A stretch of 63,964 nucleotides of DNA, the filler included, from Deltaproteobacteria bacterium (GTDB lineage: Bacteria > JAUYMQ01), in assembly GCA_030698575.1 (NCBI GenBank). It is 8 parts of 8 records of this genome, joined end to end, with 100 filler letters (N's around TTAATTAATTAA, not from the genome) between each part and the next. Parts side by side here need not be neighbours in the genome. Positions count along the whole stretch, not along the records: positions 1 to 17,329 come from JAUYMQ010000054.1; 7 more parts are not named here. One strand, written 5' to 3'. Numbering within the stretch: the stretch's first letter is position 1; every line of letters begins with the position of its first letter. A model generated the notes under the pieces. That model was not told the DNA's origin. It was given only the letters and a program-made list of their open reading frames with translations, and did no database searches. A program made the position numbers and the translations under genes. This document shows, one piece after another, positions 1 through 63,964 of this stretch.

Positions 1-2
1 CG

Positions 3-668
3 GGCCGGCTTAGCCACAGCCTCGACGCCTGGCTCTCCAGAGGCGGATCGGTATTCAAAGGAGTGCCCCCCCACCCGCCCCGGAGCGGCGATCCCGGAGT
101 GAAGAAGATTAACGGTCCCTTCACGCAATCCACTATTCTCATGGGCGAGCGGGGAATCACGCGGAACGATCCCGCCTACTATGCGCTCCAGGTCTTCAAC
201 TACACGCTGGGCGGGGGCGGATTCTCCTCCCGGCTTCTCGACGAGATCCGGGACAACCGCGGCCTCGCCTACTCGGTCAGCAGCAGCTTTGATACTCGCC
301 TGCTGCCCGGCCCTTTCGAGATCAGTCTCCAGACGCGCAATGCAACTGCGAAGGAATCCCTCGCCCTGGTCCGGGCCGAAGTCGCGAAGGCTCTCGATAA
401 GGGGATCACCGAGAAGGAGCTGGAGGACGCCAAGGCCTATCTAGTGGGCACCTACCCGCGGCGCTACGACACGAACTCGAAGATGGCCGGCTTTCTCGCC
501 GCCGCCGTCTTCTACGGCCTGGGAACCGACTACGACCGCGTCTACCCGGAGCGCATCCGCGCGGTCACCCGCGAGGCCGCGGGCGAGGCCGCCCGGGCGC
601 ACATTCATTCCGGGGAGCTCGATACCGTCGTCGTTGGCAACCTGAAAGAGGCAGGGTTCGAAAAGTAG
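3..668 (+). CDS. M16 family (insulinase-like) peptidase subunit, C-terminal part (5' truncated at window edge)
   Basis: Frame open from position 3; motif LGGGGFSSRLLDEIRDNRGLAYSV and ITEKELEDAKAYL typical of Peptidase_M16_C. Confidence 0.9.
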   Translation, partial: GRLSHSLDAWLSRGGSVFKGVPPHPPRSGDPGVKKINGPFTQSTILMGERGITRNDPAYYALQVFNYTLGGGGFSSRLLDEIRDNRGLAYSVSSSFDTRLLPGPFEISLQTRNATAKESLALVRAEVAKALDKGITEKELEDAKAYLVGTYPRRYDTNSKMAGFLAAAVFYGLGTDYDRVYPERIRAVTREAAGEAARAHIHSGELDTVVVGNLKEAGFEK

Positions 669-760
669 CCCTCGCCAGGTTGGCGGACCCGGTTTTACAG
701 CGACCGCCCACGGGTCTACAATTTCCCCCAGGCCGAGTTTCGACGCCTGGCGGGGAACAG

Positions 761-2731
761 ATGAGACGACGGGACGCCAAAGATCCGGGCCGGCGACCTC
801 CGCCGGAGCTCCTCAAGGGAAACTACGAGCAGTTTCTCGAGAAGATCGTCGAATCGTCGGTCGACGCCATTGTGGCGGCGGACCGGCGGGGAACGATCAT
901 CCTGTTCAACGCCGGCGCGGAGCGCATCTCGGGATACAGCGCCGAAGAGGTGACGGGCCGCCTCAACGTGGAAGCGCTCTACGCCCCGAACGTGGCGCGG
1001 GAGATCATGCGGCGGCTACGGAGCCCGGGATTCGGCGGCCGCGGCAAGCTGCTCGATTCAGTTGAAGCACTCCGCACGAAGGACGGAAGAGAGATCCCCA
1101 TCCACATCTCCGCCGCCACGCTCTACGAAGGGGGCAAGGAGCTGGCGACGGTCGGCATCTTCACCGATCTCCGCGACCTGCTCAGGCTCGAAAAGGGCAT
1201 CCGGGAGTCGGAGGAGCTGTATCGGATGATGGTGGAGCAGGCCGAGGAAGGGATCGGGATCGTTCAGCGCGGGCGCCTGCGCTTCGCCAACCGCCGTCTC
1301 CGTGAAATCCTTCAGATACCACCGGGAGAGTCCCGCAACCTCCAGCTCTCGAAGTTCCTCGACCCGGTGCTCATGCGCACCCTGGGCTTGCTCTCTTCCG
1401 GGAAGCCGGGCGTCGTCGGAGGCGGGCCCCGCGTACTCGAGGCAGCGGCGGAAATACTTGGGCGTCAGGGAGCGAGACGAAGCGTGGAGATCCTCGCCGG
1501 GCCCGTTCCCTACCGCGGCGCCGCCGCCCACCAGATCCACCTGCGCGACGTCTCGGCCAAACGTGAGCTGGAGAACACCTATCGCGTGCTCGTCGATACC
1601 GCGGCCCGGACGCGCCAGGGCATCATTCTGGTGCGAGAAGCCTTCGACGAGCCGGGTGCGGTTCTTTTCGCGAACGAGGAGTTCTGCCGCTTCACCGGAT
1701 GGGAACTCGAGGAGCTGCGCAAGCTTCCGCTGACGCAGCTGTTCACCCCGGAAGGCCTTCGCGTCGCCACAAAGGTCTACCAGCGCCTCATTCGCGGCGA
1801 AGATCTCGGCGCACCTGCGCGGCTAGTTCTTCGCACGCGGGGCGGCGAAACGATCATCGTCGAGGCGAGCACCGCCAGGACGACCTATCAGGGGCGCCCT
1901 GCGCTCATCGGCTACTGTCGCGACGTGACCGCGCACGCTCACCTCGAGCAGTTGATCGACGAGCAATCGCGGGACCTCGCGGACAAGAACAAGGCGCTGG
2001 AAGACATCCTGCATCGCCTCCGTTCCACGCAGGAACGGCTCATCGAGCAGGAGAAGCTCGCGGAACTCGGCACCTTCTCGGCCGGCATCGCCCACGAAAT
2101 CCGGAACCCGCTCGGCCTCATCCGATCTCACCTCAGATCCCTCGAAGTGAGCAGCGATGAGCGCACCAGGGCGCGGGCGCTGCGCGGAATCGAACGGCAG
2201 GTCAGCCGGTCGAGCGACTTCATCGACAAGATCCTCTCCTACGCCAGCCCGACGGCTCCCGTCCGCCGACGCCTCGATCTGAACCGCACGCTCTCGATGG
2301 CGGCGCGCTTCGCGGAAAAGGCCCTGTCGCCTCCGGCGGCGGTGCGCATCCACCGTGAGTTCGAAGAGGGCTTGCCCGCCGTCGCCGGCGATCACACGCA
2401 GCTTCAGGAAGTCTTCATCAACCTGATCACCAACGCCTTTCAGGCGGTCGGCAGGTGGGGCACGATCCGCCTCGTGACCGGCCGTGAGGGGACGGATTGC
2501 TTGCGCGTCGATATCTGCGATACGGGGCCGGGAATCGACGAAGCGTCTCTGGAGGATGTATTCCGTCCCTTCTACACCTTCGGGAAGGGGCGTGAGGGGA
2601 CGGGGATGGGACTGGCGATCGCGCGGCGCATCGTGGAGGGGCACCAGGGAAAGATCAGCGCCATCCGGAACCCGGCTGGCGGAACGACCTTCCGGGTTCT
2701 GCTGCCTCTCGAGGTGCGGGAATCCCGCTGA
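761..2731 (+). CDS. Cytoplasmic multi-PAS sensor histidine kinase
   Basis: Three PAS-like repeats (FNAGAERISGY, FANRRL, FANEEFCRFTGW), H-box AGIAHEIRNPL, N-box NLITNA, G boxes DTGPGI and GTGMGL; no TM segment; start chosen at ATG 761 (ORF track starts at TTG 680). Confidence 0.92.
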   Translation: MRRRDAKDPGRRPPPELLKGNYEQFLEKIVESSVDAIVAADRRGTIILFNAGAERISGYSAEEVTGRLNVEALYAPNVAREIMRRLRSPGFGGRGKLLDSVEALRTKDGREIPIHISAATLYEGGKELATVGIFTDLRDLLRLEKGIRESEELYRMMVEQAEEGIGIVQRGRLRFANRRLREILQIPPGESRNLQLSKFLDPVLMRTLGLLSSGKPGVVGGGPRVLEAAAEILGRQGARRSVEILAGPVPYRGAAAHQIHLRDVSAKRELENTYRVLVDTAARTRQGIILVREAFDEPGAVLFANEEFCRFTGWELEELRKLPLTQLFTPEGLRVATKVYQRLIRGEDLGAPARLVLRTRGGETIIVEASTARTTYQGRPALIGYCRDVTAHAHLEQLIDEQSRDLADKNKALEDILHRLRSTQERLIEQEKLAELGTFSAGIAHEIRNPLGLIRSHLRSLEVSSDERTRARALRGIERQVSRSSDFIDKILSYASPTAPVRRRLDLNRTLSMAARFAEKALSPPAAVRIHREFEEGLPAVAGDHTQLQEVFINLITNAFQAVGRWGTIRLVTGREGTDCLRVDICDTGPGIDEASLEDVFRPFYTFGKGREGTGMGLAIARRIVEGHQGKISAIRNPAGGTTFRVLLPLEVRESR

Positions 2732-2741
2732 CCCGACGGAC

Positions 2742-2757
2742 TGGCACGGGGTTTGCA
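2742..2757 (+). promoter_or_regulatory. Sigma54 (-24/-12) promoter upstream of the response regulator
   Basis: TGGCACGGGGTTTGCA matches TGGCACG-N4-TTGC exactly and lies in the intergenic gap. Confidence 0.8.
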
Positions 2758-2821
2758 GACTCAGGGGGGATTCGGGATTCTCGATCGCGGGGCGCGACGA
2801 GCTGACGTGGAGCAGGCGGAT

Positions 2822-4204
2822 ATGGACAAGAGCAGGAGCAAGGTGCTCATCATCGAAGACGACGAGGAGTACCGGCAGACCTACCAGGAATGGCTCCAGC
2901 CCGAGGGCTATCAGGTGAGCTGGGCGGACAACGCCGACGATGCGGTGCGGCAGATCCGCGCAATCCGGCCCGATCTCATCCTTCTCGATCTTCGTGTGCC
3001 GCCCAAGCAGAGCGTCGAAGGAGGGCTCGAACTTCTCCGGAAGGCACGCGAGGAGCATCCGCCCGCGCGTGTCGTCATCACGACGGGAGACGGCACCAAA
3101 TCGACCGCGCTGGCGGCGGTCCGGGAGGGGGCAACGGACTATCTCATCAAGCCCATCGATCCGGACGTGCTGCTGGTCGTGATCGCGCGATCGCTTGAAC
3201 GCAAGCTCCTCGAGGATCAGGTTCGCCGGCTGCAGCAGCAGCTGGAGACACGAAACAGCTTCGAAGGGATGATCGGGAACAGCGCGAAGATGCGGGAGGT
3301 GTTCGGACTGGTCGAGAAGGCCGCGCTCACGTCGGCCAACGTTCTTCTTCGAGGTGAGAGCGGCACGGGGAAGGAGCTGGTATCGCGCGCGATTCACGCG
3401 CGGGGGCCGCGGAAGGCCGGGCCGTTCGTTACGCTCAATTGCGCTGCGCTACCGGAATCACTGCTCGAGAGCGAGCTTTTCGGCCATGAGCGAGGGGCGT
3501 ATACCGACGCAAAGCAATCGCGCGTGGGCCTCATCGAGTCGGCCGACGGCGGTAGCCTCTTCCTCGACGAGATTGGCGATCTCCCACTCTCGACCCAGGT
3601 GAAGCTCCTGCGGGTCCTCCAGGAGAGGGAGATCACACGCGTCGGAGGCAACCGCCCCAAGCGGGTGGACGTGCGGATCATTTCGGCGACGAACAAGGAT
3701 CTGGAGAAGCTGCGTGAGGAAGGAATCTTTCGTGAAGATCTCTACTACCGCCTCACTGCCTTCTCAATCTACCTTCCCCGTCTTCGATCCCGGGGCGACG
3801 ACGTGCACCTGCTCGCCCAGAGTCTTCTTGCGAAATTTACAGAGGCGGATCACAAGAACATCCTGGGCTTCTCCCCTGAAGCCGCGGACGTCCTCATGGC
3901 TTACAGCTGGCCCGGCAACGTGCGAGAGCTCGAGAACGAGATCCACGGCGCCATCGCGCGCGCCGAGCCAGACAGCTGGATCGAGTCCCGCCACTTCTCC
4001 GCGAACCTCCGTGACGCGGGGGAGATGATGCACCTCGCGGACGGCAAGCAGGGCTCTCTCAGCGATCTGCTCGCCCGGGTCGAGCGCCACCTGATTAAAG
4101 AGAAGCTCCAGCAGCATGGGGGCAACCGGACCGCGACGGCCAAGAGCCTCGGCATCTCCCGCGTGACGCTCCACCAGAAGCTGACCAAGTACAGCATCGA
4201 GTAG
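2822..4204 (+). CDS. Sigma54-dependent response regulator (REC-AAA+-Fis HTH), PrsR/NtrC-like
   Basis: REC (IIEDD, LLDLRVPP, KP), Walker A GESGTGKE, ESELFGHERGAYTDA, FLDEIG, WPGNVRELEN, C-terminal HTH; start may be GTG 2807. Confidence 0.95.
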   Translation: MDKSRSKVLIIEDDEEYRQTYQEWLQPEGYQVSWADNADDAVRQIRAIRPDLILLDLRVPPKQSVEGGLELLRKAREEHPPARVVITTGDGTKSTALAAVREGATDYLIKPIDPDVLLVVIARSLERKLLEDQVRRLQQQLETRNSFEGMIGNSAKMREVFGLVEKAALTSANVLLRGESGTGKELVSRAIHARGPRKAGPFVTLNCAALPESLLESELFGHERGAYTDAKQSRVGLIESADGGSLFLDEIGDLPLSTQVKLLRVLQEREITRVGGNRPKRVDVRIISATNKDLEKLREEGIFREDLYYRLTAFSIYLPRLRSRGDDVHLLAQSLLAKFTEADHKNILGFSPEAADVLMAYSWPGNVRELENEIHGAIARAEPDSWIESRHFSANLRDAGEMMHLADGKQGSLSDLLARVERHLIKEKLQQHGGNRTATAKSLGISRVTLHQKLTKYSIE

Positions 4205-4222
4205 CCGCGGGCCTCACCTGCC

Positions 4223-4240
4223 TGTTAGGAATTCCTTACA
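4223..4240. promoter_or_regulatory. Putative enhancer (UAS) palindrome for a sigma54 activator
   Basis: TGTTAGGAATTCCTTACA, TGT-N12-ACA with one mismatch from a perfect palindrome, about 190 bp upstream of a -24/-12 element. Confidence 0.65.
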
Positions 4241-4429
4241 CCTCGCCTGTTACGTTCCTGACCGCTCAACGGTCAGGCGATAATCTCCTGAAATTACAGC
4301 CTTTTTATCATTACGCAATCCAGCAGCGCTTTATGGCTGTATCGATCCCTTTACGATTACACGGGTCCGCACGGGGTCGCATCCCCCAAGATCGGGAGGA
4401 ATCAGGGCGCTTGCAAGCCTTTCCTCCGT

Positions 4430-4445
4430 TGGCACGTTCCTTGAA
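4430..4445 (+). promoter_or_regulatory. Sigma54 (-24/-12) promoter
   Basis: TGGCACGTTCCTTGAA: perfect -24 box, correct spacing, -12 is TTGA instead of TTGC; predicted +1 near 4456. Confidence 0.7.
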
Positions 4446-4452
4446 GTAACAG

Positions 4453-4753
4453 GGGTTGGGGATGGCACCCCGACACCGAAACGGGTCGGAAGCGGTGACA
4501 TGGCCCGGGGTGAAAACAAGGGAGCCGGGGCGGTAGCAGGATGAGGACGGAACCCTCCTGAGCGCCAACGGCGGACAAAGGCGCAAAGGGCGCGCCCACC
4601 CGGCACGGAAGCCACAACTCCAGGGCTTCCCCTCCCGGCTCCCTGTCTCACACTCCGTCAGCGCTTTCTCCCGCGAAAGGGGGGGTGAATTTCGGATGGC
4701 CCCCATCCTCAACCCGACAGCGGGCCGGCGGTGAAGAAATTCACCGCCGGCCT
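4453..4753 (+). ncRNA. Putative structured sigma54-dependent RNA (sRNA or long regulatory leader), family not recognised
   Basis: 13-bp closing stem 4453-4465/4703-4715 (one G-U), 11-bp perfect stem 4519-4529/4634-4644, several internal hairpins including two ACGGAA loops, and a 13-bp GAAA-capped hairpin 4723-4752; no credible ORF. Confidence 0.6.
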
Positions 4754-4754
4754 T
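4723..4754 (+). terminator. Strong hairpin, possible terminator or 3' end stem
   Basis: GGCCGGCGGTGAA-GAAA-TTCACCGCCGGCC, but the U tract is short (TT). Confidence 0.5.
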
Positions 4755-4804
4755 GCGGCATCTGGCCTGCAAGCCCCACGTAATCCCGGGGGTGGAGGGC
4801 GACG

Positions 4805-5008
4805 GTGGCACGACGGCGGAAGATCCGGTTCACCATCGCAGAAGAGGATTTCCAGCTCTTGCTGATGCTGGCGCGAACGGAGCGCAAGTCCATCGAGGAA
4901 CTCTTCCGTGAATCCGTGCCTGAAGTTTTGAGCAAGTACAGCTACCTTTGCAGATTTGTCGAGAAGAATGAGTCGTCGCACTTTTTGCATCGAAGAAAGC
5001 AACGGTGA
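4805..5008 (+). CDS. Small putative ribbon-helix-helix (CopG-like) DNA-binding protein
   Basis: GGAGG RBS at 4794-4798 before GTG; alternating strand KIRFTI, helix EEDFQLLLMLAR, turn, helix SIEELFRESV. Confidence 0.6.
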   Translation: MARRRKIRFTIAEEDFQLLLMLARTERKSIEELFRESVPEVLSKYSYLCRFVEKNESSHFLHRRKQR

Positions 5009-5085
5009 CCGGCGTCCATGCATGCACCGCCCGCCATGCCGCCGCGAATACTCTTTCAACAGGCCGCCGTCCGGAGAAACCAGAG

Positions 5086-5343
5086 ATGCCAAGAATGAAG
5101 GACCGGGACAGGAACTGGCCGGTATCACCGGAAGAGCCGAAAGAGAAGGAAACACACGTCGTCGAGTTTCGCATCCAGGACTCCGACTTCAGGACGCTCG
5201 AGGGACTCGCCAGGGCGCGCCAGACCTCGATCGCCAGCCTGGTCAGCCAGGCGCTGCCGCTCATCATCGAGAAATTCAGGGTGCTGCGCGCGCTTGAAAT
5301 CCAGCCCGACGAGCGCGCCGGCTGGCGGCGGAAGAATGCTTAG
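5086..5343 (+). CDS. Second small putative ribbon-helix-helix protein, paralogue of the preceding gene
   Basis: GGAG RBS at 5073-5076; VVEFRI-QDSDFRTLEGLARAR-QTSIASLVSQAL aligns without gaps to the previous ORF. Confidence 0.6.
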   Translation: MPRMKDRDRNWPVSPEEPKEKETHVVEFRIQDSDFRTLEGLARARQTSIASLVSQALPLIIEKFRVLRALEIQPDERAGWRRKNA

Positions 5344-5345
5344 GC

Positions 5346-6875
5346 TCAGTGCCCGACGAAACCGACGAAGAAGAAATAAAGAACGAGGAGCGCCGCGAGG
5401 ATCGGAAGGACACCGACAATGTAGAAGGGCACGCGCGTCCAGGTCTGATCCCCAGGCGGAAGCGGGCGCGGCCACGCCTCGTCCTTCTCCGGCTCTTCGG
5501 CGGGCGGCACGCCGGTCGAACCTCCCGCGCTCCGCGCGAGCAGAGCAAGCGTCGGAAAGTACTCCATGAGCAGAACCCAGGCCGGCACGAGCCCCGACGG
5601 CGCCGCAAACTTCAGGTAGCTGAACCCCGCGGCGCCCGAGAACCAGATCCACGCAGGCGAGAGCGTGACCGCAGAGAGCGCCACCAGCCCCCAGGCGTAC
5701 CAGGGCTCCACGGCCGGCATCACGAACAGCAACCACCCGCCCAGCAGGGCCATCGCGCGGCGGCTCACGCTCCCCGCCGTCTCACCCTTGAAGAGAACCC
5801 GCACCGTGAAGATCAGGTAGCCCGCGAGCAGAATGCGTCCCGCCGATTTGGCGAATCGCCATGGATCGTCGAACCCGGCGACCCAGGCGAGCAGGTAGCG
5901 CAGGGCGGTTCTGACGCCGGCGTTGAACTCCTCGTAGTCCGCTCCCAGCCGGATGGGCAGGTGGCCCCAGAGCCCCCCGTCCATGACTACGAAGGGCGCG
6001 TATCCGACCACGAGCGTCGCCAGAAACGCCAGCGGCAGCCGGGGATCGAAGCCGGCGATTCCGCGCCGCCCCGGCCCGGCCCGCTGCATGAGAGCCGGCA
6101 AAATGACCATTGGATAGATTCGCGCCAGCGTCGCGAGCCCGAGCGCGATCCCCGCGGCACCCCGGCGCCCTTCGAGTCGGAACACAAGCGCCAGCAAGAA
6201 GAACGGAAGCATTAGGGGATCGCTGTGTCCGCCCCGGGTGATCTCGATCACGATGAGCGGATTCCAGAGGTACACCGCCGACTGAGCAAGAGGGCGCCCC
6301 TCGCGGCGAAGCAGCGCGAGGAGGGCGAATACGCCCAGCGCCTCGAAGACAAGGAACGTAAGCTTCAGGCCCAGCGCGTCCGGGCGAAGGGATGCGAGAA
6401 CGGCGAAGACCCATTGTGACAGGGGCGGATAGACTCCAATCACATCAGGGCGGTTCAACTGCATGTGGAGGGCATCGTAACGAAAGGGCGCGAGGGCGGG
6501 CGCGTTCGGCGCAAGGGCGTAGGGATTCACGCCGCCGCTGAAAACGCGGCCGTCCCACAGATACCGGTGATAATCGCTTGAAAGATCCGGATCGCCCGGA
6601 AGCAGCACCAGGCGGAAGAGCACCGCCAGCAGGAGCACGAAGAGAAGGGCCCGCCGGTCACCGGCCGCATTCGTCGGCGGCGTGCGCGCCACCCACAGGA
6701 CCGCCGGCAGGTAGGTGCACCAGAGCAGCCACCAGAGGACGGAGGTGCTGCTGAAGACGGACGGATGCCTGCCCGTGAGAGTGGCGATCAACTCGGGCCA
6801 CTGGTTGTAGCCGGCGTAGATGACCAGGGAGACCAGGCCCGACAGCAGGAGGGATCTCGGCAGACGCTCGTTCAT
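5346..6875 (-). CDS. GT-C fold polytopic membrane glycosyltransferase (GT87/DUF2029-like)
   Basis: LSSDYHRYLWDGRV...GVNPY, YPPLSQ, YLWNPL, GHSD, PWY motifs; many TM helices. Confidence 0.8.
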   Translation of the reverse strand: MNERLPRSLLLSGLVSLVIYAGYNQWPELIATLTGRHPSVFSSTSVLWWLLWCTYLPAVLWVARTPPTNAAGDRRALLFVLLLAVLFRLVLLPGDPDLSSDYHRYLWDGRVFSGGVNPYALAPNAPALAPFRYDALHMQLNRPDVIGVYPPLSQWVFAVLASLRPDALGLKLTFLVFEALGVFALLALLRREGRPLAQSAVYLWNPLIVIEITRGGHSDPLMLPFFLLALVFRLEGRRGAAGIALGLATLARIYPMVILPALMQRAGPGRRGIAGFDPRLPLAFLATLVVGYAPFVVMDGGLWGHLPIRLGADYEEFNAGVRTALRYLLAWVAGFDDPWRFAKSAGRILLAGYLIFTVRVLFKGETAGSVSRRAMALLGGWLLFVMPAVEPWYAWGLVALSAVTLSPAWIWFSGAAGFSYLKFAAPSGLVPAWVLLMEYFPTLALLARSAGGSTGVPPAEEPEKDEAWPRPLPPGDQTWTRVPFYIVGVLPILAALLVLYFFFVGFVGH

Positions 6876-6931
6876 TCCTCGCCGCGCCTCACAGGAAGCA
6901 CGATTTCCCCTCCGGGGCTCCGCCCGCGCCT

Positions 6932-6960
6932 TTGACGGGGTATGCGCGGCGCTGTAAAGT
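6932..6960 (+). promoter_or_regulatory. Sigma70-type promoter for the glycoside hydrolase gene
   Basis: TTGACG-N17-TAAAGT. Confidence 0.55.
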
Positions 6961-7031
6961 CGGGCCGCGTCATCTTAAACGCGCCCTCCAATCCTGTCCA
7001 ACTTCCCTGGAGGAAGGCCCTCCCGCAATCC

Positions 7032-9320
7032 ATGCCGATCACGCCGGATCGCCCGAAACGAAAGGTCGTCACGGAAAGCGGGGGGAGCGCCCGAACCATC
7101 GCCCTCCTGGCCGCGCTTTCCTTCGCCCTCGCGGGCGCCTTTCTGCTCGCCCGTTTCCGGGCCTGGCACGCGCCCGATCCGCCACCCGGGCAAGAGATAG
7201 TCCTGATCGACGATTTCGAGGGATATGCCGACGAGCCCGCTCTTCGCGCCCGATGGGGGGGAGGAAGCGCTCCCGGCGCCCCGGCGCTTCCCCGGCTCGA
7301 GCATGCCATGGCCCTCGGTGGACGGAGCGCGCTCGGCGCCCGGATCGACGCGGGAGATCGGGGCGCCTGGCGGCCGCTGCGACTTGAAACAGGAGGCGGG
7401 ACGGTTCCAGCCAACTGGTCAGGCCACGAGACCCTGGCCTGCATGACCCGCTCGCTGGGCGCCGGCGAGGACGGACACCCGGCGGCGGCCCCGGGGCACG
7501 TTCACGATCTAGGCGATTACCTCTTCGTCGAGGTGGAAGCGCCTGACGCCCACAGCGGCCTCTGGCGCCGCGCCGCGCTACGGGCCGAGCGCAACCGCCG
7601 CTACCTCTCCTGGAGCAGCTGGAGCCGCTGGCAGGTCGATCTGCGGGGCGATCCGGACGCGCGTGGCCTCGATTGGCGCCGCGTACGCGCCCTGCGCGTT
7701 GCCGCAGCGGGAAGTTCCCCCATGCCCGTCTTCATCTATCTGGACCACTGCCGCCTCGAATCCCGCTACCGCCCCGTGCAGGACGCCGAATACACCTTTC
7801 TCGGCGTGAACATGTGGGACCTCTGGGGTCGGGGGGACGGGCCCTTCAAGGGGATGGATCTCCGTCGTCCCTTTGATGACGCCCTCCGTCGGGACATCCG
7901 GGAAAAACTCTCCTACCTCGCCGGGAAACGGATCCCCATCCTTCGGATCTTTCTCGACTACCACCTCGAGATCGATCCGGGCCGTGGAGTTTTCGAGGAC
8001 GATGTCCTCCGGCGAATCGATTTCGTCATCGACACGATCAGGGGGGAAGGCTGGCCGATGCGGCTCCTGATCAGCCTCTCCACCGGCTACGATCTGCAGA
8101 CCGGAATCAGCTGGTACACGCGGCAGGTCGAGGGCGACACCTACGCGAAGGTGCGGGCCTTTTACGTGGATCCCGCGCTCCGGGAGATCTACACGAAACA
8201 GATACTCCACGTCCTCGATCACGTGAACCCCTCCAGCGGGCTCCCGTGGAAGGAGGAGCCCGTGATCTGGGGCTGGGACGTCTCGAACGAGCCCCGCATC
8301 CTCTACGGGACCCCCGGCACGAGCTACGCCTCGCGCACGCGCGAGATGGTGGCCTGGTACGCCCAGATGTCGGGCGTCATCCGGAGCTTCGACACACGGC
8401 ACCGCATTGTCTCGGGCACCTTCTACAGCGGCAACGGGATCGAACCTCACGACAGCGATTACGACGACTGGAACATCTGGGAGCTGTTCACGCTGGACAC
8501 GATAGACGCCCTCTCCGTTCAGTCCTACGTCGGCCCCCACCTCCTGCGCACCGGACCGAAGCCGCTGATCCTGGAAGAGTTCGGCTATGGCGGCGCGTAC
8601 TTCGAGGACCCCACGGATGAGAAGCGCGCGGAGAACTACCGCTGGATGTTGCTCGACGGCGACAAGGTCTACCCTTCCGGCGTCGGGGCGCTGCTCTGGC
8701 AGATGAACTGGAATCACGGCTATGCCGACGGCAAGGAAATCCACTCGAGCCCGCCCTCGATGGAGTTCCAGTTCTCCCCCAAGCTTCGAAACAGCTCCCT
8801 GGATCTGTTCGAGTTCTACCTCGCGAAGTACAACCGGCTCACCGTCGAGCCCGAAGTCGAGGAGGGGTGGGGCCATTTCGGGGATCTTCGATGGCGCCAC
8901 CGCTCGATCCAGGGGCCCGTGGTGGTCGTCGAAAGCGAGCGTTTCGGAGACGGGTACGTGACGACGGTGGATGCCGGGAAGGGGCGCGGCCTGCGCGCCC
9001 TCTACGACCGCCTGCGATTGATGCTGGGGGCGCAGGGCCGGCTGGAGAACCGTATTTTCATCCCGAGGACGGGCCGCTACCGGCTGGAGGCCCGGGCCCG
9101 CGGGCCGGCGGATCGCTCGGGACTGCTCGAGGTTCGCATCGATGGTGATCCGCCGCGGCGCATCACCGTTCCCGCCGCTGGGGCGGCGGCTCAATGGCAC
9201 CGCGTCACGCTGGAGGAGCCGATCACGCTCCGTCACGGCGCACACGTCATTCGCATCGACCTCTGCACCGAGGGCATCGCGCTCGACCGCTATCGCCTCA
9301 TTCCCCTCGAACCCGCTTAA
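7032..9320 (+). CDS. Membrane-anchored clan GH-A (GH5 mannanase-like) glycoside hydrolase with CBM-like flanking domains
   Basis: N-terminal TM, IDDFEGY beta-sandwich start, GVNMW, WKEEPVIWGWDVSNEPR (acid/base Glu), LILEEFG (nucleophile), GALLWQ, C-terminal CBM-like domain. Confidence 0.8.
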   Translation: MPITPDRPKRKVVTESGGSARTIALLAALSFALAGAFLLARFRAWHAPDPPPGQEIVLIDDFEGYADEPALRARWGGGSAPGAPALPRLEHAMALGGRSALGARIDAGDRGAWRPLRLETGGGTVPANWSGHETLACMTRSLGAGEDGHPAAAPGHVHDLGDYLFVEVEAPDAHSGLWRRAALRAERNRRYLSWSSWSRWQVDLRGDPDARGLDWRRVRALRVAAAGSSPMPVFIYLDHCRLESRYRPVQDAEYTFLGVNMWDLWGRGDGPFKGMDLRRPFDDALRRDIREKLSYLAGKRIPILRIFLDYHLEIDPGRGVFEDDVLRRIDFVIDTIRGEGWPMRLLISLSTGYDLQTGISWYTRQVEGDTYAKVRAFYVDPALREIYTKQILHVLDHVNPSSGLPWKEEPVIWGWDVSNEPRILYGTPGTSYASRTREMVAWYAQMSGVIRSFDTRHRIVSGTFYSGNGIEPHDSDYDDWNIWELFTLDTIDALSVQSYVGPHLLRTGPKPLILEEFGYGGAYFEDPTDEKRAENYRWMLLDGDKVYPSGVGALLWQMNWNHGYADGKEIHSSPPSMEFQFSPKLRNSSLDLFEFYLAKYNRLTVEPEVEEGWGHFGDLRWRHRSIQGPVVVVESERFGDGYVTTVDAGKGRGLRALYDRLRLMLGAQGRLENRIFIPRTGRYRLEARARGPADRSGLLEVRIDGDPPRRITVPAAGAAAQWHRVTLEEPITLRHGAHVIRIDLCTEGIALDRYRLIPLEPA

Positions 9321-9400
9321 AGTTCCCCCCCGACCCTGCCGATGCGCCAACGAGACGGGAGGGCGATTCCGCGCCCTGCCCCCTCCGCGGACACGCTTTC

Positions 9401-10945
9401 ATGGCCGGCAACTCCCAGACAATGGCATTCTGCAACGAGCTCAAGCGGCTCATTGCGGCCAAGTGCACCCTCATCCAGCTTGAAACCTACGAGGAAGAAC
9501 GGGCCGAGCGCCTCATCAGCGCGGTCGCGGCGGGGCTGTTCGCCCGCCCGGTCCCGATTTCCCGCTGGACCTGCACGGACGGCCTCTCCGGCCCCGAGGG
9601 GCCAATGCCTGAAACCCGGGAGCCGCGGGCTGTGCTCGACTACATCTACTCGAACCGGGAAGCCGGCATCTTCATCCTCGAGGATTTCAATCCCTTCCTG
9701 AAGGACAACCCGCCGCTCAAGCGGAGGCTGCGGGATCTCGCGCGGGAGTGCGCCTCGAACTACGTGACCGTTATCCTGCTCGGCCCCCGGGCGGACCTCC
9801 CGGAGGATCTCCACCGCGACGTCGCGGTGCTCGACGTGCCGCTCCCCGACGAAAGGGAAATCCAGGAAACGCTCGATCGGATTCTCCGTGAATCGTCGCG
9901 TACGGCCGTCCTGGCGGACGGCCTGGGCGAAAGCCTCAGGACGCAGATCAGTCGCGCGGCTCTCGGCCTGACCGAGCGTCAGGCCTCCGAGGCCTTCAGG
10001 AAGGCCCTCGCGGGAAAGGCATCGATCGAGGACGGGGTTGTGAAGCTGGTGATTCAGGAAAAGAGCCAGCTTGTCAGAAAGGCGGCTGCGCTCGAATTCA
10101 TCGAGGAACTCCCCACGCTGGATGAGGTCGGCGGCCTCGACAATTTCAAGGCCTGGCTGCGCAAGCGCAGCGGCGTGCTCGGCGAAGCCGCACGCCTGGC
10201 GAAGATCGCGCCGCCAAAGGGCGTTCTTCTCACCGGCGTCTCCGGGTGCGGCAAGAGCTTCTGCGCGAAGGCCATCGCGAGCTTCTGGCAGATCCCGCTC
10301 CTTCGCTTCAACATGAGTAATCTCTACACCGGCAGCTCGGGGCTCTCCCCCGAAGAGGCCATGCGCCAGACCATCCGTATTGCCGAAACGGTGGCTCCCT
10401 GCGTGTTCTGGATCGACGAGATCGAGGCGGGCGTCTCGATCAACACGCAGAAAGCCGGGCAGGGATCGGCCTCGCGCGTGTTCGCGACCTTCCTGAACTG
10501 GATGCAGGAGAAGCGGGCTTTCGTTTTCGTGGCCGCCACCGCCAACGTAATCGATCTCTTGCCGCCCGAGATCCTGCGCAAGGGGCGGTTCGACGAAATC
10601 TTCTTCGTGGGGCTTCCGAGCATGGAGGAGCGCCTGGAGATCTTCAAGATTCACCTGGCGCGGACGGGGCAGGATCCGAACGGTTTCGATGTCCGGGCGC
10701 TGGCCAAGAACACCAACGGTTTCAATGGCGCGGAGGTCGAGCAGGTGGTGACCTGCGCGCTCGTCGAGGCATTCAACGCCGAACGAGCCCTCACGCAGAA
10801 CGATCTGGTCGTGAACGCCGGATCGATCGTTCCTCTTTCGGTCACGATGCGCGAGGAAATCGGGCGGATGGAACGCTGGGCCCACTCGCGCGCCGTTCTG
10901 GCGTCGGCCCCCAAGGGCGTCAAGGCGGGCTCTCCCGCAGCCTAG
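9401..10945 (+). CDS. Ycf46-like AAA+ ATPase
   Basis: DEVGGLDNFK, Walker A GVSGCGKS, Walker B WIDEIE, ATAN...LPPEILRKGRFDEIFFV; degenerate N-terminal AAA-like domain. Confidence 0.88.
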   Translation: MAGNSQTMAFCNELKRLIAAKCTLIQLETYEEERAERLISAVAAGLFARPVPISRWTCTDGLSGPEGPMPETREPRAVLDYIYSNREAGIFILEDFNPFLKDNPPLKRRLRDLARECASNYVTVILLGPRADLPEDLHRDVAVLDVPLPDEREIQETLDRILRESSRTAVLADGLGESLRTQISRAALGLTERQASEAFRKALAGKASIEDGVVKLVIQEKSQLVRKAAALEFIEELPTLDEVGGLDNFKAWLRKRSGVLGEAARLAKIAPPKGVLLTGVSGCGKSFCAKAIASFWQIPLLRFNMSNLYTGSSGLSPEEAMRQTIRIAETVAPCVFWIDEIEAGVSINTQKAGQGSASRVFATFLNWMQEKRAFVFVAATANVIDLLPPEILRKGRFDEIFFVGLPSMEERLEIFKIHLARTGQDPNGFDVRALAKNTNGFNGAEVEQVVTCALVEAFNAERALTQNDLVVNAGSIVPLSVTMREEIGRMERWAHSRAVLASAPKGVKAGSPAA

Positions 10946-10983
10946 AGCACCCCTCACAGCATCGCGCTTCGCGCGATTCCCGC

Positions 10984-11640
10984 CTACTTCGCCGAGTGGC
11001 GAACGTCCCTTCCTTCAACGTAGTAGATGACATCTTCGGCGATATTGGTGGCGTGATCGGCGACCCGCTCGAGGTTGCGCGAGATCAGGAGCAGGTGCAA
11101 GGCGCGCGTAACGACCTTCGGATCCTCGATCATGTAGGTCAGCAGCTCGCGGAAGATCTGCTTGTAGAGCCCGTCCACCTGGTCATCCCGATCGCACACG
11201 TCGAGAGCCTGGGATGGCTTCTGGCGGACGAGGCTGTCCAGACTGTCGCGCACCATCCCCCGTACGATCTCGAAGAGCCTCGGGAGATCGATGTAAGGCT
11301 TCAGCGGCGGCTCCTCGCTGAGGGCCAGGACCGCCTGGGCGATGTTGACGGCGGAATCACCCACGCGCTCGAGGTCGTTGTTAATCTTTATGACGGCCGC
11401 GACGAAGCGCAGATCGACAGCCGCCGGCTGGTAGCGCGCCAGCACGCTGTAGCACATTTCGTCGAGGTCCATCTCGATGCGGTCCACCTCGGGATCACTC
11501 TTGATAACGTGTTTAGCGAGATCGGCATCCCGCTCCATGAGAGACTTCTCGGCCTGATCAAGCATCGCCTCGACCAGCCCTCCCATCCGCAGAAGGCTCT
11601 GGCGAATTTCGTCGAGATCGCGATCCAGCGTCCGTTCCAT
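10984..11640 (-). CDS. phoU: Phosphate signalling protein PhoU
   Basis: QPAAVDLR, DLERVGD, NLERVADHATNIAE; downstream of pstB. Confidence 0.97.
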   Translation of the reverse strand: MERTLDRDLDEIRQSLLRMGGLVEAMLDQAEKSLMERDADLAKHVIKSDPEVDRIEMDLDEMCYSVLARYQPAAVDLRFVAAVIKINNDLERVGDSAVNIAQAVLALSEEPPLKPYIDLPRLFEIVRGMVRDSLDSLVRQKPSQALDVCDRDDQVDGLYKQIFRELLTYMIEDPKVVTRALHLLLISRNLERVADHATNIAEDVIYYVEGRDVRHSAK

Positions 11641-11700
11641 GCATACCCCGCCAATTGAGCCCGGCTTTCATCCGCGCCGGGCGGCGTCTTCGTCGCGGTT

Positions 11701-12549
11701 TCAGCCAAAGCGCCCGGTGATGTAGTCCTCTGTCTGCTTCTTCCTCGGCCTGATGAACAAAGTCTTCGTTTCAGCATACTCGATGAGCCGGCCATGGTAC
11801 AGAAAGGCCGTGAAGTCGGAGACGCGGGAAGCCTGCTGCATGTTGTGGGTAACGATGATCAGCGTGTAGCGCTTCTTGAGCTCCTGCATCAGCTCCTCGA
11901 TCTTCGCCGTCGCCACGGGATCGAGCGCCGAGCAGGGCTCATCGAGCAGAATGACGTCGGGCTCGACGCTCAGAGCCCGGGCGATACAGAGGCGCTGTTG
12001 CTGCCCGCCGGAGAGGCCGAGGGCGCTCTCGTCCAGCCGGTCCTTCACCTCGTCCCAGAGCGCCGCGCCCCGGAGACCCCGCTCGACGATCTCGTCCAGG
12101 TCGCGCTTGCGTCTGATCCCGTGAATCCGACAGCCGTAAGCGACGTTCTCGTAGATCGACTTCGGAAAGGGGTTTGATTTCTGGAACACCATGCCGATCC
12201 GCTTCCGCAGGCTGTTCACCTCCACGCTCGGGTCGAGGATGCTTGCGCCTTCGAAACGGATGTCCCCCTCGATCCTCACCTCATCGATCAGATCGTTCAG
12301 GCGATTGAAGCAGCGAAGCAGGGTCGATTTCCCGCATCCCGAGGGGCCGATGTACGCGGTGATCTGCCGGCTGGGAATGTCCATGCTGATGTCGTGTAGC
12401 GCCTGGCTCTCGCGGTACCAGAACGACAGGGAATCGATCTGGAAGAGGGCATCCTTGATTTCGGGGCGAACCGCATCATCGGTCCCCATCGCGGAGACAT
12501 CGGACTCCATCCATTCTCCCTCGTTCACGGGCGAAATCTTGATTTCCAC
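11701..12549 (-). CDS. pstB: Phosphate ABC transporter ATPase
   Basis: [43 protein letters not shown]. Confidence 0.97.
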
Positions 12550-12569
12550 CTGGAGTTTACCTCCGATCC

Positions 12570-14222
12570 TCAGATCGCACTAGAGGCGTATTTGCGCCGC
12601 AAGCGGTTCCTCACCACGATGGCGGCCACATTCATCAGTGTCACCACGAGCACCAGCAGAAGCGCGGTGGCGAATACCAGCGGGGTGGTGGCCTCGACGT
12701 TGGGGCTCTGGAATCCGACGTCGTAGATGTGAAATCCGAGGTGCATGAACTTCCGCTCGAGATGAACGAAGGGAAAGTGGTGATCGAGGGGGAGCGTGGG
12801 CGCCAGCTTGACCATCCCGACGATCATGAGCGGCGCCACCTCCCCGGCCGCCCGGGCCATCGCAAGGATCATGCCGGTAAGGATTCCCGGGGCGGCGGCC
12901 GGGAGCACCACCCTCCGGATCGTCTCGAACTTGGTCGCGCCGAGCGCCAGCGACCCCTCCCTCGTGCCGCGCGGCACGGCGGCGAGCCCCTCCTCCGTGG
13001 CAACGATCACCACGGGAACTGTCAGGAGCGCGAGAGTAAGGCTGGCCCAGAGAATTCCGCCGGTTCCGTAGGTTGGCGTGGGGAGAGCGTCGGGGTAGAA
13101 GAGCCGGTCGATGGAACCGCCGACAAGATAGACAAAGAATCCAAGTCCGAAGACGCCGAACACGATGGAGGGGACGCCCGCCAGATTGTTCACCGCGATA
13201 CGAACCGTCCGCACCAGCACTCCCTGCTTCGCGTACTCGCGGAGATAGAGGGCGGCGAGCACCCCCAACGGGACCACCGCGATCGACATGATGAAGACCA
13301 TGAGGACCGTGCCAAAGATGGCCGGAAAGATGCCGCCCTCGGTATTGGACTCACGGGGGTCGTCCCACACGAACTCCCGGACGCGGCCGAGGTAGAGCCC
13401 GGCGCGATCGAGCAAGCTCATGGCGTTAGGCCTGACGGCCCGCACGATCTCGCCCACCGCGATCGCATTCCGCTCGCCGTCGGCGGTCTCCATCACCAGC
13501 TGCTCCTCCGCGAGGGACTCGCGCTCCTCGAAGAGCCGGTCGGCGAGGACCTGGTACTGGGCCTCCCGCTCCTTCGTCTCGTGCGCGATGGCCGCTTCCT
13601 GCAGCGCGCGCTCATCCGGGGAGAGATCTCGCCGCGCCAGCCGCTTCCCCGCGAGGCGGAGCCGCTCGATCTCGAAGTTGATATCGCCAATTTCGCCCCT
13701 CTCGAGCCGTTCGATTGCCTCTCGCCGGGCCACCTTCTCCTCGTGGAGCGGCCCGAAGGCGCGCCACACTTCGTCCGGGCCGCGGGCCAGGACCTCGTCG
13801 CCCCGGCGGAGCTCCACCGCCCTGCCGTAAAAGTGTCCCCACTCCAGGCGCTCGAGCAGAAGCGCATCCTCCGGGTAGGAAATCTCCGCAATCTGATCAT
13901 CGTCAATCCAGACGAAGCCCGCTCCGGTCACGTCCCGGTTACCGACCCTGAGCTGGAGCCGCCCCGTCATCTCGAGCGTCTTGCCCGGCGTGGGGGGCCG
14001 CTCCTCCCGGCCGCTGATCTCCCCGAGCAGGCGCCGGCCGTCCTCGAGGCGGCAGAGGGCAACCCGGCCCTGCCAGAAGTAATCGAGACCCCGGTAACCG
14101 ATGAACCCGATGACCGCAACAATCATGAGGAGATTGAACGCAAGCGCGCCCCCGCACAGCCAGGTGAGGGATTCACCCACCCGCTCGCTCCGCCGCGTCC
14201 GATCATCCCGGCCGAGATTCAT
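12570..14222 (-). CDS. pstA: Phosphate ABC transporter permease, long form
   Basis: [37 protein letters not shown]; large coiled-coil-containing insertion. Confidence 0.95.
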
Positions 14223-14235
14223 GAAAAGCGTCCTC

Positions 14236-16542
14236 TCACAACTGCGCGTAGCGGCGGCGCAGTCGCTGGCGCACCAACTCCGCGGCGGTGTTCACCACGA
14301 AGGTCAGAATGAAGAGCAGGAGCGCCGCCAGAAAGAGGGTCCGGTAGAGGGTGTCACCCCGGGGCGCTTCGGGAATTTCGACCGCGATGTTGGCCGACAG
14401 CGTCCGGAACCCGTTGAAGGGGTTCCAGTCCATGATGGGCGTATTCCCTGTGGCCATGAGCACGATCATCGTCTCTCCGACCGCGCGGCCAAAGCCGATC
14501 ATCACAGCGGAGAAGATGCCCGGGCTGGCGGTGGGAAATACGACACGCGTCACCGTCTGCCAGCGACTGGCCCCCAGCGCCAGGGAGCCGCTCACGAGGT
14601 TCTGGGGAACATTCGAAAAGGCGTCCTCGGAAATCGAGAAGATGATGGGAATGACGGCGAACCCCATGGCCATTCCCACGACGACCGCGTTGCGCTGGTC
14701 GTAGGCGAGACCGGTCGTCGCCGTGAGCCACTCCGGGAAGTTCCCGCCGAAGGCGAGGGACTCCAGGAACGGCGACAGCTCGATGCAGAACCAGATACCG
14801 ACGGCCAGCGACACCGTGAAGGGAAGGACCTCCATCCCGACGGGGAGCCGCGCAGCAATGCGGGACCGAAGGCTTCGAACCGCCCACCCTGTGAGGAGCA
14901 CGAGGGCGGGCAGGATGAGGAGCATGAGGAGCAGTGACGGGAGCACCTGCTCGAGGCGCGGCGCCAGCCAGAGCCCCGCGAGAAAGCCCAGCACGACGCT
15001 GGGCAGCGCCGCCATGATCTCGATCGTGGGCTTCACGTAGTTCTTCAGCGCCGGGTGCATGAACTGCGACGCGTACATCGCCCCGAACACCGCCAGGGGA
15101 ATGGCGAGAATCAGGGAGTAGAGCGTGCCCTTGAGGGTGCCCACCAGCAGCGGTGTGAGGCTCAGCTTGGGTTCGAAGGCATCCGAGGCGCTCGACGACT
15201 GCCAGACGAACTCCGGGCTGCCGTAGCCCTCGTACCAGACGCGGCCGAACAACGCGCGAAGCGAGACCTGGGGGTGGGGATTGCGGATCGACAGCTCGGC
15301 CAGGCCGCCCTCCCCCGTGACAAAGGCTGCGTCGGCCTTCGGCGAGAACGCGAGTGCCCCGGGAGCGCGCACGGGCGCTTCACCCGTCCAGAGCGTCCGC
15401 CCCGAAGTCGAATAGTAAAGACCCATCCCGCCCCTCGCATCCATCGCGAGGAAACCCTTGTCGCGCTGCGAGGAGGAGATCCAGCGAATCGCGGCCGCGT
15501 GCGGGGGAAAATCGCGTATGCGCTGGAGGGCGTAGCTCCCGTCCTCCCGCGGAACGCGGAACCAGACGCTCAGCGCGCCGTCGGCCTCACCGACCACCAG
15601 CGCCTGTCCACCGATGAGGAGCGCCAGCGCGGTGATACCGCCTCCCGCGGTTCTCGCTTCCTCCGGCGGCCCGAGGGTGGCCCCCGAGAGAGGCCAGGCG
15701 AACAGCCTGCCGTCCGCCGTGCCGCCGTACAGCCGCCGGCCGTCGGGCGCCATGGTGAGGCAGCTCAGGCGGAAGGCCAGCGGAATTTCACCCCTCACGA
15801 TACTTTCGGTGATCTCGCCCGTGAGCAGGTTCTCCCGCGAACTGCGGCGCAGGACGGCCAGCGCGCCGCTCTCGAGCTGGCCAGCGACCGTCGCTCCTTC
15901 CTCCCCGAGATGGACGGCATGCACCGCGACCGGGCCGCCGGAGGGGTCGAGGGGCACCACGACCGGCGGGTCGATGCCCGGGGTAGTCACCCGATCCTGC
16001 GCGTCGAACGTAACGGGCCAGCGGACGCGGCCGATGGCAACCCGGCCGTCGGAAGTCGACGCCGAGACGATCCCGCGCGTGGGCTGGGAAGAGAGGTCGA
16101 GCAAGGTGAGAGGTGTAGCGCCCGCTTCCGCAGAACCGGCGGAGGGATGCTCCGATCGGGCTGCTGGATCAGCTGGCGGTATGAGGGGCTGCCGGAGGAC
16201 GATCTCGCCGTCCTCCACCCGCAGGACGGTGAGGGACCCCGCGGTGTCCAGGCCGGCCACGAAGGTGCGGTGCTCGTCCGCCAGGAGGGTTAGCAGCGAC
16301 GCGGATGGGAGCGAAACGATCCGCGCCACGCGAACCGTCGCCCCCGATAGCAGCGGCCATACCTCCATCAGGATGAAGACCAGGATGCCGAGAATGCTGG
16401 CGATGATGAGCAGCCCGCCGGCCGAAACCGTCCAGCGGGCGATTCGATCGGCCCGGAGCCGGCGCGCGGTCGCGCCGTTCAGCGACCAGCGGCGAGCGTC
16501 GACAAGGCGCGAGGGCGAAGCATCCTCCGGAACGACGCTCAT
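14236..16542 (-). CDS. pstC: Phosphate ABC transporter permease with large beta-propeller-like extramembrane domain
   Basis: PLLVGTLKG, ALPSVVLG, GRAVGETMIVLMATGN, TLSANIA; start chosen at ATG (MSVVPED). Confidence 0.93.
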   Translation of the reverse strand: MSVVPEDASPSRLVDARRWSLNGATARRLRADRIARWTVSAGGLLIIASILGILVFILMEVWPLLSGATVRVARIVSLPSASLLTLLADEHRTFVAGLDTAGSLTVLRVEDGEIVLRQPLIPPADPAARSEHPSAGSAEAGATPLTLLDLSSQPTRGIVSASTSDGRVAIGRVRWPVTFDAQDRVTTPGIDPPVVVPLDPSGGPVAVHAVHLGEEGATVAGQLESGALAVLRRSSRENLLTGEITESIVRGEIPLAFRLSCLTMAPDGRRLYGGTADGRLFAWPLSGATLGPPEEARTAGGGITALALLIGGQALVVGEADGALSVWFRVPREDGSYALQRIRDFPPHAAAIRWISSSQRDKGFLAMDARGGMGLYYSTSGRTLWTGEAPVRAPGALAFSPKADAAFVTGEGGLAELSIRNPHPQVSLRALFGRVWYEGYGSPEFVWQSSSASDAFEPKLSLTPLLVGTLKGTLYSLILAIPLAVFGAMYASQFMHPALKNYVKPTIEIMAALPSVVLGFLAGLWLAPRLEQVLPSLLLMLLILPALVLLTGWAVRSLRSRIAARLPVGMEVLPFTVSLAVGIWFCIELSPFLESLAFGGNFPEWLTATTGLAYDQRNAVVVGMAMGFAVIPIIFSISEDAFSNVPQNLVSGSLALGASRWQTVTRVVFPTASPGIFSAVMIGFGRAVGETMIVLMATGNTPIMDWNPFNGFRTLSANIAVEIPEAPRGDTLYRTLFLAALLLFILTFVVNTAAELVRQRLRRRYAQL

Positions 16543-16586
16543 CGGATCCTCGTCAGGCCCCGTTCCCGCCGCCCCCCGCCGGGCTG

Positions 16587-17329
16587 CTACTGCAGCTTGG
16601 CAAGCTCCTGCGCAACGAGACGCTCGGGTAGCGGGAGATAGCCGTCCTTGACGACGACCTGCTGGCCGTCCCGGCTGAGCACGTACTTGATGAACGCGCC
16701 CACCAGCGGATCCAGCGGCTTGTTGGGGGTCCTGTTGACATACAGATAGAGGAAGCGGGCCAGAGGGTATTCGCCGGAGATGACTTCCTCGTAGGAGACC
16801 CCGTAGGCGGTTCCGCCTGCCTCCTTGGAAACCTTGAGCGCCTTTACGCCGGAGGTCCGGTAGCCGATCCCGCTGTAACCGATGCCGTTCACGTCCTCGG
16901 TCACGCCCTGGACAACCGAGGCGGAACCCGGCTGCTCCTTCACAGTGTCCTTGTAGTCGCCGCCAAAGAGCGCATGTTCCTTGAAATAGCCGTACGTGCC
17001 GGACGCCGAGTTTCTTCCGTAGATACTGAGCGGCCGCGTGGCCCACGGGCCGGTGAGGCCGAGATTGCCCCAGGTCGCGATGTCCTTCGGGGCCCCGCCG
17101 AGCCGGGTCTTCGAGAAGACGGCGTCAAGCTGCGGGAGGGTGACGCTCTCGAGGGGATTGTCCTTGTTCACGTAGACCGCCAGGCCGTCGAGTGCCACGC
17201 TGATCTGCGTGGGCTTGTAGCCGAATTTCGATTCGAAGGCGTCGATCTCGGTCGATTTCATCGCCCGGCTCATCGGACCAATCTGCGCCGTGCCCGATAT
17301 GAGCGCGGGCGGGGCCGTCGACGAGCCCT
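16587..17329 (-). CDS. pstS: Phosphate-binding protein (5' truncated by contig end)
   Basis: GSSTAPPALISG...GPMSR, GRNSASGTYGYF, YPLARFLYLYVN. Confidence 0.95.
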
Positions 17330-17429
17330 NNNNNNNNNNNNNNNNNNNNNNNNNNNNNNNNNNNNNNNNNNNNTTAATTAATTAANNNNNNNNNNNNNNN
17401 NNNNNNNNNNNNNNNNNNNNNNNNNNNNN
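17330..17429. other. Artificial contig linker
   Basis: 44 N + TTAATTAATTAA + 44 N; genes truncated on both sides. Confidence 0.99.
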
Positions 17430-17431
17430 CT

Positions 17432-17932
17432 TATCTCTCGGTGAAGAGCGCCATCGAGTACATCCGGGGCGAAAGGCTGCGCGAGGAATACGAGGTGAGG
17501 CAGTTTCCCGAGCGCGAGCGCCGGGAGATTTACGATATCTACAAGGATAAGGGCTTCGAGCCGCCCATTCTTGATTCGATCGTCGATCACATCTGCGCCG
17601 ACGAGAAGCGGTGGGTGAAGATCATGATGCAGGAGGAGCTGAACCTGGTCGAGGAAGAGACGCTCTCGCCTTCGAAGTCGGCGTTCGCAACGGGCGGCGC
17701 GTATGTGGTGGCCTCGCTCATGCCCGTGCTCCCCTTCGTTTTCTCCGACGACGTCCACCTCTCCTTCCTCTGGAGCATCGCGCTGACCATCGGCGCGCTC
17801 TTCTTCGTGGGCGCGAGCAAGACCGTGGTGACGGGCCTCAAATGGTGGCGGAGCGGCCTCGAGGCCATGCTGATCGGTGGAGTTGCGGCCATGGCGACCT
17901 TCTACATCGGCGCCTGGGTGGCGAGTATCTGA
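17432..17932 (+). CDS. VIT1/CCC1 family Fe/Mn transporter (5' truncated)
   Basis: YLSVKS, EREIYDIYKDKGF, IMMQEEL, three C-terminal TM helices with PVLPF and LFFVGA. Confidence 0.88.
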   Translation, partial: YLSVKSAIEYIRGERLREEYEVRQFPERERREIYDIYKDKGFEPPILDSIVDHICADEKRWVKIMMQEELNLVEEETLSPSKSAFATGGAYVVASLMPVLPFVFSDDVHLSFLWSIALTIGALFFVGASKTVVTGLKWWRSGLEAMLIGGVAAMATFYIGAWVASI

Positions 17933-17994
17933 GCGGGCGGGACGCTGGCTCACCGGGGGCGGACCGTATCGACACCCCTCCGAAAGGGGTAAGC

Positions 17995-19200
17995 CTAGAG
18001 GAACCGTTCAACGTAATCCTTGAATTGCTCGGAGATCTGGGCGTCGGTCATTCCGAAATCCTCGGCCGCATACTCGTGCTTGCCGAACTTGTGCTGCGGG
18101 CGCTCCGCCATCCACTTCCTCATGCGCGATTCGAAGCTTTCATCAAATTTCAGGCCGAAGTGATCGTAAATCCGCTTCACGGTCCCCACCGGGTCCGCGG
18201 TCAGATCGCGATAACGGATGTCCAGGATCCGGCCCTCGGGAATTGTTCGCCGGGAGGCCATGTTCCTCTCGACGAATTGCACGAACATACCGGTATTCGC
18301 GGCGGCCGCGCGCTTCACGTCAAGTGATTCGGTCAAGTAACTTTGCAGCGTGTACATGAGGCTGTTGATGCTGCTGGTGATCTTGACGGGATCGCGGTGC
18401 GTCTGGACGATCATCGCCTCGGGCACGGTCTCGATCAGTGCCTCGATGTGGCCCGTGTGGGCGGGCGCCTTGAGCGTGAGCCGCTTCCCGGGACTTGTTT
18501 CCTGGAGCAGCTGCAGGTGTTCCCGGTACACGCGGTAGCCCGGAAGGGGGTCCCGCCTCAGGTACCAATCGAGATATCCGTAAACCGGCGCCATGACCCA
18601 GAAGCTGAAGCTCCAGAAGCTGCTGTCGAAAAGAAAGATCTCCTCTTCCGGCTCGTCCACATCCACATGGTGTTTCGCATCAATGTCTGGCGCGACCTTC
18701 TTGAATCGCTTCACTTCACGGAGCGACATCTCACGGCGCTCGTCGGCGCCGGGCGGGGGAATGGGCTGCTGCATTTCCCACAGGGCAGGAGATCGCGCAT
18801 CTTCGGACAGCGAGAGCAACCGGTGCAGGAGCGTCGTGCCCGATCGTGGCAGCCCCAGCACGATGAGGGGAGGCACGAGCGGCAGCTTGAAAACCGCCGG
18901 CCTGCGTTGGCGCGCCTCGATTCTGAGAAGGCGGGTGACCAGGGAGTTCGTGATCAAGTCACGGTAAGCCAGCCGGCCGGTGAGCAGAAGCCCCGCGTCC
19001 CTTTCGACGGACTCGCAGAGAACCGAGAGACCCTCCTCGAAGTCCGCCTCGCCGAAATCGCGCAGCCCGATCATGCGCGTGGCTCTTTTCTTGAATTTCC
19101 CGGGGGCGAAGGAGAGAGGATGCAATCCCCCGGCGCGCAAACCGGCGCCGATGCCATTGATGATGCGAGAGGGGAGCGGATGGAGGACGGGTTCGAGCAT
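17995..19200 (-). CDS. PAPS-dependent sulfotransferase (Sulfotransfer_3 family)
   Basis: GLPRSGTTLLHRLL 5'-PSB loop, LKAPAH, HRDP...SINS. Confidence 0.92.
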   Translation of the reverse strand: MLEPVLHPLPSRIINGIGAGLRAGGLHPLSFAPGKFKKRATRMIGLRDFGEADFEEGLSVLCESVERDAGLLLTGRLAYRDLITNSLVTRLLRIEARQRRPAVFKLPLVPPLIVLGLPRSGTTLLHRLLSLSEDARSPALWEMQQPIPPPGADERREMSLREVKRFKKVAPDIDAKHHVDVDEPEEEIFLFDSSFWSFSFWVMAPVYGYLDWYLRRDPLPGYRVYREHLQLLQETSPGKRLTLKAPAHTGHIEALIETVPEAMIVQTHRDPVKITSSINSLMYTLQSYLTESLDVKRAAAANTGMFVQFVERNMASRRTIPEGRILDIRYRDLTADPVGTVKRIYDHFGLKFDESFESRMRKWMAERPQHKFGKHEYAAEDFGMTDAQISEQFKDYVERFL

Positions 19201-19231
19201 GACGTGACTCCACTGGTTGATGGGTGTTGAA

Positions 19232-19261
19232 CGTATACTCCGAGGCTGACCAATCGGTCAA
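19232..19261 (-). promoter_or_regulatory. Promoter of the sulfotransferase with overlapping TetR-type operator
   Basis: Minus strand TTGACC-N18-TATACG; palindrome TGACC-AATC-GGTCA at 19247-19260 overlaps the -35. Confidence 0.55.
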
Positions 19262-19691
19262 TTCGAGCGCAAAAGAAAGGCGCCCAGCGCCCCGAACCTG
19301 CTCCGACTCTCCTGCGTGATGGCGAACGCCGGCGCAGGGGTACTTCCACCTCGGTTATCGACAGCCCGGATGAAAAACCGGGAAAACCTGTGTGAAGACC
19401 CGATACGACGCGTCATCACGCAAGCTGGCCTGTGTACGTTCCCATGTCGAAGTAGTCCCGCCACACCCTGATCTTCCCGTTCTCGAGTTCGAATACGCCG
19501 ACGCAGGGAAGATCGATCGACTTCCCGCCCGCCTTCGTGCGGTCAAGGCGTTCGGCGACGACCAGGTCGCCGGCGGCTACGAGGTTAATAAGATCCCACG
19601 TTGTTTCGGTCCAGGAGGCGGTGAAGTTGCATATCATGCTCTTGATGTTCTCACGGCCCGTAACCGGCTGAATCGGCATGCTGTGATACGT

Positions 19692-20181
19692 TACAGAAGC
19701 GCGCACTCAGGGTGCGAAGGGAATCGAGAGTACATAAACCATGATGTAGAAAAGGCTCCCGACACCAAGATGTATCCAAAGCGGAATCACGCGAGAAAGA
19801 AGAACGATACGACGGCGGGCGGCAATTGCCGTAGCGAAGACGATGCCTGTTACGACCGGAAAGACGGTTAGTAAGAGGATATCTCGCCTTTCGATCGGAC
19901 TCGCGGCCCCCCAGAGGAGGAGCAACGTCCAGCCAGCCATTAGCGATGCAGCAATACTCCAAGCGTAACGATACTCAGAGCTGTTGCGGGATAAGTCGCC
20001 ACCGAATAGTGCGACACCAACTCGACGGGATAGCATCGGGATGATGGCGATGCCGTCCACGACGGCACCCAGAAGAAACGCGATTCTTACCAGAAGCGTG
20101 GCAGTTTCGATGGAAACCGTTGGCATCATAGCCTCCTGTGTTGCCTAACGGATTGGCGCTGACCTGTGGGCGCCGGAGGCA
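19692..20181 (+). mobile_element. Integron gene-cassette-like insertion with truncated attC
   Basis: Left junction at a GTT triplet, single lower-GC gene, right end GCCTAAC followed by an attC-like arm and apical hairpin; no target duplication. Confidence 0.6.
19707..20129 (-). CDS. Hypothetical 4-TM membrane protein carried on the insertion
   Basis: AGGAGG RBS, 140 aa, four hydrophobic segments, visibly lower GC than flanks. Confidence 0.8.
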   Translation of the reverse strand: MMPTVSIETATLLVRIAFLLGAVVDGIAIIPMLSRRVGVALFGGDLSRNSSEYRYAWSIAASLMAGWTLLLLWGAASPIERRDILLLTVFPVVTGIVFATAIAARRRIVLLSRVIPLWIHLGVGSLFYIMVYVLSIPFAP

Positions 20182-20315
20182 CCCGTCCTCGGTGAAGTAG
20201 CTTGCCAGCTCGGCCGGCTCGAGCCGTGACCAGACCTGGATGAACTCGCGGACGATGCGCTCATCGTGCGTCATGGAATGCTCCTCCTCCTGAGCTATTG
20301 CCGGCCTTGCCTCCT

Positions 20316-21062
20316 TCAGCGTGCAAATGCCTCTCCCACGGCCTTGCGCCCGATCTCGAAACATGCGCGCATGCCTTCGGCTGTCGCCCGCAGCCGCCCT
20401 ACCGGGAGCGGCACTCCCGGATGAACAAGTGTGATCCGGTCTCGGAACGCTGGCGGGATGCGATGAACTGTTCGGTCGCACAGGCGCTTGCGGAAACGTC
20501 CCCGGGGGTCGGTCAGGACCACCACAGCGTGCCTGCACCCGGCCTCGAAAGCAGCCTCGTATGGCACGTTGTCGGCGAAACCGCCGTCGGCGTAGTAGCG
20601 TCCATCAATGCGTACCGGCCGCCCGTAAAGCCCAGGCACGTAGTTCGATGCCATGAGGGTGGCGAGAAACTCGCGCCGGCTCCTCCAGTGTTCGAACAGG
20701 TGAAGACGGCGGTGGCGCACCCTCGTGGCTCCAATGAGAAGTCGTACAGGGCTCGCCTCAAGGCGGTCGAACCTGAGCGAGCGGGCCGGGACACGAGTCA
20801 CAATCTCCTGAAAGTTCGAGGGCGTTCCGTAGCGCCACAGATTCGCCAGCCGCAGCTTTCGTGCCTCAGCGACTCGCATCCAGAATGAGCGCATCTCGTT
20901 TACCTGGTCAGTTGCCACGCACGCAGCATTCCATGCGCCCGATGAGACGCCGACCACGACGTCGAAGCGGAACCCGCGCGCCCCCAGTTCCTCGATGACG
21001 CCCACCTGGAAGGCGTTCCGGAGGAAGCCGCCAGACAGAACGAGGCCAAGGCCGGAGCCCAT
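20316..21062 (-). CDS. Patatin-like phospholipase/esterase
   Basis: LVLSGG, GVSSG nucleophile elbow, DGG motif; start chosen at ATG (MGSGLG). Confidence 0.85.
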   Translation of the reverse strand: MGSGLGLVLSGGFLRNAFQVGVIEELGARGFRFDVVVGVSSGAWNAACVATDQVNEMRSFWMRVAEARKLRLANLWRYGTPSNFQEIVTRVPARSLRFDRLEASPVRLLIGATRVRHRRLHLFEHWRSRREFLATLMASNYVPGLYGRPVRIDGRYYADGGFADNVPYEAAFEAGCRHAVVVLTDPRGRFRKRLCDRTVHRIPPAFRDRITLVHPGVPLPVGRLRATAEGMRACFEIGRKAVGEAFAR

Positions 21063-21123
21063 CTCGCTTCTAGCTCGGCCGGGTATCAGGGGGTCACCGC
21101 TGAGCACGGCCTGGATGTCCCGC

Positions 21124-22161
21124 TCATGATGCGTCCGGAAGCAGCGCGAGCCGCACGGGATCGCCGCGCCGGGCCGCGAGATCATCCAGCGCCTCCGCCG
21201 CGCGCTCGAGGGGATACCGGGCGGTGATCGAGTGCGAGAGGTCCAGCTCACCGGACGACGCCAGCGCGACGACGCGGTCGAGTTCCGCGCGCGTGTAACC
21301 CATCGAACCGAGGAGGGCGATCTCGCGCCCGACGAAGGAGAGAAGAGGGGGGAGCCGGGGAGACTCGGTCCCCACGCCTCCCACCACGACGCGCCCGCTG
21401 CGGGCGACAGCCGCAAGCGCGAGTTCCACGGAATCCTTCCGGCCCACATACTCGATAACGACGTCCGGCCCGTCGCCGCCGGCGGCTTTCCGGATTGACT
21501 TGCGCGCGTCGTCACTGCGCGCATCGACCGTTGCGTCGGCTCCCGCAGCCGTCGCCCGCCGAAGCGCCCCTTCGCTCACATCCACGGCAACGATTGTCCC
21601 GGCCCCGAGGAGTCGGGCGAGCAGTATTGCGTGATAGCCCACGCCGCCACAGCCGATCACGGCGACCCGCTCCCCGCCCGAGATGCAGCCGCGGGTGGCG
21701 ACAGCGTGATAGGCCGTGGCCACCGCATCGGCCAGGATCGCGCCGTGCTCGAAGGGGACATTGTCGGGAATCTTCAGCACGCAACCCGCGGGAACGACCA
21801 TGCGCTCGGCGAATGTTCCGTCGCGCGCCATGCCGAAGATGGCCGCCCTGGGGCACAGACCGAGATGGCCGGCCCGGCAGGGAGCGCACTCGCCGCATGT
21901 TTCGCTCGGGAGCAGAAGCACCCGGTCTCCGACCGCAGCGCCCTCGACGCCTTCTCCGACGCTTTCGATGACCCCCGCGCCCTCATGGCCCATGACCACG
22001 GGAAGGGCGGGTATCGGCAGCAATCCACGGCTGGCGTGCAGATCGGTTCCGCATACCCCCGCCGCGCGAAGCGCGACGCGAACCTGCCCCCGGCCCGGGA
22101 CCGGATCGGGAATCTCTTCGACTCTTACCTGCGCTCCCTCATGCAACCGGACCGCCTTCAT
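21124..22161 (-). CDS. Zinc-dependent alcohol dehydrogenase (MDR)
   Basis: GVCGTD, GHEGAG, CGECAPC...C structural Zn site, GCGGVG. Confidence 0.95.
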   Translation of the reverse strand: MKAVRLHEGAQVRVEEIPDPVPGRGQVRVALRAAGVCGTDLHASRGLLPIPALPVVMGHEGAGVIESVGEGVEGAAVGDRVLLLPSETCGECAPCRAGHLGLCPRAAIFGMARDGTFAERMVVPAGCVLKIPDNVPFEHGAILADAVATAYHAVATRGCISGGERVAVIGCGGVGYHAILLARLLGAGTIVAVDVSEGALRRATAAGADATVDARSDDARKSIRKAAGGDGPDVVIEYVGRKDSVELALAAVARSGRVVVGGVGTESPRLPPLLSFVGREIALLGSMGYTRAELDRVVALASSGELDLSHSITARYPLERAAEALDDLAARRGDPVRLALLPDAS

Positions 22162-22170
22162 CGCGCCTCC

Positions 22171-23733
22171 TCACTCCGCGCCGTGGACCTTCCGGTCCAG
22201 GCCTTTCCAGTAAGGCTCCCGCAGCGCGCGGCGCAGGATCTTTCCAACCGCGGTCTTCGGTAGCTCAGGCATGACCTCGATCACCTTTGGAACCTTGAAT
22301 CGCGCGAGATGTTCCCGCGAGAAAGCGATGAGCTCTTCCGGCGTCGCGGCGGCGCCCGGACGGAGAACCACGGCGGCGCGAATCGCCTCCCCCCACTTCG
22401 GGTCCGGCACGGCGAAAGCCGCGCACTCGGCCACGGCCGGATGCCCGGCAAGCGCCCCCTCCACCTCGGCGGGATAGACGTTGAATCCGCCCGATATGAT
22501 CTTGTCCTCAGTGCGGTCGGCCAGGTAGACGTACCCCTTCTCGTCGGTTCGCCCGAGGTCTCCGGTGCGGAGCCAGCCATTCCTCAAACGCCGCGCGTCG
22601 AGGTCCGGCCGGTTCCAGAAACCTGGCGTCGTCCAGGGCGCCGAAACGCAGATCTCGCCCACCTCGCCGGGGGGCAGATCGGCGCCGTTCTCGTCCTGGA
22701 TGCGCACCTGCGCGAAGGCCGGAATCTCGCGGCCCACGGAGGTGAGGCGCGCGCCGCCCTCCTCGAGATCCGCCTCGTGTTCCGCAGGGGAGAGCAGGGT
22801 GTTGAGTCCATAGGCTTCGGTCTGGCCGAACCCGGTGTAGAGGGCCGAGCCGAGCCGCTCGAGGGCTCGACGCACAAGGGAGGGGGCCGCGGGGGCCGCC
22901 GCGTACAGCACCACGCGCAGGCTCGAGAGATCGGCGCCCGCGGCATCGGGATCATCGAGCAGCATTCGCAGAAGCGTTGGGATGACGAGCAGAATCGTGA
23001 TCCGATGTTCCACGATCGCCCCGAGCATTGCCTTCGGGTCAGGTCCGGGAAGAATGACAAGCGCTGCTCCGGCGACCCAGCTCGTGTCCATGGCGCGGCC
23101 TCCGAAGTGGCTGAGAGCCAGGTGCCCGAGCAGGCGATCCGTGGGCGCGACGTTGAAGGTCGTCGCCCAGGCGCCCATCGCGGCGGCGACGCTTGCGTAA
23201 CTGTGCGTCACCCCCTTGGGGTGTCCGGTCGTTCCCGACGTGTAGAGGATCTGGGCCAGCTCGGAAGGGGCGCGGTCGATCTCGGGCTGCTCCCCGGGGA
23301 CGCGGCCGGCGAGCGCAACGAGATCGGTCGCGCCGTCCGCCTCGCCGAAGGAGAGCACCGTCGCACCCACGTTCGCTCCCAGTGATACGGCACGGGGAAC
23401 GGTTTCGGGACCCGGCGCCACGATGAACCGGGCGCCCGAATCTCGCGCCATGAAGGTGTGCTCGTTCTCCGTCAGCGCCCCCAGCATGGGAACAAGCACG
23501 CCGCCCGCTCTCGCGATCGCTATGGCCGTTTCGACGTACTCGGTGCGGTTCTGCTGAACCACCGCCACCCGCTCGCCCGGTTCCAGCCCGAGCTGCACGA
23601 GCGCTCGCGCCAGCCGGCTTGCGCGGGCGTCCAGCTCCCGGTAGGTGCTTCGGCGGGGGCCGTCGACGATGGCGGTCTGCTCGGGCCATCGCTTGGCTGC
23701 GCGGGCCGGATAATGTGAGTAGGGATGGATCAC
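22171..23733 (-). CDS. Acyl-CoA synthetase (AMP-forming)
   Basis: YTSGTTGHPKG, FGQTE, RTGDLG, PKTAVGK; GTG start overlaps the upstream stop. Confidence 0.93.
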   Translation of the reverse strand: MIHPYSHYPARAAKRWPEQTAIVDGPRRSTYRELDARASRLARALVQLGLEPGERVAVVQQNRTEYVETAIAIARAGGVLVPMLGALTENEHTFMARDSGARFIVAPGPETVPRAVSLGANVGATVLSFGEADGATDLVALAGRVPGEQPEIDRAPSELAQILYTSGTTGHPKGVTHSYASVAAAMGAWATTFNVAPTDRLLGHLALSHFGGRAMDTSWVAGAALVILPGPDPKAMLGAIVEHRITILLVIPTLLRMLLDDPDAAGADLSSLRVVLYAAAPAAPSLVRRALERLGSALYTGFGQTEAYGLNTLLSPAEHEADLEEGGARLTSVGREIPAFAQVRIQDENGADLPPGEVGEICVSAPWTTPGFWNRPDLDARRLRNGWLRTGDLGRTDEKGYVYLADRTEDKIISGGFNVYPAEVEGALAGHPAVAECAAFAVPDPKWGEAIRAAVVLRPGAAATPEELIAFSREHLARFKVPKVIEVMPELPKTAVGKILRRALREPYWKGLDRKVHGAE

Positions 23734-24593
23734 GGACGGACCTTCTTCCATTCGGGCGGCAGGCGACGCTCGTCCGGGCCCGCGTAACGGGCACCGAGCT
23801 GTCTCGGTATGATCCGGAGAGGCACCCCCTCTCGGATCTCCTCGACGACATGCGCGAGCAGGGACATGCCGTAGGTCAGCGCGCCGAGGCCGCCGATGGC
23901 GAGCGGATCGAACCCGAGATCGGCCAGCAGCGCGCCGATTGCGCCGGCCAGGTTGATCGGGATCTTCCTGTCCTTGCGCGCGGCGATCTCCGCCTCGATG
24001 GCGTCCAGCATCCGTCCATGCGCGCGCCAGCCGTCGCGCGCGAGGGCAAGGCGACGGAGGGTCACGGCCCGCGGCTCTGCTTCCTTGTGGATGGGATGCC
24101 CCAGCCCGGGGACGCTTCCGCGGCGCTCGAGCCAGATGTCGACCGCTTTGCGTGCGGCCTCGGCCTCGGTCCACTTCCAGCCGAGCGCTTCGATCAGCAT
24201 TTCAGCCGGCTCCTGCGGCGATCCCGTGACCGAGCCGGTGGCCAGCATCCCGCTTGCAAGCCCCGGAACGACCGAGTCAGGAAAGGCTGAGGCCGTGAAG
24301 CGGGCCGCGCATGCGGCCGAGTTGACGAATTCCTGATCCATGCCGCTTCGTAGCGCGAGATCGAAAAGCGCGGCCTCGCGCTCATCCGGCAACTCTCCGT
24401 TGACGAGCAGAAACGCGGATTCCGTGTACGTAAGGTGCTCGATAAGCTCCTCTACCGGGTAGCCGCGCACCCAGATACGTCCCTTCTCGGCGCGGCTGAT
24501 GCGAGTCGACCAGTAGTCGCTCCAGTCTCCGGATGCGACGTATTGCCCCACGTTGCGCCCGCGGCGCCCAACACCTGGCTTGGACACGCTCAC
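23730..24593 (-). CDS. Citryl-CoA lyase / citrate synthase-fold protein
   Basis: IWVRGYPVEEL, VPGLGHPIHK, PINLAGAIGALL. Confidence 0.82.
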   Translation of the reverse strand: MSVSKPGVGRRGRNVGQYVASGDWSDYWSTRISRAEKGRIWVRGYPVEELIEHLTYTESAFLLVNGELPDEREAALFDLALRSGMDQEFVNSAACAARFTASAFPDSVVPGLASGMLATGSVTGSPQEPAEMLIEALGWKWTEAEAARKAVDIWLERRGSVPGLGHPIHKEAEPRAVTLRRLALARDGWRAHGRMLDAIEAEIAARKDRKIPINLAGAIGALLADLGFDPLAIGGLGALTYGMSLLAHVVEEIREGVPLRIIPRQLGARYAGPDERRLPPEWKKVRP

Positions 24594-25381
24594 CTCCCTT
24601 TGAACTCCGGCTTTCGTTTTTCCAGAAAGGCGCGGGGACCCTCCTGGGCGTCCTCGCTCTGCCGAACCGGCTCGGCGATCCGCTGCTCGAGGCGGAGTCC
24701 CTCATCGAGCGAAAGGTCGAGGCCGCTCCAGACAGCGGCCTTCGCGGCCCGAACGGCGAGCGGCGCGTTTTCGGCTATTCGGATCGCGATGGACAAAGCC
24801 TCCTCGCGCAGGCGCGCGAGCGGGACAACCTTTGTGACCAGCCCGATCCGCTCCGCCTCGCGTGCATCAATCCGCCGACCGCTCAGAATGAGATCGAGTG
24901 CTCGTTCCGGCCCGATGAGGCGAGGAAGCCTTTGCGTCCCGCCTGCGCCGGGGATGATCCCGCGCGTCACCTCGGGGAGGCCGAAGGTCGCGTTCTCGGA
25001 GGCGATCCGGAGATCACAGGCGAGGGCTGTCTCGAGGCCACCGGCGAGGCAGTACCCGTTGATTGCCGCGATGATCGGTTTGTCGATTCGAAGGTTGCGC
25101 GTGATCCCGCCCAGACCGGGCTCGCTATCAGCGCGCCGCAGCCGCTCGGACGAAGTCATGCTCTTGTAGAACTCTCCTACCCCGCGAAGATCGGCTCCGG
25201 AACAGAAGGCTTTTTCACCTGCACCGGTGAGAACGGCCACCCGCAGGCGGTCGTCGTCCCTGAACTCACTCCAGGCCCGGGTGAGTTCATCACTTGTCCC
25301 AGAGTCGAGCGCGTTATGTACTTCCGGACGATCGATGGTCAGGATCGCGACGGATCCATCGCGTTCGAAACGGATGCTCAC
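24590..25381 (-). CDS. Enoyl-CoA hydratase/isomerase
   Basis: FCSGADL, GGLETALACDLRIA, PEVTRGIIPGAGGTQRL. Confidence 0.93.
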   Translation of the reverse strand: MSIRFERDGSVAILTIDRPEVHNALDSGTSDELTRAWSEFRDDDRLRVAVLTGAGEKAFCSGADLRGVGEFYKSMTSSERLRRADSEPGLGGITRNLRIDKPIIAAINGYCLAGGLETALACDLRIASENATFGLPEVTRGIIPGAGGTQRLPRLIGPERALDLILSGRRIDAREAERIGLVTKVVPLARLREEALSIAIRIAENAPLAVRAAKAAVWSGLDLSLDEGLRLEQRIAEPVRQSEDAQEGPRAFLEKRKPEFKGR

Positions 25382-25803
25382 GACGGCTCCTTTTCCGGCC
25401 CCGCCGGCTCGAAACGGGGCAGCGTGAATTCGCCCACGTTTTCGAATCGCGCGCGCACGGGCATGTCGATTCGAACGCGTTCGGGCGCGCAGCCGACCAC
25501 GTTCGAGACCAGGCGCGGGCCCTCGCGGAGCTCGATGACCGCCACCACGTACGGCTGGGGAAGCCCTGGGTGATAGGTCCGGCGGTAGACGGCGAACGTC
25601 CGGACCGCGCCTTCGCCTGACGCCGTCCGGGTGGTGATGCGCATCGCCCAGCAACGCGGACAACAGGGCCCGGGCGGCAGAAAGAGGTGCCCGCAGGATT
25701 CACATGCGCAGAGATCGAGCCTTCCTTGCCGGCAGGCCTCCCAGAAACGGCGCGTCAGGGCGTCCGGTTCGGGTAACGGTGGCGTAGTTGCGTCGGGATC
25801 CAC
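25378..25803 (-). CDS. DUF35 Zn-ribbon/OB-fold protein (ChsH2 C-terminal-like)
   Basis: CESC...CPRC, PYVVAVIELREGPRLVSNV. Confidence 0.9.
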   Translation of the reverse strand: MDPDATTPPLPEPDALTRRFWEACRQGRLDLCACESCGHLFLPPGPCCPRCWAMRITTRTASGEGAVRTFAVYRRTYHPGLPQPYVVAVIELREGPRLVSNVVGCAPERVRIDMPVRARFENVGEFTLPRFEPAGPEKEPS

Positions 25804-25805
25804 GC

Positions 25806-26939
25806 TTACCTCCCGAGCACGAGTGTCGCGTGCGTGTTCATGCCGAGGCCGTGACCCGAGACAAGCGCGATCTCGGCGCCCGGAACCTGCCGCTCGCCGG
25901 CTTCTCCCCGCAGCTGCCGGACCGCCTCGATCACGTGGAGCATGCCCCCGCCGTACCCCTCGGCCAGGAGGCCGCCGCTTGGATTCACGGCAAGCTTTCC
26001 GCCGGGCGCGATGCGTCCTCCTTCGACAAAAGGCCCGGCCTCCCCCTTCTTGCAGAACCCGTAGTCCTCGAGCTGAAGCAGGACCACGATCGTGAAGCAG
26101 TCGTAGAGCAGCGCGACGTCGACGTCATCCGCGGTCACACCCGCGCGCGCCAGGGCCTCGGGGCCGCAGCGCGCCGCGGGAAGCGTCTCGAAATGCTCAG
26201 GGGAGGTGAAGGTCCGGAGCCGATGCGCCTGGGCCTGGGAGAGAATCCGCGCGAAGGGACGGCGTAGAGCAGCGGCGCGCTCCTCCGTGGTCACCAGGAC
26301 CGCCGCGGCCCCATCCGACACGAGGCAGCAATCCAGTTTTCGAAGCGGATCCACGACCGGGTCGGATTCGAGATACTCCTGCAGGCTGATCGGCCGTCGT
26401 TTCTGTGCGTGAGGCGTTCGGGCGCCGCATGCCCGCGCCGCGACGGCGACCTCTCCGAGGTGCTCCGGGCGCGTGCCGTACAGATGCATGTGCCTCTGCG
26501 CGGCCATCGCGTGCAGGCCCACGGCCCCGAACAAGCCATAGGCCGCGTCGTCACCCCGTCCGTAGGCGTAGGCGCCCGGCGTCGAGAGCGCGCTGTCGCC
26601 GTACACGCAAAGGCAGGTCGAGCAGAGACCGGCTTCGACGGCCAGCGCGGCGCGGCCGACAATCGCGGCGCTTCCGGCGCCGCCGAGAATCTCCGTCCCC
26701 GTGTAGAGCGGATCGATCCCGAGGAGGCCGCCGAGCCTGAGGAAGTGAGGCGTGATTCCCTCCATGGGCCCCCGGGCGAAGCCGGGATCGGTGAGGAGCC
26801 CGTCGATCTCCAGGGGGTCGAGCCCCGCGTCCCGGGCGGCGAGGGCGGCCGCTTCCGCCTCCAGCTCGAAAGCGCTCCGGCCCGGATGCTTCCCGAAGGA
26901 GGTGTGTCCGACGCCGGCGATGACGGCGCGCCGCTTCAC
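25806..26939 (-). CDS. Thiolase-fold protein, Ltp2-like aldolase
   Basis: DCCLVSDG, LYDCFT, NPSGGLLAEGY; GGAGS in place of the thiolase catalytic Cys; adjacent DUF35 gene. Confidence 0.88.
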   Translation of the reverse strand: MKRRAVIAGVGHTSFGKHPGRSAFELEAEAAALAARDAGLDPLEIDGLLTDPGFARGPMEGITPHFLRLGGLLGIDPLYTGTEILGGAGSAAIVGRAALAVEAGLCSTCLCVYGDSALSTPGAYAYGRGDDAAYGLFGAVGLHAMAAQRHMHLYGTRPEHLGEVAVAARACGARTPHAQKRRPISLQEYLESDPVVDPLRKLDCCLVSDGAAAVLVTTEERAAALRRPFARILSQAQAHRLRTFTSPEHFETLPAARCGPEALARAGVTADDVDVALLYDCFTIVVLLQLEDYGFCKKGEAGPFVEGGRIAPGGKLAVNPSGGLLAEGYGGGMLHVIEAVRQLRGEAGERQVPGAEIALVSGHGLGMNTHATLVLGR

Positions 26940-28126
26940 GGCCGGCGGCTCCCCATGCGACGCTTCGAGATGATCTCACGCATGATCTCGCTCGTTCCAG
27001 CTCCGATGCCCCAGTTTTGCACGCCGCGCGTGCAGCGCGCCACGTAGCACTCCTCCATGAACCCGTATCCGCCGAACGCCTGCCCGCAGTCGAGGATCAA
27101 ACGCCGCGCAAGCTCCGCTGCATAGAGCTTCGCCATGCTCACGCCGACCTCCGCCTCCGGATCTCCCGATACGAGCTGATCCGCGGCGCGATAGGCGAGA
27201 AGCTCTGAAGCCTCGAGTTCGGTCATGAGGTCAGCCATGCGGTGGCGCCAGATCTGCATGGACGCAATGGTTTTTCCGAACGCCTTGCGCTCTTCGAGAT
27301 AAGCCAGCGTATCATCGAGCAGATCGCGGCAGAGCGCGTTGGCCATCGTCGCGAGGACGAGGCGCTCGCCCTGGAAGGAACCCATGATGTAGTGAAAACC
27401 TGAGCCCTCCTTGCCGATGAGAAAACGCTCCGGAACGCGGACGTCATCGAAGAAGAGCTCGGCCGTATCGCTCGAATGCAGATCGATCTTCTTGAGGCGC
27501 TTGCTGACCGAGAACCCGTCCATGTCTGTCGGGCAGACGAGGAGACTCACGCCGTCGGGCCCCGGGCCTCCCGTTCGGACCGCAAGGGTGATGAAGTCGG
27601 CACGGGTGCCATTGGAGATGAAGGTCTTGGCTCCCCGGATCACATAGTCGCCTCCGTCCAGCTTTGCCGTCGTCCGGAGTGAGGCAACATCGGAGCCACC
27701 GCCGGGCTCGGTCACGCCCAGGGCGATTATCTTCTCGCCGCTGATCGCCGGTAGCAGCCAATCGCGCCGCAGCTCGTCCGACCCGTGATCGTGGATCACC
27801 GAGGTCGCCATCTCGCACTGCACGAGCAATCCGACCACGCACCCGAGGTCTCGCCCTTTCACGAGCTCCTCGACAAGAATCACCGTGTACCAGTAATCGA
27901 GGCCGCTGCCGCCCCATTCCGGATCGAAGCGGATTCCCAGAAAGCCGAGCTTGCCGGCTTTGCGAAAGAGATCGTCGGGGAAATAGCCCTCCATCTGCCA
28001 TCGCTCGGCATTGGGCCGGATCTCATCTTGCGTGAAGCGCCGGACCGAATCGCGGAACGCGCGATGCTGATCCGTCCATTGAGGAAAGGGCATGGCTGCC
28101 TCCGTCTGGCCGAGGTCTTTCTTCAC
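26936..28126 (-). CDS. Acyl-CoA dehydrogenase
   Basis: TEPGGGSDV, GAKTFISNG, SDTAELFFDDVRVP, GGYGFM, IGAGTSEIM. Confidence 0.95.
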   Translation of the reverse strand: MKKDLGQTEAAMPFPQWTDQHRAFRDSVRRFTQDEIRPNAERWQMEGYFPDDLFRKAGKLGFLGIRFDPEWGGSGLDYWYTVILVEELVKGRDLGCVVGLLVQCEMATSVIHDHGSDELRRDWLLPAISGEKIIALGVTEPGGGSDVASLRTTAKLDGGDYVIRGAKTFISNGTRADFITLAVRTGGPGPDGVSLLVCPTDMDGFSVSKRLKKIDLHSSDTAELFFDDVRVPERFLIGKEGSGFHYIMGSFQGERLVLATMANALCRDLLDDTLAYLEERKAFGKTIASMQIWRHRMADLMTELEASELLAYRAADQLVSGDPEAEVGVSMAKLYAAELARRLILDCGQAFGGYGFMEECYVARCTRGVQNWGIGAGTSEIMREIISKRRMGSRRP

Positions 28127-28758
28127 CCGCTCTGCTGTCGGGGTTCCGCGATCCCTCTCGCGAAGACTTCGTCCATGAGGCCGATGATCTCGTCGAAGGG
28201 ATAGTCACGCGCCCCCGATGTCTCTCGCTCGACGAGGAAGCGGCCGAGGTGAAACATGAGGTAGGCGACTCGTTCAGAATCGATCCGGCGAATCGTCCCC
28301 TCTGTCATGCCTTCGTCGAGAACACGCGTCAGGATATCGATGATCCGCCGCTCCTGATCGCGCGTGAATCCGTGAGCGATGGCCTCGAGGGTCATTTCGT
28401 CGTCGCGTACGAGCGCCAGCCGGAGTACGTGGTTACGCGCATAGATGGCGCGCGTGAGTTCCACGATTCGCCTGATCTTCTTGCCGGCGCGCCAGTCGCT
28501 CCTGGCGACTTCCTCGGCCTCGTTAATGAATTCCTCAGCGCCCCTTTCGAGCAAGCTTGCGTAGAGCACCTCCTTGCTCGTGAAGTGCGTGTAGAGGGTG
28601 GCCCTCGAGCAGTTCGCCTCGCGCGCCACCTCGTCCATCGTGGTCTTGCGGGGGCCGAAGCGAACAAAACGCCTGTGCGCTGCATCGAGAATCGCGCCCC
28701 GCATCGCTGCTTTCTTCCGGGTCGTTTTCCGGGTGACCTGTGCCGTTTTTCTCACCAT
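28123..28758 (-). CDS. TetR/AcrR family regulator
   Basis: ILDAAHRRF...TTMDEVAREANCSRATLYTHFTSKE. Confidence 0.93.
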   Translation of the reverse strand: MVRKTAQVTRKTTRKKAAMRGAILDAAHRRFVRFGPRKTTMDEVAREANCSRATLYTHFTSKEVLYASLLERGAEEFINEAEEVARSDWRAGKKIRRIVELTRAIYARNHVLRLALVRDDEMTLEAIAHGFTRDQERRIIDILTRVLDEGMTEGTIRRIDSERVAYLMFHLGRFLVERETSGARDYPFDEIIGLMDEVFARGIAEPRQQSG

Positions 28759-28806
28759 GAATATACAAATAGACACTTGACGTATAATTGTCAATATGTT
28801 CATATG
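28757..28806. promoter_or_regulatory. Divergent promoter region with probable TetR operator
   Basis: AT-rich island with palindrome TTGAC-GTATAATT-GTCAA at 28777-28794 between divergent genes. Confidence 0.7.
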
Positions 28807-28866
28807 TGCCCGTGGGGATCCACGGGAAAAGCCGGGGCCCTGCCCCGGGGGACGAGGAGAAAGGCC

Positions 28867-29721
28867 ATGACTGAACGCGTGAGGGCCATCGATGCCTGGG
28901 GCACGTTGACGCCGCCGGGCACCTTCGAGCGCTGGCCCGAGGAGTTCCGGAGCATCTTCCGGCGTTACGGCACCCTCGAGATCTTCGAGCGGGGGGTGAC
29001 TGTCGAGCAGATGATCGAGGAGATGGACAGCGCGGGGGTCGAACGGGTGATGCTCTCGGCGTTCGGCTACGGCGATATACACATCGTCACGAACGAGGAG
29101 GTGGCGGAAACTGTCGCCAAACATCCCGACCGGTTCACGGGGGTAGGCACCGTCGATCCGCGCGGGAAGCCGATGGACGTGCTGCGCGAGATCGAGCACC
29201 TCGCCAGGGACCTCGGACTCAAGGGGCTGAGACTCGAGCCCTACGGGTACGGCAATGGAATGGTCGGGGCCCCCCCGAACGAGAAGATGTACTGGCCCGT
29301 TTACGCGAAGTGCGTGGAACTCGGACTTCCGGTCGCCATCCAGGTGGGACACACGGGGCCGCTGCTGCCGTCGGAAGCGGGACGCCCGATCTATCTCGAT
29401 GAGGTCGCGCTCTCCTTCCCCGAGCTCGTGATCATCGGCTGCCACCTCGGCCAGCCGTGGCACGAGGAGATGATGATCCTCGCCTGGAAGCACCCCAACG
29501 TCTACGTCGAGACCAGCGCACGCGCACCGAAGCACTGGCCGGACTCGTTCGTGAAGTTCGCGAGCACCTATGGACAGGACAAGGTGCTCTGGGCGACCGA
29601 TTACCCGCTGCTGACCTTCGACCGAACATTGAAGGAGCTTCGCGATCTTGGTCTGAAAGATGACGTCTACCGAAAAATCGCCCGTGACAACGCGATTCGC
29701 GCCTTCAGTCTGGAGAAGTAG
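28867..29721 (+). CDS. Amidohydrolase_2 family metal-dependent hydrolase
   Basis: GLKGLRLEP, IQVGHTGP, GCHLGQPW, VLWATDYP; AGGAG RBS. Confidence 0.9.
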   Translation: MTERVRAIDAWGTLTPPGTFERWPEEFRSIFRRYGTLEIFERGVTVEQMIEEMDSAGVERVMLSAFGYGDIHIVTNEEVAETVAKHPDRFTGVGTVDPRGKPMDVLREIEHLARDLGLKGLRLEPYGYGNGMVGAPPNEKMYWPVYAKCVELGLPVAIQVGHTGPLLPSEAGRPIYLDEVALSFPELVIIGCHLGQPWHEEMMILAWKHPNVYVETSARAPKHWPDSFVKFASTYGQDKVLWATDYPLLTFDRTLKELRDLGLKDDVYRKIARDNAIRAFSLEK

Positions 29722-29723
29722 GC

Positions 29724-30167
29724 ATGGACGCCCGGGCGATGGCGGCTGTTCTCGATCGCATTCCCTATACGCGCGAGCTGGGTCTCGTTCTCGATGCCGC
29801 CGGCGACGGGGAGGTTCGCATGACGCTCCCCGACCAGGACGCCACGCGAAATCTCGTGGGGACCGTGCACGCGGGGGCGCTTTTCGCTTTCGGTGAGACC
29901 GTCGCCGGAGTCGCCGCGGGACTTCAGACGCTTGATCACGCCTTCCCTTTCGCGCGCGGCGCGCGAATCCGCTACGCGCATCCGGCCGCCGGGTTGGTGC
30001 GGGGGCTGGCGCGCGTGTCTCCTGCCGAGGCGACCCGCGTTCTCGAGGAGGTCGATCGTGACGGACGTTCGGAACTGAGAGTTCTCGTCGTGCTCCAGGA
30101 TAGTCATGAGAAAACCGTTGCGGAGCTGGAGGTGGATTACGCCTTCCGGCCCGTCGGGGGAAAGTGA
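29724..30167 (+). CDS. Hot-dog fold thioesterase-like protein (PaaI/DUF4442)
   Basis: NLVGTVHAGALFAFGE. Confidence 0.85.
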   Translation: MDARAMAAVLDRIPYTRELGLVLDAAGDGEVRMTLPDQDATRNLVGTVHAGALFAFGETVAGVAAGLQTLDHAFPFARGARIRYAHPAAGLVRGLARVSPAEATRVLEEVDRDGRSELRVLVVLQDSHEKTVAELEVDYAFRPVGGK

Positions 30168-30943
30168 CGATGACGATTCGACTGGAGAGAAAAGAAGGAA
30201 TTGCCACGATCACCCTCGCGAGACCGAAAGATCTGAACGCGCTCAACCTGGAGACCGTCGACGCGCTCGTGGACGCGCTGGACTCGGTGCGGGCGGAGGG
30301 CGACCGTGTGCTGGTGCTTGCGGGCGAGGGCAGGGCCTTCTGCGCCGGCGCGGATCGCGCGGAGATGATCCTGCGCGAGCCGAGAGAGTGGGAGCCCATC
30401 GTGGATCGTTACCTCGATCCGGTGCGGCGCATTGCGGACCTGGACATTCCCGTGATCGCCCGCCTCCACGGCGACACGGTGGGCGGCGGCTTCGGCCTTG
30501 CGATCGCGTCTGATTTCCGCATTGCGGCGGAGGGCATCCGCCTCGGCGCCCCGTTCGTGCGTGTCGGGCTGGCGGGTTGCGACATGTCGGCGGGCTATTA
30601 CCTCCCCCGCCTGATCGGCCTCGGTCCGGCGACGGAGTTGATGATGACCGGAAGGCTCGTGCGCGCCGATGAGGCGCTTGCGCTCGGGCTGGTGCACCGC
30701 GTGGTCCCCGCCGATCGCCTCGATGAGGAAGTGGGGAACCTTGCCGAAAGTCTTTGCGCCGGCCCGCCGATCGCGCTCGCGTTCACCAAGCGGGCGATCC
30801 GGCGCTCCCTCGACCGTGGCCGGGATGAGGAGTTCGACTACGAGATTTTCGCGCAGGTGCAGTGCATCCAGACGGAAGATCACCGTGAGGGGGTGAAGGC
30901 CTTCTTCGATGAAAAGCGCTCACCGGTCTTCAGGGGACGATGA
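30164..30943 (+). CDS. Enoyl-CoA hydratase/isomerase
   Basis: FCAGAD, GGGFGLAIASDFRIA, TEDHREGVKAF. Confidence 0.92.
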   Translation: MTMTIRLERKEGIATITLARPKDLNALNLETVDALVDALDSVRAEGDRVLVLAGEGRAFCAGADRAEMILREPREWEPIVDRYLDPVRRIADLDIPVIARLHGDTVGGGFGLAIASDFRIAAEGIRLGAPFVRVGLAGCDMSAGYYLPRLIGLGPATELMMTGRLVRADEALALGLVHRVVPADRLDEEVGNLAESLCAGPPIALAFTKRAIRRSLDRGRDEEFDYEIFAQVQCIQTEDHREGVKAFFDEKRSPVFRGR

Positions 30944-30944
30944 C

Positions 30945-31564
30945 ATGGCCGAACCTGATTTCTACCTGAACGAGGAGCAGCGGGCCCTTCAGCGAACGTT
31001 GCGGGAGTTCGTGGCCAAGGAGATCGCGCCGATCGCCGCGCGATGCGACGCGGAGGAGCGTTTTCCCGTCGAGCTGTTCAAGAGGATGGGAGATCTCGGT
31101 TATCTCGGCGTGCGGTTTCCAGAGGAGTTCGACGGCGCGGGCGGAAGCAACCTGGACTACGCCATTCTTTGCGAAGAGCTGGCTTACGGTTCGGGGGGCA
31201 TCGCCCTGGGAATCTACGTGCACATGGCGCTGGCATGCGCGGCGCTGGAAGCCTTCGCATCGGAGGAGATGAAGAAAGAATGGCTCCCGCCGGCGCTGCG
31301 GGGTGAGAAGATAGGCGCGTGGGGATTCGCGGAGGCCGGGGCGGGCTCCGACGCGGCTTCGATCGCCACGCGTGCCGTTGCCGAGGGAGACGAGTACGTT
31401 CTGAACGGGTCCAAGCTCTTCATCACGAACGGACCCATCGCCGACTTCGTCGTGGTCGTGGCTTCCACGGCGCCCGGGCAGGGGCTCAAGGGGCTCTCCC
31501 TCTTCCTCGTCGAGCGCGACCGACCGGGGTTCCGGGTGGGCGGCGTGCTCTCGAAGCTCGGCGT
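30945..31564 (+). CDS. Acyl-CoA dehydrogenase (3' truncated)
   Basis: AEAGAGSDA, LNGSKLFITNG. Confidence 0.92.
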
Positions 31565-31664
31565 NNNNNNNNNNNNNNNNNNNNNNNNNNNNNNNNNNNN
31601 NNNNNNNNTTAATTAATTAANNNNNNNNNNNNNNNNNNNNNNNNNNNNNNNNNNNNNNNNNNNN
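31565..31664. other. Artificial contig linker
   Basis: N run with TTAATTAATTAA. Confidence 0.99.
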
Positions 31665-31666
31665 AC

Positions 31667-32164
31667 CAGCAGGCGCGGGACGGCTTCTCTTACGATACCG
31701 ACAATTACGACGCGCCGGGCCCGAAACTGCCGTCCATGCGCTCGCCGGTTGCGGGAACCGTGCCGATCGACGGCGGAGATTTCCCCGTCACGCTGCTCGA
31801 CGCCGACATGTTCATCCGAAATCCGCGGCCGGGGGATCCCGCCTCGATCGAGCGTGGCAAGGTGAATTTCACGACCTTCTGTGTCCCCTGCCACGGGGCG
31901 GATGGGCTGGGCAAGGGGCTCGTGGGGCAGAAGTTCCCGATCGTGCTGAGCCTGGTCACCGATCAGGCGAAGGGATACAGCGATCAGTACCTCTTCGCGA
32001 TGGTGCGAAACGGCCGGGGGCTCATGCCCTCCTACGGCGACCGCGTGATCATCGATGAGCGCTGGGACATCGTGAATTACCTGAGAGATCTGCAGAGAGC
32101 CCCGAACCGCGACACCCCGGCGGCGCCGCCCCCGGTCCCCGCGGCGCAGGCCGCCGCTCCCTGA
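31667..32164 (+). CDS. actE: Monoheme cytochrome c, alternative complex III subunit E-like (5' truncated)
   Basis: MRSPVAGTVP, CVPCH heme motif, GRGLMPSY, ERWDIVNYLR; upstream of an ActF-like gene. Confidence 0.8.
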   Translation, partial: QQARDGFSYDTDNYDAPGPKLPSMRSPVAGTVPIDGGDFPVTLLDADMFIRNPRPGDPASIERGKVNFTTFCVPCHGADGLGKGLVGQKFPIVLSLVTDQAKGYSDQYLFAMVRNGRGLMPSYGDRVIIDERWDIVNYLRDLQRAPNRDTPAAPPPVPAAQAAAP

Positions 32165-32245
32165 GTCTGGCGGGCCCCCGGGCGCGCGGGGCGATGGAAT
32201 CACCCAGCCGTGGGCACGGCGGATCGATCCAAGGGAAGAGAGACA

Positions 32246-33526
32246 ATGTCAGAGCAGAACATCCGGCTTGATCTTTTCGATCGGATCGACAAGCCCGTCA
32301 ACAAGGGCTTCGTCGCGATCCTCGCGCTGCTTGCGCTTGCGGGCGCGGCGGCCTTCGTCTCGATGATCTCCGGAGAGGATCCGTCGCGAGGCTGGATCAT
32401 CTTCCACGTCAACTTCCTGGTGTTCACCGGCATCTCGCTGGGCGCGATCATCTTCACTGCGGCGGCCTTTCTCTCCAAGGCCGGCTGGCACGGTCCGCTT
32501 CGACGCTTTGCCGAGGGTTTCGTCTTTTTCCTCCCGGTCTCCTACCTCTTCTACTGGATCATCGTTCTTTTCGGGAAGGACTACATCTTCCCCTGGATCG
32601 GCTCGCACGATCCGCTCGTCGAGGCCAAGCGCGGCTACCTGAACATGCCCTTCCTGACCTTCCGGGGCGGCTTCGGGCTGCTGGTGCTCTACGTGACCTC
32701 CTGGGCATTTGTCCGGACTTCGCTGCGGCCCGATCTGAGGAAGATCAAGGATCGCCTCACCGGCTTCCGCAAGAGCATGGCCGAGCGCATCTCGGCGGGA
32801 TGGCGCGGCGACGAGGCGGAGGCAACGGCCCTTCACCGCACGCGCTCGCGGCTCGCGCCCTCGCTGGTGCTCATCTACGTCGTGGTCGTCACCATCCTCT
32901 CCATTGATCTGGTGATGTCGCTGGCCCCGACCTGGTTCAGCACGCTTTTCGGCGCATACTTCTTCATGGGCGCCTTCCTCTCGGGCTTGGCGGCGACGGC
33001 AATCGCAACCGTGCTCCTGACCCGGCGCTACGGCCTCGACGACGTGGTGACGAAATCGCAGTACCACGATCTCGGAAAGCTCATGTTCGGCTTTTCGGTT
33101 TTCTGGGCCTACCTCTTCTGGTCGCAATTCCTGGTGGTCTGGTACGGCAACCTGCCGCTCGAGACGCAGTTCATCGTCGTCCGGAAGTTCCCTATCTGGC
33201 AGAACCTTTCGATCGCCGTGTTCCTCTGCCTGTTCCTCATTCCGTTCTGGGGGCTCATTACCCGCTTCGCCAAGATGACGCCGGCGACGCACATGCTCTT
33301 TGCCGTGGTGATCAGCTTCGGCTTCTTCATCGAGCGCTTCGACCTCGTCGTGCCCTCGCTCAACCCGACGCCCGACGCATTTCCCTTCGGAATCGGCGAG
33401 CTGCTGGTCACGCTGGGCTATCTCTCGATCTTCCTGCTCTGCTACATCGCGTTCATGCGCACCTTCCCCATCGTGCCCATCGTGGGGCTGAAGCGTAAAG
33501 CCGAGCACGCCAGCGGAAACGCCTGA
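32246..33526 (+). CDS. actF: Alternative complex III subunit F-like membrane protein
   Basis: About 10 TM; DLVMSL.PTWFSTLFG, YHDLGKLMFGFSVFWAYLFWSQFLVVWYGNLP. Confidence 0.88.
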   Translation: MSEQNIRLDLFDRIDKPVNKGFVAILALLALAGAAAFVSMISGEDPSRGWIIFHVNFLVFTGISLGAIIFTAAAFLSKAGWHGPLRRFAEGFVFFLPVSYLFYWIIVLFGKDYIFPWIGSHDPLVEAKRGYLNMPFLTFRGGFGLLVLYVTSWAFVRTSLRPDLRKIKDRLTGFRKSMAERISAGWRGDEAEATALHRTRSRLAPSLVLIYVVVVTILSIDLVMSLAPTWFSTLFGAYFFMGAFLSGLAATAIATVLLTRRYGLDDVVTKSQYHDLGKLMFGFSVFWAYLFWSQFLVVWYGNLPLETQFIVVRKFPIWQNLSIAVFLCLFLIPFWGLITRFAKMTPATHMLFAVVISFGFFIERFDLVVPSLNPTPDAFPFGIGELLVTLGYLSIFLLCYIAFMRTFPIVPIVGLKRKAEHASGNA

Positions 33527-33557
33527 GCCCGGCGACCCCCATTGTGCTTCGAACGAA

Positions 33558-33592
33558 TCCGTCCCCTGCCTGCGCGGGGGACGGAGCTTTTT
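33558..33592 (+). terminator. Intrinsic terminator after actF
   Basis: TCCGTCCCC...GGGGACGGA 9-bp stem followed by GCTTTTT. Confidence 0.65.
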
Positions 33593-33662
33593 GGGGACGT
33601 TCACCATTTTCACCGTCTCCCCACGACCGGGGCGCTGGTCCCGAAAATGGTGAACGTCCCCA
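33592..33662. repeat. Perfect 20-bp inverted repeat, REP/MITE-like
   Basis: TGGGGACGTTCACCATTTTC (33592-33611) and GAAAATGGTGAACGTCCCCA (33643-33662), 31-bp spacer. Confidence 0.8.
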
Positions 33663-33711
33663 TTATCCGGTATCCTCGGTGGAAGGGCGCCAAACGAGAG
33701 GAGCGCACAAG

Positions 33712-34644
33712 GTGCGAGGCCGGCTGAGCGGGCAGGTGCTGTGTGCCCGGGTGCTATGCGCCCGGGTGCTGTGCGCCCAAGTGTTATGCGCAATGATGTG
33801 CACTCTTCTTGCCGCGCCGCCGGCGGGGGCCGCGCCGGCCGCGCCGGAAGGGTGGCGCGTTGCGAAGGCCGTCCCGGAGCAGCTCCCGACGGCCGACGCG
33901 CCGACGATCGAGGAGCTCACGCAACGGGCGGACCGATTCGCCGCGGAAGGGAAGTACGCCGAAGCGGAGGCCTACTACCGTCAGGCGCTCACGCGCATGG
34001 AGGGATCGGTCGGCGGAACCCATCCGAACGTCGCCGGTCTGATCCACAATGTGGGCGTGGCTTGCCAGAATCAGGCCAAGAATCGCGAAGCGGAGGCGCT
34101 CTACCGGCGAGTACTGGAGATTCTTGCGGCCGTCTACGGGGGTGATCACCCTTCGATGTCGCCAACGCTCACCAACCTCGGCACCCTTTACCTTTCTGAA
34201 GCGCGATACCCGGAGGCCGAGCCGCTCCTCAATCGGGCCGTTGCGATCACGGAGAAGGCGAAGGGGAAGGATCATCCCGATGTGGCTGATCCGCTGACCG
34301 CGCTGGCCGACCTGTACCGCGAGCGAGCCGAGTACGATCGCGCCGCGAAGCTCTATGAACGGGCGCTGAAGCTCATCGAAAAAGGGCGCGGCAAGGATCA
34401 CCTGGATCTGGTTGTCGTGCTCAACAGCTACTCGATGAACGAGTACGAGCTGGGCAACTATGGCAGCGCCGAAGAGAAACTCGAGCGCTCGCTCGCGCTC
34501 GCTGAAAAGATCCATGGCCCCGGCCATCCCCGCGTGACAATGATCGTGACCAATCTGATGGCCCTTTACGAGAAGCAGGGAAAGGACGAGGAGGCCCGGG
34601 CGCTGGCCAGGAAATACACCGGGGCCGGCGTCGGCGCGCCTTGA
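33712..34644 (+). CDS. Secreted tetratricopeptide repeat protein (TPR_10/12, kinesin light chain-like repeats)
   Basis: GAGGAG RBS before GTG; signal-like segment; repeats such as GGTHPNVA...NVG, GDHPSM...NLG, GKDHPDVA. Confidence 0.85.
   Translation: MRGRLSGQVLCARVLCARVLCAQVLCAMMCTLLAAPPAGAAPAAPEGWRVAKAVPEQLPTADAPTIEELTQRADRFAAEGKYAEAEAYYRQALTRMEGSVGGTHPNVAGLIHNVGVACQNQAKNREAEALYRRVLEILAAVYGGDHPSMSPTLTNLGTLYLSEARYPEAEPLLNRAVAITEKAKGKDHPDVADPLTALADLYRERAEYDRAAKLYERALKLIEKGRGKDHLDLVVVLNSYSMNEYELGNYGSAEEKLERSLALAEKIHGPGHPRVTMIVTNLMALYEKQGKDEEARALARKYTGAGVGAP
33736..33795 (+). repeat. Four imperfect 15-bp tandem repeats (VLCAR/VLCAR/VLCAQ/VLCAM)
   Basis: gtgctgtgtgcccgg, gtgctatgcgcccgg, gtgctgtgcgcccaa, gtgttatgcgcaatg. 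Confidence 0.9.
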
Positions 34645-34666
34645 ACCCTTTCGCTGACGAGACGAT

Positions 34667-35752
34667 ATGAAGTGGTCCTTCACCATCGCGCGGATCGCGG
34701 GAATTCCCATCAAGATCCACGCCACATTCTTCCTCCTGCTGCTCTTCGTGGCGATTGTCCACGCGGGAGAGGGGGGGCAGGGGATCTTTCTCGGCCTGAT
34801 CTTCATCCTGGCGCTCTTCGCCTGCGTCGTCCTTCACGAGCTCGGTCACAGCCTGGTCGCCATGCAGTACGGCATCAAGGTGCGCGACATCACACTCCTG
34901 CCCATCGGCGGCGTGGCGGCGCTCGAGAGGATGCCCGAGAATCCGCGGCATGAGTTCCTTGTCGCGGTGGCCGGGCCGCTTGTGAACCTCGCGATCGCGG
35001 CGGGGCTCTATGTGATCCTCAGCTCTTTTGGGACGCTTGTTCCCATTGGCTCCCTGAGCGTGACGGAAGGATCCCTTTTTGAGCGCCTGATGGTTGTCAA
35101 CGTATTCCTGGCCGCGTTCAACATGCTTCCCGCCTTCCCGATGGACGGCGGGCGCATGCTGCGCGCCCTCATGGCGCACCGGATGGACTACACCCGGGCG
35201 ACGCAACTGGCCGCGCGCATCGGGCAGGGGATGGCGCTCTTCTTCGGGCTCGTGGGGCTGCTCTTCAACCCGTTCCTGATCTTCATCGCGCTGTTCGTCT
35301 ACATCGGCGCGGAACAGGAAGCCGCGATGGTCACCATGCGCGCGGCCTTCCGTGGCGGGCCGGTGAGAGACGCCATGATCCGTGATTTTCGCAGCCTGCA
35401 CTTCCATGATCCGCTGACTTTCGCGGTGCAGTATCTGCTCGAGGGAAGCCAGCAGGACTTTCCCGTGCTCGACGACTCCGAGAATGTCATGGGGGTGCTC
35501 ACGCGGGCCGATCTGCTCGCGGGATTGAGTCGCGGGAACGATCGGGCGCCCGTGGGAGCGCTCGTGCGCGCCGACGTCGGCACCCTCTCGCCGGGCGACA
35601 CCCTCGACGACAGCTTTGCCCGGCTCCAGCGCGCCGGCACCACGGCGCTGCCGGTCGTCGACAAAGGCCGCCTCGTGGGCTTGCTCACACTCGAGAACAT
35701 CAGCGAGTATGTGATGATCCACAACGCGCGCCTGCGCAGCCGGCGCGATTGA
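34667..35752 (+). CDS. Site-2 (M50) zinc protease with CBS domain pair
   Basis: HELGH, AGPLVN, NMLPAFPMDGGR, two C-terminal CBS motifs. Confidence 0.95.
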   Translation: MKWSFTIARIAGIPIKIHATFFLLLLFVAIVHAGEGGQGIFLGLIFILALFACVVLHELGHSLVAMQYGIKVRDITLLPIGGVAALERMPENPRHEFLVAVAGPLVNLAIAAGLYVILSSFGTLVPIGSLSVTEGSLFERLMVVNVFLAAFNMLPAFPMDGGRMLRALMAHRMDYTRATQLAARIGQGMALFFGLVGLLFNPFLIFIALFVYIGAEQEAAMVTMRAAFRGGPVRDAMIRDFRSLHFHDPLTFAVQYLLEGSQQDFPVLDDSENVMGVLTRADLLAGLSRGNDRAPVGALVRADVGTLSPGDTLDDSFARLQRAGTTALPVVDKGRLVGLLTLENISEYVMIHNARLRSRRD

Positions 35753-35932
35753 GCACCGGGGCGGGGCGCGATCGGCCGGCCGCGGTTTTGAGCCCCAACC
35801 GCTTGAAACAATGAGGGTTTTCGGGTTGACCGGGGTATGCTTTCGGGCTATATGATGGGCCCTTTCCGGCTCCCAGACCTTCCAACCGCCGGCGCGCCAG
35901 GTTGACCCGGCGCGCTCCCCAGGACTGAACCC

Positions 35933-37585
35933 ATGTCGACTGAACCGACCCTGGAACAAGGCAAGCAGATCGCCGCGGCGCTGCGCGCGTTCACCGACGC
36001 CGCGGTGGCCGAGGCGTCCAAGAAAACCGAAGGCGGCAAGCGCATCGATGATCACCAGGTGCACGCCGAACGCATAGCGCAACTCGCCACCGAGCTGCGC
36101 GCGGTCGAGGAGTTCCTCGCCTACGCCGAGCGGGTCGCCGGTGAAGCGAGCGCCGATCCCCTCATCGACAGCATGGTGATCGCCTTTGCGGGAGAGATCG
36201 CGGCCAAGAGCCTGGCCAGCGCGAGCGCGGCGCTCGACGACTACGGCATCAGCGAGGACGCGCTCGGCAAGACGCTCGGCGCGGCGGACGTCCAGAAGCT
36301 CGTGCGGGCGGCGATGCATGAGTCGCGCTTCCGCGAGATCGGCCGGAAGGTGGCGGAGCAGGGGGGTGAGAACAACATCTGGCTGGGCGACGACATCCTG
36401 AACGCCACCCGCGATTCGGTGCGAAATTTCGCCCGCAACGAGGTGGCGCCGGGCGCCGAGAAGCTCCATCGCAATGACGATCTGGTCACCGACGAGTTGA
36501 TCTCGAAAATGGCCGAGCAGGGCTACTTCGGCCTTTCGATCCCCGAGGCCTGGGGCGGAAGCGAATTCGGCAACCAGGCGATGATCATCACGACCGAGGA
36601 GCTCTCGGCGGCCTCGCTGGCGGGCGCCGGAAGCCTCATCACGCGGCCCGAAATTCTCGCCAAGGCGCTGCTTCAGGGCGGGACGGAGGACCAGAAGAAG
36701 AAGTGGCTTCCGCCCATCGCCTCCGGCGAGCTGATGGTGGCCGTCGCGGTGACGGAGCCCAATATCGGAAGCGACGTGGCGGGCGTGGCCTGCTCGGCCG
36801 AGCGCGGCGCGCAGGACGGCGTCGACGGCTGGTTCATCACCGGGCCCAAGGCCTGGTGCACCTTCGCCGGGCGCGCCAACGTGCTGGCCCTTCTCGTGCG
36901 CACCGATCCTGATCGAAAGCTCGGCGCCAAGGGACTCTCGCTGCTGATCGTTCCGAAGGATCCCTTCACGGGCCACAGTTTCGAGATGAAGCAGCCTGGC
37001 GGCGGATCCATGGTGGGCAAGGCAGACGCCACGCCCGGCTACCGCGGCATGCACTCCTACACCCTGCAGCTCGATCGTTACTTCGTTCCCGCCGAGAATC
37101 TTGTGGGCGAGCAGGCGGGCGAGGGGAAGGGCTTTTACCTTCAGATGGCGGGCTTCGCGGCCGGACGGTTGCAGACCGGCGGGCGCGCCTGCGGCGTCAT
37201 GCAGGCGGCGCTGCAAACGACGGCCGCCTACGTGACCTCGCGCGCGCAGTTCGGGAAGCCGCTGATCGACTACCAGCTCACTCAGTACAAGCTCGGGCGC
37301 ATGGCCACGCACCTGAATGCCGCGCGGCAGATCACCTATGCCGCGGCGCGGGTCATGGACGAGAAGGGGGGCGAGGCCGCGCTGGAGCCGGCGCAGGCCA
37401 AGCTCTTCGCGAGCGACACCGCGGTCTGGACGAGCCAGGAAGGGCAGCTGCTGCACGGCGGGTGGGGCTACGCCGAGGAGTACGCGATCAGCCGGTACGT
37501 GGTCGACGCGCAGGTGCTTCCCATTTTCGAGGGCGTGAAGCCCATCCTCGAGCTCAAGGTCATCGCGCGGAACCTGCTCAGGTAG
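35933..37585 (+). CDS. Acyl-CoA dehydrogenase, (2S)-methylsuccinyl-CoA dehydrogenase-like
   Basis: 550 aa with N-terminal extension; GSLITRPEI, GYRGMHSY, GRLQTGGRA, LHGGWGYAEEY, IFEG. Confidence 0.8.
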   Translation: MSTEPTLEQGKQIAAALRAFTDAAVAEASKKTEGGKRIDDHQVHAERIAQLATELRAVEEFLAYAERVAGEASADPLIDSMVIAFAGEIAAKSLASASAALDDYGISEDALGKTLGAADVQKLVRAAMHESRFREIGRKVAEQGGENNIWLGDDILNATRDSVRNFARNEVAPGAEKLHRNDDLVTDELISKMAEQGYFGLSIPEAWGGSEFGNQAMIITTEELSAASLAGAGSLITRPEILAKALLQGGTEDQKKKWLPPIASGELMVAVAVTEPNIGSDVAGVACSAERGAQDGVDGWFITGPKAWCTFAGRANVLALLVRTDPDRKLGAKGLSLLIVPKDPFTGHSFEMKQPGGGSMVGKADATPGYRGMHSYTLQLDRYFVPAENLVGEQAGEGKGFYLQMAGFAAGRLQTGGRACGVMQAALQTTAAYVTSRAQFGKPLIDYQLTQYKLGRMATHLNAARQITYAAARVMDEKGGEAALEPAQAKLFASDTAVWTSQEGQLLHGGWGYAEEYAISRYVVDAQVLPIFEGVKPILELKVIARNLLR

Positions 37586-37609
37586 GGGGCCCGGGCGTCG
37601 CGAGCAGCC

Positions 37610-38617
37610 ATGCTTCCCGATCCCAACCCGCAAGAGCGTCGCTGGTGGGGAGCCGCGGTTTCGGCCCTGACGTTGATGCTCGCTCTTGTCCGGCTGGGCC
37701 AGTCGAGCCTCTGGGCCGATGAGTCCTACACCGCGAACATCGGGCTCCAGGTTCTGAAATTCGGTCTGCCGCGAATGGAGGGCAGCCTGTTCGTCCCCGA
37801 ATCGATTGAGTGGGGCGTCCGGGGAGGGATCTGGATCTGGGACGGCTGGCTGCAGTACTACATCTCCGCGGCCGGGGAAGCGATCTTCGGTCAAACGGCG
37901 TTCGGCGCCCGTTTCTTCCACACTCTGGCGGGCGCCCTCGTTCCCTGGGCCGCGTACCCTCTGTTTCGGGCCATCGCTTCGAGGCGCGGCGTCGCGGAGT
38001 CCGCAACGCTGCTGACGGGCCTGTCGGTCCAGTTCCTGGTCGCCATCCGCCAGGCGCGCTACTATCCGGAAGGCATCCTCCTCACGGTCCTGCTGCTCCG
38101 CGCCTATCAGGGGGGACTTGTCGGCCGGCCTCGCGCCGCCTGGATGCTTGCTCTCTGGTCGGTCTTCCTTTTCTACACGAACTTCGTCTGGTTCAGCCTC
38201 CTCGGAGTCACGCTATTGATCCATTTGGCGCTCGTCCGGCCGCCCCTCGGCGTGTCGGCTCGGATGGCGGCCGCGGGCCTCAGCGCGCTTGTGACAATCC
38301 TGCCCTTTGCACTCTGGAGCCGTGTGTGGGACCGCCGATGGGGGACGTCGATCTCCAGCCAGGATCCCTACATTGCGCTTTCCGCCATCAGGTATTACCT
38401 GCTAGAGATCAATCTCCACGGGGCGCCGATGCTGCTCCTCTTCGGGGCGGCCGCGTATGCCGCGGGTCGAGCCCATCCCGTGAGGGCAGTGCTGTGCCTT
38501 CTCGGCGCCGTGCTCTTTCCGGCTGTGCTCCCTCAGAGCTACACGCCGTTAGCGACATGGGTCTTCGCGGTTCTTCTCGTCGTCTTCGGAGGCGTCGGCG
38601 TCGCCATGATCGCGTCG
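37610..38617 (+). CDS. ArnT/PMT-like GT-C glycosyltransferase (3' truncated)
   Basis: SLWADE, FGARF, RQARYY; many TM helices. Confidence 0.8.
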
Positions 38618-38717
38618 NNNNNNNNNNNNNNNNNNNNNNNNNNNNNNNNNNNNNNNNNNNNTTAATTAATTAANNNNNNNNNNNNNNNNNNNNNNNNNNN
38701 NNNNNNNNNNNNNNNNN
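38618..38717. other. Artificial contig linker
   Basis: N run with TTAATTAATTAA. Confidence 0.99.
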
Positions 38718-39137
38718 GGGGCGCTGCTCCTTTCCACACCCTGCGCCCTCTCGCCCACGCGCGCGCTGTTGCGGCTGGCTGCCGTCTTCGGCCTCGGACC
38801 CGGCCTGCCGGCCGAGCAGCATGTCGACCGGCGAGTGGCCGGCGTTCTCGGGCGTTCGGGGGAGGGCGTGAGGCCCGAAGCGCTCCTTCGGCTCAAGCGT
38901 CACTATCGTTTCCGCGAGGTCGTCGCGCTCATGGGCGCGTCCGGGTACCGGCTGCGGCGGAGTCTGGGAGCAACGCTGGACCTCCCGCCCCCGGTCCTCA
39001 TCTACCGCTATCTTCCGGCGCGATCTCTCGGGGCGGTGCGGGTCGTAGAAGTCGCGCTCAACCGCCTTCGCCTGTTCTCAAGGGTTTTATCCGTCTCCAC
39101 TGTGTTTCATTTCGAGAAGTCGAAGGTCGCTGGCTAG
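38718..39137 (+). CDS. Probable class I SAM methyltransferase, C-terminal part (5' truncated)
   Basis: GALLLSTP...RHYRFREVVALMGASGY pattern; polysaccharide-locus context. Confidence 0.5.
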   Translation, partial: GALLLSTPCALSPTRALLRLAAVFGLGPGLPAEQHVDRRVAGVLGRSGEGVRPEALLRLKRHYRFREVVALMGASGYRLRRSLGATLDLPPPVLIYRYLPARSLGAVRVVEVALNRLRLFSRVLSVSTVFHFEKSKVAG

Positions 39138-39221
39138 ATCCCGGGAGGGAACCGGTCTTCGAACATTGGCAAGTGTGGGCCGCCGCCCGCGAAGGACGAT
39201 GCCCCGGAGGTCATTGCAATC

Positions 39222-39974
39222 ATGAAGGTAATTCTGCTGCTGGGAGCCGAGAATCGCGTGAGGGGTGCAAAGGCCGTCATCGAGGCCGGGCTGTCGCTCG
39301 ATGCCATCGCGGTGCCGCCCGGACTTCCGAAAGCGAAGATCGAGGAAACGGCGCGAGACGAGGGGTGTGAGGTGCTGGAGACGCCGCGCGCCGGCGTGCT
39401 GCAACTCCTCCAATCGCGCCGCCCGGACGTCGTCCTGAGCGTCGGATGGCCCTACCTCTTCGGCCGAAAGATCCTCGAAACGCGCTGCCTCCTGCTCAAC
39501 TCCCACCCCACGCTCCTGCCGAAGTACCGGGGGCCGAACCCCTGGTACCATGTCCTGGCGAATGGAGAAACGAAGAGCGGCGTCACCATCCACAAGATCG
39601 ACGAGGGGATGGACACCGGCCCCATCCTGCATCAGCGCGAGTTCCCCCTGACGCGCTTCGACACCTACCGCAGCCTGAAGGCCAGGACGCTGGTCGAGGA
39701 GCCGGTGGCCATCCGGGAGGCGCTCGCGCTCGTTCGCGACGGCAACGTCCGGTTTCACGCGCAGCGCGAGGAGGAGGCGACGAGCTACCCGGGAAGGCGG
39801 AAGCCGGAACACTCGTGCATCGATGCGGCGCAGCCGCTCATGGATCTGGTCGATGCGATTCGCGCCTGCGATCCGGATGGGTTCCCCGCCTACTTCGAGT
39901 ACCATGGACAGAAGCTCTACGTTCGCCTCTCCAGAACGTCGATCCCGGAAGGGGATCATCCGGAGAGCCTTTGA
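39222..39974 (+). CDS. Formyltransferase (Fmt-like, probably sugar N-formyltransferase)
   Basis: NSHPTLLPKYRG, GVTIHKIDEGMDTGPI; GGAGG RBS. Confidence 0.9.
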   Translation: MKVILLLGAENRVRGAKAVIEAGLSLDAIAVPPGLPKAKIEETARDEGCEVLETPRAGVLQLLQSRRPDVVLSVGWPYLFGRKILETRCLLLNSHPTLLPKYRGPNPWYHVLANGETKSGVTIHKIDEGMDTGPILHQREFPLTRFDTYRSLKARTLVEEPVAIREALALVRDGNVRFHAQREEEATSYPGRRKPEHSCIDAAQPLMDLVDAIRACDPDGFPAYFEYHGQKLYVRLSRTSIPEGDHPESL

Positions 39975-41140
39975 CGGCCTGCCGGCGGTCAGAGGTGCAG
40001 GAGGCCCGGGCCTTGAAGCATGCGGGGTATCGGAGGGAGGGGATCGGCAGCCGCTTTCCACTCGATCTGCCGGCGCTGCTTGGTCCCGCGCGGGACGAGT
40101 TCCGTTGGCGGGACGACCGTTGTGTCGCACTCGAGACCGGCAGGGCCGCCATCGGGTGGCTCATCGACGCGCTTGGACTCGGGCCCGGCGATCGGGCGCT
40201 ACTCCCCGCTTACGTCTGCGAGGCCGCCGTGGCCCCATTCCGCCTCCGTGGTGTCGACCTCGATTTCTACCGCGTGGGGGCGAACCTCGTCCCCGATGGC
40301 GAGGACGCCACCTCGCGGCTCACCCCGCGAACTCGACTTCTCATGGTGGTCCACTACTTCGGCTTTCCCGCGAGCCGGGAGGCGCTCTCGGGCATGCCAG
40401 AGGCCGAGAACCTCGTGCGGCTCGAAGACTGGGTGCAGGGCCCGCTCTCCGCGGGCGCGCTCGCAGACGAGAGCTTCGGCGACTACCGCGTTCTCGCCTG
40501 GCACAAGATCCTTCCTGTCCCCGACAGCGGCCTGCTCATACGGGGCGCGGGGGTGCCCCCCCCGCCGCACAGCCCTCCGCTCCGCGCGCCCCGGGCGGCC
40601 TTCTTCGGGCGGCGGCTCGTGGCCAAGAGCCTCAAGGCGCTGGCGGTGAAGATCACCGGTGGCGCGCCCCGCGGACTCTACCGGCCGCTATTCGACGCCG
40701 CCGAGAGTGCCGCCGGGGCGGGAGCGCCCGTGCGGATGTCCCGCTTCTCCCGCCGCCTCATCGAGCGATTGCCCCTCGGTGCGATCGTGCGGCGTCGCCG
40801 TGAGAATTTCCGCCGCCTGGCGGACGCGCTCTCGGATCTCCCGAGCCTCACGTTGCTTCGGAGCGATCTTCCCGAGGGGGTCTGCCCGCTGGGCCTTCCG
40901 GTCCGCCTGCCGGATCGCGACCGCGTCCTCGCCCGTCTCGTCGCCGCCCGAATCTACCCGCCCGTGCACTGGGCGCTCCCGGCGGAGGTAGACCCGGCAG
41001 CCTTTCCGGAGGAGGCTGCACTCGCGGCCGAGGAACTGACGCTCCCCGTCGATCAGCGTTATGGTGCGGAAGAGATGGATTTCATCGCCGGACAGCTCCG
41101 TGAGGCGCTCGCCCGGGAAGGACAGGGGGGCGCGCTGTGA
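39971..41140 (+). CDS. DegT/DnrJ-like PLP-dependent aminotransferase-fold protein
   Basis: TGRAAI, LLPAYVC, VVHYFGF, WHKILPVPDSG, RRRENF, LTLPVDQRY; start uncertain. Confidence 0.8.
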   Translation: MTACRRSEVQEARALKHAGYRREGIGSRFPLDLPALLGPARDEFRWRDDRCVALETGRAAIGWLIDALGLGPGDRALLPAYVCEAAVAPFRLRGVDLDFYRVGANLVPDGEDATSRLTPRTRLLMVVHYFGFPASREALSGMPEAENLVRLEDWVQGPLSAGALADESFGDYRVLAWHKILPVPDSGLLIRGAGVPPPPHSPPLRAPRAAFFGRRLVAKSLKALAVKITGGAPRGLYRPLFDAAESAAGAGAPVRMSRFSRRLIERLPLGAIVRRRRENFRRLADALSDLPSLTLLRSDLPEGVCPLGLPVRLPDRDRVLARLVAARIYPPVHWALPAEVDPAAFPEEAALAAEELTLPVDQRYGAEEMDFIAGQLREALAREGQGGAL

Positions 41141-42273
41141 GCGGTGGAAAGCTGACGCTTCTCCGGGCGGAGGGCGCGGATGCCGCGCGCTGGACGGCGG
41201 CGCTCGAGGGCATGCCCGGCGCGGACATCTATTTCACGCCGGCCTACACCCGTCTTTTCAGCGAGCTGGAGGGTGATGAGGCGATCGCAGCGCTCTGGGA
41301 GAGCACGCGGGGGCGCGCCCTCTTTCCGCTCCAGATCCGCTCGCTTGCCCGGCTCCCGTTCTGCTCCCCCGGGCGGCTGGGGGGGAGGGGCAGCACCCCG
41401 GCCTACGATGCCGCAAGCCCCTACGGTTACTCGGGCCCCCTCGTGGATGCCCCAGGGGGGGAAGCCCCTGATCTCATTAGGGAATTCACCGGTGCGCTCT
41501 GGGAGGAACTCCGGGGGCGCCGGATCGTCAGCCTCTTCATTCGCTTCCACCCACTCGCCAAAAATACCGAGTATTTTCAGGTAGATGGCATCGACCCAGC
41601 GCTCCGCAGCGAGACCGTCTATATGGACCTCACGGGCGCGTGGTATAAAGGGCTGACATCCAAGTGCCGTTACGAAGTAAGGAAAAGTGACCGTCGCGGC
41701 GCAATTGTGGAGGTTTCCGAGGACCCCGATGACTGGCGCGTTTTCGGGGAACTCTACCGCGCGACCATGATTCATCGAAGCGCGCGGAAATGGTACGTGT
41801 TTCCTCAATCTTTCTTCGAGGAGACACGCCGTCTCCTCGGTCGCGGCGTATTCTTGTTGGTCGCCCGGCACGCGGGGAGCTTAGTCGCGGGGAGCCTGTT
41901 TCTCCAGGGATTTGGCAAGCTGCACTACCATCTCTCGGGCGCTACCCCGGAGGCTGCGGGGCTCGGCGTGAGCAACAGGCTCATCGTCGAGGCGGCGCGC
42001 ATCGGCGAGGCCCGCGGCGCCACCACGCTGCACCTGGGCGGCGGCCTGGTCCCCGGAGACGGGCTTTACAAGTACAAAGCGTCCTTCTCTCCGCTTCGAG
42101 CGGTGTGGGACAAAGCCTGCGTCGTTCTGGACCGAGAGGCGTACGCGGATCTCGAGGAAGGGCGCCGGAAGTTTCTCACGGCCAGGGCTGACGAGGCGGT
42201 GGAGGAGAACCCCAGGTACTTTCCTGCCTATCGCCAAGGCCTCCAGCGGTTCATGGAAGGCCGGAACGGCTAG
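41137..42273 (+). CDS. GNAT-fold (FemAB-like) acyltransferase
   Basis: SPYGYSGP, FIRFHP, HYHLSG, LHLGGG...LYKYKASF. Confidence 0.85.
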   Translation: MSGGKLTLLRAEGADAARWTAALEGMPGADIYFTPAYTRLFSELEGDEAIAALWESTRGRALFPLQIRSLARLPFCSPGRLGGRGSTPAYDAASPYGYSGPLVDAPGGEAPDLIREFTGALWEELRGRRIVSLFIRFHPLAKNTEYFQVDGIDPALRSETVYMDLTGAWYKGLTSKCRYEVRKSDRRGAIVEVSEDPDDWRVFGELYRATMIHRSARKWYVFPQSFFEETRRLLGRGVFLLVARHAGSLVAGSLFLQGFGKLHYHLSGATPEAAGLGVSNRLIVEAARIGEARGATTLHLGGGLVPGDGLYKYKASFSPLRAVWDKACVVLDREAYADLEEGRRKFLTARADEAVEENPRYFPAYRQGLQRFMEGRNG

Positions 42274-42291
42274 GTTTCCACGGAGTCGAGC

Positions 42292-42616
42292 TTGAGTTAC
42301 ACCGGGGCAACAGGCGGGTCAGCCCGGCAGGAGGGACCGTCGGGCGATCACGTCGTCGTCTTCGGCGCGGGTCCAGCTGGGCTGTCGGCCGCCTGGAAGC
42401 TCGCCCGGGCGGGCCGCATGGTCACTGTCCTCGAGCGGGAGCCCCAGACCGGCGGGCTGGCCCGTACCTTCTCCTACCGCGATTTTCTCTTCGACTACGG
42501 GCCGCACTCTTTTCACAACGACATCCCCGAGGTCGTCCGCGAGATGGGTGAGCTGCTGGGCTCCGACTTCCACACCAAGTCCTTCCAGGCCAAGGTCGTC
42601 TTTCAAAACAAGTTCG
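42292..42616 (+). CDS. FAD-dependent oxidoreductase (3' truncated)
   Basis: GAGPAGLSAA, LERE...GGLART...FDYGPH. Confidence 0.85.
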
Positions 42617-42716
42617 NNNNNNNNNNNNNNNNNNNNNNNNNNNNNNNNNNNNNNNNNNNNTTAATTAATTAANNNNNNNNNNNNNNNNNNNNNNNNNNNN
42701 NNNNNNNNNNNNNNNN
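42617..42716. other. Artificial contig linker
   Basis: N run with TTAATTAATTAA. Confidence 0.99.
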
Positions 42717-42791
42717 TGGGCGCGCACCGCCTACGAGGCCTCTCTCCAGCGCAAGCCTCCGCCGAAAAAGCGTCCGCGCGCCTCGAGGTGA
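42717..42791 (+). CDS. C-terminal end of a truncated gene (possibly TfoX/Sxy family)
   Basis: WARTAYEASLQRKPPPKKRPRASR-stop; only 24 residues visible. Confidence 0.3.
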   Translation, partial: WARTAYEASLQRKPPPKKRPRASR

Positions 42792-42827
42792 GCTGCGGAT
42801 CTTTTTGCCTGTCACAGCCATAGAGTA

Positions 42828-43433
42828 TTGCTGGGAGATGGAGGTCGATCAGTGGCGGGCCAGGTAGTGGTGTTTCCGGCGGGTAGCGATCGGAGGCTGG
42901 CGGAAGATCTCACGCTCACACTGGCCCCGTCCCGAACGGGAGTCCTTGACGAGGCGCACTACGACAGAATAGAGATCGAGGCGCTGACACTGCTCAGGCG
43001 TTGGCAGGCCCTGGGGTACGATCGGGTAACGGTCTTCGAGCTGTTGCAGCTTCAAAGGAACGGAGAATCATGGGCCTTTGAAATCATTCCGAGGAGAGAT
43101 GCGTTCCTTGCCCGATGGATCCACAGGCGCCTACGTCCTATTAGAACGATCAGCCGAGATTCCGGCTGCACCTTTGCGGTTGGCTGCGTTAGGAACGCGC
43201 GTAACGAAATCCTGTCGAGGACCCTGGGGTCGGAAATCGACCAGCTCCCACCGAGGTTAGAGAACCCCGAAGAACTCGCCTATACCTCTGATCGGCTGCG
43301 CACCGTATTTCCCCCGGGAGCGCGCTGGGGGCTTCCTTGGGTCCTCGCCTGCGTGCACGAATTGGAGAGCTACCAGGCGGAAGTGCTGGCGCCGGGGCTG
43401 ATGAAAATCCTCGCGGGATCAATCCCCTCTTAG
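42828..43433 (+). CDS. Hypothetical protein
   Basis: 201-aa ORF with protein-like composition filling the space; no motif recognised; start uncertain. Confidence 0.5.
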   Translation: MLGDGGRSVAGQVVVFPAGSDRRLAEDLTLTLAPSRTGVLDEAHYDRIEIEALTLLRRWQALGYDRVTVFELLQLQRNGESWAFEIIPRRDAFLARWIHRRLRPIRTISRDSGCTFAVGCVRNARNEILSRTLGSEIDQLPPRLENPEELAYTSDRLRTVFPPGARWGLPWVLACVHELESYQAEVLAPGLMKILAGSIPS

Positions 43434-44257
43434 GGTTCGTTTCCCCATCTTGGCAGACCTTGTTTGTCCATCATCCTGTCGACATGCAGTAGATAGCGCC
43501 AGATCGTCTTGTTCATCCCCTTCTTCAGACGGGGAATCCATTCAAACCACGGTTCTGTAGCGTACCGATTCTTCAGATTCTCTTCGGCAACAACGTCCGC
43601 ATTCGGACCCAGCTTTAGGTTGATGACCGTTGGATTACACTGGTACACGGGGACCAACTGCGCCCCCTGTACAAGCGGATTCAATTTTCCCCGGAGCTCA
43701 TCGAGGCCCCATGATACAAATGGCAGTATGAAGATTGCTGGCTTGAGAGATTCGAGATCCGCTTTCACGTAATCGACGCTTTCTTTGAGATATTTCCAAG
43801 TTCCCGCATAGTCCTTATTCGTCTTCGCATTAAAACTGAACTTTCCGATGTTGGCCACCGCGATGCTTTCGATGAAGCGCACCGGATCGGGATCAACCTT
43901 CACTCCCAGCCGCGAACATACAAACGCCGAAGCGACCAGGAGCCCGCCGTCGCTGACCGGCTGGATGTGAACTCGTGGAAAAGGCGCGTTCGCTTTCCGG
44001 ATCTCTTTGCTCCATTCCTCGAAAACTAATCGATGTCGATCCCACGCACGGTCGTCGTAAAGATATTCCTCCTTCTCGATGTCTTTGTATCCAGCCAAGT
44101 TCTCGGCGCTTGCATACAGGAGCAATCCTTTTCCAGGCTCGTAATCTTTCCCCACAAAGGGAGCGCTTGGTTTTACTCCCTTGAACGCCCAGTCTGGAGT
44201 TCCCTCCTTCCAGAGTTCCATGTATTTGCTCTTGAGCGATGAAGAGAGCGCACTCAT
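43430..44257 (-). CDS. Hypothetical protein, possible uracil-DNA glycosylase superfamily fold
   Basis: GGAGG RBS; PFVGKDY...LLLYASAEN, IAVANIGK, DLESLKPAIFIL pattern; markedly lower GC. Confidence 0.6.
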   Translation of the reverse strand: MSALSSSLKSKYMELWKEGTPDWAFKGVKPSAPFVGKDYEPGKGLLLYASAENLAGYKDIEKEEYLYDDRAWDRHRLVFEEWSKEIRKANAPFPRVHIQPVSDGGLLVASAFVCSRLGVKVDPDPVRFIESIAVANIGKFSFNAKTNKDYAGTWKYLKESVDYVKADLESLKPAIFILPFVSWGLDELRGKLNPLVQGAQLVPVYQCNPTVINLKLGPNADVVAEENLKNRYATEPWFEWIPRLKKGMNKTIWRYLLHVDRMMDKQGLPRWGNEP

Positions 44258-44468
44258 TGTTCGGCCTCCCGGTCTTACGCACGCCAAGCTACCCGGAATT
44301 AGGGGCTCTGCCTGCAGGGCCACGCGCGGCGGCGCTCGCCGAGCCTGATTGTGGTAGTCTAATCACTCAGGCGAAATCCTGTCTAGGTACATCGTTGCCA
44401 GATGGCTGAAGGTTGACCGCCGTCGGGCCAAGGCCCGACCTACAATAAGCAGTGGGGGATGTGCTCCG

Positions 44469-46284
44469 GTGGATACGAGTCTCGAGGCCCAGATCGAAAA
44501 GGAGCTTGCGGCCTACAAGCCCTCCTGGCGGCCCGATCATCGTCATCAGCGTGACGTCTTTCGGAACCTCGTGCGCGCCTTCGTCCAGGGGGACGAGGGG
44601 CGCCTCCTGGGCCAGCGCGGACTTCCCACGCTGTTGCCGGAGCTCGAGAAAGCCCTTCGCTTCATGGCCATCCGTCCGGCCGGGAAGATCCTCGTCCGGG
44701 TCTTCAATCCCGACGCCGTCCCCGGCTCGCCCGCGCTCGATCGCACGATCATCGAAACCTGCATGCGGGATCAGCCCTTCATCGTCGACACCATCCGCCT
44801 CTACCTGCGGGCCGCGGGGCTGCGCGAGCGCTTCCTGACTCACCCGATCCTGGCCGTGCGCCGTGACAAGGAAGGCCGCATAGAGGAGCTGGGCGACAAC
44901 CTCGAGGGCGGACGTTCCGATTCCTTCGTCCACGCCGAGATCGACGCCGTTCCCCGCGAGCGCCACGGCACTATCGCCGCCGACATCGAGGATCTTCTTC
45001 GCCTTGCCATGTCGGTCGTGGGTGATTTCAGCGAGATGATCAAGGAAGTCAGGAACGCCGTGAAGGAGCTGGAGCACTACGCATCCACGTCCCCCGTGCG
45101 GAATGAGCAGGCCAGGGAAGCGAGCCAGTTCATGGACTGGCTAACCCAGGAGAATTTCGTTTTCCTCGGCTACCGAAGCTACTCCGTCTCGGACCCCGGC
45201 GGGGATCTGGAGATTGTCCTGCGGAAGGGGACGGGGCTGGGCATCGGCCGAGACGAGAAGCGTTCGCGCTACGTCGCTGCGCTGCGCGGGACCGCGGTCT
45301 CCCCCACTGTGCGCATGAATGTCCTCAGCGATGAACTGATCCTCATCGACAAGGCCAACGCCGATTCTCCCGTCCATCGTTCCGGAAAGATCGACCACAT
45401 CACGGTCAAGCAGTTCTCGCGCGACGGGGAGCTGTGCGGGCTCGGGGCGTACTTCGGCCTCTTCACTCATCGCGCGCTCGAAGAGCCTGGCAGCGAGGTG
45501 CCGATCCTCCGCACGAAGCTCCCCCGCGTGCTCGCGCTGGAGAGAGCCGTAGCCGGAACCCACCACTTCAAGGAGGTCTCGGCGGCTTTCGACTCGATGC
45601 CCCTCGAGTATCTTTTCCTCGCATCGCCGGCGGAGATTCAGGACACCATCCGGCTCATCATTGCCGCGCAGGCGCGCAACGAGATCGGATTGCACCTGAG
45701 CCGTGAGCCCTCGGGCCGATCGCTGCTCGTGATGCTCGTGCTACCGGCGGGAAAGTACGGCGAAGAGTTGAGGGAGGAGGTGGAGCGCTACCTGGCGGAG
45801 AACGCGCTGGCCACTTACTCGGACCACCGGGTGGCCTTCACCGAAATGGAAGCCGCGGTGGTGCACTTCTACTTCACCTCGGGGACCGGCGCGATCCCCG
45901 AGCTTGATCATGCGGCAATTCTCGAGAAGGTCCGCTCGCTGGCGCAGAGCTGGGGCGACCGCCTCCTGGAGGCGCTCACGGAGCGTCACGGCGTTGTCGC
46001 GGCCGCGCGGATCTTCCGGCGCTACGCGGAGGCCTTCCCCGAGTCCTACGAGGTAAGCAGCACCGCGGCGATGGCGGCCGAAGACATCGATCGAATCGAG
46101 GAGCTCCTGAAATCAGGAGACCTCCAGGTTTCGCTCAACCGGCACGCGAAGGAAGGCAAAGCCGCAGCCCTCCATCTCAGCATGTATGCGATGGAGCGCG
46201 TGACGCTCGCCGACAGCATGCCCGCCCTCGGCAACCTTGGCCTGCGCGTGGTCAGCGAGGTGCCGACCGACGTCCGGCCGGCTG
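44469..46284 (+). CDS. Large NAD-specific glutamate dehydrogenase, N-terminal ACT-like domains (3' truncated)
   Basis: DQPFIVDT, FMDWLTQENFVFLGYRSY, KANADSPVHR, GLFT, YAEAFPESY. Confidence 0.9.
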
Positions 46285-46384
46285 NNNNNNNNNNNNNNNN
46301 NNNNNNNNNNNNNNNNNNNNNNNNNNNNTTAATTAATTAANNNNNNNNNNNNNNNNNNNNNNNNNNNNNNNNNNNNNNNNNNNN
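46285..46384. other. Artificial contig linker
   Basis: N run with TTAATTAATTAA. Confidence 0.99.
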
Positions 46385-46471
46385 CGGCCCCGGCCACGCG
46401 CGCAGGTGGGACGCTCTCGGCGCGATCTCCCGCTCCGAAACGCCGCTCTCTGGTTGAGGGGTCGAAGCGCG

Positions 46472-47863
46472 ATGAATTCCCATCGCAGCCAGGGCGAGTT
46501 TCCTCCTGAGACTCGCACGGCACCGCTTACCGATGCGACTCGCCGGCACGCCGCCGAAGCTCCCAGGCAATGGCTGAAGGCGCTACTAAACGGGAATGGG
46601 TGGTTCGATCGCGCCGCCATTGTCCGGCACGTGGCGCTCTCTGCTGCTGCAGGCGCAGCTTATCTTTTTCGGGGCACACTGGTCGCGCGCCCCGAGATCC
46701 TCTGGATCATCGCTGCCGCGTTGCTCCTGAACTGTCTGATCCTCCTTCTTCCGAAATCCACCAGAGGCCTGTCCGTAGCGCGGATTGCCTCGTCGGCCGC
46801 CGGGGTTTCCGGCTGGACGCTCCTCATCTACTTCACCGGGGGCATCACATCACCTTTTGCCGCGGGACTTGCGCTCGAGGTGGTCCTGGCCGCCCGGACC
46901 TTCGGCTTGAACGGGATAGCGCCCGTCACGTTCGTTGCGACGTGCGGCCTCTGGCTGCAGCAGCTGCGGCTGGGGCTGGCGAATGCGGTGACCCCGCTCC
47001 TGGTGCAGACGTCCATGCTCCTGCTTCTCGGCGGCCTCATATTCTTCCTGGCGCGGTACTGGTCGCGCGAACAGCGGGCGCTTTCCGACGAGGGGGAGCG
47101 CATCAGGCGCCGGCTCCTGACGCTGGAGGGGGAGCTTGCCGCGGCGCCTCGCATGGAGGAGATCGGCGAGAACGTGGCCAGGCTCGCCCACGGGTGCAAG
47201 AACACGATCCACAGCCTGAAGGGGTTTGCAGCCCTCATCGAGCGGCACCTCCGGAACGACGACGAGAGCGCGCGCACGCTTGCCGGGCTGCGCGCGGCGA
47301 TCGACCAGCTGGAGGGGCTGGTGCGAAGCACCTTGCTCGCGGGCGGGGCGCAGGGCGCGGCGAGCGGCTCCACCGACGGGGAGCGGCTCGGAAAGCTGAT
47401 GGAGGAGACGAGGATCGAATCGTCGTCGGCGTACCCGCAGGTTCAGTGGCGCGTCCTAGCAAACGGCGGAATGCCCGCGGTCGGGGTGCCCCCCGAGATC
47501 ATCAAGGACGTGCTTCTCGAGCTGTGCACAAATGCGGCGGCGGCCGTGGAGACGGCCGTGGAGGCCCCGGGCTGCGTGACCCTCGAGACCTGCGCCCATG
47601 AGGCGTTCCTCTGCCTCCATGTGCGTGACGAGGGGTCAGGCATCGCTGAGGCGTCGAGGTCTCGAATCTTCGAACGCGGGTTCTCCACGAAGCCCGAGGG
47701 GCACGGACTGGGACTTTTTCTGTCTCGCCGCTCTCTCATGCTGCACGGCGGCGCGCTCGAGGCGAGACCCGCACCGCACGGGGGCGCGCTGTTCTGCATG
47801 CGTCTGCCGGTTGCCGGCGATCGCTCCCGCCCGCCCGGGCTCCCGCGGAGGGCCGCGCCATGA
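46472..47863 (+). CDS. Multi-TM sensor histidine kinase
   Basis: About 5 TM with TGGITSPF loop, H-box LAHGCKNTI, DEGSGI, FSTKPEGHGLGL; start uncertain. Confidence 0.88.
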   Translation: MNSHRSQGEFPPETRTAPLTDATRRHAAEAPRQWLKALLNGNGWFDRAAIVRHVALSAAAGAAYLFRGTLVARPEILWIIAAALLLNCLILLLPKSTRGLSVARIASSAAGVSGWTLLIYFTGGITSPFAAGLALEVVLAARTFGLNGIAPVTFVATCGLWLQQLRLGLANAVTPLLVQTSMLLLLGGLIFFLARYWSREQRALSDEGERIRRRLLTLEGELAAAPRMEEIGENVARLAHGCKNTIHSLKGFAALIERHLRNDDESARTLAGLRAAIDQLEGLVRSTLLAGGAQGAASGSTDGERLGKLMEETRIESSSAYPQVQWRVLANGGMPAVGVPPEIIKDVLLELCTNAAAAVETAVEAPGCVTLETCAHEAFLCLHVRDEGSGIAEASRSRIFERGFSTKPEGHGLGLFLSRRSLMLHGGALEARPAPHGGALFCMRLPVAGDRSRPPGLPRRAAP

Positions 47864-49236
47864 CGACCCCCGCTATCCTGGCCGTCGAGGACGACGCCGC
47901 GGCGGCGGAACTCCTTCGGCTCGCGCTCGAGGGTGAAGGATTCGAAGTCCGCCTGGCCGCAAACGGGATCGAAGCGATCCTCGCGATGGAAACCGCCCTG
48001 CCGGACCTGGTGATCTCGGATCTCAGGATGCCGGAGATGGACGGGCTCACGCTTCTCTCTCGCGTCAAGCAACGCTGGCCCGCGGTTCCCTTCATCCTCG
48101 CGAGCGTGGAGGACGACATCGCGACGGTCGTCGAGGCCGTTCAGATGGGCGCGGTCAACTACCTGGTGAAACCCTTCTCGCCGGCGCTCCTGACCCTGGC
48201 CGTGCGAAAAGCGCTCCACAAGTCGCCCCCGCGCCAGGCCGGGGACGGCGCGCTCGGCGAGATCGTCGGCCGTAGCAGGCAGATCGTGGAGGTGCGCCAC
48301 GCAGTCGCCGTGGCGGCGCGGAGCGACGTGAACGTCCTGATAACGGGAGAGACCGGAACCGGAAAGGAACTGGTGGCCCGCGCCATTCATCGATGTTCAA
48401 AGCTATCGCTCGGTCCCTTCGTAGCCGAGAACTGCGCCGCCATCCCGCCGGAACTCTTCGAGAGCCAGTTTTTCGGGCACCGCCGGGGCGCCTTCACCGG
48501 CGCGGATCGCGATCACGCGGGCCTTCTCCAGCGCGCGGACGGCGGCGTGCTCTTCCTGGACGAGCTCGAGAGCCTCGGTGCGATTCACCAGGCGAAGCTG
48601 CTCCGGGTCCTGGACGACGGGGAGATCCGGCCGGTCGGCTCGAGCGAGGCGCGACAGATTTCGGTGCGGTTTCTGGCGGCGACCAACCGGGATTCGCAGT
48701 CGATGATTCGAGCAGGCCAGTTGCGCGAGGACCTTTACTACCGCCTGCGGGGATTCGAGATTCACCTGCCCCCGTTGAATGCGCGCCGTGATGATATTCC
48801 CCTCCTGGCGGCGCACTTTCTCCGAGGGGAAGCGAGCGCCCTGACGCCGGAGGCTCTGAAAGTCCTCCGGGCACGGTCATGGCCGGGCAACGTGAGGGAG
48901 CTGCAGAACGCCATCCGGAGCGCCGAGAGTCTCGCGGCCGGGGCACCGATTGGCGTGGAGCATCTGTCTTTCGGCGCCGCGTTCCCGAACCCGGAAGCAA
49001 CCGCGGTCGCAGAGCCGTGCCGGCTCCTCCGCGCGGCCGAGCGCGGGGCGATTGTCGAGGCGCTTCGCGTCTCCAACGGCAAGCGGAGCGAGGCGGCGCG
49101 GAGGCTCGGGATCGATCGCTCGACCCTCAGGCGCAAGTTGCGCGAGTTCGCAATCGATCCCGCGCCGCCATCGGCCGATCCGTCACCCCCGGCCGGCCCG
49201 CCCCCGAAGCCCCCCCGGGACCAGCTATTTAATTGA
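47860..49236 (+). CDS. Sigma54-dependent response regulator
   Basis: REC (VEDD, DLRMP, KP), GETGTGKE, GAFTGA, WPGNVRELQN, Fis HTH. Confidence 0.95.
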   Translation: MTTPAILAVEDDAAAAELLRLALEGEGFEVRLAANGIEAILAMETALPDLVISDLRMPEMDGLTLLSRVKQRWPAVPFILASVEDDIATVVEAVQMGAVNYLVKPFSPALLTLAVRKALHKSPPRQAGDGALGEIVGRSRQIVEVRHAVAVAARSDVNVLITGETGTGKELVARAIHRCSKLSLGPFVAENCAAIPPELFESQFFGHRRGAFTGADRDHAGLLQRADGGVLFLDELESLGAIHQAKLLRVLDDGEIRPVGSSEARQISVRFLAATNRDSQSMIRAGQLREDLYYRLRGFEIHLPPLNARRDDIPLLAAHFLRGEASALTPEALKVLRARSWPGNVRELQNAIRSAESLAAGAPIGVEHLSFGAAFPNPEATAVAEPCRLLRAAERGAIVEALRVSNGKRSEAARRLGIDRSTLRRKLREFAIDPAPPSADPSPPAGPPPKPPRDQLFN

Positions 49237-49376
49237 TCGCCGCCTCGCGGCCCGGGGGGACTGGCCCGGCGCAAAACGCACCGCGCCTGCGGCGATTCGC
49301 CCCAGCCGTTTCTTGGTGGCGTCTTCCGGCCGTCCGGAAGCTCATGAAAATACCTTTGAATTCGAAATCCGACGTT

Positions 49377-49391
49377 TGGCACGCGCCTTGC
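49377..49391 (+). promoter_or_regulatory. Sigma54 (-24/-12) promoter
   Basis: TGGCACGCGCCTTGC, exact consensus match about 90 bp upstream of the ATG. Confidence 0.85.
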
Positions 49392-49480
49392 TCTTGGACT
49401 CTGCTACCACGCTGAGGATGGGCTGCCGTCTTGTCTTCACCGCGGTTCTTCCCAACGTAATTAACCACAGGAGTGCAACT

Positions 49481-49969
49481 ATGAGAGCCATGCTCAAGAC
49501 GAGCCTGATTGTCCTTGCCGTCGGCCTTGCGCTGACCTTTGCCTACGGGGATGCTTACGCGGCTGGATGCTGCCAGAATCAGTCGCCGTCGAACGGCCAG
49601 GGACAGGACGACGACCTCAACTCCGGGCCGCTTCCCGATCCGGGCTGTACCACGGAACCGGCTGCAAGCCCTGACTGCTACCGTTTCGACAACTTGCAGG
49701 AGTTCTGGAATGACAGCATCTGCACGGGGTCTGACCCGGACGGCGCAGGACCAGCAACCGGAGATTCATGCCTGGAAAACGCCGATTGCACGGATAGCGG
49801 TGTCCCTGCCGCCTGTTGTACAGGATCTGGCACTGGAACCTGCGGCGTGACGGACTCGGAGCCAGCGTTCGTGCCTGCCCTTTCGACATGGGGAGTTCTG
49901 CTGTTCCTCATGCTGGGTGGTGGGTTGATCCTGCTCCGGCGGTCTCGGTCCGGGATGTCGGGCGTGTAG
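49481..49969 (+). CDS. Secreted Cys-rich protein with IPTL-CTERM-like sorting signal
   Basis: AGGAG RBS; signal peptide ending AYA; 10 Cys; C-terminus VPALSTWG + TM + RRSR. Confidence 0.85.
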   Translation: MRAMLKTSLIVLAVGLALTFAYGDAYAAGCCQNQSPSNGQGQDDDLNSGPLPDPGCTTEPAASPDCYRFDNLQEFWNDSICTGSDPDGAGPATGDSCLENADCTDSGVPAACCTGSGTGTCGVTDSEPAFVPALSTWGVLLFLMLGGGLILLRRSRSGMSGV

Positions 49970-50037
49970 GTTGGCGGACTGGTCGGGTTGACGTGTACCC
50001 TGTTGTGAGGGTCCCGCGTCAGCCTATTCAGGAGGAT

Positions 50038-50089
50038 GAACTCCCGCCTCGGAAAGCCTTTCGATTGGCCCGAGGCGGGAGTTCTTGTT
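50038..50089 (+). terminator. Probable intrinsic terminator between convergent genes
   Basis: 15-bp inverted repeat GAACTCCCGCCTCGG / CCGAGGCGGGAGTTC followed by TTGTT. Confidence 0.65.
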
Positions 50090-50141
50090 CGCTCAAACCG
50101 CGCTCTCTGTCCGTTGCTCTTCAGCCATCCACGCCTAGAGG

Positions 50142-52210
50142 CTATCGCGAAACCACCGTACGTAGGATCGAAGCCGAGAGCAAGTAAAGTGCGCAGGCCA
50201 GCGACACGACGGTCCGCTGGCCCGCCTCCATGGCCACCAGCGTCGCAAGCACCGCGCCCACGACCGATGCGCAGCCGTTGACACCCCACGCCCAGGGGAC
50301 GAGCGACGGCGCGCGGCGCGCGAGCATCGCCAGGCCGAGGGGGAAGGGCATCCCCATGAAGAAGGCGAGCGGCGCGATGAGCGTGAGCGAGAGGGCGGCC
50401 TTCGCAAGGCCGGGCCAGCCCGAGGCGGCCCGGAAGAGCGGGGAGAGGGCCGCCAGGTAGACGAGTGCCAGGAACGCGATCGCGAGCACCGCGGCGGCGA
50501 TGGCCCGGCCGGTTCCTCGATCGGGCGGTGCCGGGCGGGGTTCGGGAGCGTCCACGGCGTCCTCCCCGCCGCCAATCGACGCGAAGCCGAGGCCCCTGCG
50601 CGCCAGCCGCGCCCGCCAGCGCGCCGAGGCGCCGCTCCCGAGCCCCGCGAAGACGAGGAAGCCCGCCAGGACGACGGCAACGGAATAGAGGGGGTGGCCG
50701 AGAAAGAGCGCGAAGCGCTGGATGAAGGCCATCTCGATCGCGATGAACGCGAGGCCGATCGCGACGAAGTAGACCCCGCTCCGCCGCCGGAGCGCGCGCG
50801 AGGCGTCCTCCCGCGGGAGCGCGGGGAGCGGCAGGAGGATCAGCAGGAAGCTCGCGAGCGCCGCCTGCGCCAGCGTTGCGAGCAAGACGAGATAGCCCCA
50901 CTCGCCGAGCCCCATCCCCCCCGACTCCCGCATCGAGAGCATCTCGCGCACCGTGCCGAGCTTCAGGAACTGATGGAAGTAGGGGCGGTCGTCCGTTGCG
51001 GGGCGCAGGTCGAACTTGTAGCGATCGAGGAACGCGGCGCGTTCCGGCCCGAGCAGAGCCCGGGCGCCGGCCGAGAAGGTGTCGTCGTCGAGCACGTTGA
51101 AGCGATTGCCGAGATCCGCGCCCACGCCCGGCGCGTAAGCCACGTCGAAGGAGCGGGACTCGCAGAAATCCACGAGCGCGGCGACCTCGGCGGGCGTGAA
51201 GGGCGCGCGCTTGACCAGCAGCGTGGCGGTCCGGAAGCTGCGTATGAGGGCGAGGTGCCGCGCGGGTTCGCGAGCGCCGGCGCGCGAGAGCGCTTCGGCG
51301 GCGGTCGCCACGAGGCGCAGGCTGTCGCGCGGCGGGATCTTGACCCAGCGCGTGATGGCGAGAACGCCGCTATCGGCAAGGCGCGCCAGGTAGGCCTCGA
51401 AGGCCTCCACCGTGTAGAGGTAGCTCTCTTGCGAGGCCTGGAGCCCGGCGGCCGAAGCACCGAAGGCGTCGAGCAGCGCGATCTGGATGAGATCGTGGCG
51501 CCCCTGCGACGAGGCGACGAAGCCGCGCCCTTCGGCGATGCGCAGCTTCACGCGCGCGTCATCGAAGGGATTGCCCATGCGAGGGGCCTCCCGGCGAACC
51601 ATCTCGATCACGCCGGGGTTCAGCTCGACCGCCGTGATGTGGCGCGCACCGTGAGATCGCGCCAGCAACACCTCGGCGCCCGTGCCTGCGCCGAGCACGA
51701 GCACCGACGGTTCGTCGAGTAGCGCGTAGGGCGCCGCCGAGGACTGCCAGTCGAGATAGGCGAGCGGCTCGAAGCGCCCGTCGAAGTGCGTAAGCGCGCC
51801 GAGAAGCTCGCCGTCGGAAAAGAGCGCGTGCTGCGGCGGCGGTCCGGCGGGGGCCGCGAGCGAGAGCCCCGGCGCGTGGCGAAAGGGGACCTCCGGCGAG
51901 TCCACGAGCACCAGCGAGGCCAGCGGGCTGGAGGCCTGCCCCACTGCCCGTGCCCCCGACACGGCCAGGGCCTGGGGGAGCCCCTTGTAGGGCGAGGGGC
52001 GGGGGGCGAGCCAGCCCCCGGGCCAGGCCAGCGGGGTCGCCAGAGCGACAAGCGCGAGCGCCACGACCGCCGGCCGCGGCGGGGCTGCGCTCCGCCGGTC
52101 CAGCGCGGCGAGCCCGGCCCCCAGGAGGCCCAGGAGCGCTATCGCGCGCAGGCAGCTTTCGGGGGGCAGGACGAAGAGCCCCGCGATGACCGCGGCGGCG
52201 CCCAGGCCCC
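50142..52210 (-). CDS. Membrane spermidine synthase-like SAM-dependent transferase (5' truncated)
   Basis: VLVLGAGTG, VELNP, ESYLYTVEAF, PATDDRPYF, FMGMPFPLGL, WAWGVNG. Confidence 0.88.
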
Positions 52211-52310
52211 NNNNNNNNNNNNNNNNNNNNNNNNNNNNNNNNNNNNNNNNNNNNTTAATTAATTAANNNNNNNNNNNNNNNNNNNNNNNNNNNNNNNNNN
52301 NNNNNNNNNN
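52211..52310. other. Artificial contig linker
   Basis: N run with TTAATTAATTAA. Confidence 0.99.
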
Positions 52311-52421
52311 GATACTGCGCTCACGCTCCCGCTCGACAAAGAGCTCCACAACGAGGCCGCTCTCGACGAGCGCCACGCGGGTCTCGCCGGCGGTGACGTT
52401 GATGATAATTTCCTGCGACAT
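52311..52421 (-). CDS. rng: Ribonuclease G/E family, N-terminus (3' truncated)
   Basis: MSQEIIINVTAGETRVALVESGLVVELFVERE. Confidence 0.85.
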
Positions 52422-52576
52422 AAGAACCTTCTTCTTCCCCAGAACCGGGGCTTGTGCGAGGGGTACGAGGCGGGGCGGGGATGCCGTAACGTCGGAAGGT
52501 AGCAAAGGAAACGGCACCCCTCAAGAGAATCCTCCAGCGGCCGGGGGTATTACCGGGACCACCCCGGCCCGCCCTT

Positions 52577-52605
52577 TTGCAGTCGTGTATTGTATACTGC
52601 ATACT
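52577..52605 (+). promoter_or_regulatory. Promoter of the GntR gene with overlapping GntR-type operator
   Basis: TTGCAG-N17-CATACT containing tandem TGTAT/TGTATAC/TGCATAC. Confidence 0.65.
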
Positions 52606-52696
52606 TTGTGGCCCACCCTTGCGACCCCGCCTCCGGTCGCTCATGGCCTGTCGCCGCCCGCTTCATGGCGGCCGAGAGGGGCGTCGGAGAAACGGA

Positions 52697-53386
52697 ATGG
52701 AACGAACACGCTTTACAGTCGAGAAGCACCAGACGCTTCGCGAGAGGGTCGTTGAGTCTATCCGCGAGGCCATAGTCAGAGGGAACCTGAAGGCGGGCGA
52801 GCGCCTGGCCGAGTCGGACGTGGCCCAGCGGTTCGGGATCAGCAGGACCCCCGTGCGGGAGGCCTTCCGCCAGCTCGAGTCGGAGGGCTTTCTCGTGGTG
52901 GCCCCCAGGCGGGGCGCCACCGTCAGCCCCGTGACCGACAGGGATGTCTTCGAGTTCTATACGATCAAGGGGATCCTCGAGGGTTACGCGGCGCGGGTGG
53001 CCGCCGAGCGGCTTACCGACCGCGAGATCCGGCGCATGGAAGAGCTGAACAACCAGCTCGAGGAATACGCCGACCGCGGCGACGTCCGGGCCTGCCTGCG
53101 GGTGCACAACGAATTCCACGAGATGTTTCTCCGCGCCTGCGGCAACGAGAAGCTCTTCAAGCTCGTCCAGAGCCTCGTCCATCAGTTTCAGCGCTTTCGC
53201 CTCTCGCTCTCGGTGACCGGCAAGCTCAAGAAATCGATCGAGCAGCATCGCGCCATCGTGAAGGCGTTCGAGGCGCGCGACGCCGATCTCGCCGAGCGCC
53301 TCGTGAAGGAGAACGCCGACTACGGCGGCGACACCTTCATCCGCGAGATCCTCGACCCCCAGCGTCCCGGGGATGACCGTCCCTGA
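52697..53386 (+). CDS. GntR family regulator (FCD domain)
   Basis: GERLAESDVAQRFGISRTPVREA, HNEFH, EQHRAIV. Confidence 0.95.
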   Translation: MERTRFTVEKHQTLRERVVESIREAIVRGNLKAGERLAESDVAQRFGISRTPVREAFRQLESEGFLVVAPRRGATVSPVTDRDVFEFYTIKGILEGYAARVAAERLTDREIRRMEELNNQLEEYADRGDVRACLRVHNEFHEMFLRACGNEKLFKLVQSLVHQFQRFRLSLSVTGKLKKSIEQHRAIVKAFEARDADLAERLVKENADYGGDTFIREILDPQRPGDDRP

Positions 53387-53627
53387 ACCGCGCCGCCGTC
53401 CCCCGATCTTCCTCCGGTCCGTTCGCCGGGCGGCCCACGGCCGGGGGGCCCGGGGGAGACCCCCCAGGGCCGGCCCGCTCGCCCCAATAGACATTGATCT
53501 CGCAGGGTTTGACGTGTATCTTCAGCTTTCGATTCCCTGACGGGGACCCGGTCCCCGTGGTCCTCCAGCGCCCCGCTGCAACCCCGCTGTAGCGGGTCCC
53601 CCTGGCGGCACGATCGGCTCGATCAGC

Positions 53628-54227
53628 ATGGTCAATACCAGCGTCCTGGTTCTCAACCGCTCCTATATGCCGGTCCACGTGACAACGGCAAAACGGGCGT
53701 TTTCGCTTCTTTACCAGGGGCTTGCCCGCGCCATCGACCGGCATTACCAAACCTTCGATTTCGACAGCTGGACAGCGCTGTCGGTCGAGGCCGGGGATCC
53801 GCATATCGGGCTCATCGATCGTGCCATCAGGATCCCGATGGTGATCGTCCTGAGCGCCTTCGATCGCATGCCGCGACGCCACGTGCGCTTCAGCCGCTAC
53901 AATATTTACGCGCGTGACGGCAATACGTGCCAGTATTGCGGAAAGCAGTACAGCCGCAGCGAACTCAATCTCGATCATGTGGTTCCGCGTTCCTGCGGGG
54001 GCACGAGCACCTGGGAGAACGTGGTCTGCTCCTGCCTCACTTGTAACCGGAAGAAGGGCGGTCGTACCCCCCGGGAGGCCGGCCTCAAGCTTCTGAAGGC
54101 TCCCCGCCGGCCGAAGTGGACGCCGATCATGAGCCTCACGATGTCGGAGATCCGGCACCGCGAATGGCTTCCGTTCCTGAACATCGTTGACGCGTCGTAC
54201 TGGAATACCGAGTTGCGCGAGGATTGA
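53628..54227 (+). CDS. HNH endonuclease (McrA-like)
   Basis: VLVLNRSY, RDGNTCQYCG, DHVVPRS, WENVVCSCLTCNRKKG. Confidence 0.93.
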   Translation: MVNTSVLVLNRSYMPVHVTTAKRAFSLLYQGLARAIDRHYQTFDFDSWTALSVEAGDPHIGLIDRAIRIPMVIVLSAFDRMPRRHVRFSRYNIYARDGNTCQYCGKQYSRSELNLDHVVPRSCGGTSTWENVVCSCLTCNRKKGGRTPREAGLKLLKAPRRPKWTPIMSLTMSEIRHREWLPFLNIVDASYWNTELRED

Positions 54228-54347
54228 TGCGCCGGTAGTCTCGGCATGCCCCCCCTCCGTCATCGGCATTTCTGTCCAAGTTGTGCGGCGGTGAGATCGC
54301 GCTCACTGCCTTCCGACGCACCCAAACCCGGGAGCGGAGTCGGCGGG

Positions 54348-55412
54348 ATGGAGCCAAGGGAGAAACTGCAAACCTACGCGGGGCCTTCGCCCCTCCAGAA
54401 CGGTCTCTTTGCGCGGCCTGTGGTGAAGTCCGCCTCGCCCGTGGCGGCCCCGGAGCGGCGCACGCGCATTCTGGCGGTGGGCGGCGGGAAGGGGGGCGTC
54501 GGTAAGACCTTCCTGGCCTGTAATCTCGGTGCGATGATGGCGCGGCTTGGCAAGCGCGTCATTCTGGTCGACGCAGATCTCGGCGGTGCGAATCTTCACA
54601 CCTACCTCGGCCTGGATTTCCCCGATCGGACGCTGAACGACGTCCTCACACGGCGGCTGGACCGGGTCGAGGATGCCGTGATCTCGACTTCCTACCCCAA
54701 TCTGAAGCTCATCAGCGGCGCACAGAGCGTGCTGGGAGCGGCCAATCCGCGTCACGACTACAAGGCGCGCCTGGCCCGGAAGCTCAGGGATCTTGACGCG
54801 GACGTGGTGATTCTCGATCTGGGATCGGGAACGTCCTTCAACACGCTCGACACCTTCCTGCTCTCCGACGAAGGAATCTTCGTCGTGGTCCCCGAGCCGA
54901 CCTCGCTGGAGAATGCTTACGCGTTCATCAAAGCGAGTTTCTTCCGCCGGCTGCGGCGAGCGGCCACGGACGCGCGAATCAAGACCCTCGTCGACCGCGT
55001 CGCGGACGGCCGGGTTGAGCGGAGCATCCGCACGCCGGCGGATCTGTTGTCGGCCATCGACGGGATGGATCCGCGGGCGGGGGCGAGGCTGCGCGAGGAA
55101 GTGAACCGGTTCCGGCCCCACGTGGTGATGAACCAGGTGCGCACCGTCGAGGACATCCAGATAGGATTCGCGATCCGCAAGGTGTGCCGGCGCTACTTCG
55201 GGCTGGACGTCGACTACCTGGGATACGTGAACTACGACAACGCGGTCTGGAAAGCGATCCGGAAGCGCTGCCTGCTTCTGACGGAGTATCCGCTCTCGGA
55301 GCCGGTCGAGTTTCTCGCGCGCATGGCCAAGAAGCTTCTGGAGCAGGAGGGCGGCGACCCGGTGATCACCCCTGTTCGGGTTCCTTCCGGGAACCGGCAG
55401 GGCACGGGGTAG
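54348..55412 (+). CDS. MinD/FlhG-like P-loop ATPase
   Basis: Deviant Walker A GKGGVGKT, DADLGGANLH, PEPTSLENAY. Confidence 0.9.
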   Translation: MEPREKLQTYAGPSPLQNGLFARPVVKSASPVAAPERRTRILAVGGGKGGVGKTFLACNLGAMMARLGKRVILVDADLGGANLHTYLGLDFPDRTLNDVLTRRLDRVEDAVISTSYPNLKLISGAQSVLGAANPRHDYKARLARKLRDLDADVVILDLGSGTSFNTLDTFLLSDEGIFVVVPEPTSLENAYAFIKASFFRRLRRAATDARIKTLVDRVADGRVERSIRTPADLLSAIDGMDPRAGARLREEVNRFRPHVVMNQVRTVEDIQIGFAIRKVCRRYFGLDVDYLGYVNYDNAVWKAIRKRCLLLTEYPLSEPVEFLARMAKKLLEQEGGDPVITPVRVPSGNRQGTG

Positions 55413-55486
55413 CACCCCTTCATATTTCGAACCTCGAACGCCCGCCGTTCAGGCCAGCTTCCGGCGCGCGGCGGCCCCATGAACTG

Positions 55487-56224
55487 ATGATGCAAGACGA
55501 GATCAATCCCCACGAGATCCTTGAGATCGCACCCGGCGCAAGCCGCGGCGAGATCGAGCGTGCATACTATCTGGCGCGCCTCGCCTACGGATCGGACTCG
55601 CTGGCCTCTTATTCTCTCTATTCGCCCGGGGAGCGAACGCTCATACTTGATCGCATCGAGCGGGCCTACCAGCTGCTGCTCGACGAACCCACGGGAGCGC
55701 CGCCTGGCGCCACTTCTGCGGGCGATGACGCGAGAGCGGCCGGGCGGGAAGCCCCAGCCGGCGCTACACCTCGCGCGCCGGTGCCTCCGGCGGACGAGTT
55801 CGGGGAAGCAGGTGCGGGCGCCCGGGGTAATGCTGATGGCAATGCGGAGGGTTCGCGCGTCGTTCCCGCCGGGCCCCCGCCCGTCAGGAGCCGGGAGCCG
55901 GTCCGGCCCGTTCCGGTCCGGCCGCAGATTGAGGCCACGGACGTTTCCCGACCCTACGTCGCCGGGGCGCTTCACCAGATCAGGAAATCACGGGGCCTCA
56001 AACTCGAGGAAATCGTGACGCAAACCAGGATCAGCCTGAAAAATCTCCGCCTGATCGAGTCAGGCGACTACGACCAGCTGCCTTCGGTCGTCTACCTGCG
56101 GGGATATCTCACCCAATACGCCAATTGCCTCCGCTTGAGCCCGGCGGATGTGCTCGCCGACTATCTCGAAGCGATCGGCGGGGCGTCCGGCGGGAAGGGT
56201 GGCAAACCCGGAAAGCATGAGTGA
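55487..56224 (+). CDS. Degenerate J-domain plus RodZ-like HTH protein
   Basis: NPHEILEI...EIERAY (no HPD), C-terminal LHQIRKSRGL...YLRGYLTQYA; start uncertain. Confidence 0.8.
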   Translation: MMQDEINPHEILEIAPGASRGEIERAYYLARLAYGSDSLASYSLYSPGERTLILDRIERAYQLLLDEPTGAPPGATSAGDDARAAGREAPAGATPRAPVPPADEFGEAGAGARGNADGNAEGSRVVPAGPPPVRSREPVRPVPVRPQIEATDVSRPYVAGALHQIRKSRGLKLEEIVTQTRISLKNLRLIESGDYDQLPSVVYLRGYLTQYANCLRLSPADVLADYLEAIGGASGGKGGKPGKHE

Positions 56225-58256
56225 CGACAAGAAGCTCGGTTTGGCGCTCGGCGGCGGAGCCGCGCGCGGATTTGCACATCTGGGCGTGCTGAAGGTCATC
56301 GAGGAAGCGGGACTCGGCATTCACGCCATCGCCGGGACGAGCATCGGCGCCATGGTCGGGGCGCTCTACTCGCAGCTGCTCCACCACCAGCTCGTCTGGG
56401 AGCGATTCGACCGCTTCCTTCAGTCCGAGGCATGGAAGCGCTCGAAGCTGCATTTTCTCCGCGAGTCGAACAGCGTCCGCCGCGTCAGCTTCCTTTATAA
56501 CTTCAAGAACTTCGTCCGTCGCGGACTGATGTACAGCTCGACGGTCACGAAGATGTCGGTGATCCCTGAAAAGGACTTTATCGACGACATCGCCACCATC
56601 GTCGACGACATCGATTTCGCGGAGCTGTCGATTCCCGTCAGCGTGGTGGCGGTGGATCTGAACACCGCCGATCAGGTCTTCATCACCAAAGGTTCCGTCC
56701 GGCGAGCCGTCACCGCGTCGTGCTCCATTCCGGGCGTGTTCCCCCCGATCGATCTCGACGGCATGCGCCTGGTCGACGGCGGGTGGGTGAACATCGTTCC
56801 GGTTGCAGCGCTCCCGGCGCTTGGCGCGGAAGTGCTGATCGCGGTGGACGTGGCCCAGGACGTCTCGGATACGCAGGATCTCAGGCACGGCCTCGATGTG
56901 CTCTTCCGGACGAATGCCATTACGCGGCACCGGCTGAAGGAGCTTCAGCTCAAGCAGGCGGACATCCTCATCCGGCCCCGCGTCGATCACATCCACTGGG
57001 CGGACTTTTCTCGCATGGAAGAAGCTATGGAGCGGGGCGAGGAGGCGGCGCGCCAGGCGCTGCCGCAGATAGAGAGGCTCGTCCGCCCGGACGTTGCCAG
57101 GCAGGCCCCCCCGCCGCCTCCGCTGAGGCGAGAGGGGATTCTCAAACGCCTGCGTGCCGCCGTGACCGGCCCGGGATCGCGCTTCAACGCACAGTTGCTC
57201 TTCGTTTTTCTCCTGGCGGCCCTTGCGTCGGCCTGCGGATCGGCTTCGGAAATGACCCCGGCGAGCGAGACTGCATCTCTCCTGGCGGCGCAGGACGCCT
57301 TCGAGCGCGTCGGTAGCGAAGTGGTGCCGGCGGTGGTGAACATCCAGGCCGAGGGCGTCCATACGCGCGTCCAGGGCCCGGCGGGCGCCGAGAGCGATAT
57401 GGAGTACCGCGGGCCGCGCGACGGCTTCGCGGCCCTCGAAGAATCGGGAATCCAGGGCGGTTCGGGGGTCATCACGAGCGCGGACGGTTACATTCTGACG
57501 AACCAGCACGTCATCGCCGGCGCCCGCCGCATCCGCGTGCGTCTTTCCGACGGGCGCGAGTTTCCAGCCGAGCGGGTGGGAACCGACGTCGTCACCGACC
57601 TGGCGATCATCAAGGTGGATCCCCCGGCGCCACTCACCGTCGCCCGCCTGGGGAACTCTGATGAGGTGCGGCGGGGGCAGTGGGCCATCGCCATCGGCAA
57701 TCCCTTCGGACTTGATCACACCCTGACGGTCGGTGTCATTTCGGCGACGGCGCGATCGAACATCGGCCTCGACAGCTACGAAGACTTCATCCAGACCGAC
57801 GCCGCAATCAACCCGGGCAACTCCGGCGGCCCTTTGGTGGACATCAACGGTCTGGTCATCGGAATCAACAACGCCGTGGTCGCGCCGGGCCAGGGCATCG
57901 GCTTCGCCATCCCGATCAACCTCGCCAAAGAGGTGCAGACGCAACTTGTCGCCAAGGGCCGGGTGACGCGCGGGTGGCTCGGGGTCGAGGTCCGGCGCTC
58001 CGTCGGCCTCGGCTTGCCCGATCAGGGCGGGCTCTTCATCGAGGCGGTTCACGATGGGAGCCCCGCCCAGAGCGCCGGCATCAGGCAGGGCGACGTCCTG
58101 CGTAATTATGGGGATCGGAAAATTTCCAACGTGCAGTCCCTCCAGCGCCTCGTGGCCCACACGCCCGTCGGCTCCCAGGTCGATCTGACCATCGAGCGGC
58201 GGGGCGAGGTCATGCAGGTCCCCGTCGTCATCGCGACGCGGGCATCCGATGGGTAG
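56217..58256 (+). CDS. Patatin-like phospholipase fused in frame to an HtrA/DegP-type serine protease with one PDZ domain
   Basis: GGGAARG, GTSIG, DGG; internal hydrophobic segment ending LASAC; TNQHV, TDLA, INPGNSGG, PDZ. Confidence 0.85.
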   Translation: MSDDKKLGLALGGGAARGFAHLGVLKVIEEAGLGIHAIAGTSIGAMVGALYSQLLHHQLVWERFDRFLQSEAWKRSKLHFLRESNSVRRVSFLYNFKNFVRRGLMYSSTVTKMSVIPEKDFIDDIATIVDDIDFAELSIPVSVVAVDLNTADQVFITKGSVRRAVTASCSIPGVFPPIDLDGMRLVDGGWVNIVPVAALPALGAEVLIAVDVAQDVSDTQDLRHGLDVLFRTNAITRHRLKELQLKQADILIRPRVDHIHWADFSRMEEAMERGEEAARQALPQIERLVRPDVARQAPPPPPLRREGILKRLRAAVTGPGSRFNAQLLFVFLLAALASACGSASEMTPASETASLLAAQDAFERVGSEVVPAVVNIQAEGVHTRVQGPAGAESDMEYRGPRDGFAALEESGIQGGSGVITSADGYILTNQHVIAGARRIRVRLSDGREFPAERVGTDVVTDLAIIKVDPPAPLTVARLGNSDEVRRGQWAIAIGNPFGLDHTLTVGVISATARSNIGLDSYEDFIQTDAAINPGNSGGPLVDINGLVIGINNAVVAPGQGIGFAIPINLAKEVQTQLVAKGRVTRGWLGVEVRRSVGLGLPDQGGLFIEAVHDGSPAQSAGIRQGDVLRNYGDRKISNVQSLQRLVAHTPVGSQVDLTIERRGEVMQVPVVIATRASDG

Positions 58257-58262
58257 AGCGAG

Positions 58263-58529
58263 ATGAGGATGATTGACACACCCGAAGAGGCCACCCGGCT
58301 GGCCCGCGCGATCCTCTCTGACATCCGGGTTTACAACGAGCAGAAGATCCGAAAGGGCATCGAGGACGACACGGTGCTCGATCTGCTCGCGGAGGAGATC
58401 GAAGAGGGGCGCCGTCACTACCGGAGCCGCATCTCGCTGAGCCTGGCGGGGCGGACGAACTATTACAATCTTGCAATCGTCGACGTGCTGATCTACCAGA
58501 GCCGCAACGTTCGATCGAAGATCTGGTGA
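58263..58529 (+). CDS. Conserved hypothetical protein
   Basis: EATRLARAILSDIRVYN helix motif; translationally coupled to the RluA-family gene. Confidence 0.75.
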   Translation: MRMIDTPEEATRLARAILSDIRVYNEQKIRKGIEDDTVLDLLAEEIEEGRRHYRSRISLSLAGRTNYYNLAIVDVLIYQSRNVRSKIW

Positions 58530-59530
58530 CCATCCCGGGTAGAAAGCGCCTCCGCGTAAAGCCCCCGGACGCCGATCAGCGGCTCGATGTCTTTCTGGCG
58601 GCCGCCGTTCCTGATCTGTCCCGGAGCCGCGTACAGCGGCTAATCCGGGAGGGGAAGATACGCGTTGACGGCAAGGCGCCCCGCTCCTCCGACTCGACGC
58701 GTGCGGGAAGCGTGATCGAGGTCGAGCTGCCGCCGCCTGCGCCGTCGTCAGCGCTGCCCGAGGACATTCCCCTCACGGTGGTCTTCGAAGACGCCTCGCT
58801 CATCGTTGTGGTCAAGCCGGCCGGTCTCGTGGTCCATCCGGCCGCCGGGCATGCCCGGGGAACGCTGGTCAACGCGCTCCTTCACCATTGCCGCGACCTC
58901 TCGGGCATCGGTGGAGTGCTTCGCCCCGGCATCGTCCACCGAATGGACAAGGGGACGAGCGGCCTGCTTGTCGCCGCCAAGAGCGATCGCGCCCATGCAA
59001 GCCTCGCGGGGCAGTTCAAGGAGCACACGGTCGACCGCGAGTATCTGGCCATCGTCTGGGGGCGGTTTCGTGATCAGAGCGGGCGCTATGATCAGCCCGT
59101 GGGTCGGCATCCCCGGGACAGGAAGCGCATGAGCGTGACGAGCCGCCGGGGGAAGGAGGCCGCGACGCTCTACCGTGTCGAGAGTGAGGCTGCGGGAATG
59201 ACCCTCCTCCGGCTGAAGTTGCTCACGGGGCGGACGCATCAGATCCGCGTCCACCTGTCGTCGGCGGGGCATCCGGTGCTGGGCGACCCGACCTACGGCG
59301 GCGCGACTTCCCGGGGGGCGGCCGCGCTGCCGGCGTTGAGGCCCATTGTCCGCGGGCTCGGGCGCCCGGCCCTGCACGCGACCGTTCTGGGCTTCGATCA
59401 CCCCGAGACTGCAAAGCGGTTCAGATTCGAATCTCCGCTCCCGCCGGATCTGAGAGAGGTCTGGGGGCGGCTCGAGGCGCTCCAGGGGGGGCTTCAGGGT
59501 GGTTCAAGTTTTTCACGAGGGCCCCGATAA
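58526..59530 (+). CDS. rluD: 23S rRNA pseudouridine synthase (RluA family with S4 domain)
   Basis: RLDVFL...SRSRVQRLI, KPAGLVVHP, HRMDKGTSG, TGRTHQIRVH, GDPTYG. Confidence 0.92.
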   Translation: MTIPGRKRLRVKPPDADQRLDVFLAAAVPDLSRSRVQRLIREGKIRVDGKAPRSSDSTRAGSVIEVELPPPAPSSALPEDIPLTVVFEDASLIVVVKPAGLVVHPAAGHARGTLVNALLHHCRDLSGIGGVLRPGIVHRMDKGTSGLLVAAKSDRAHASLAGQFKEHTVDREYLAIVWGRFRDQSGRYDQPVGRHPRDRKRMSVTSRRGKEAATLYRVESEAAGMTLLRLKLLTGRTHQIRVHLSSAGHPVLGDPTYGGATSRGAAALPALRPIVRGLGRPALHATVLGFDHPETAKRFRFESPLPPDLREVWGRLEALQGGLQGGSSFSRGPR

Positions 59531-59545
59531 GTCTCAACAAATACC

Positions 59546-59957
59546 TTGACAGGCCAGGGGGGCTGCGTTACTTAGCTCAAAGACCTACGAAAATCCGCCA
59601 CGTCAGCCTTTCCCCTGGCAGATCCAAAACAAGCAACCTTAATCCACTTTCCTAGCTTGGTGCGTTCATCAACAAGCCCGCGATCGGAGAAAGGCCGCCG
59701 CGGCGACCGGGAAGGAACCCACGCCGTCCAGGCACCCTGATGACGAATCCCAACCAGTTTCGTCGGACCTTCCCGAATCGCCGGAGCCATTTCCGAGCGT
59801 AAAGACACCCCCCGCGATCAATCCCAGCGCGATCGTTTGTAAGGAGCCGACCCAGCACGTTCCCTTCTTCCGTGACCCCTTCATCCAGAAGGGGCCCGCA
59901 TACCTCCGAACCCGCTTTGGCTCTGCGGGGCGGGGACACTAGCAGGCAGGAGCAGAG
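59546..59957 (+). promoter_or_regulatory. rho promoter and long C-rich leader
   Basis: TTGACA at 59546-59551 with a weak -10; about 380-nt leader; 27 C versus 9 G in 59581-59652; in-frame stop at 59940 excludes an N-terminal extension. Confidence 0.55.
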
Positions 59958-60764
59958 ATGAATCTGAAGGAGCTCAAGGAAAAGAAGATCAGCGAACTGA
60001 CCGCCATGGCGCGCGACCTGAAGGTCGAAGGCGCCGGCGGCTTGCGAAAGCAGGATTTGATTTTTGCAATTCTGCAGGCGCAGGCCGAGAAGGAAGGGCT
60101 GATCTATGGCGAGGGGGTCCTCGAGATACTCCCGGATGGCTTCGGCTTCCTGAGAGCGCCCGACTACAACTACCTGCCTGGTCCCGACGACATTTACGTG
60201 AGCCCTTCCCAGATCCGACGCTTCAACCTGCGCACCGGCGACACGGTGGCGGGGCAGATCCGGCCTCCCAAGGAGGCGGAGCGCTACTTCGCGCTCCTCA
60301 AGGTCGAGGCGCTCAACTATGAAGAGACCGAAGCTTCTCGCGACAAGATCCTCTTCGACAACCTGACGCCGCTCTATCCGCAGGAGCGGTTAGTCCTCGA
60401 ATACGAGCCGAAAAACTTCTCGACGCGGGCGCTCGACATGATGACGCCCATCGGGAAGGGACAGCGCGGGCTCATCGTGGCGCCGCCCCGAACCGGAAAG
60501 ACGATGATGCTTCAGGCCATCGCCAATGCCATCACGAGGAACCACAAGGAAGTGATCCTCATCGTGCTGCTCATCGACGAGCGGCCGGAGGAAGTGACCG
60601 ACATGGAGCGCCACGTGGACGGCGAGGTCATCAGCTCGACCTTCGACGAGCCGCCGACGCGGCACGTCCAGGTGGCCGAGATGTTCATCGAGTAGGCGAA
60701 GCGCCTCGTCGAGCACAAGCGCGACGTGGTCGTTCTGCTCGACTCCATTACGCGCCTCGCGCGG
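59958..60764 (+). CDS. rho: Transcription termination factor Rho (3' truncated; in-frame TAG at 60693-60695)
   Basis: [47 protein letters not shown]; frame resumes [23 protein letters not shown] after the TAG. Confidence 0.97.
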
Positions 60765-60864
60765 NNNNNNNNNNNNNNNNNNNNNNNNNNNNNNNNNNNN
60801 NNNNNNNNTTAATTAATTAANNNNNNNNNNNNNNNNNNNNNNNNNNNNNNNNNNNNNNNNNNNN
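60765..60864. other. Artificial contig linker
   Basis: N run with TTAATTAATTAA. Confidence 0.99.
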
Positions 60865-60866
60865 CG

Positions 60867-63809
60867 CTGGCGGCGCTGCTCGGCGGCGAGGGAACACCTT
60901 CGGGCGAGCGTGCGCGTGCGCTGGCGATCCTGCGCGTCGCCGCGCGAAGCCTGAAGGTGATGCGAACGCACGGCCTCGGGAGGGCCTCCCTGCGTTTCGC
61001 TAGCGCGGCCGAGGCGCTCGAGCGCAATCCCCAGCAGGCGCTTCCCGCGCGCGCCGTTCTTGTCCACGGCTTCGCCGACGCGACAGGAGGGGCCACGCGG
61101 CTCATCGAGGCGCTGCTCAGGAACCAGGCGGCCCAGATCATCCTCGATCATCCCCCCGATCCGTGCGCGGCCGGCCGCCCCGATGCCGGCACCGCCTTTA
61201 CCGACCGATTTCGGGGAAATCTCGCGCTCATCGCGCCGATCACCGAGGCGCCCGCTGAGCCGCCGGCCGCAGGAGAGCCGGCCGTCCGGATCGACCTTCT
61301 GAATGCGCCGGGCGCGCACGTGGAAACCCGCGCGGTCGGATTGCGCGTCCGGAAACTCCTTGACGATCAGGCGCGGCCCGAGGGAATCGCGCTCGTGTCC
61401 CGGCAGATCGACGGCTATCGCGTTCCCATCCGCACGCACTTCTCGCGACTCGGAATCCCCTTCTCGGGGCTCGGCGCCGCCGGATCGCCCGGCCCGGTCG
61501 AGCACCGCGCCCGAGCACTTCTCGCGGTTCTCGAGCGGCGCGCCGATGCGCCCGTGGATCGCTGGCTCGACACCGCCGGCCCCCGCGTCCTCGCCGGCGC
61601 CTCGGGCGAGAGCGCGCTCCCGTCGCTGACGGACGCCAGGCGTGGGGATCTCCGCCTCGCGCTCCACGCCCAGGGGGTGGCGCGCGTGGCCGACGCCGCC
61701 GAACTCGATCTCGAAGCGCTCTCGCTCGAAGGAAGCAGCGTGCCCCTGCCCGTGCGCCGCGGTCTGGCGCTGGGCAACGACACGGAGGACGGCGAGCCCG
61801 CGCGCTTCGCGCCGCGGCGGACGCTCTCCACGGCGATTCTGCGCGCCGCCGCGCGATCGGCGGCTTCGCTCTGCAAAGCCCTCGAAGCCTGGCCCGAGCA
61901 CGCTCCCTTGACGGATCACTTCGCCTGGCTCAAAGGGCTGCTCGCGGAGACGCTTCGCTTCGGCGGAGCCGACGACGACGCCGGCGCCCGCCTCCTCGAG
62001 CGGATTGACGAGCAAGCGGGATCCCTTCCCCGCGCCTTCCCCGCCTCGCGCGAGGACTTCGCGCTGCTCCTCCGGCTCGAGTTCGAGCGCGCGCCCGCCG
62101 AGCCCGTCGGAGGAGAGGGCGCCGGCGTCCAGCTCCTCACGGTGGTCGAGGCGCGGGCGCGCACCTTCGATCATCTCTTCCTTCTCGGCATGAACCGGGA
62201 CGTCTTCCCGCGCATCGTCCTCGAGGACCCACTCCTCCCGGATCGCCTGCGGAGCGAGATGCTGGCGCTGCTGCCGAGCCTTCCGATTAAGGCGCGGGGT
62301 TTCGACGAGGAGCGCTACCTCTTCGCCACGCTCCTCTCGGCGGCGCAGGCCGCCACGCTCTCCTGGGAACGGGTGACCGACGAGGGAAAGGCGCGCACGC
62401 CTTCGCCCTTCGTCGAGCGCCTGCGCTGGGCCGATCCCGACCTCCCCCTAGTCGAGGCGCCGTCACTGCAGGCACTGGTTCCCCCGGAAGAACCCCGCGT
62501 GGCTCGGCCCGCGCACGAGCACGCGCTGCTCGCGGGACTTCACGGCGGACGCGCGCGCTTCAAGGGCGCCTTCGTCGAGGCGGTGAAGGCAGCGGCCGCG
62601 GAGAACGGAGAGGCCCCTCTCCCAGTCGATCCCGGCGCGCTCGCCACCGCCCGGCTGGCGGTCCTTGCCGAACTCGATCCCCCCTACGGATCCCCGGCGC
62701 GAGCGTCCCTCGGCCCCTACCACGGCTTCGTCGGCGCGCGTATCGCGAAGACGGACTTTCGCGTGGAGACCCCCTACGTCACGAACGTCGAGCAGCTGGC
62801 GCTGTGCCCCTGGCAGGCGCTGCTCACGGAGATCCTCCGCATCGAGTCGCCTCCCGACGCACCGGGCGCGATCCCGGAGATCGACATCCTTCTCGTGGGG
62901 AAGGTCGTGCACGGGGCGCTCGAGCGCATCACCCGCCCCGCACTCGGCGAGGCCCGGGCCGATCTCGCGGCCGCGATCGCGCGCGGCCCCGTCTCCGTCG
63001 CCTGGCCCGAAGCCGGGGCGCTGGAAGAAATTCTTCTGGCCGCCGCGCGAGAGGCGCTCCTGGCGGAAGGCATCGGCCACGCGGGGCTGGCGCCCATTCT
63101 CGCCGCGCGCGCGCGTGGCTACGTCGAGAGGGCCGGGGCGCTCGACTGGACGGATGGCGCGTTGCAGGTGCTCGGCGCCGAGATCTCCGGCAAAGCCGTC
63201 GTCGCGGACCGGCTCGGCCGAAGCCGAACGCTCGGCTTCCGTGCCGACCGCGTCGATCTCGCGGGAGGGCGCATCAGGCTCACGGATTACAAGACCGGCA
63301 AGCCGTTCATCAAGACCAAGAAGGAAGCCACCCAGCGCCGGGACTTCCTCGCGGCAATCCGTCGCGGCAAGAGCCTCCAGGCCGTGGCCTACACCCTGGG
63401 GCTGGGAGAGCATGCGGGGGACGGCCGCTATCTCTTCCTCGACCCCGACCTGGAGAAAGCGCACCAAGTCTTCGAAGCCTCCAAGGGTGATCCGGATCTC
63501 GAAGCGGCATTCCGGCATGCGCTCGAGGCCGTCCTCCGGGCGTGGGACGCCGGCGCCTTCTTTCCCCGGCTCGTCGCGCCCGGACGGGAGGGGGAGCCGG
63601 AGGCGTGCGGGTACTGTGGCGTCCGGCAGGCCTGCCTGCGCGGCGACACCGGCGCGGAGATGCGCCTCGAGGGGTGGATGCAAGCCTTCGACCCCGCGGC
63701 GCTCCCCTCCGGCACTGCGCGCGAGGCGGCCGAGGCGATGGCAGCCCTCTGGCGTCTCCATGAGACCGACGCCGGCGAACCCGCGGCCGACGAGGGAGGT
63801 GAGCCGTGA
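60867..63809 (+). CDS. AddB-like inactive helicase / PD-(D/E)XK nuclease (5' truncated)
   Basis: EERYLF, CPW, GKVVH, RADRVD, DYKTG, QAVAY, CGYC...C (four Cys for an Fe-S staple). Confidence 0.85.
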   Translation: MAALLGGEGTPSGERARALAILRVAARSLKVMRTHGLGRASLRFASAAEALERNPQQALPARAVLVHGFADATGGATRLIEALLRNQAAQIILDHPPDPCAAGRPDAGTAFTDRFRGNLALIAPITEAPAEPPAAGEPAVRIDLLNAPGAHVETRAVGLRVRKLLDDQARPEGIALVSRQIDGYRVPIRTHFSRLGIPFSGLGAAGSPGPVEHRARALLAVLERRADAPVDRWLDTAGPRVLAGASGESALPSLTDARRGDLRLALHAQGVARVADAAELDLEALSLEGSSVPLPVRRGLALGNDTEDGEPARFAPRRTLSTAILRAAARSAASLCKALEAWPEHAPLTDHFAWLKGLLAETLRFGGADDDAGARLLERIDEQAGSLPRAFPASREDFALLLRLEFERAPAEPVGGEGAGVQLLTVVEARARTFDHLFLLGMNRDVFPRIVLEDPLLPDRLRSEMLALLPSLPIKARGFDEERYLFATLLSAAQAATLSWERVTDEGKARTPSPFVERLRWADPDLPLVEAPSLQALVPPEEPRVARPAHEHALLAGLHGGRARFKGAFVEAVKAAAAENGEAPLPVDPGALATARLAVLAELDPPYGSPARASLGPYHGFVGARIAKTDFRVETPYVTNVEQLALCPWQALLTEILRIESPPDAPGAIPEIDILLVGKVVHGALERITRPALGEARADLAAAIARGPVSVAWPEAGALEEILLAAAREALLAEGIGHAGLAPILAARARGYVERAGALDWTDGALQVLGAEISGKAVVADRLGRSRTLGFRADRVDLAGGRIRLTDYKTGKPFIKTKKEATQRRDFLAAIRRGKSLQAVAYTLGLGEHAGDGRYLFLDPDLEKAHQVFEASKGDPDLEAAFRHALEAVLRAWDAGAFFPRLVAPGREGEPEACGYCGVRQACLRGDTGAEMRLEGWMQAFDPAALPSGTAREAAEAMAALWRLHETDAGEPAADEGGEP

Positions 63810-63964
63810 GCGAGCAAGACTGGAAACAGGCCCGGCTGGATGACCAGGCGGCACGCGAGGCGGCTCAGCGGATCTTCGACAAACCGCTCGCCCTCGAAGC
63901 CGGGGCGGGGACGGGGAAGACCACCGCCCTCGTTGCGCGCATTGTCAGCTGGGCCCTCGGCCCG
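63806..63964 (+). CDS. AddA/UvrD-like helicase, N-terminus (truncated at window end)
   Basis: GGAGG RBS, GTG overlapping the upstream TGA, ALEAGAGTGKTTALVARI. Confidence 0.85.
   Translation, partial: MSEQDWKQARLDDQAAREAAQRIFDKPLALEAGAGTGKTTALVARIVSWALGP

Follow-up and report, generated by a model that had tools for sequence, protein, structure and literature searches.

Gene order and promoter elements at the locus

The window, a stretch of 63,964 nucleotides joined from eight records of a deltaproteobacterial genome assembly (GCA_030698575.1), comes from a rare, uncultured lineage. Near its start, a PAS-domain sensor kinase gene and the gene for an NtrC-type activator are followed by an intergenic region and two small genes, with a convergent membrane protein gene beyond (Table 1). 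The initial annotation had placed an unannotated, highly structured RNA in this region, directly downstream of its probable activator, and the neighboring genes bear out that description. The true start of the activator is at position 2822 and its stop at 4204, which defines a 460-aa protein (P0001) with Pfam domains Response_reg, Sigma54_activat and HTH_8; its sigma-54-contacting loop reads GAYTDA, as compared to GAFTGA. Neither the kinase nor the activator reached an NCBIfam equivalog cut-off. Activator orthologs are 72-78% identical, the next relatives 53% and all others 49% or less, and synteny with the kinase is kept in loci L086, L087 and L082.

Table 1. Features at the locus, in window coordinates; a dot marks features given without a strand.
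Feature	Position	Strand	Basis or remark
PAS-domain sensor histidine kinase	680..2731	+	Pfam PAS, HisKA, HATPase_c
Second sigma-54-type -24/-12 element TGGCACGGGGTTTGCA	2742..2757	+	Pattern match; 65 nt before activator start codon
NtrC-family response regulator / sigma-54 enhancer-binding protein	2822..4204	+	Pfam REC, AAA+, Fis-type HTH
Inverted repeat TGTTAG-GAATTC-CTTACA (palindrome TGTTAGGAATTCCTTACA)	4223..4240	.	~200 bp 5' of promoter
Second conserved TGT-containing site	4247..4264	.	CTGTYA invariant in 7/7 (alignment)
Third, weaker TGT...ACA element	~4338-4361	.	Alignment uncertain in window
Sigma-54-type promoter TGGCAC-GTTCC-TTGAA (TGGCACGTTCCTTGAA)	4430..4445	+	Pattern match; conserved
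Predicted structured noncoding RNA, ~300 nt	4453..4757	+	Folds, homolog z-scores, covariation, no Rfam match
Invariant 5' block GGGGATGGCACC	4458..4469	+	5' strand of basal helix P1; invariant in 7/7
Conserved 3' block GGTGAA-NNN-CGGATGGCCCCCATCC	4684..4708	+	3' strand of P1
GC-rich 3' hairpin, 13-18 bp	4719..4757	+	18-pair helix, covarying
Small ribbon-helix-helix-like protein 1, 67 aa	4805..5008	+	GGAGG 7 nt before GTG start
Small ribbon-helix-helix-like protein 2, paralog of protein 1	~5083-5343	+	Start codon uncertain; conserved part ~5161-5343
GT87/PIG-U-like integral membrane protein	5346..6875	-	Weak Pfam; convergent; conserved neighborhood

The palindrome, the -24/-12 element, both long-range pairings and the 13-bp hairpin listed in the initial annotation were all recovered at the same positions. 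The pattern TGGCAC-N5-TTGMW occurs three times in the window as compared to 0.05 expected. In the match upstream of the RNA, the -24 GG lies at 4431-4432 and the -12 region at 4441-4445, and the -12 element reads GA rather than the usual GC. GC is near-universal in sigma-54 -12 elements, and the core TTGGCAYGNTCCTTGAA is invariant in all seven sequences compared below while its flanks vary, making this a natural case of a conserved sigma-54-type promoter with a non-canonical -12 element. With the usual promoter spacing, transcription would start at ~4453-4457, and sequence context suggests that the RNA depends on sigma-54 and on the adjacent activator. Upstream, the inverted repeat is probably a binding site (UAS) for the activator: the form TGTYAA-N6-TTRACA is found at the same position in 6/6 related loci, with half-sites that vary by lineage while symmetry is kept. 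The repeat is absent from the 96 nt 3' of the activator gene in L087. The spacer also holds a 10-nt repeat of 2.2 copies (4360-4381; Tandem Repeats Finder).

The -24/-12 element ahead of the activator gene has equivalent matches 88-98 nt before the gene in L082, L086 and L087, and likely serves autoregulation. A second activator elsewhere in the window also has a -24/-12 element after its gene, indicating that the organism uses sigma-54 promoters beside their activators.

Both small ribbon-helix-helix genes had been omitted from the initial annotation. The first begins ~50 nt 3' of the hairpin, and its product, which is 62-84% identical in L083-L086, has a weak Pfam match to Antitox_RHH (E 0.12) and atlas neighbors in RHH_3/RHH_1/CopG clusters (0.92-0.93) that serve as leads only. 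Protein 2 is 39-53% identical in L082-L086 and weakly similar to protein 1. Both genes are present in five of the seven loci (the window and L083-L086); L082 has one fused gene and L081 a remnant. No sigma-70-like promoter was found between the hairpin and the small genes, so that their expression would need read-through unless an unrecognized promoter exists. The GT87/PIG-U-like protein is 57% identical in L082 and has only nine orthologs (56-77% identity) among 5.8 billion proteins.

Fold and conservation of the predicted RNA

Very probably, the locus encodes a conserved, structured noncoding RNA element linked to a sigma-54-type promoter. The minimum-free-energy fold of the plus strand at 4450-4760 reaches -170.6 kcal/mol (z -6.42), a value that none of 100 dinucleotide shuffles matched and that bears out the high degree of structure first proposed; the minus strand of the region has a z-score of -3.68. 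This fold uses exactly the two long-range pairings, GGGTTGGGGATGG (4453-4465) with CCATCCTCAACCC (4703-4715) and AGGGAGCCGGG (4519-4529) with CCCGGCTCCCT (4634-4644), together with the 3' hairpin. The predicted architecture is an irregular rod with paired ends, an apical multi-hairpin junction and the hairpin at the 3' side. Almost the entire RNA is paired, there is no repeated single-stranded motif, and Tandem Repeats Finder detected no tandem direct repeats inside it.

At the base of the rod, the invariant 5' block is predicted to pair with 4682-4687 and 4703-4710 to form P1, whose 3' strand is interrupted by a 15-nt bulge (~4688-4702) that repeats GGAUGG. A local hairpin alternative at P1 is 2.0-5.3 kcal/mol less stable than the long-range helix. 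The paired UGGCAC of this basal module resembles a -24 box, with the 15-nt bulge directly opposite. By eye, the bulge does not qualify as a kink-turn, the opposite strand carrying no GA. The 3' hairpin has a 13-bp core, GGCCGGCGGTGAA-GAAA-TTCACCGCCGGCC, at 4723-4752 and lies 6-10 nt after P1 in 7/7 sequences. In three of its 18 pairs both bases have changed (for example GGCCGGCG/CGCCGGCC as compared to GGCCAGCG/CGCTGGCC). It has no canonical U-tract, and a terminator scan did not call it in the window, L084 or L086; it is probably the 3' end of the RNA or a partial terminator.

A scan of metagenomes yielded seven orthologous kinase/activator loci with activators 66-75% identical to that of the window, and the RNA element was present, ~470 nt after the activator stop, in all six that extend far enough, as would be expected of an element conserved with its activator. 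Together with the window, these six loci form a comparison set of seven sequences from three sub-lineages, five of them close to each other. Within this set, TTGGCAYGNTCCTTGAA, GGGGATGGCACC and CGGATGGCCCCCATCC are invariant, the flanks and the interior vary, and the interior stays paired; the 3' block is invariant except for 3 nt in the window, where it occurs once. The promoter and block motifs and the upstream repeat were found in exactly those six orthologous loci among the 98-100 examined (6/98 for the 3' block, 6/100 for the repeat). Sequence comparison thus shows that promoter, upstream repeats and fold are conserved, and gene order with them.

Plus-strand z-scores of the RNA range from -5.7 to -8.3 in 7/7 sequences, as compared to -0.3 to -1.9 for seven upstream spacers. 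With MAFFT aligning on sequence alone, 90.7% of 625 cells are paired, as compared to 85.6% in shuffles, with 0/500 shuffles reaching the observed value. Covariation in relatives was likewise evident, since 24 of 91 pairs are changed on both sides, where shuffles gave 8.7 +/- 2.3 (0/500). Controls in which this alignment was slid gave 43-46% paired cells and 6-13 pairs changed on both sides. An alignment coded for both structure and sequence, which leans towards structure, gave 92.8% pairing and 23 of 88 such pairs (3-11 in slid controls). On the 3' strand of P1, C-to-U changes preserve G-U pairs on the plus strand only. Six of the nine P1 pairs never vary, and because of this invariance P1 itself is beyond confirmation by covariation. 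Near-identical strains, sampled in two DNA runs, differ at 12 sites of the spacer (4287-4409) as compared to four of the RNA, all in the variable apex; of these four, two are unpaired and two break pairs, and none is compensatory.

A covariance model of the 3' part (95 positions) matched its own seven sequences only (79-112 bits), with nothing below E 0.05 in the other 93 sources (674,187 bases). Genome contigs searched with the activator gave paralogs only, at 47% identity or less, among the matches listed, and 401 genomes of one phylum, chosen by most similar Rho, likewise gave paralogs only, at 48% or less, among the best four candidates per genome.

One metatranscriptomic library (X13) contains a single 156-nt contig within the RNA (4563-4718; one mismatch, depth 3.2). 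This contig is a weak hint of transcription and could derive from DNA carry-over; coverage in this run is confined to 4563-4718 and says nothing on the regulator or the small genes.

Comparison with known RNA families

At the gathering cut-offs of Rfam 15, there were no matches in the window or in eight loci. The best sub-threshold matches scored 10.9-19.8 bits as compared to cut-offs of 35-100 (E at least 0.47), and no 6S, Pxr, CrcZ, GlmY/Z, Qrr, CsrB/Rsm, T-box or riboswitch family reached its cut-off, in line with the initial view that the RNA belongs to no known family, 6S included. A literature search, with supplementary files of motif catalogs outside its scope, found no description of the RNA. 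T-box, retron, Y-RNA and type III antitoxin RNAs do not fit either, as there is no Rfam match and the neighboring genes are wrong; features of type III toxin-antitoxin RNAs were not seen, there being no tandem direct repeats and the downstream proteins being ribbon-helix-helix-like rather than ToxN-like.

Circuits composed of a two-component system, sigma-54 and a regulatory RNA are known in Pseudomonas, Vibrio, enterobacteria and myxobacteria. In Pseudomonas, a sigma-54-dependent RNA of several hundred nucleotides, CrcZ or CrcY, is the main output of CbrA/CbrB, and CrcZ acts by binding Hfq/Crc through A-rich motifs that are repeated and left unpaired. The locus described here, judged from sequence alone, has the same row of kinase, NtrC-type activator and sigma-54-type RNA. 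Unlike CrcZ, however, the predicted RNA is almost fully paired, has no repeated single-stranded motif and has no Rfam match, and a CrcZ-style protein sponge function, raised by analogy in the initial annotation, found no specific support. GlmY (GlrK/GlrR) and NrsZ (NtrB/NtrC) are sigma-54-dependent sRNAs encoded beside their own activator genes, and 6S RNA, which acts by protein binding, is a long, imperfect rod whose 5' and 3' ends pair to close it. The RNA predicted here shares the rod and the paired ends with 6S RNA, but its large conserved bulge is at the base of the rod rather than in a central bubble, its apex is a multi-hairpin junction, its promoter is of the sigma-54 type, and no 6S match appeared in Rfam at E up to 10. 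It shares a position beside the activator gene and a sigma-54-type promoter with GlmY, NrsZ and Qrr1 (LuxO), the last also a sigma-54-dependent sRNA beside its activator gene (on Qrr1, see PMC10162802); these RNAs are shorter, differ in architecture, and none was matched in the Rfam scans.

A parallel in gene order is Pxr of Myxococcus xanthus and relatives. As described in PMC5568312, pxr lies 3' of the sigma-54 response regulator gene nla19; the 262-nt spacer between them contains an enhancer site as well as a predicted sigma-54 promoter. The present RNA is likewise directly 3' of a sigma-54 regulator gene, after a similar spacer (226 nt), and likewise has a multi-stem fold; Pxr is ~108 nt with three stem-loops and has an NADH dehydrogenase downstream, whereas the RNA here is a ~300-nt end-paired rod followed by ribbon-helix-helix genes. 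The Rfam scans listed no Pxr family, even with E values up to 10 allowed. In Desulfovibrio vulgaris, four non-coding RNAs likewise belong to the sigma-54 regulome (PMC4641369). Of the proposal that the locus is an undescribed kinase-activator-RNA module, the RNA part stands, as no family is matched, while the module type is already known from Pxr/nla19 in myxobacteria (PMC5568312). The best reading is a new RNA family within a known class, namely RNAs that depend on sigma-54 and an activator and whose genes adjoin those of their two-component system; Pxr and CrcZ are examples. With it, the circuit of two-component system, sigma-54 and regulatory RNA now extends to a rarely sampled, uncultured lineage.

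Proposed mechanism and alternative explanations

We propose that the adjacent two-component system acts directly on transcription of the RNA, which is its output. The PAS kinase would phosphorylate the NtrC-type activator, which would bind TGT-N12-ACA inverted repeats ~200 bp, and probably also ~90 bp, upstream and remodel sigma-54 RNA polymerase at TGGCAC-N5-TTGAA (4430-4445), with RNA synthesis starting near 4455. The transcript would fold into an end-paired rod of ~260 nt in which the 5' end (GGGGAUGGCACC) pairs with the 3' block, leaving the invariant 15-nt bulge (...CGGAUGGCCC) and, after the rod, the GC-rich hairpin at 4719-4757. Most transcripts would stop at this hairpin and some would reach the two small ribbon-helix-helix genes. 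The RNA would then act in trans, with the invariant basal helix and bulge as its active parts. As nearly the whole molecule is base-paired, it is most likely a protein-binding RNA that sequesters or scaffolds its partner, and less likely an sRNA of the classic seed-pairing kind. We estimate a probability of about 0.5 for this chain as a whole, stand-alone trans action included.

To our knowledge, large, highly structured bacterial RNAs that belong to no family are uncommon, and each so far has brought new biology. The context here is unusually complete, running from sensor kinase and activator through enhancer sites and the sigma-54 promoter to the regulators downstream, so that the induction signal and function could be approached directly by reconstitution in a tractable host. 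A more specific and quite speculative idea is that part of the sigma-54 machinery, either holoenzyme or activator, docks on the basal module, or that the ribbon-helix-helix proteins encoded alongside do so, and that the RNA thereby feeds back on its own pathway. If true, sigma-54 transcription would have a 6S-like regulator of its own, or ribbon-helix-helix proteins would have their first dedicated RNA partner.

Because two small genes follow the hairpin, a cis-acting leader is still a live, if rather doubtful, alternative to the trans-acting RNA. Here, the sigma-54 promoter would drive a single mRNA for both ribbon-helix-helix regulators, and the 300-nt structure with its hairpin would govern read-through as an attenuator, a stability element or a sensor. 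The small genes follow the hairpin by 45-125 nt, have their own Shine-Dalgarno sequences and are syntenic in most loci, and the lack of a detectable sigma-70-like promoter ahead of them fits this explanation. Read-through is plausible given a hairpin without a U-tract, and the two near-isoenergetic CCAUCC pairings, 2.0-5.3 kcal/mol apart, could be a switch. However, no conserved antiterminator or other mutually exclusive alternative was seen by eye in the alignment: a candidate in L081, GUCGCCGGC, which is repeated upstream, is not kept in L084, and P1 formation cannot control the hairpin, since the two share no sequence. The variable length of the spacer between hairpin and start codon also counts against a leader, as does the intact RNA in L081 and L082 despite deletion or fusion of the small genes, seemingly recent events. 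Pairing of 5' and 3' ends is, moreover, more typical of stable RNAs. Duplex predictions (RNAduplex) between the conserved 3' block and 42 start regions in the window were uninformative, and the adjacent genes did not stand out in rank (first small gene -29.6 kcal/mol, median -23.8 kcal/mol).

A CsrA/Rsm-type sponge, with the invariant bulge ACGGAUGG and further GGA motifs soaking up a CsrA-like translational regulator, is improbable. The CsrA SELEX consensus is RUACARGGAUGU, which the bulge resembles, and each RNA contains 9-14 GGA, as compared to 5.5-7.5 expected from composition and 6-8 UCC. Most of these GGA are nevertheless predicted to be paired, with only one or two per RNA having a mean unpaired probability of at least 0.8; the conserved bulge GGA reaches 0.41-0.48, and hairpin loops hold no repeated GGA array. 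GGA-motif enrichment gave no support to such a sponge.

Still less probable is a DNA-level control region with an incidental fold, in which the ribbon-helix-helix proteins or some other factor would bind the GGATGG/CCATCC repeats as operators. Some 100 bp ahead of the first small gene, GGATGG-CCC-CCATCC forms a perfect 15-bp palindrome; GGATGG recurs a third time at the predicted start site, and the blocks never vary, as fits a protein-binding DNA site. This explanation cannot account for the 24 compensatory pairs over ~250 nt, the z-scores of -5.7 to -8.3 in every homolog, and the changes that preserve G-U pairs specifically on the plus strand. An operator role in DNA may exist alongside the RNA function.

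A protein-coding gene, either a small plus-strand protein or a 166-aa minus-strand ORF (4311-4811), is scarcely credible despite long ORFs on both strands and an invariant AUG within GGGGAUGGCACC, since homolog alignment revealed no ORF conserved across the RNA interval, in line with the view in the initial annotation that there is no credible ORF; GC3-based gene calling found nothing at 4205-4800; the invariant blocks are also fixed at would-be wobble positions; and minus-strand products share only residues from the invariant block. The ORF from the invariant AUG differs in length and frame among homologs, encoding 24 aa in the window, ~77 aa in L082 (both hand translations) and 130 aa in L081, and indels are not multiples of three, with a 2-nt indel separating L081 and L082.

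Conservation and fold of the downstream RNA

Scanning species-representative genomes with the activator (P0001) returned, among the matches listed, only paralogues of at most 47% identity. A protein search recovered a small orthologue group (P0002-P0007, 72-78% identity), with P0008, labelled Deltaproteobacteria bacterium, at 53% and all remaining matches at or below 49%. Metagenome contigs were then scanned with an alignment of the activator's orthologue-specific C-terminal 90 residues, and 114 stretches matched; 18 encode relatives, and seven of these (loci L081-L087) encode orthologues, 66-75% identical over the part of the activator present in each. Gene order is kept across the loci: M16 peptidase, kinase, activator, gap, small genes, convergent GT87-like membrane protein and 792-aa protein. 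Only nine orthologues of the GT87-like protein (56-77% identity) were found among 5.8 billion proteins. The lineage is rare and uncultured; near-identical copies turn up in DNA runs whose labels are aquatic, marine sediment and sediment. Its Rho protein is 77-80% identical to that of seven genomes assigned by label to Deltaproteobacteria, Thermodesulfobacteriota or Syntrophales (62-76% to genomes of other phyla), a weak hint as to placement; an additional comparator marked as unpublished was left out.

Features of the kinase-activator-RNA region (window coordinates unless stated)
Feature	Position	Remarks
PAS/HisKA/HATPase kinase	680-2731	upstream of the RNA
Intergenic -24/-12 element	2742-2757	L082 207-222; L086 1006-1021; L087 2788-2803
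REC/AAA+/HTH sigma-54 activator	2822-4204	real start 2822, 460 aa; upstream of the RNA
Palindrome TGTTAGGAATTCCTTACA	4223-4240	
-24/-12 element TGGCACGTTCCTTGAA	4430-4445	
Candidate RNA	4453-4757 (+)	
Long-range complementary pair	4453-4465 / 4703-4715	
Second complementary pair	4519-4529 / 4634-4644	
13-bp hairpin	4723-4752	GAAA loop
Small paralogous gene 1	4805-5008	after the RNA; GGAGG 7 nt before start codon
Small paralogous gene 2	about 5083-5343	after gene 1

The initial annotation had described a palindrome, a -24/-12 element, two long-range pairings and a GAAA-loop hairpin in the gap after the activator, and all are present exactly where it placed them. By blastn, a 49-nt block (window 4683-4730) recurs about 470 nt past the activator stop in L081-L086, that is, in all six orthologous loci extending far enough, which establishes conservation in relatives. 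A 5' block, GGGGATGGCACC, and a 3' block, GGTGAA-NNN-CGGATGGCCCCCATCC, are unchanged in 7/7 sequences (window and L081-L086) while the interior varies; the 3' block occurs once in the window and is confined to L081-L086 among 98 fetched loci. Near-identical strains from two DNA runs differ at 12 sites in the spacer (4287-4409) versus only four in the RNA, all in its variable apex and none compensatory.

The ViennaRNA minimum-free-energy fold of 4450-4760 (+) contains the tabulated pairings (-170.6 kcal/mol, z -6.42; 0/100 dinucleotide shuffles as stable), and the minus strand gives z -3.68. The same architecture folds independently in each of seven homologues, with plus-strand z-scores of -5.7 to -8.3 in 7/7 RNAs versus -0.3 to -1.9 for the seven upstream spacers. 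The 5' end, GGGGAUGG-CACCC, pairs with GGGUG...CCAUCCCC to form the basal helix P1, whose 3' strand is broken by an invariant bulge of 15 nt, AAAGACGGAUGGCCC (the window has AAUUUCGGAUGGCCC); beyond lie a long irregular rod and, at its apex, a junction of two to four hairpins, and a separate GC-rich hairpin stands 6-10 nt past P1. As GGAUGG recurs in the bulge, CCAUCC has two possible partners, the 5' end and this local copy; pairing over the long range is more stable by 2.0-5.3 kcal/mol in 7/7.

Covariation was assessed on a sequence-only MAFFT alignment with an RNAalifold consensus (91 pairs, 625 cells) of seven sequences from three sub-lineages, five of them closely similar. Standard pairs formed in 90.7% of cells (shuffles 85.6%, slid controls 43-46%), 24 of the 91 pairs had changed on both sides (shuffles 8.7 ± 2.3, slid controls 6-13), and the covariation score was 0.236 (shuffles 0.156, slid controls 0.075-0.105), values reached by 0/500 shuffles in each case. 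A structure-informed alignment, itself biased towards structure, gave 92.8% paired and 23/88 pairs changed on both sides. P1 draws no support from covariation because it is invariant, with 6/9 pairs never varying; its three C-to-U changes preserve G-U pairs on the plus strand only.

At gathering thresholds, Rfam 15 gave no match in the window or in eight related loci, and permissive scans of the region (window, L086, L084) returned chance-level scores only (10.9-19.8 bits where the cut-offs are 35-100, with E at least 0.47). ARAGORN called no tRNA or tmRNA, and no tandem repeats were found within the RNA. These results agree with the claims that the RNA is undescribed and free of tRNA and tmRNA signatures, and a literature search, supplements of RNA-motif catalogues excepted, found no description of it.

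Promoter, upstream sites and flanking genes

Over the 64 kb of the window, TGGCAC-N5-TTGMW is found three times, where 0.05 occurrences would be expected. The promoter block TTGGCAYGNTCCTTGAA is unchanged in 7/7 aligned sequences while its flanks vary, and the pattern is confined to L081-L086 among the 98 fetched loci. At the palindrome, TGTYAA-N6-TTRACA is conserved in the same six loci only (of 100), the window form being TGTTAG-N6-CTTACA; half-sites differ between lineages yet keep symmetry, as a site bound by a dimer should. After the palindrome the alignment also shows a second conserved CTGTYA, and roughly 90 bp ahead of the promoter stands a third element, TGT...ACA, which is weaker. 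Also conserved, between repeats and promoter, is an A/T-rich block with the consensus AACTTTTGAGAATC...TTT (window 4290-4320, columns of the upstream-region alignment A4), which could be a DNA-bending (IHF-type) site. The L087 contig stops 96 nt past the activator stop (4271-4366); this whole available stretch is unlike the other loci and lacks the inverted repeat.

The gap between kinase and activator genes also holds a canonical -24/-12 element, TGGCACGGGGTTTGCA, 65-98 nt upstream of the activator start codon. It is present in 4/4 loci covering that spot, which suggests that expression of the activator gene depends on sigma-54 as well, perhaps by positive autoregulation. Where the canonical sigma-54-contacting loop is GAFTGA, P0001 and all orthologues have GAYTDA and P0008 has GAFTDA. 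The receiver domain carries a four-residue insertion (PPKQSVEGG) after the phospho-acceptor strand that paralogues lack.

The products of the two small genes look ribbon-helix-helix-like, as judged from a weak Pfam match (E 0.12) and from Atlas neighbours at 0.92-0.93 that count as no more than leads. Both genes are kept in L083-L086, but elsewhere they are unstable. In L082 (2223-2684) they form one fused gene beside an intact RNA; in L081 (1572-1700) only the last ~24 codons of the second remain, directly after an intact RNA. The spacer from hairpin to start codon is 45 to 125 nt among loci. Around the RNA and small genes (window, L084, L086) neither a sigma-70-like promoter nor a canonical terminator was called, so read-through from the sigma-54 promoter is plausible.

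Twenty public runs from 14 studies contain part of the stretch, one of them an RNA library, and four were compared. The metatranscriptomic run X13 yielded one 156-nt contig (depth 3.2, 4563-4718, one mismatch) entirely within the RNA. As contigs show no ends and DNA carry-over is possible, this is a weak hint of transcription.

A proposed circuit and its alternatives

We put the probability of the whole chain, from kinase through activator to a sigma-54-dependent RNA acting in trans, at roughly 0.5. Across the compared sequences its promoter, repeats, fold and synteny are conserved, and we infer the remaining steps. The kinase would phosphorylate the activator, which would bind the TGT-N12-ACA repeats and activate sigma-54 polymerase at the RNA promoter. 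Transcription would start near 4455; most transcripts would end at the covarying hairpin, with some reading through into the ribbon-helix-helix genes. The RNA would then act in trans, with its invariant bulge and basal helix probably serving to bind a protein.

In the main rival, less probable but serious, the RNA would serve the ribbon-helix-helix operon as a cis-acting leader; no conserved antiterminator was seen, and P1 and the hairpin do not overlap. Less likely readings are a purely DNA-level operator, which leaves the covariation unexplained, and a Csr-type sponge, which has poor support since the GGA triplets are mostly paired. A protein-coding gene is unsupported, in agreement with the original claim of no credible ORF: GC3-based calling places no gene at 4205-4800, the ORF from an invariant AUG spans 24 aa in the window, 130 aa in L081 and ~77 aa in L082 (window and L082 translated by hand), indel lengths are not multiples of three, and minus-strand ORFs share only residues encoded by the invariant block. 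Searching for duplexes between the RNA and nearby mRNAs gave no informative target.

The layouts of CrcZ, GlmY, Qrr1 and NrsZ agree in principle with this locus. In myxobacteria the sRNA gene pxr likewise lies downstream of a sigma-54 response regulator gene, nla19, from which it is separated by a spacer of 262 nt that holds a sigma-54 promoter (PMC5568312); the spacer here measures 226 nt. Given these matches, the module is an already known kind of circuit; of the proposed analogous, undescribed kinase-activator-RNA module, the CrcZ-like layout and the unmatched RNA hold, and the novelty of the module type does not. The new part is the RNA itself, a new family in that it has no Rfam match, is three times the length of Pxr, forms an end-paired rod and is followed by ribbon-helix-helix genes. 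Overall, the initial observation is confirmed and its interpretation supported as far as sequence comparison reaches: a known circuit type, here in a rare uncultured lineage with a new RNA family. Four non-coding RNAs are among the members of the Desulfovibrio vulgaris sigma-54 regulome (PMC4641369).

Other loci in the window

A second kinase/sigma-54 activator pair (46406-47863, 47860-49236) is followed after 140 nt by TGGCACGCGCCTTGCT (49377-49392). The gene after this element encodes a Cys-rich, secreted-looking protein of 162 aa (49481-49969; no NCBIfam match). It has a signal peptide, and its C-terminal tail, made up of VPALSTWG, a hydrophobic stretch and RR, resembles a CTERM sorting signal. 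The rho gene (59958-60695) is cut to 245 aa, versus open frames of 419-540 aa in comparator genomes, by a run of N at ~60690-60820 that reflects either a scaffold gap or masking; the frame seems to shift immediately ahead of this run, which also cuts the 5' end of the next gene, a PD-(D/E)XK nuclease. These truncations are an assembly artefact, not biology. A phosphate-transport cluster (10984-17046, minus strand) encodes PhoU, a PstB-like ATPase and two permeases of unusual length (550 and 936 aa), in which the BPD_transp_1 domains are confined to the C-terminal ends.
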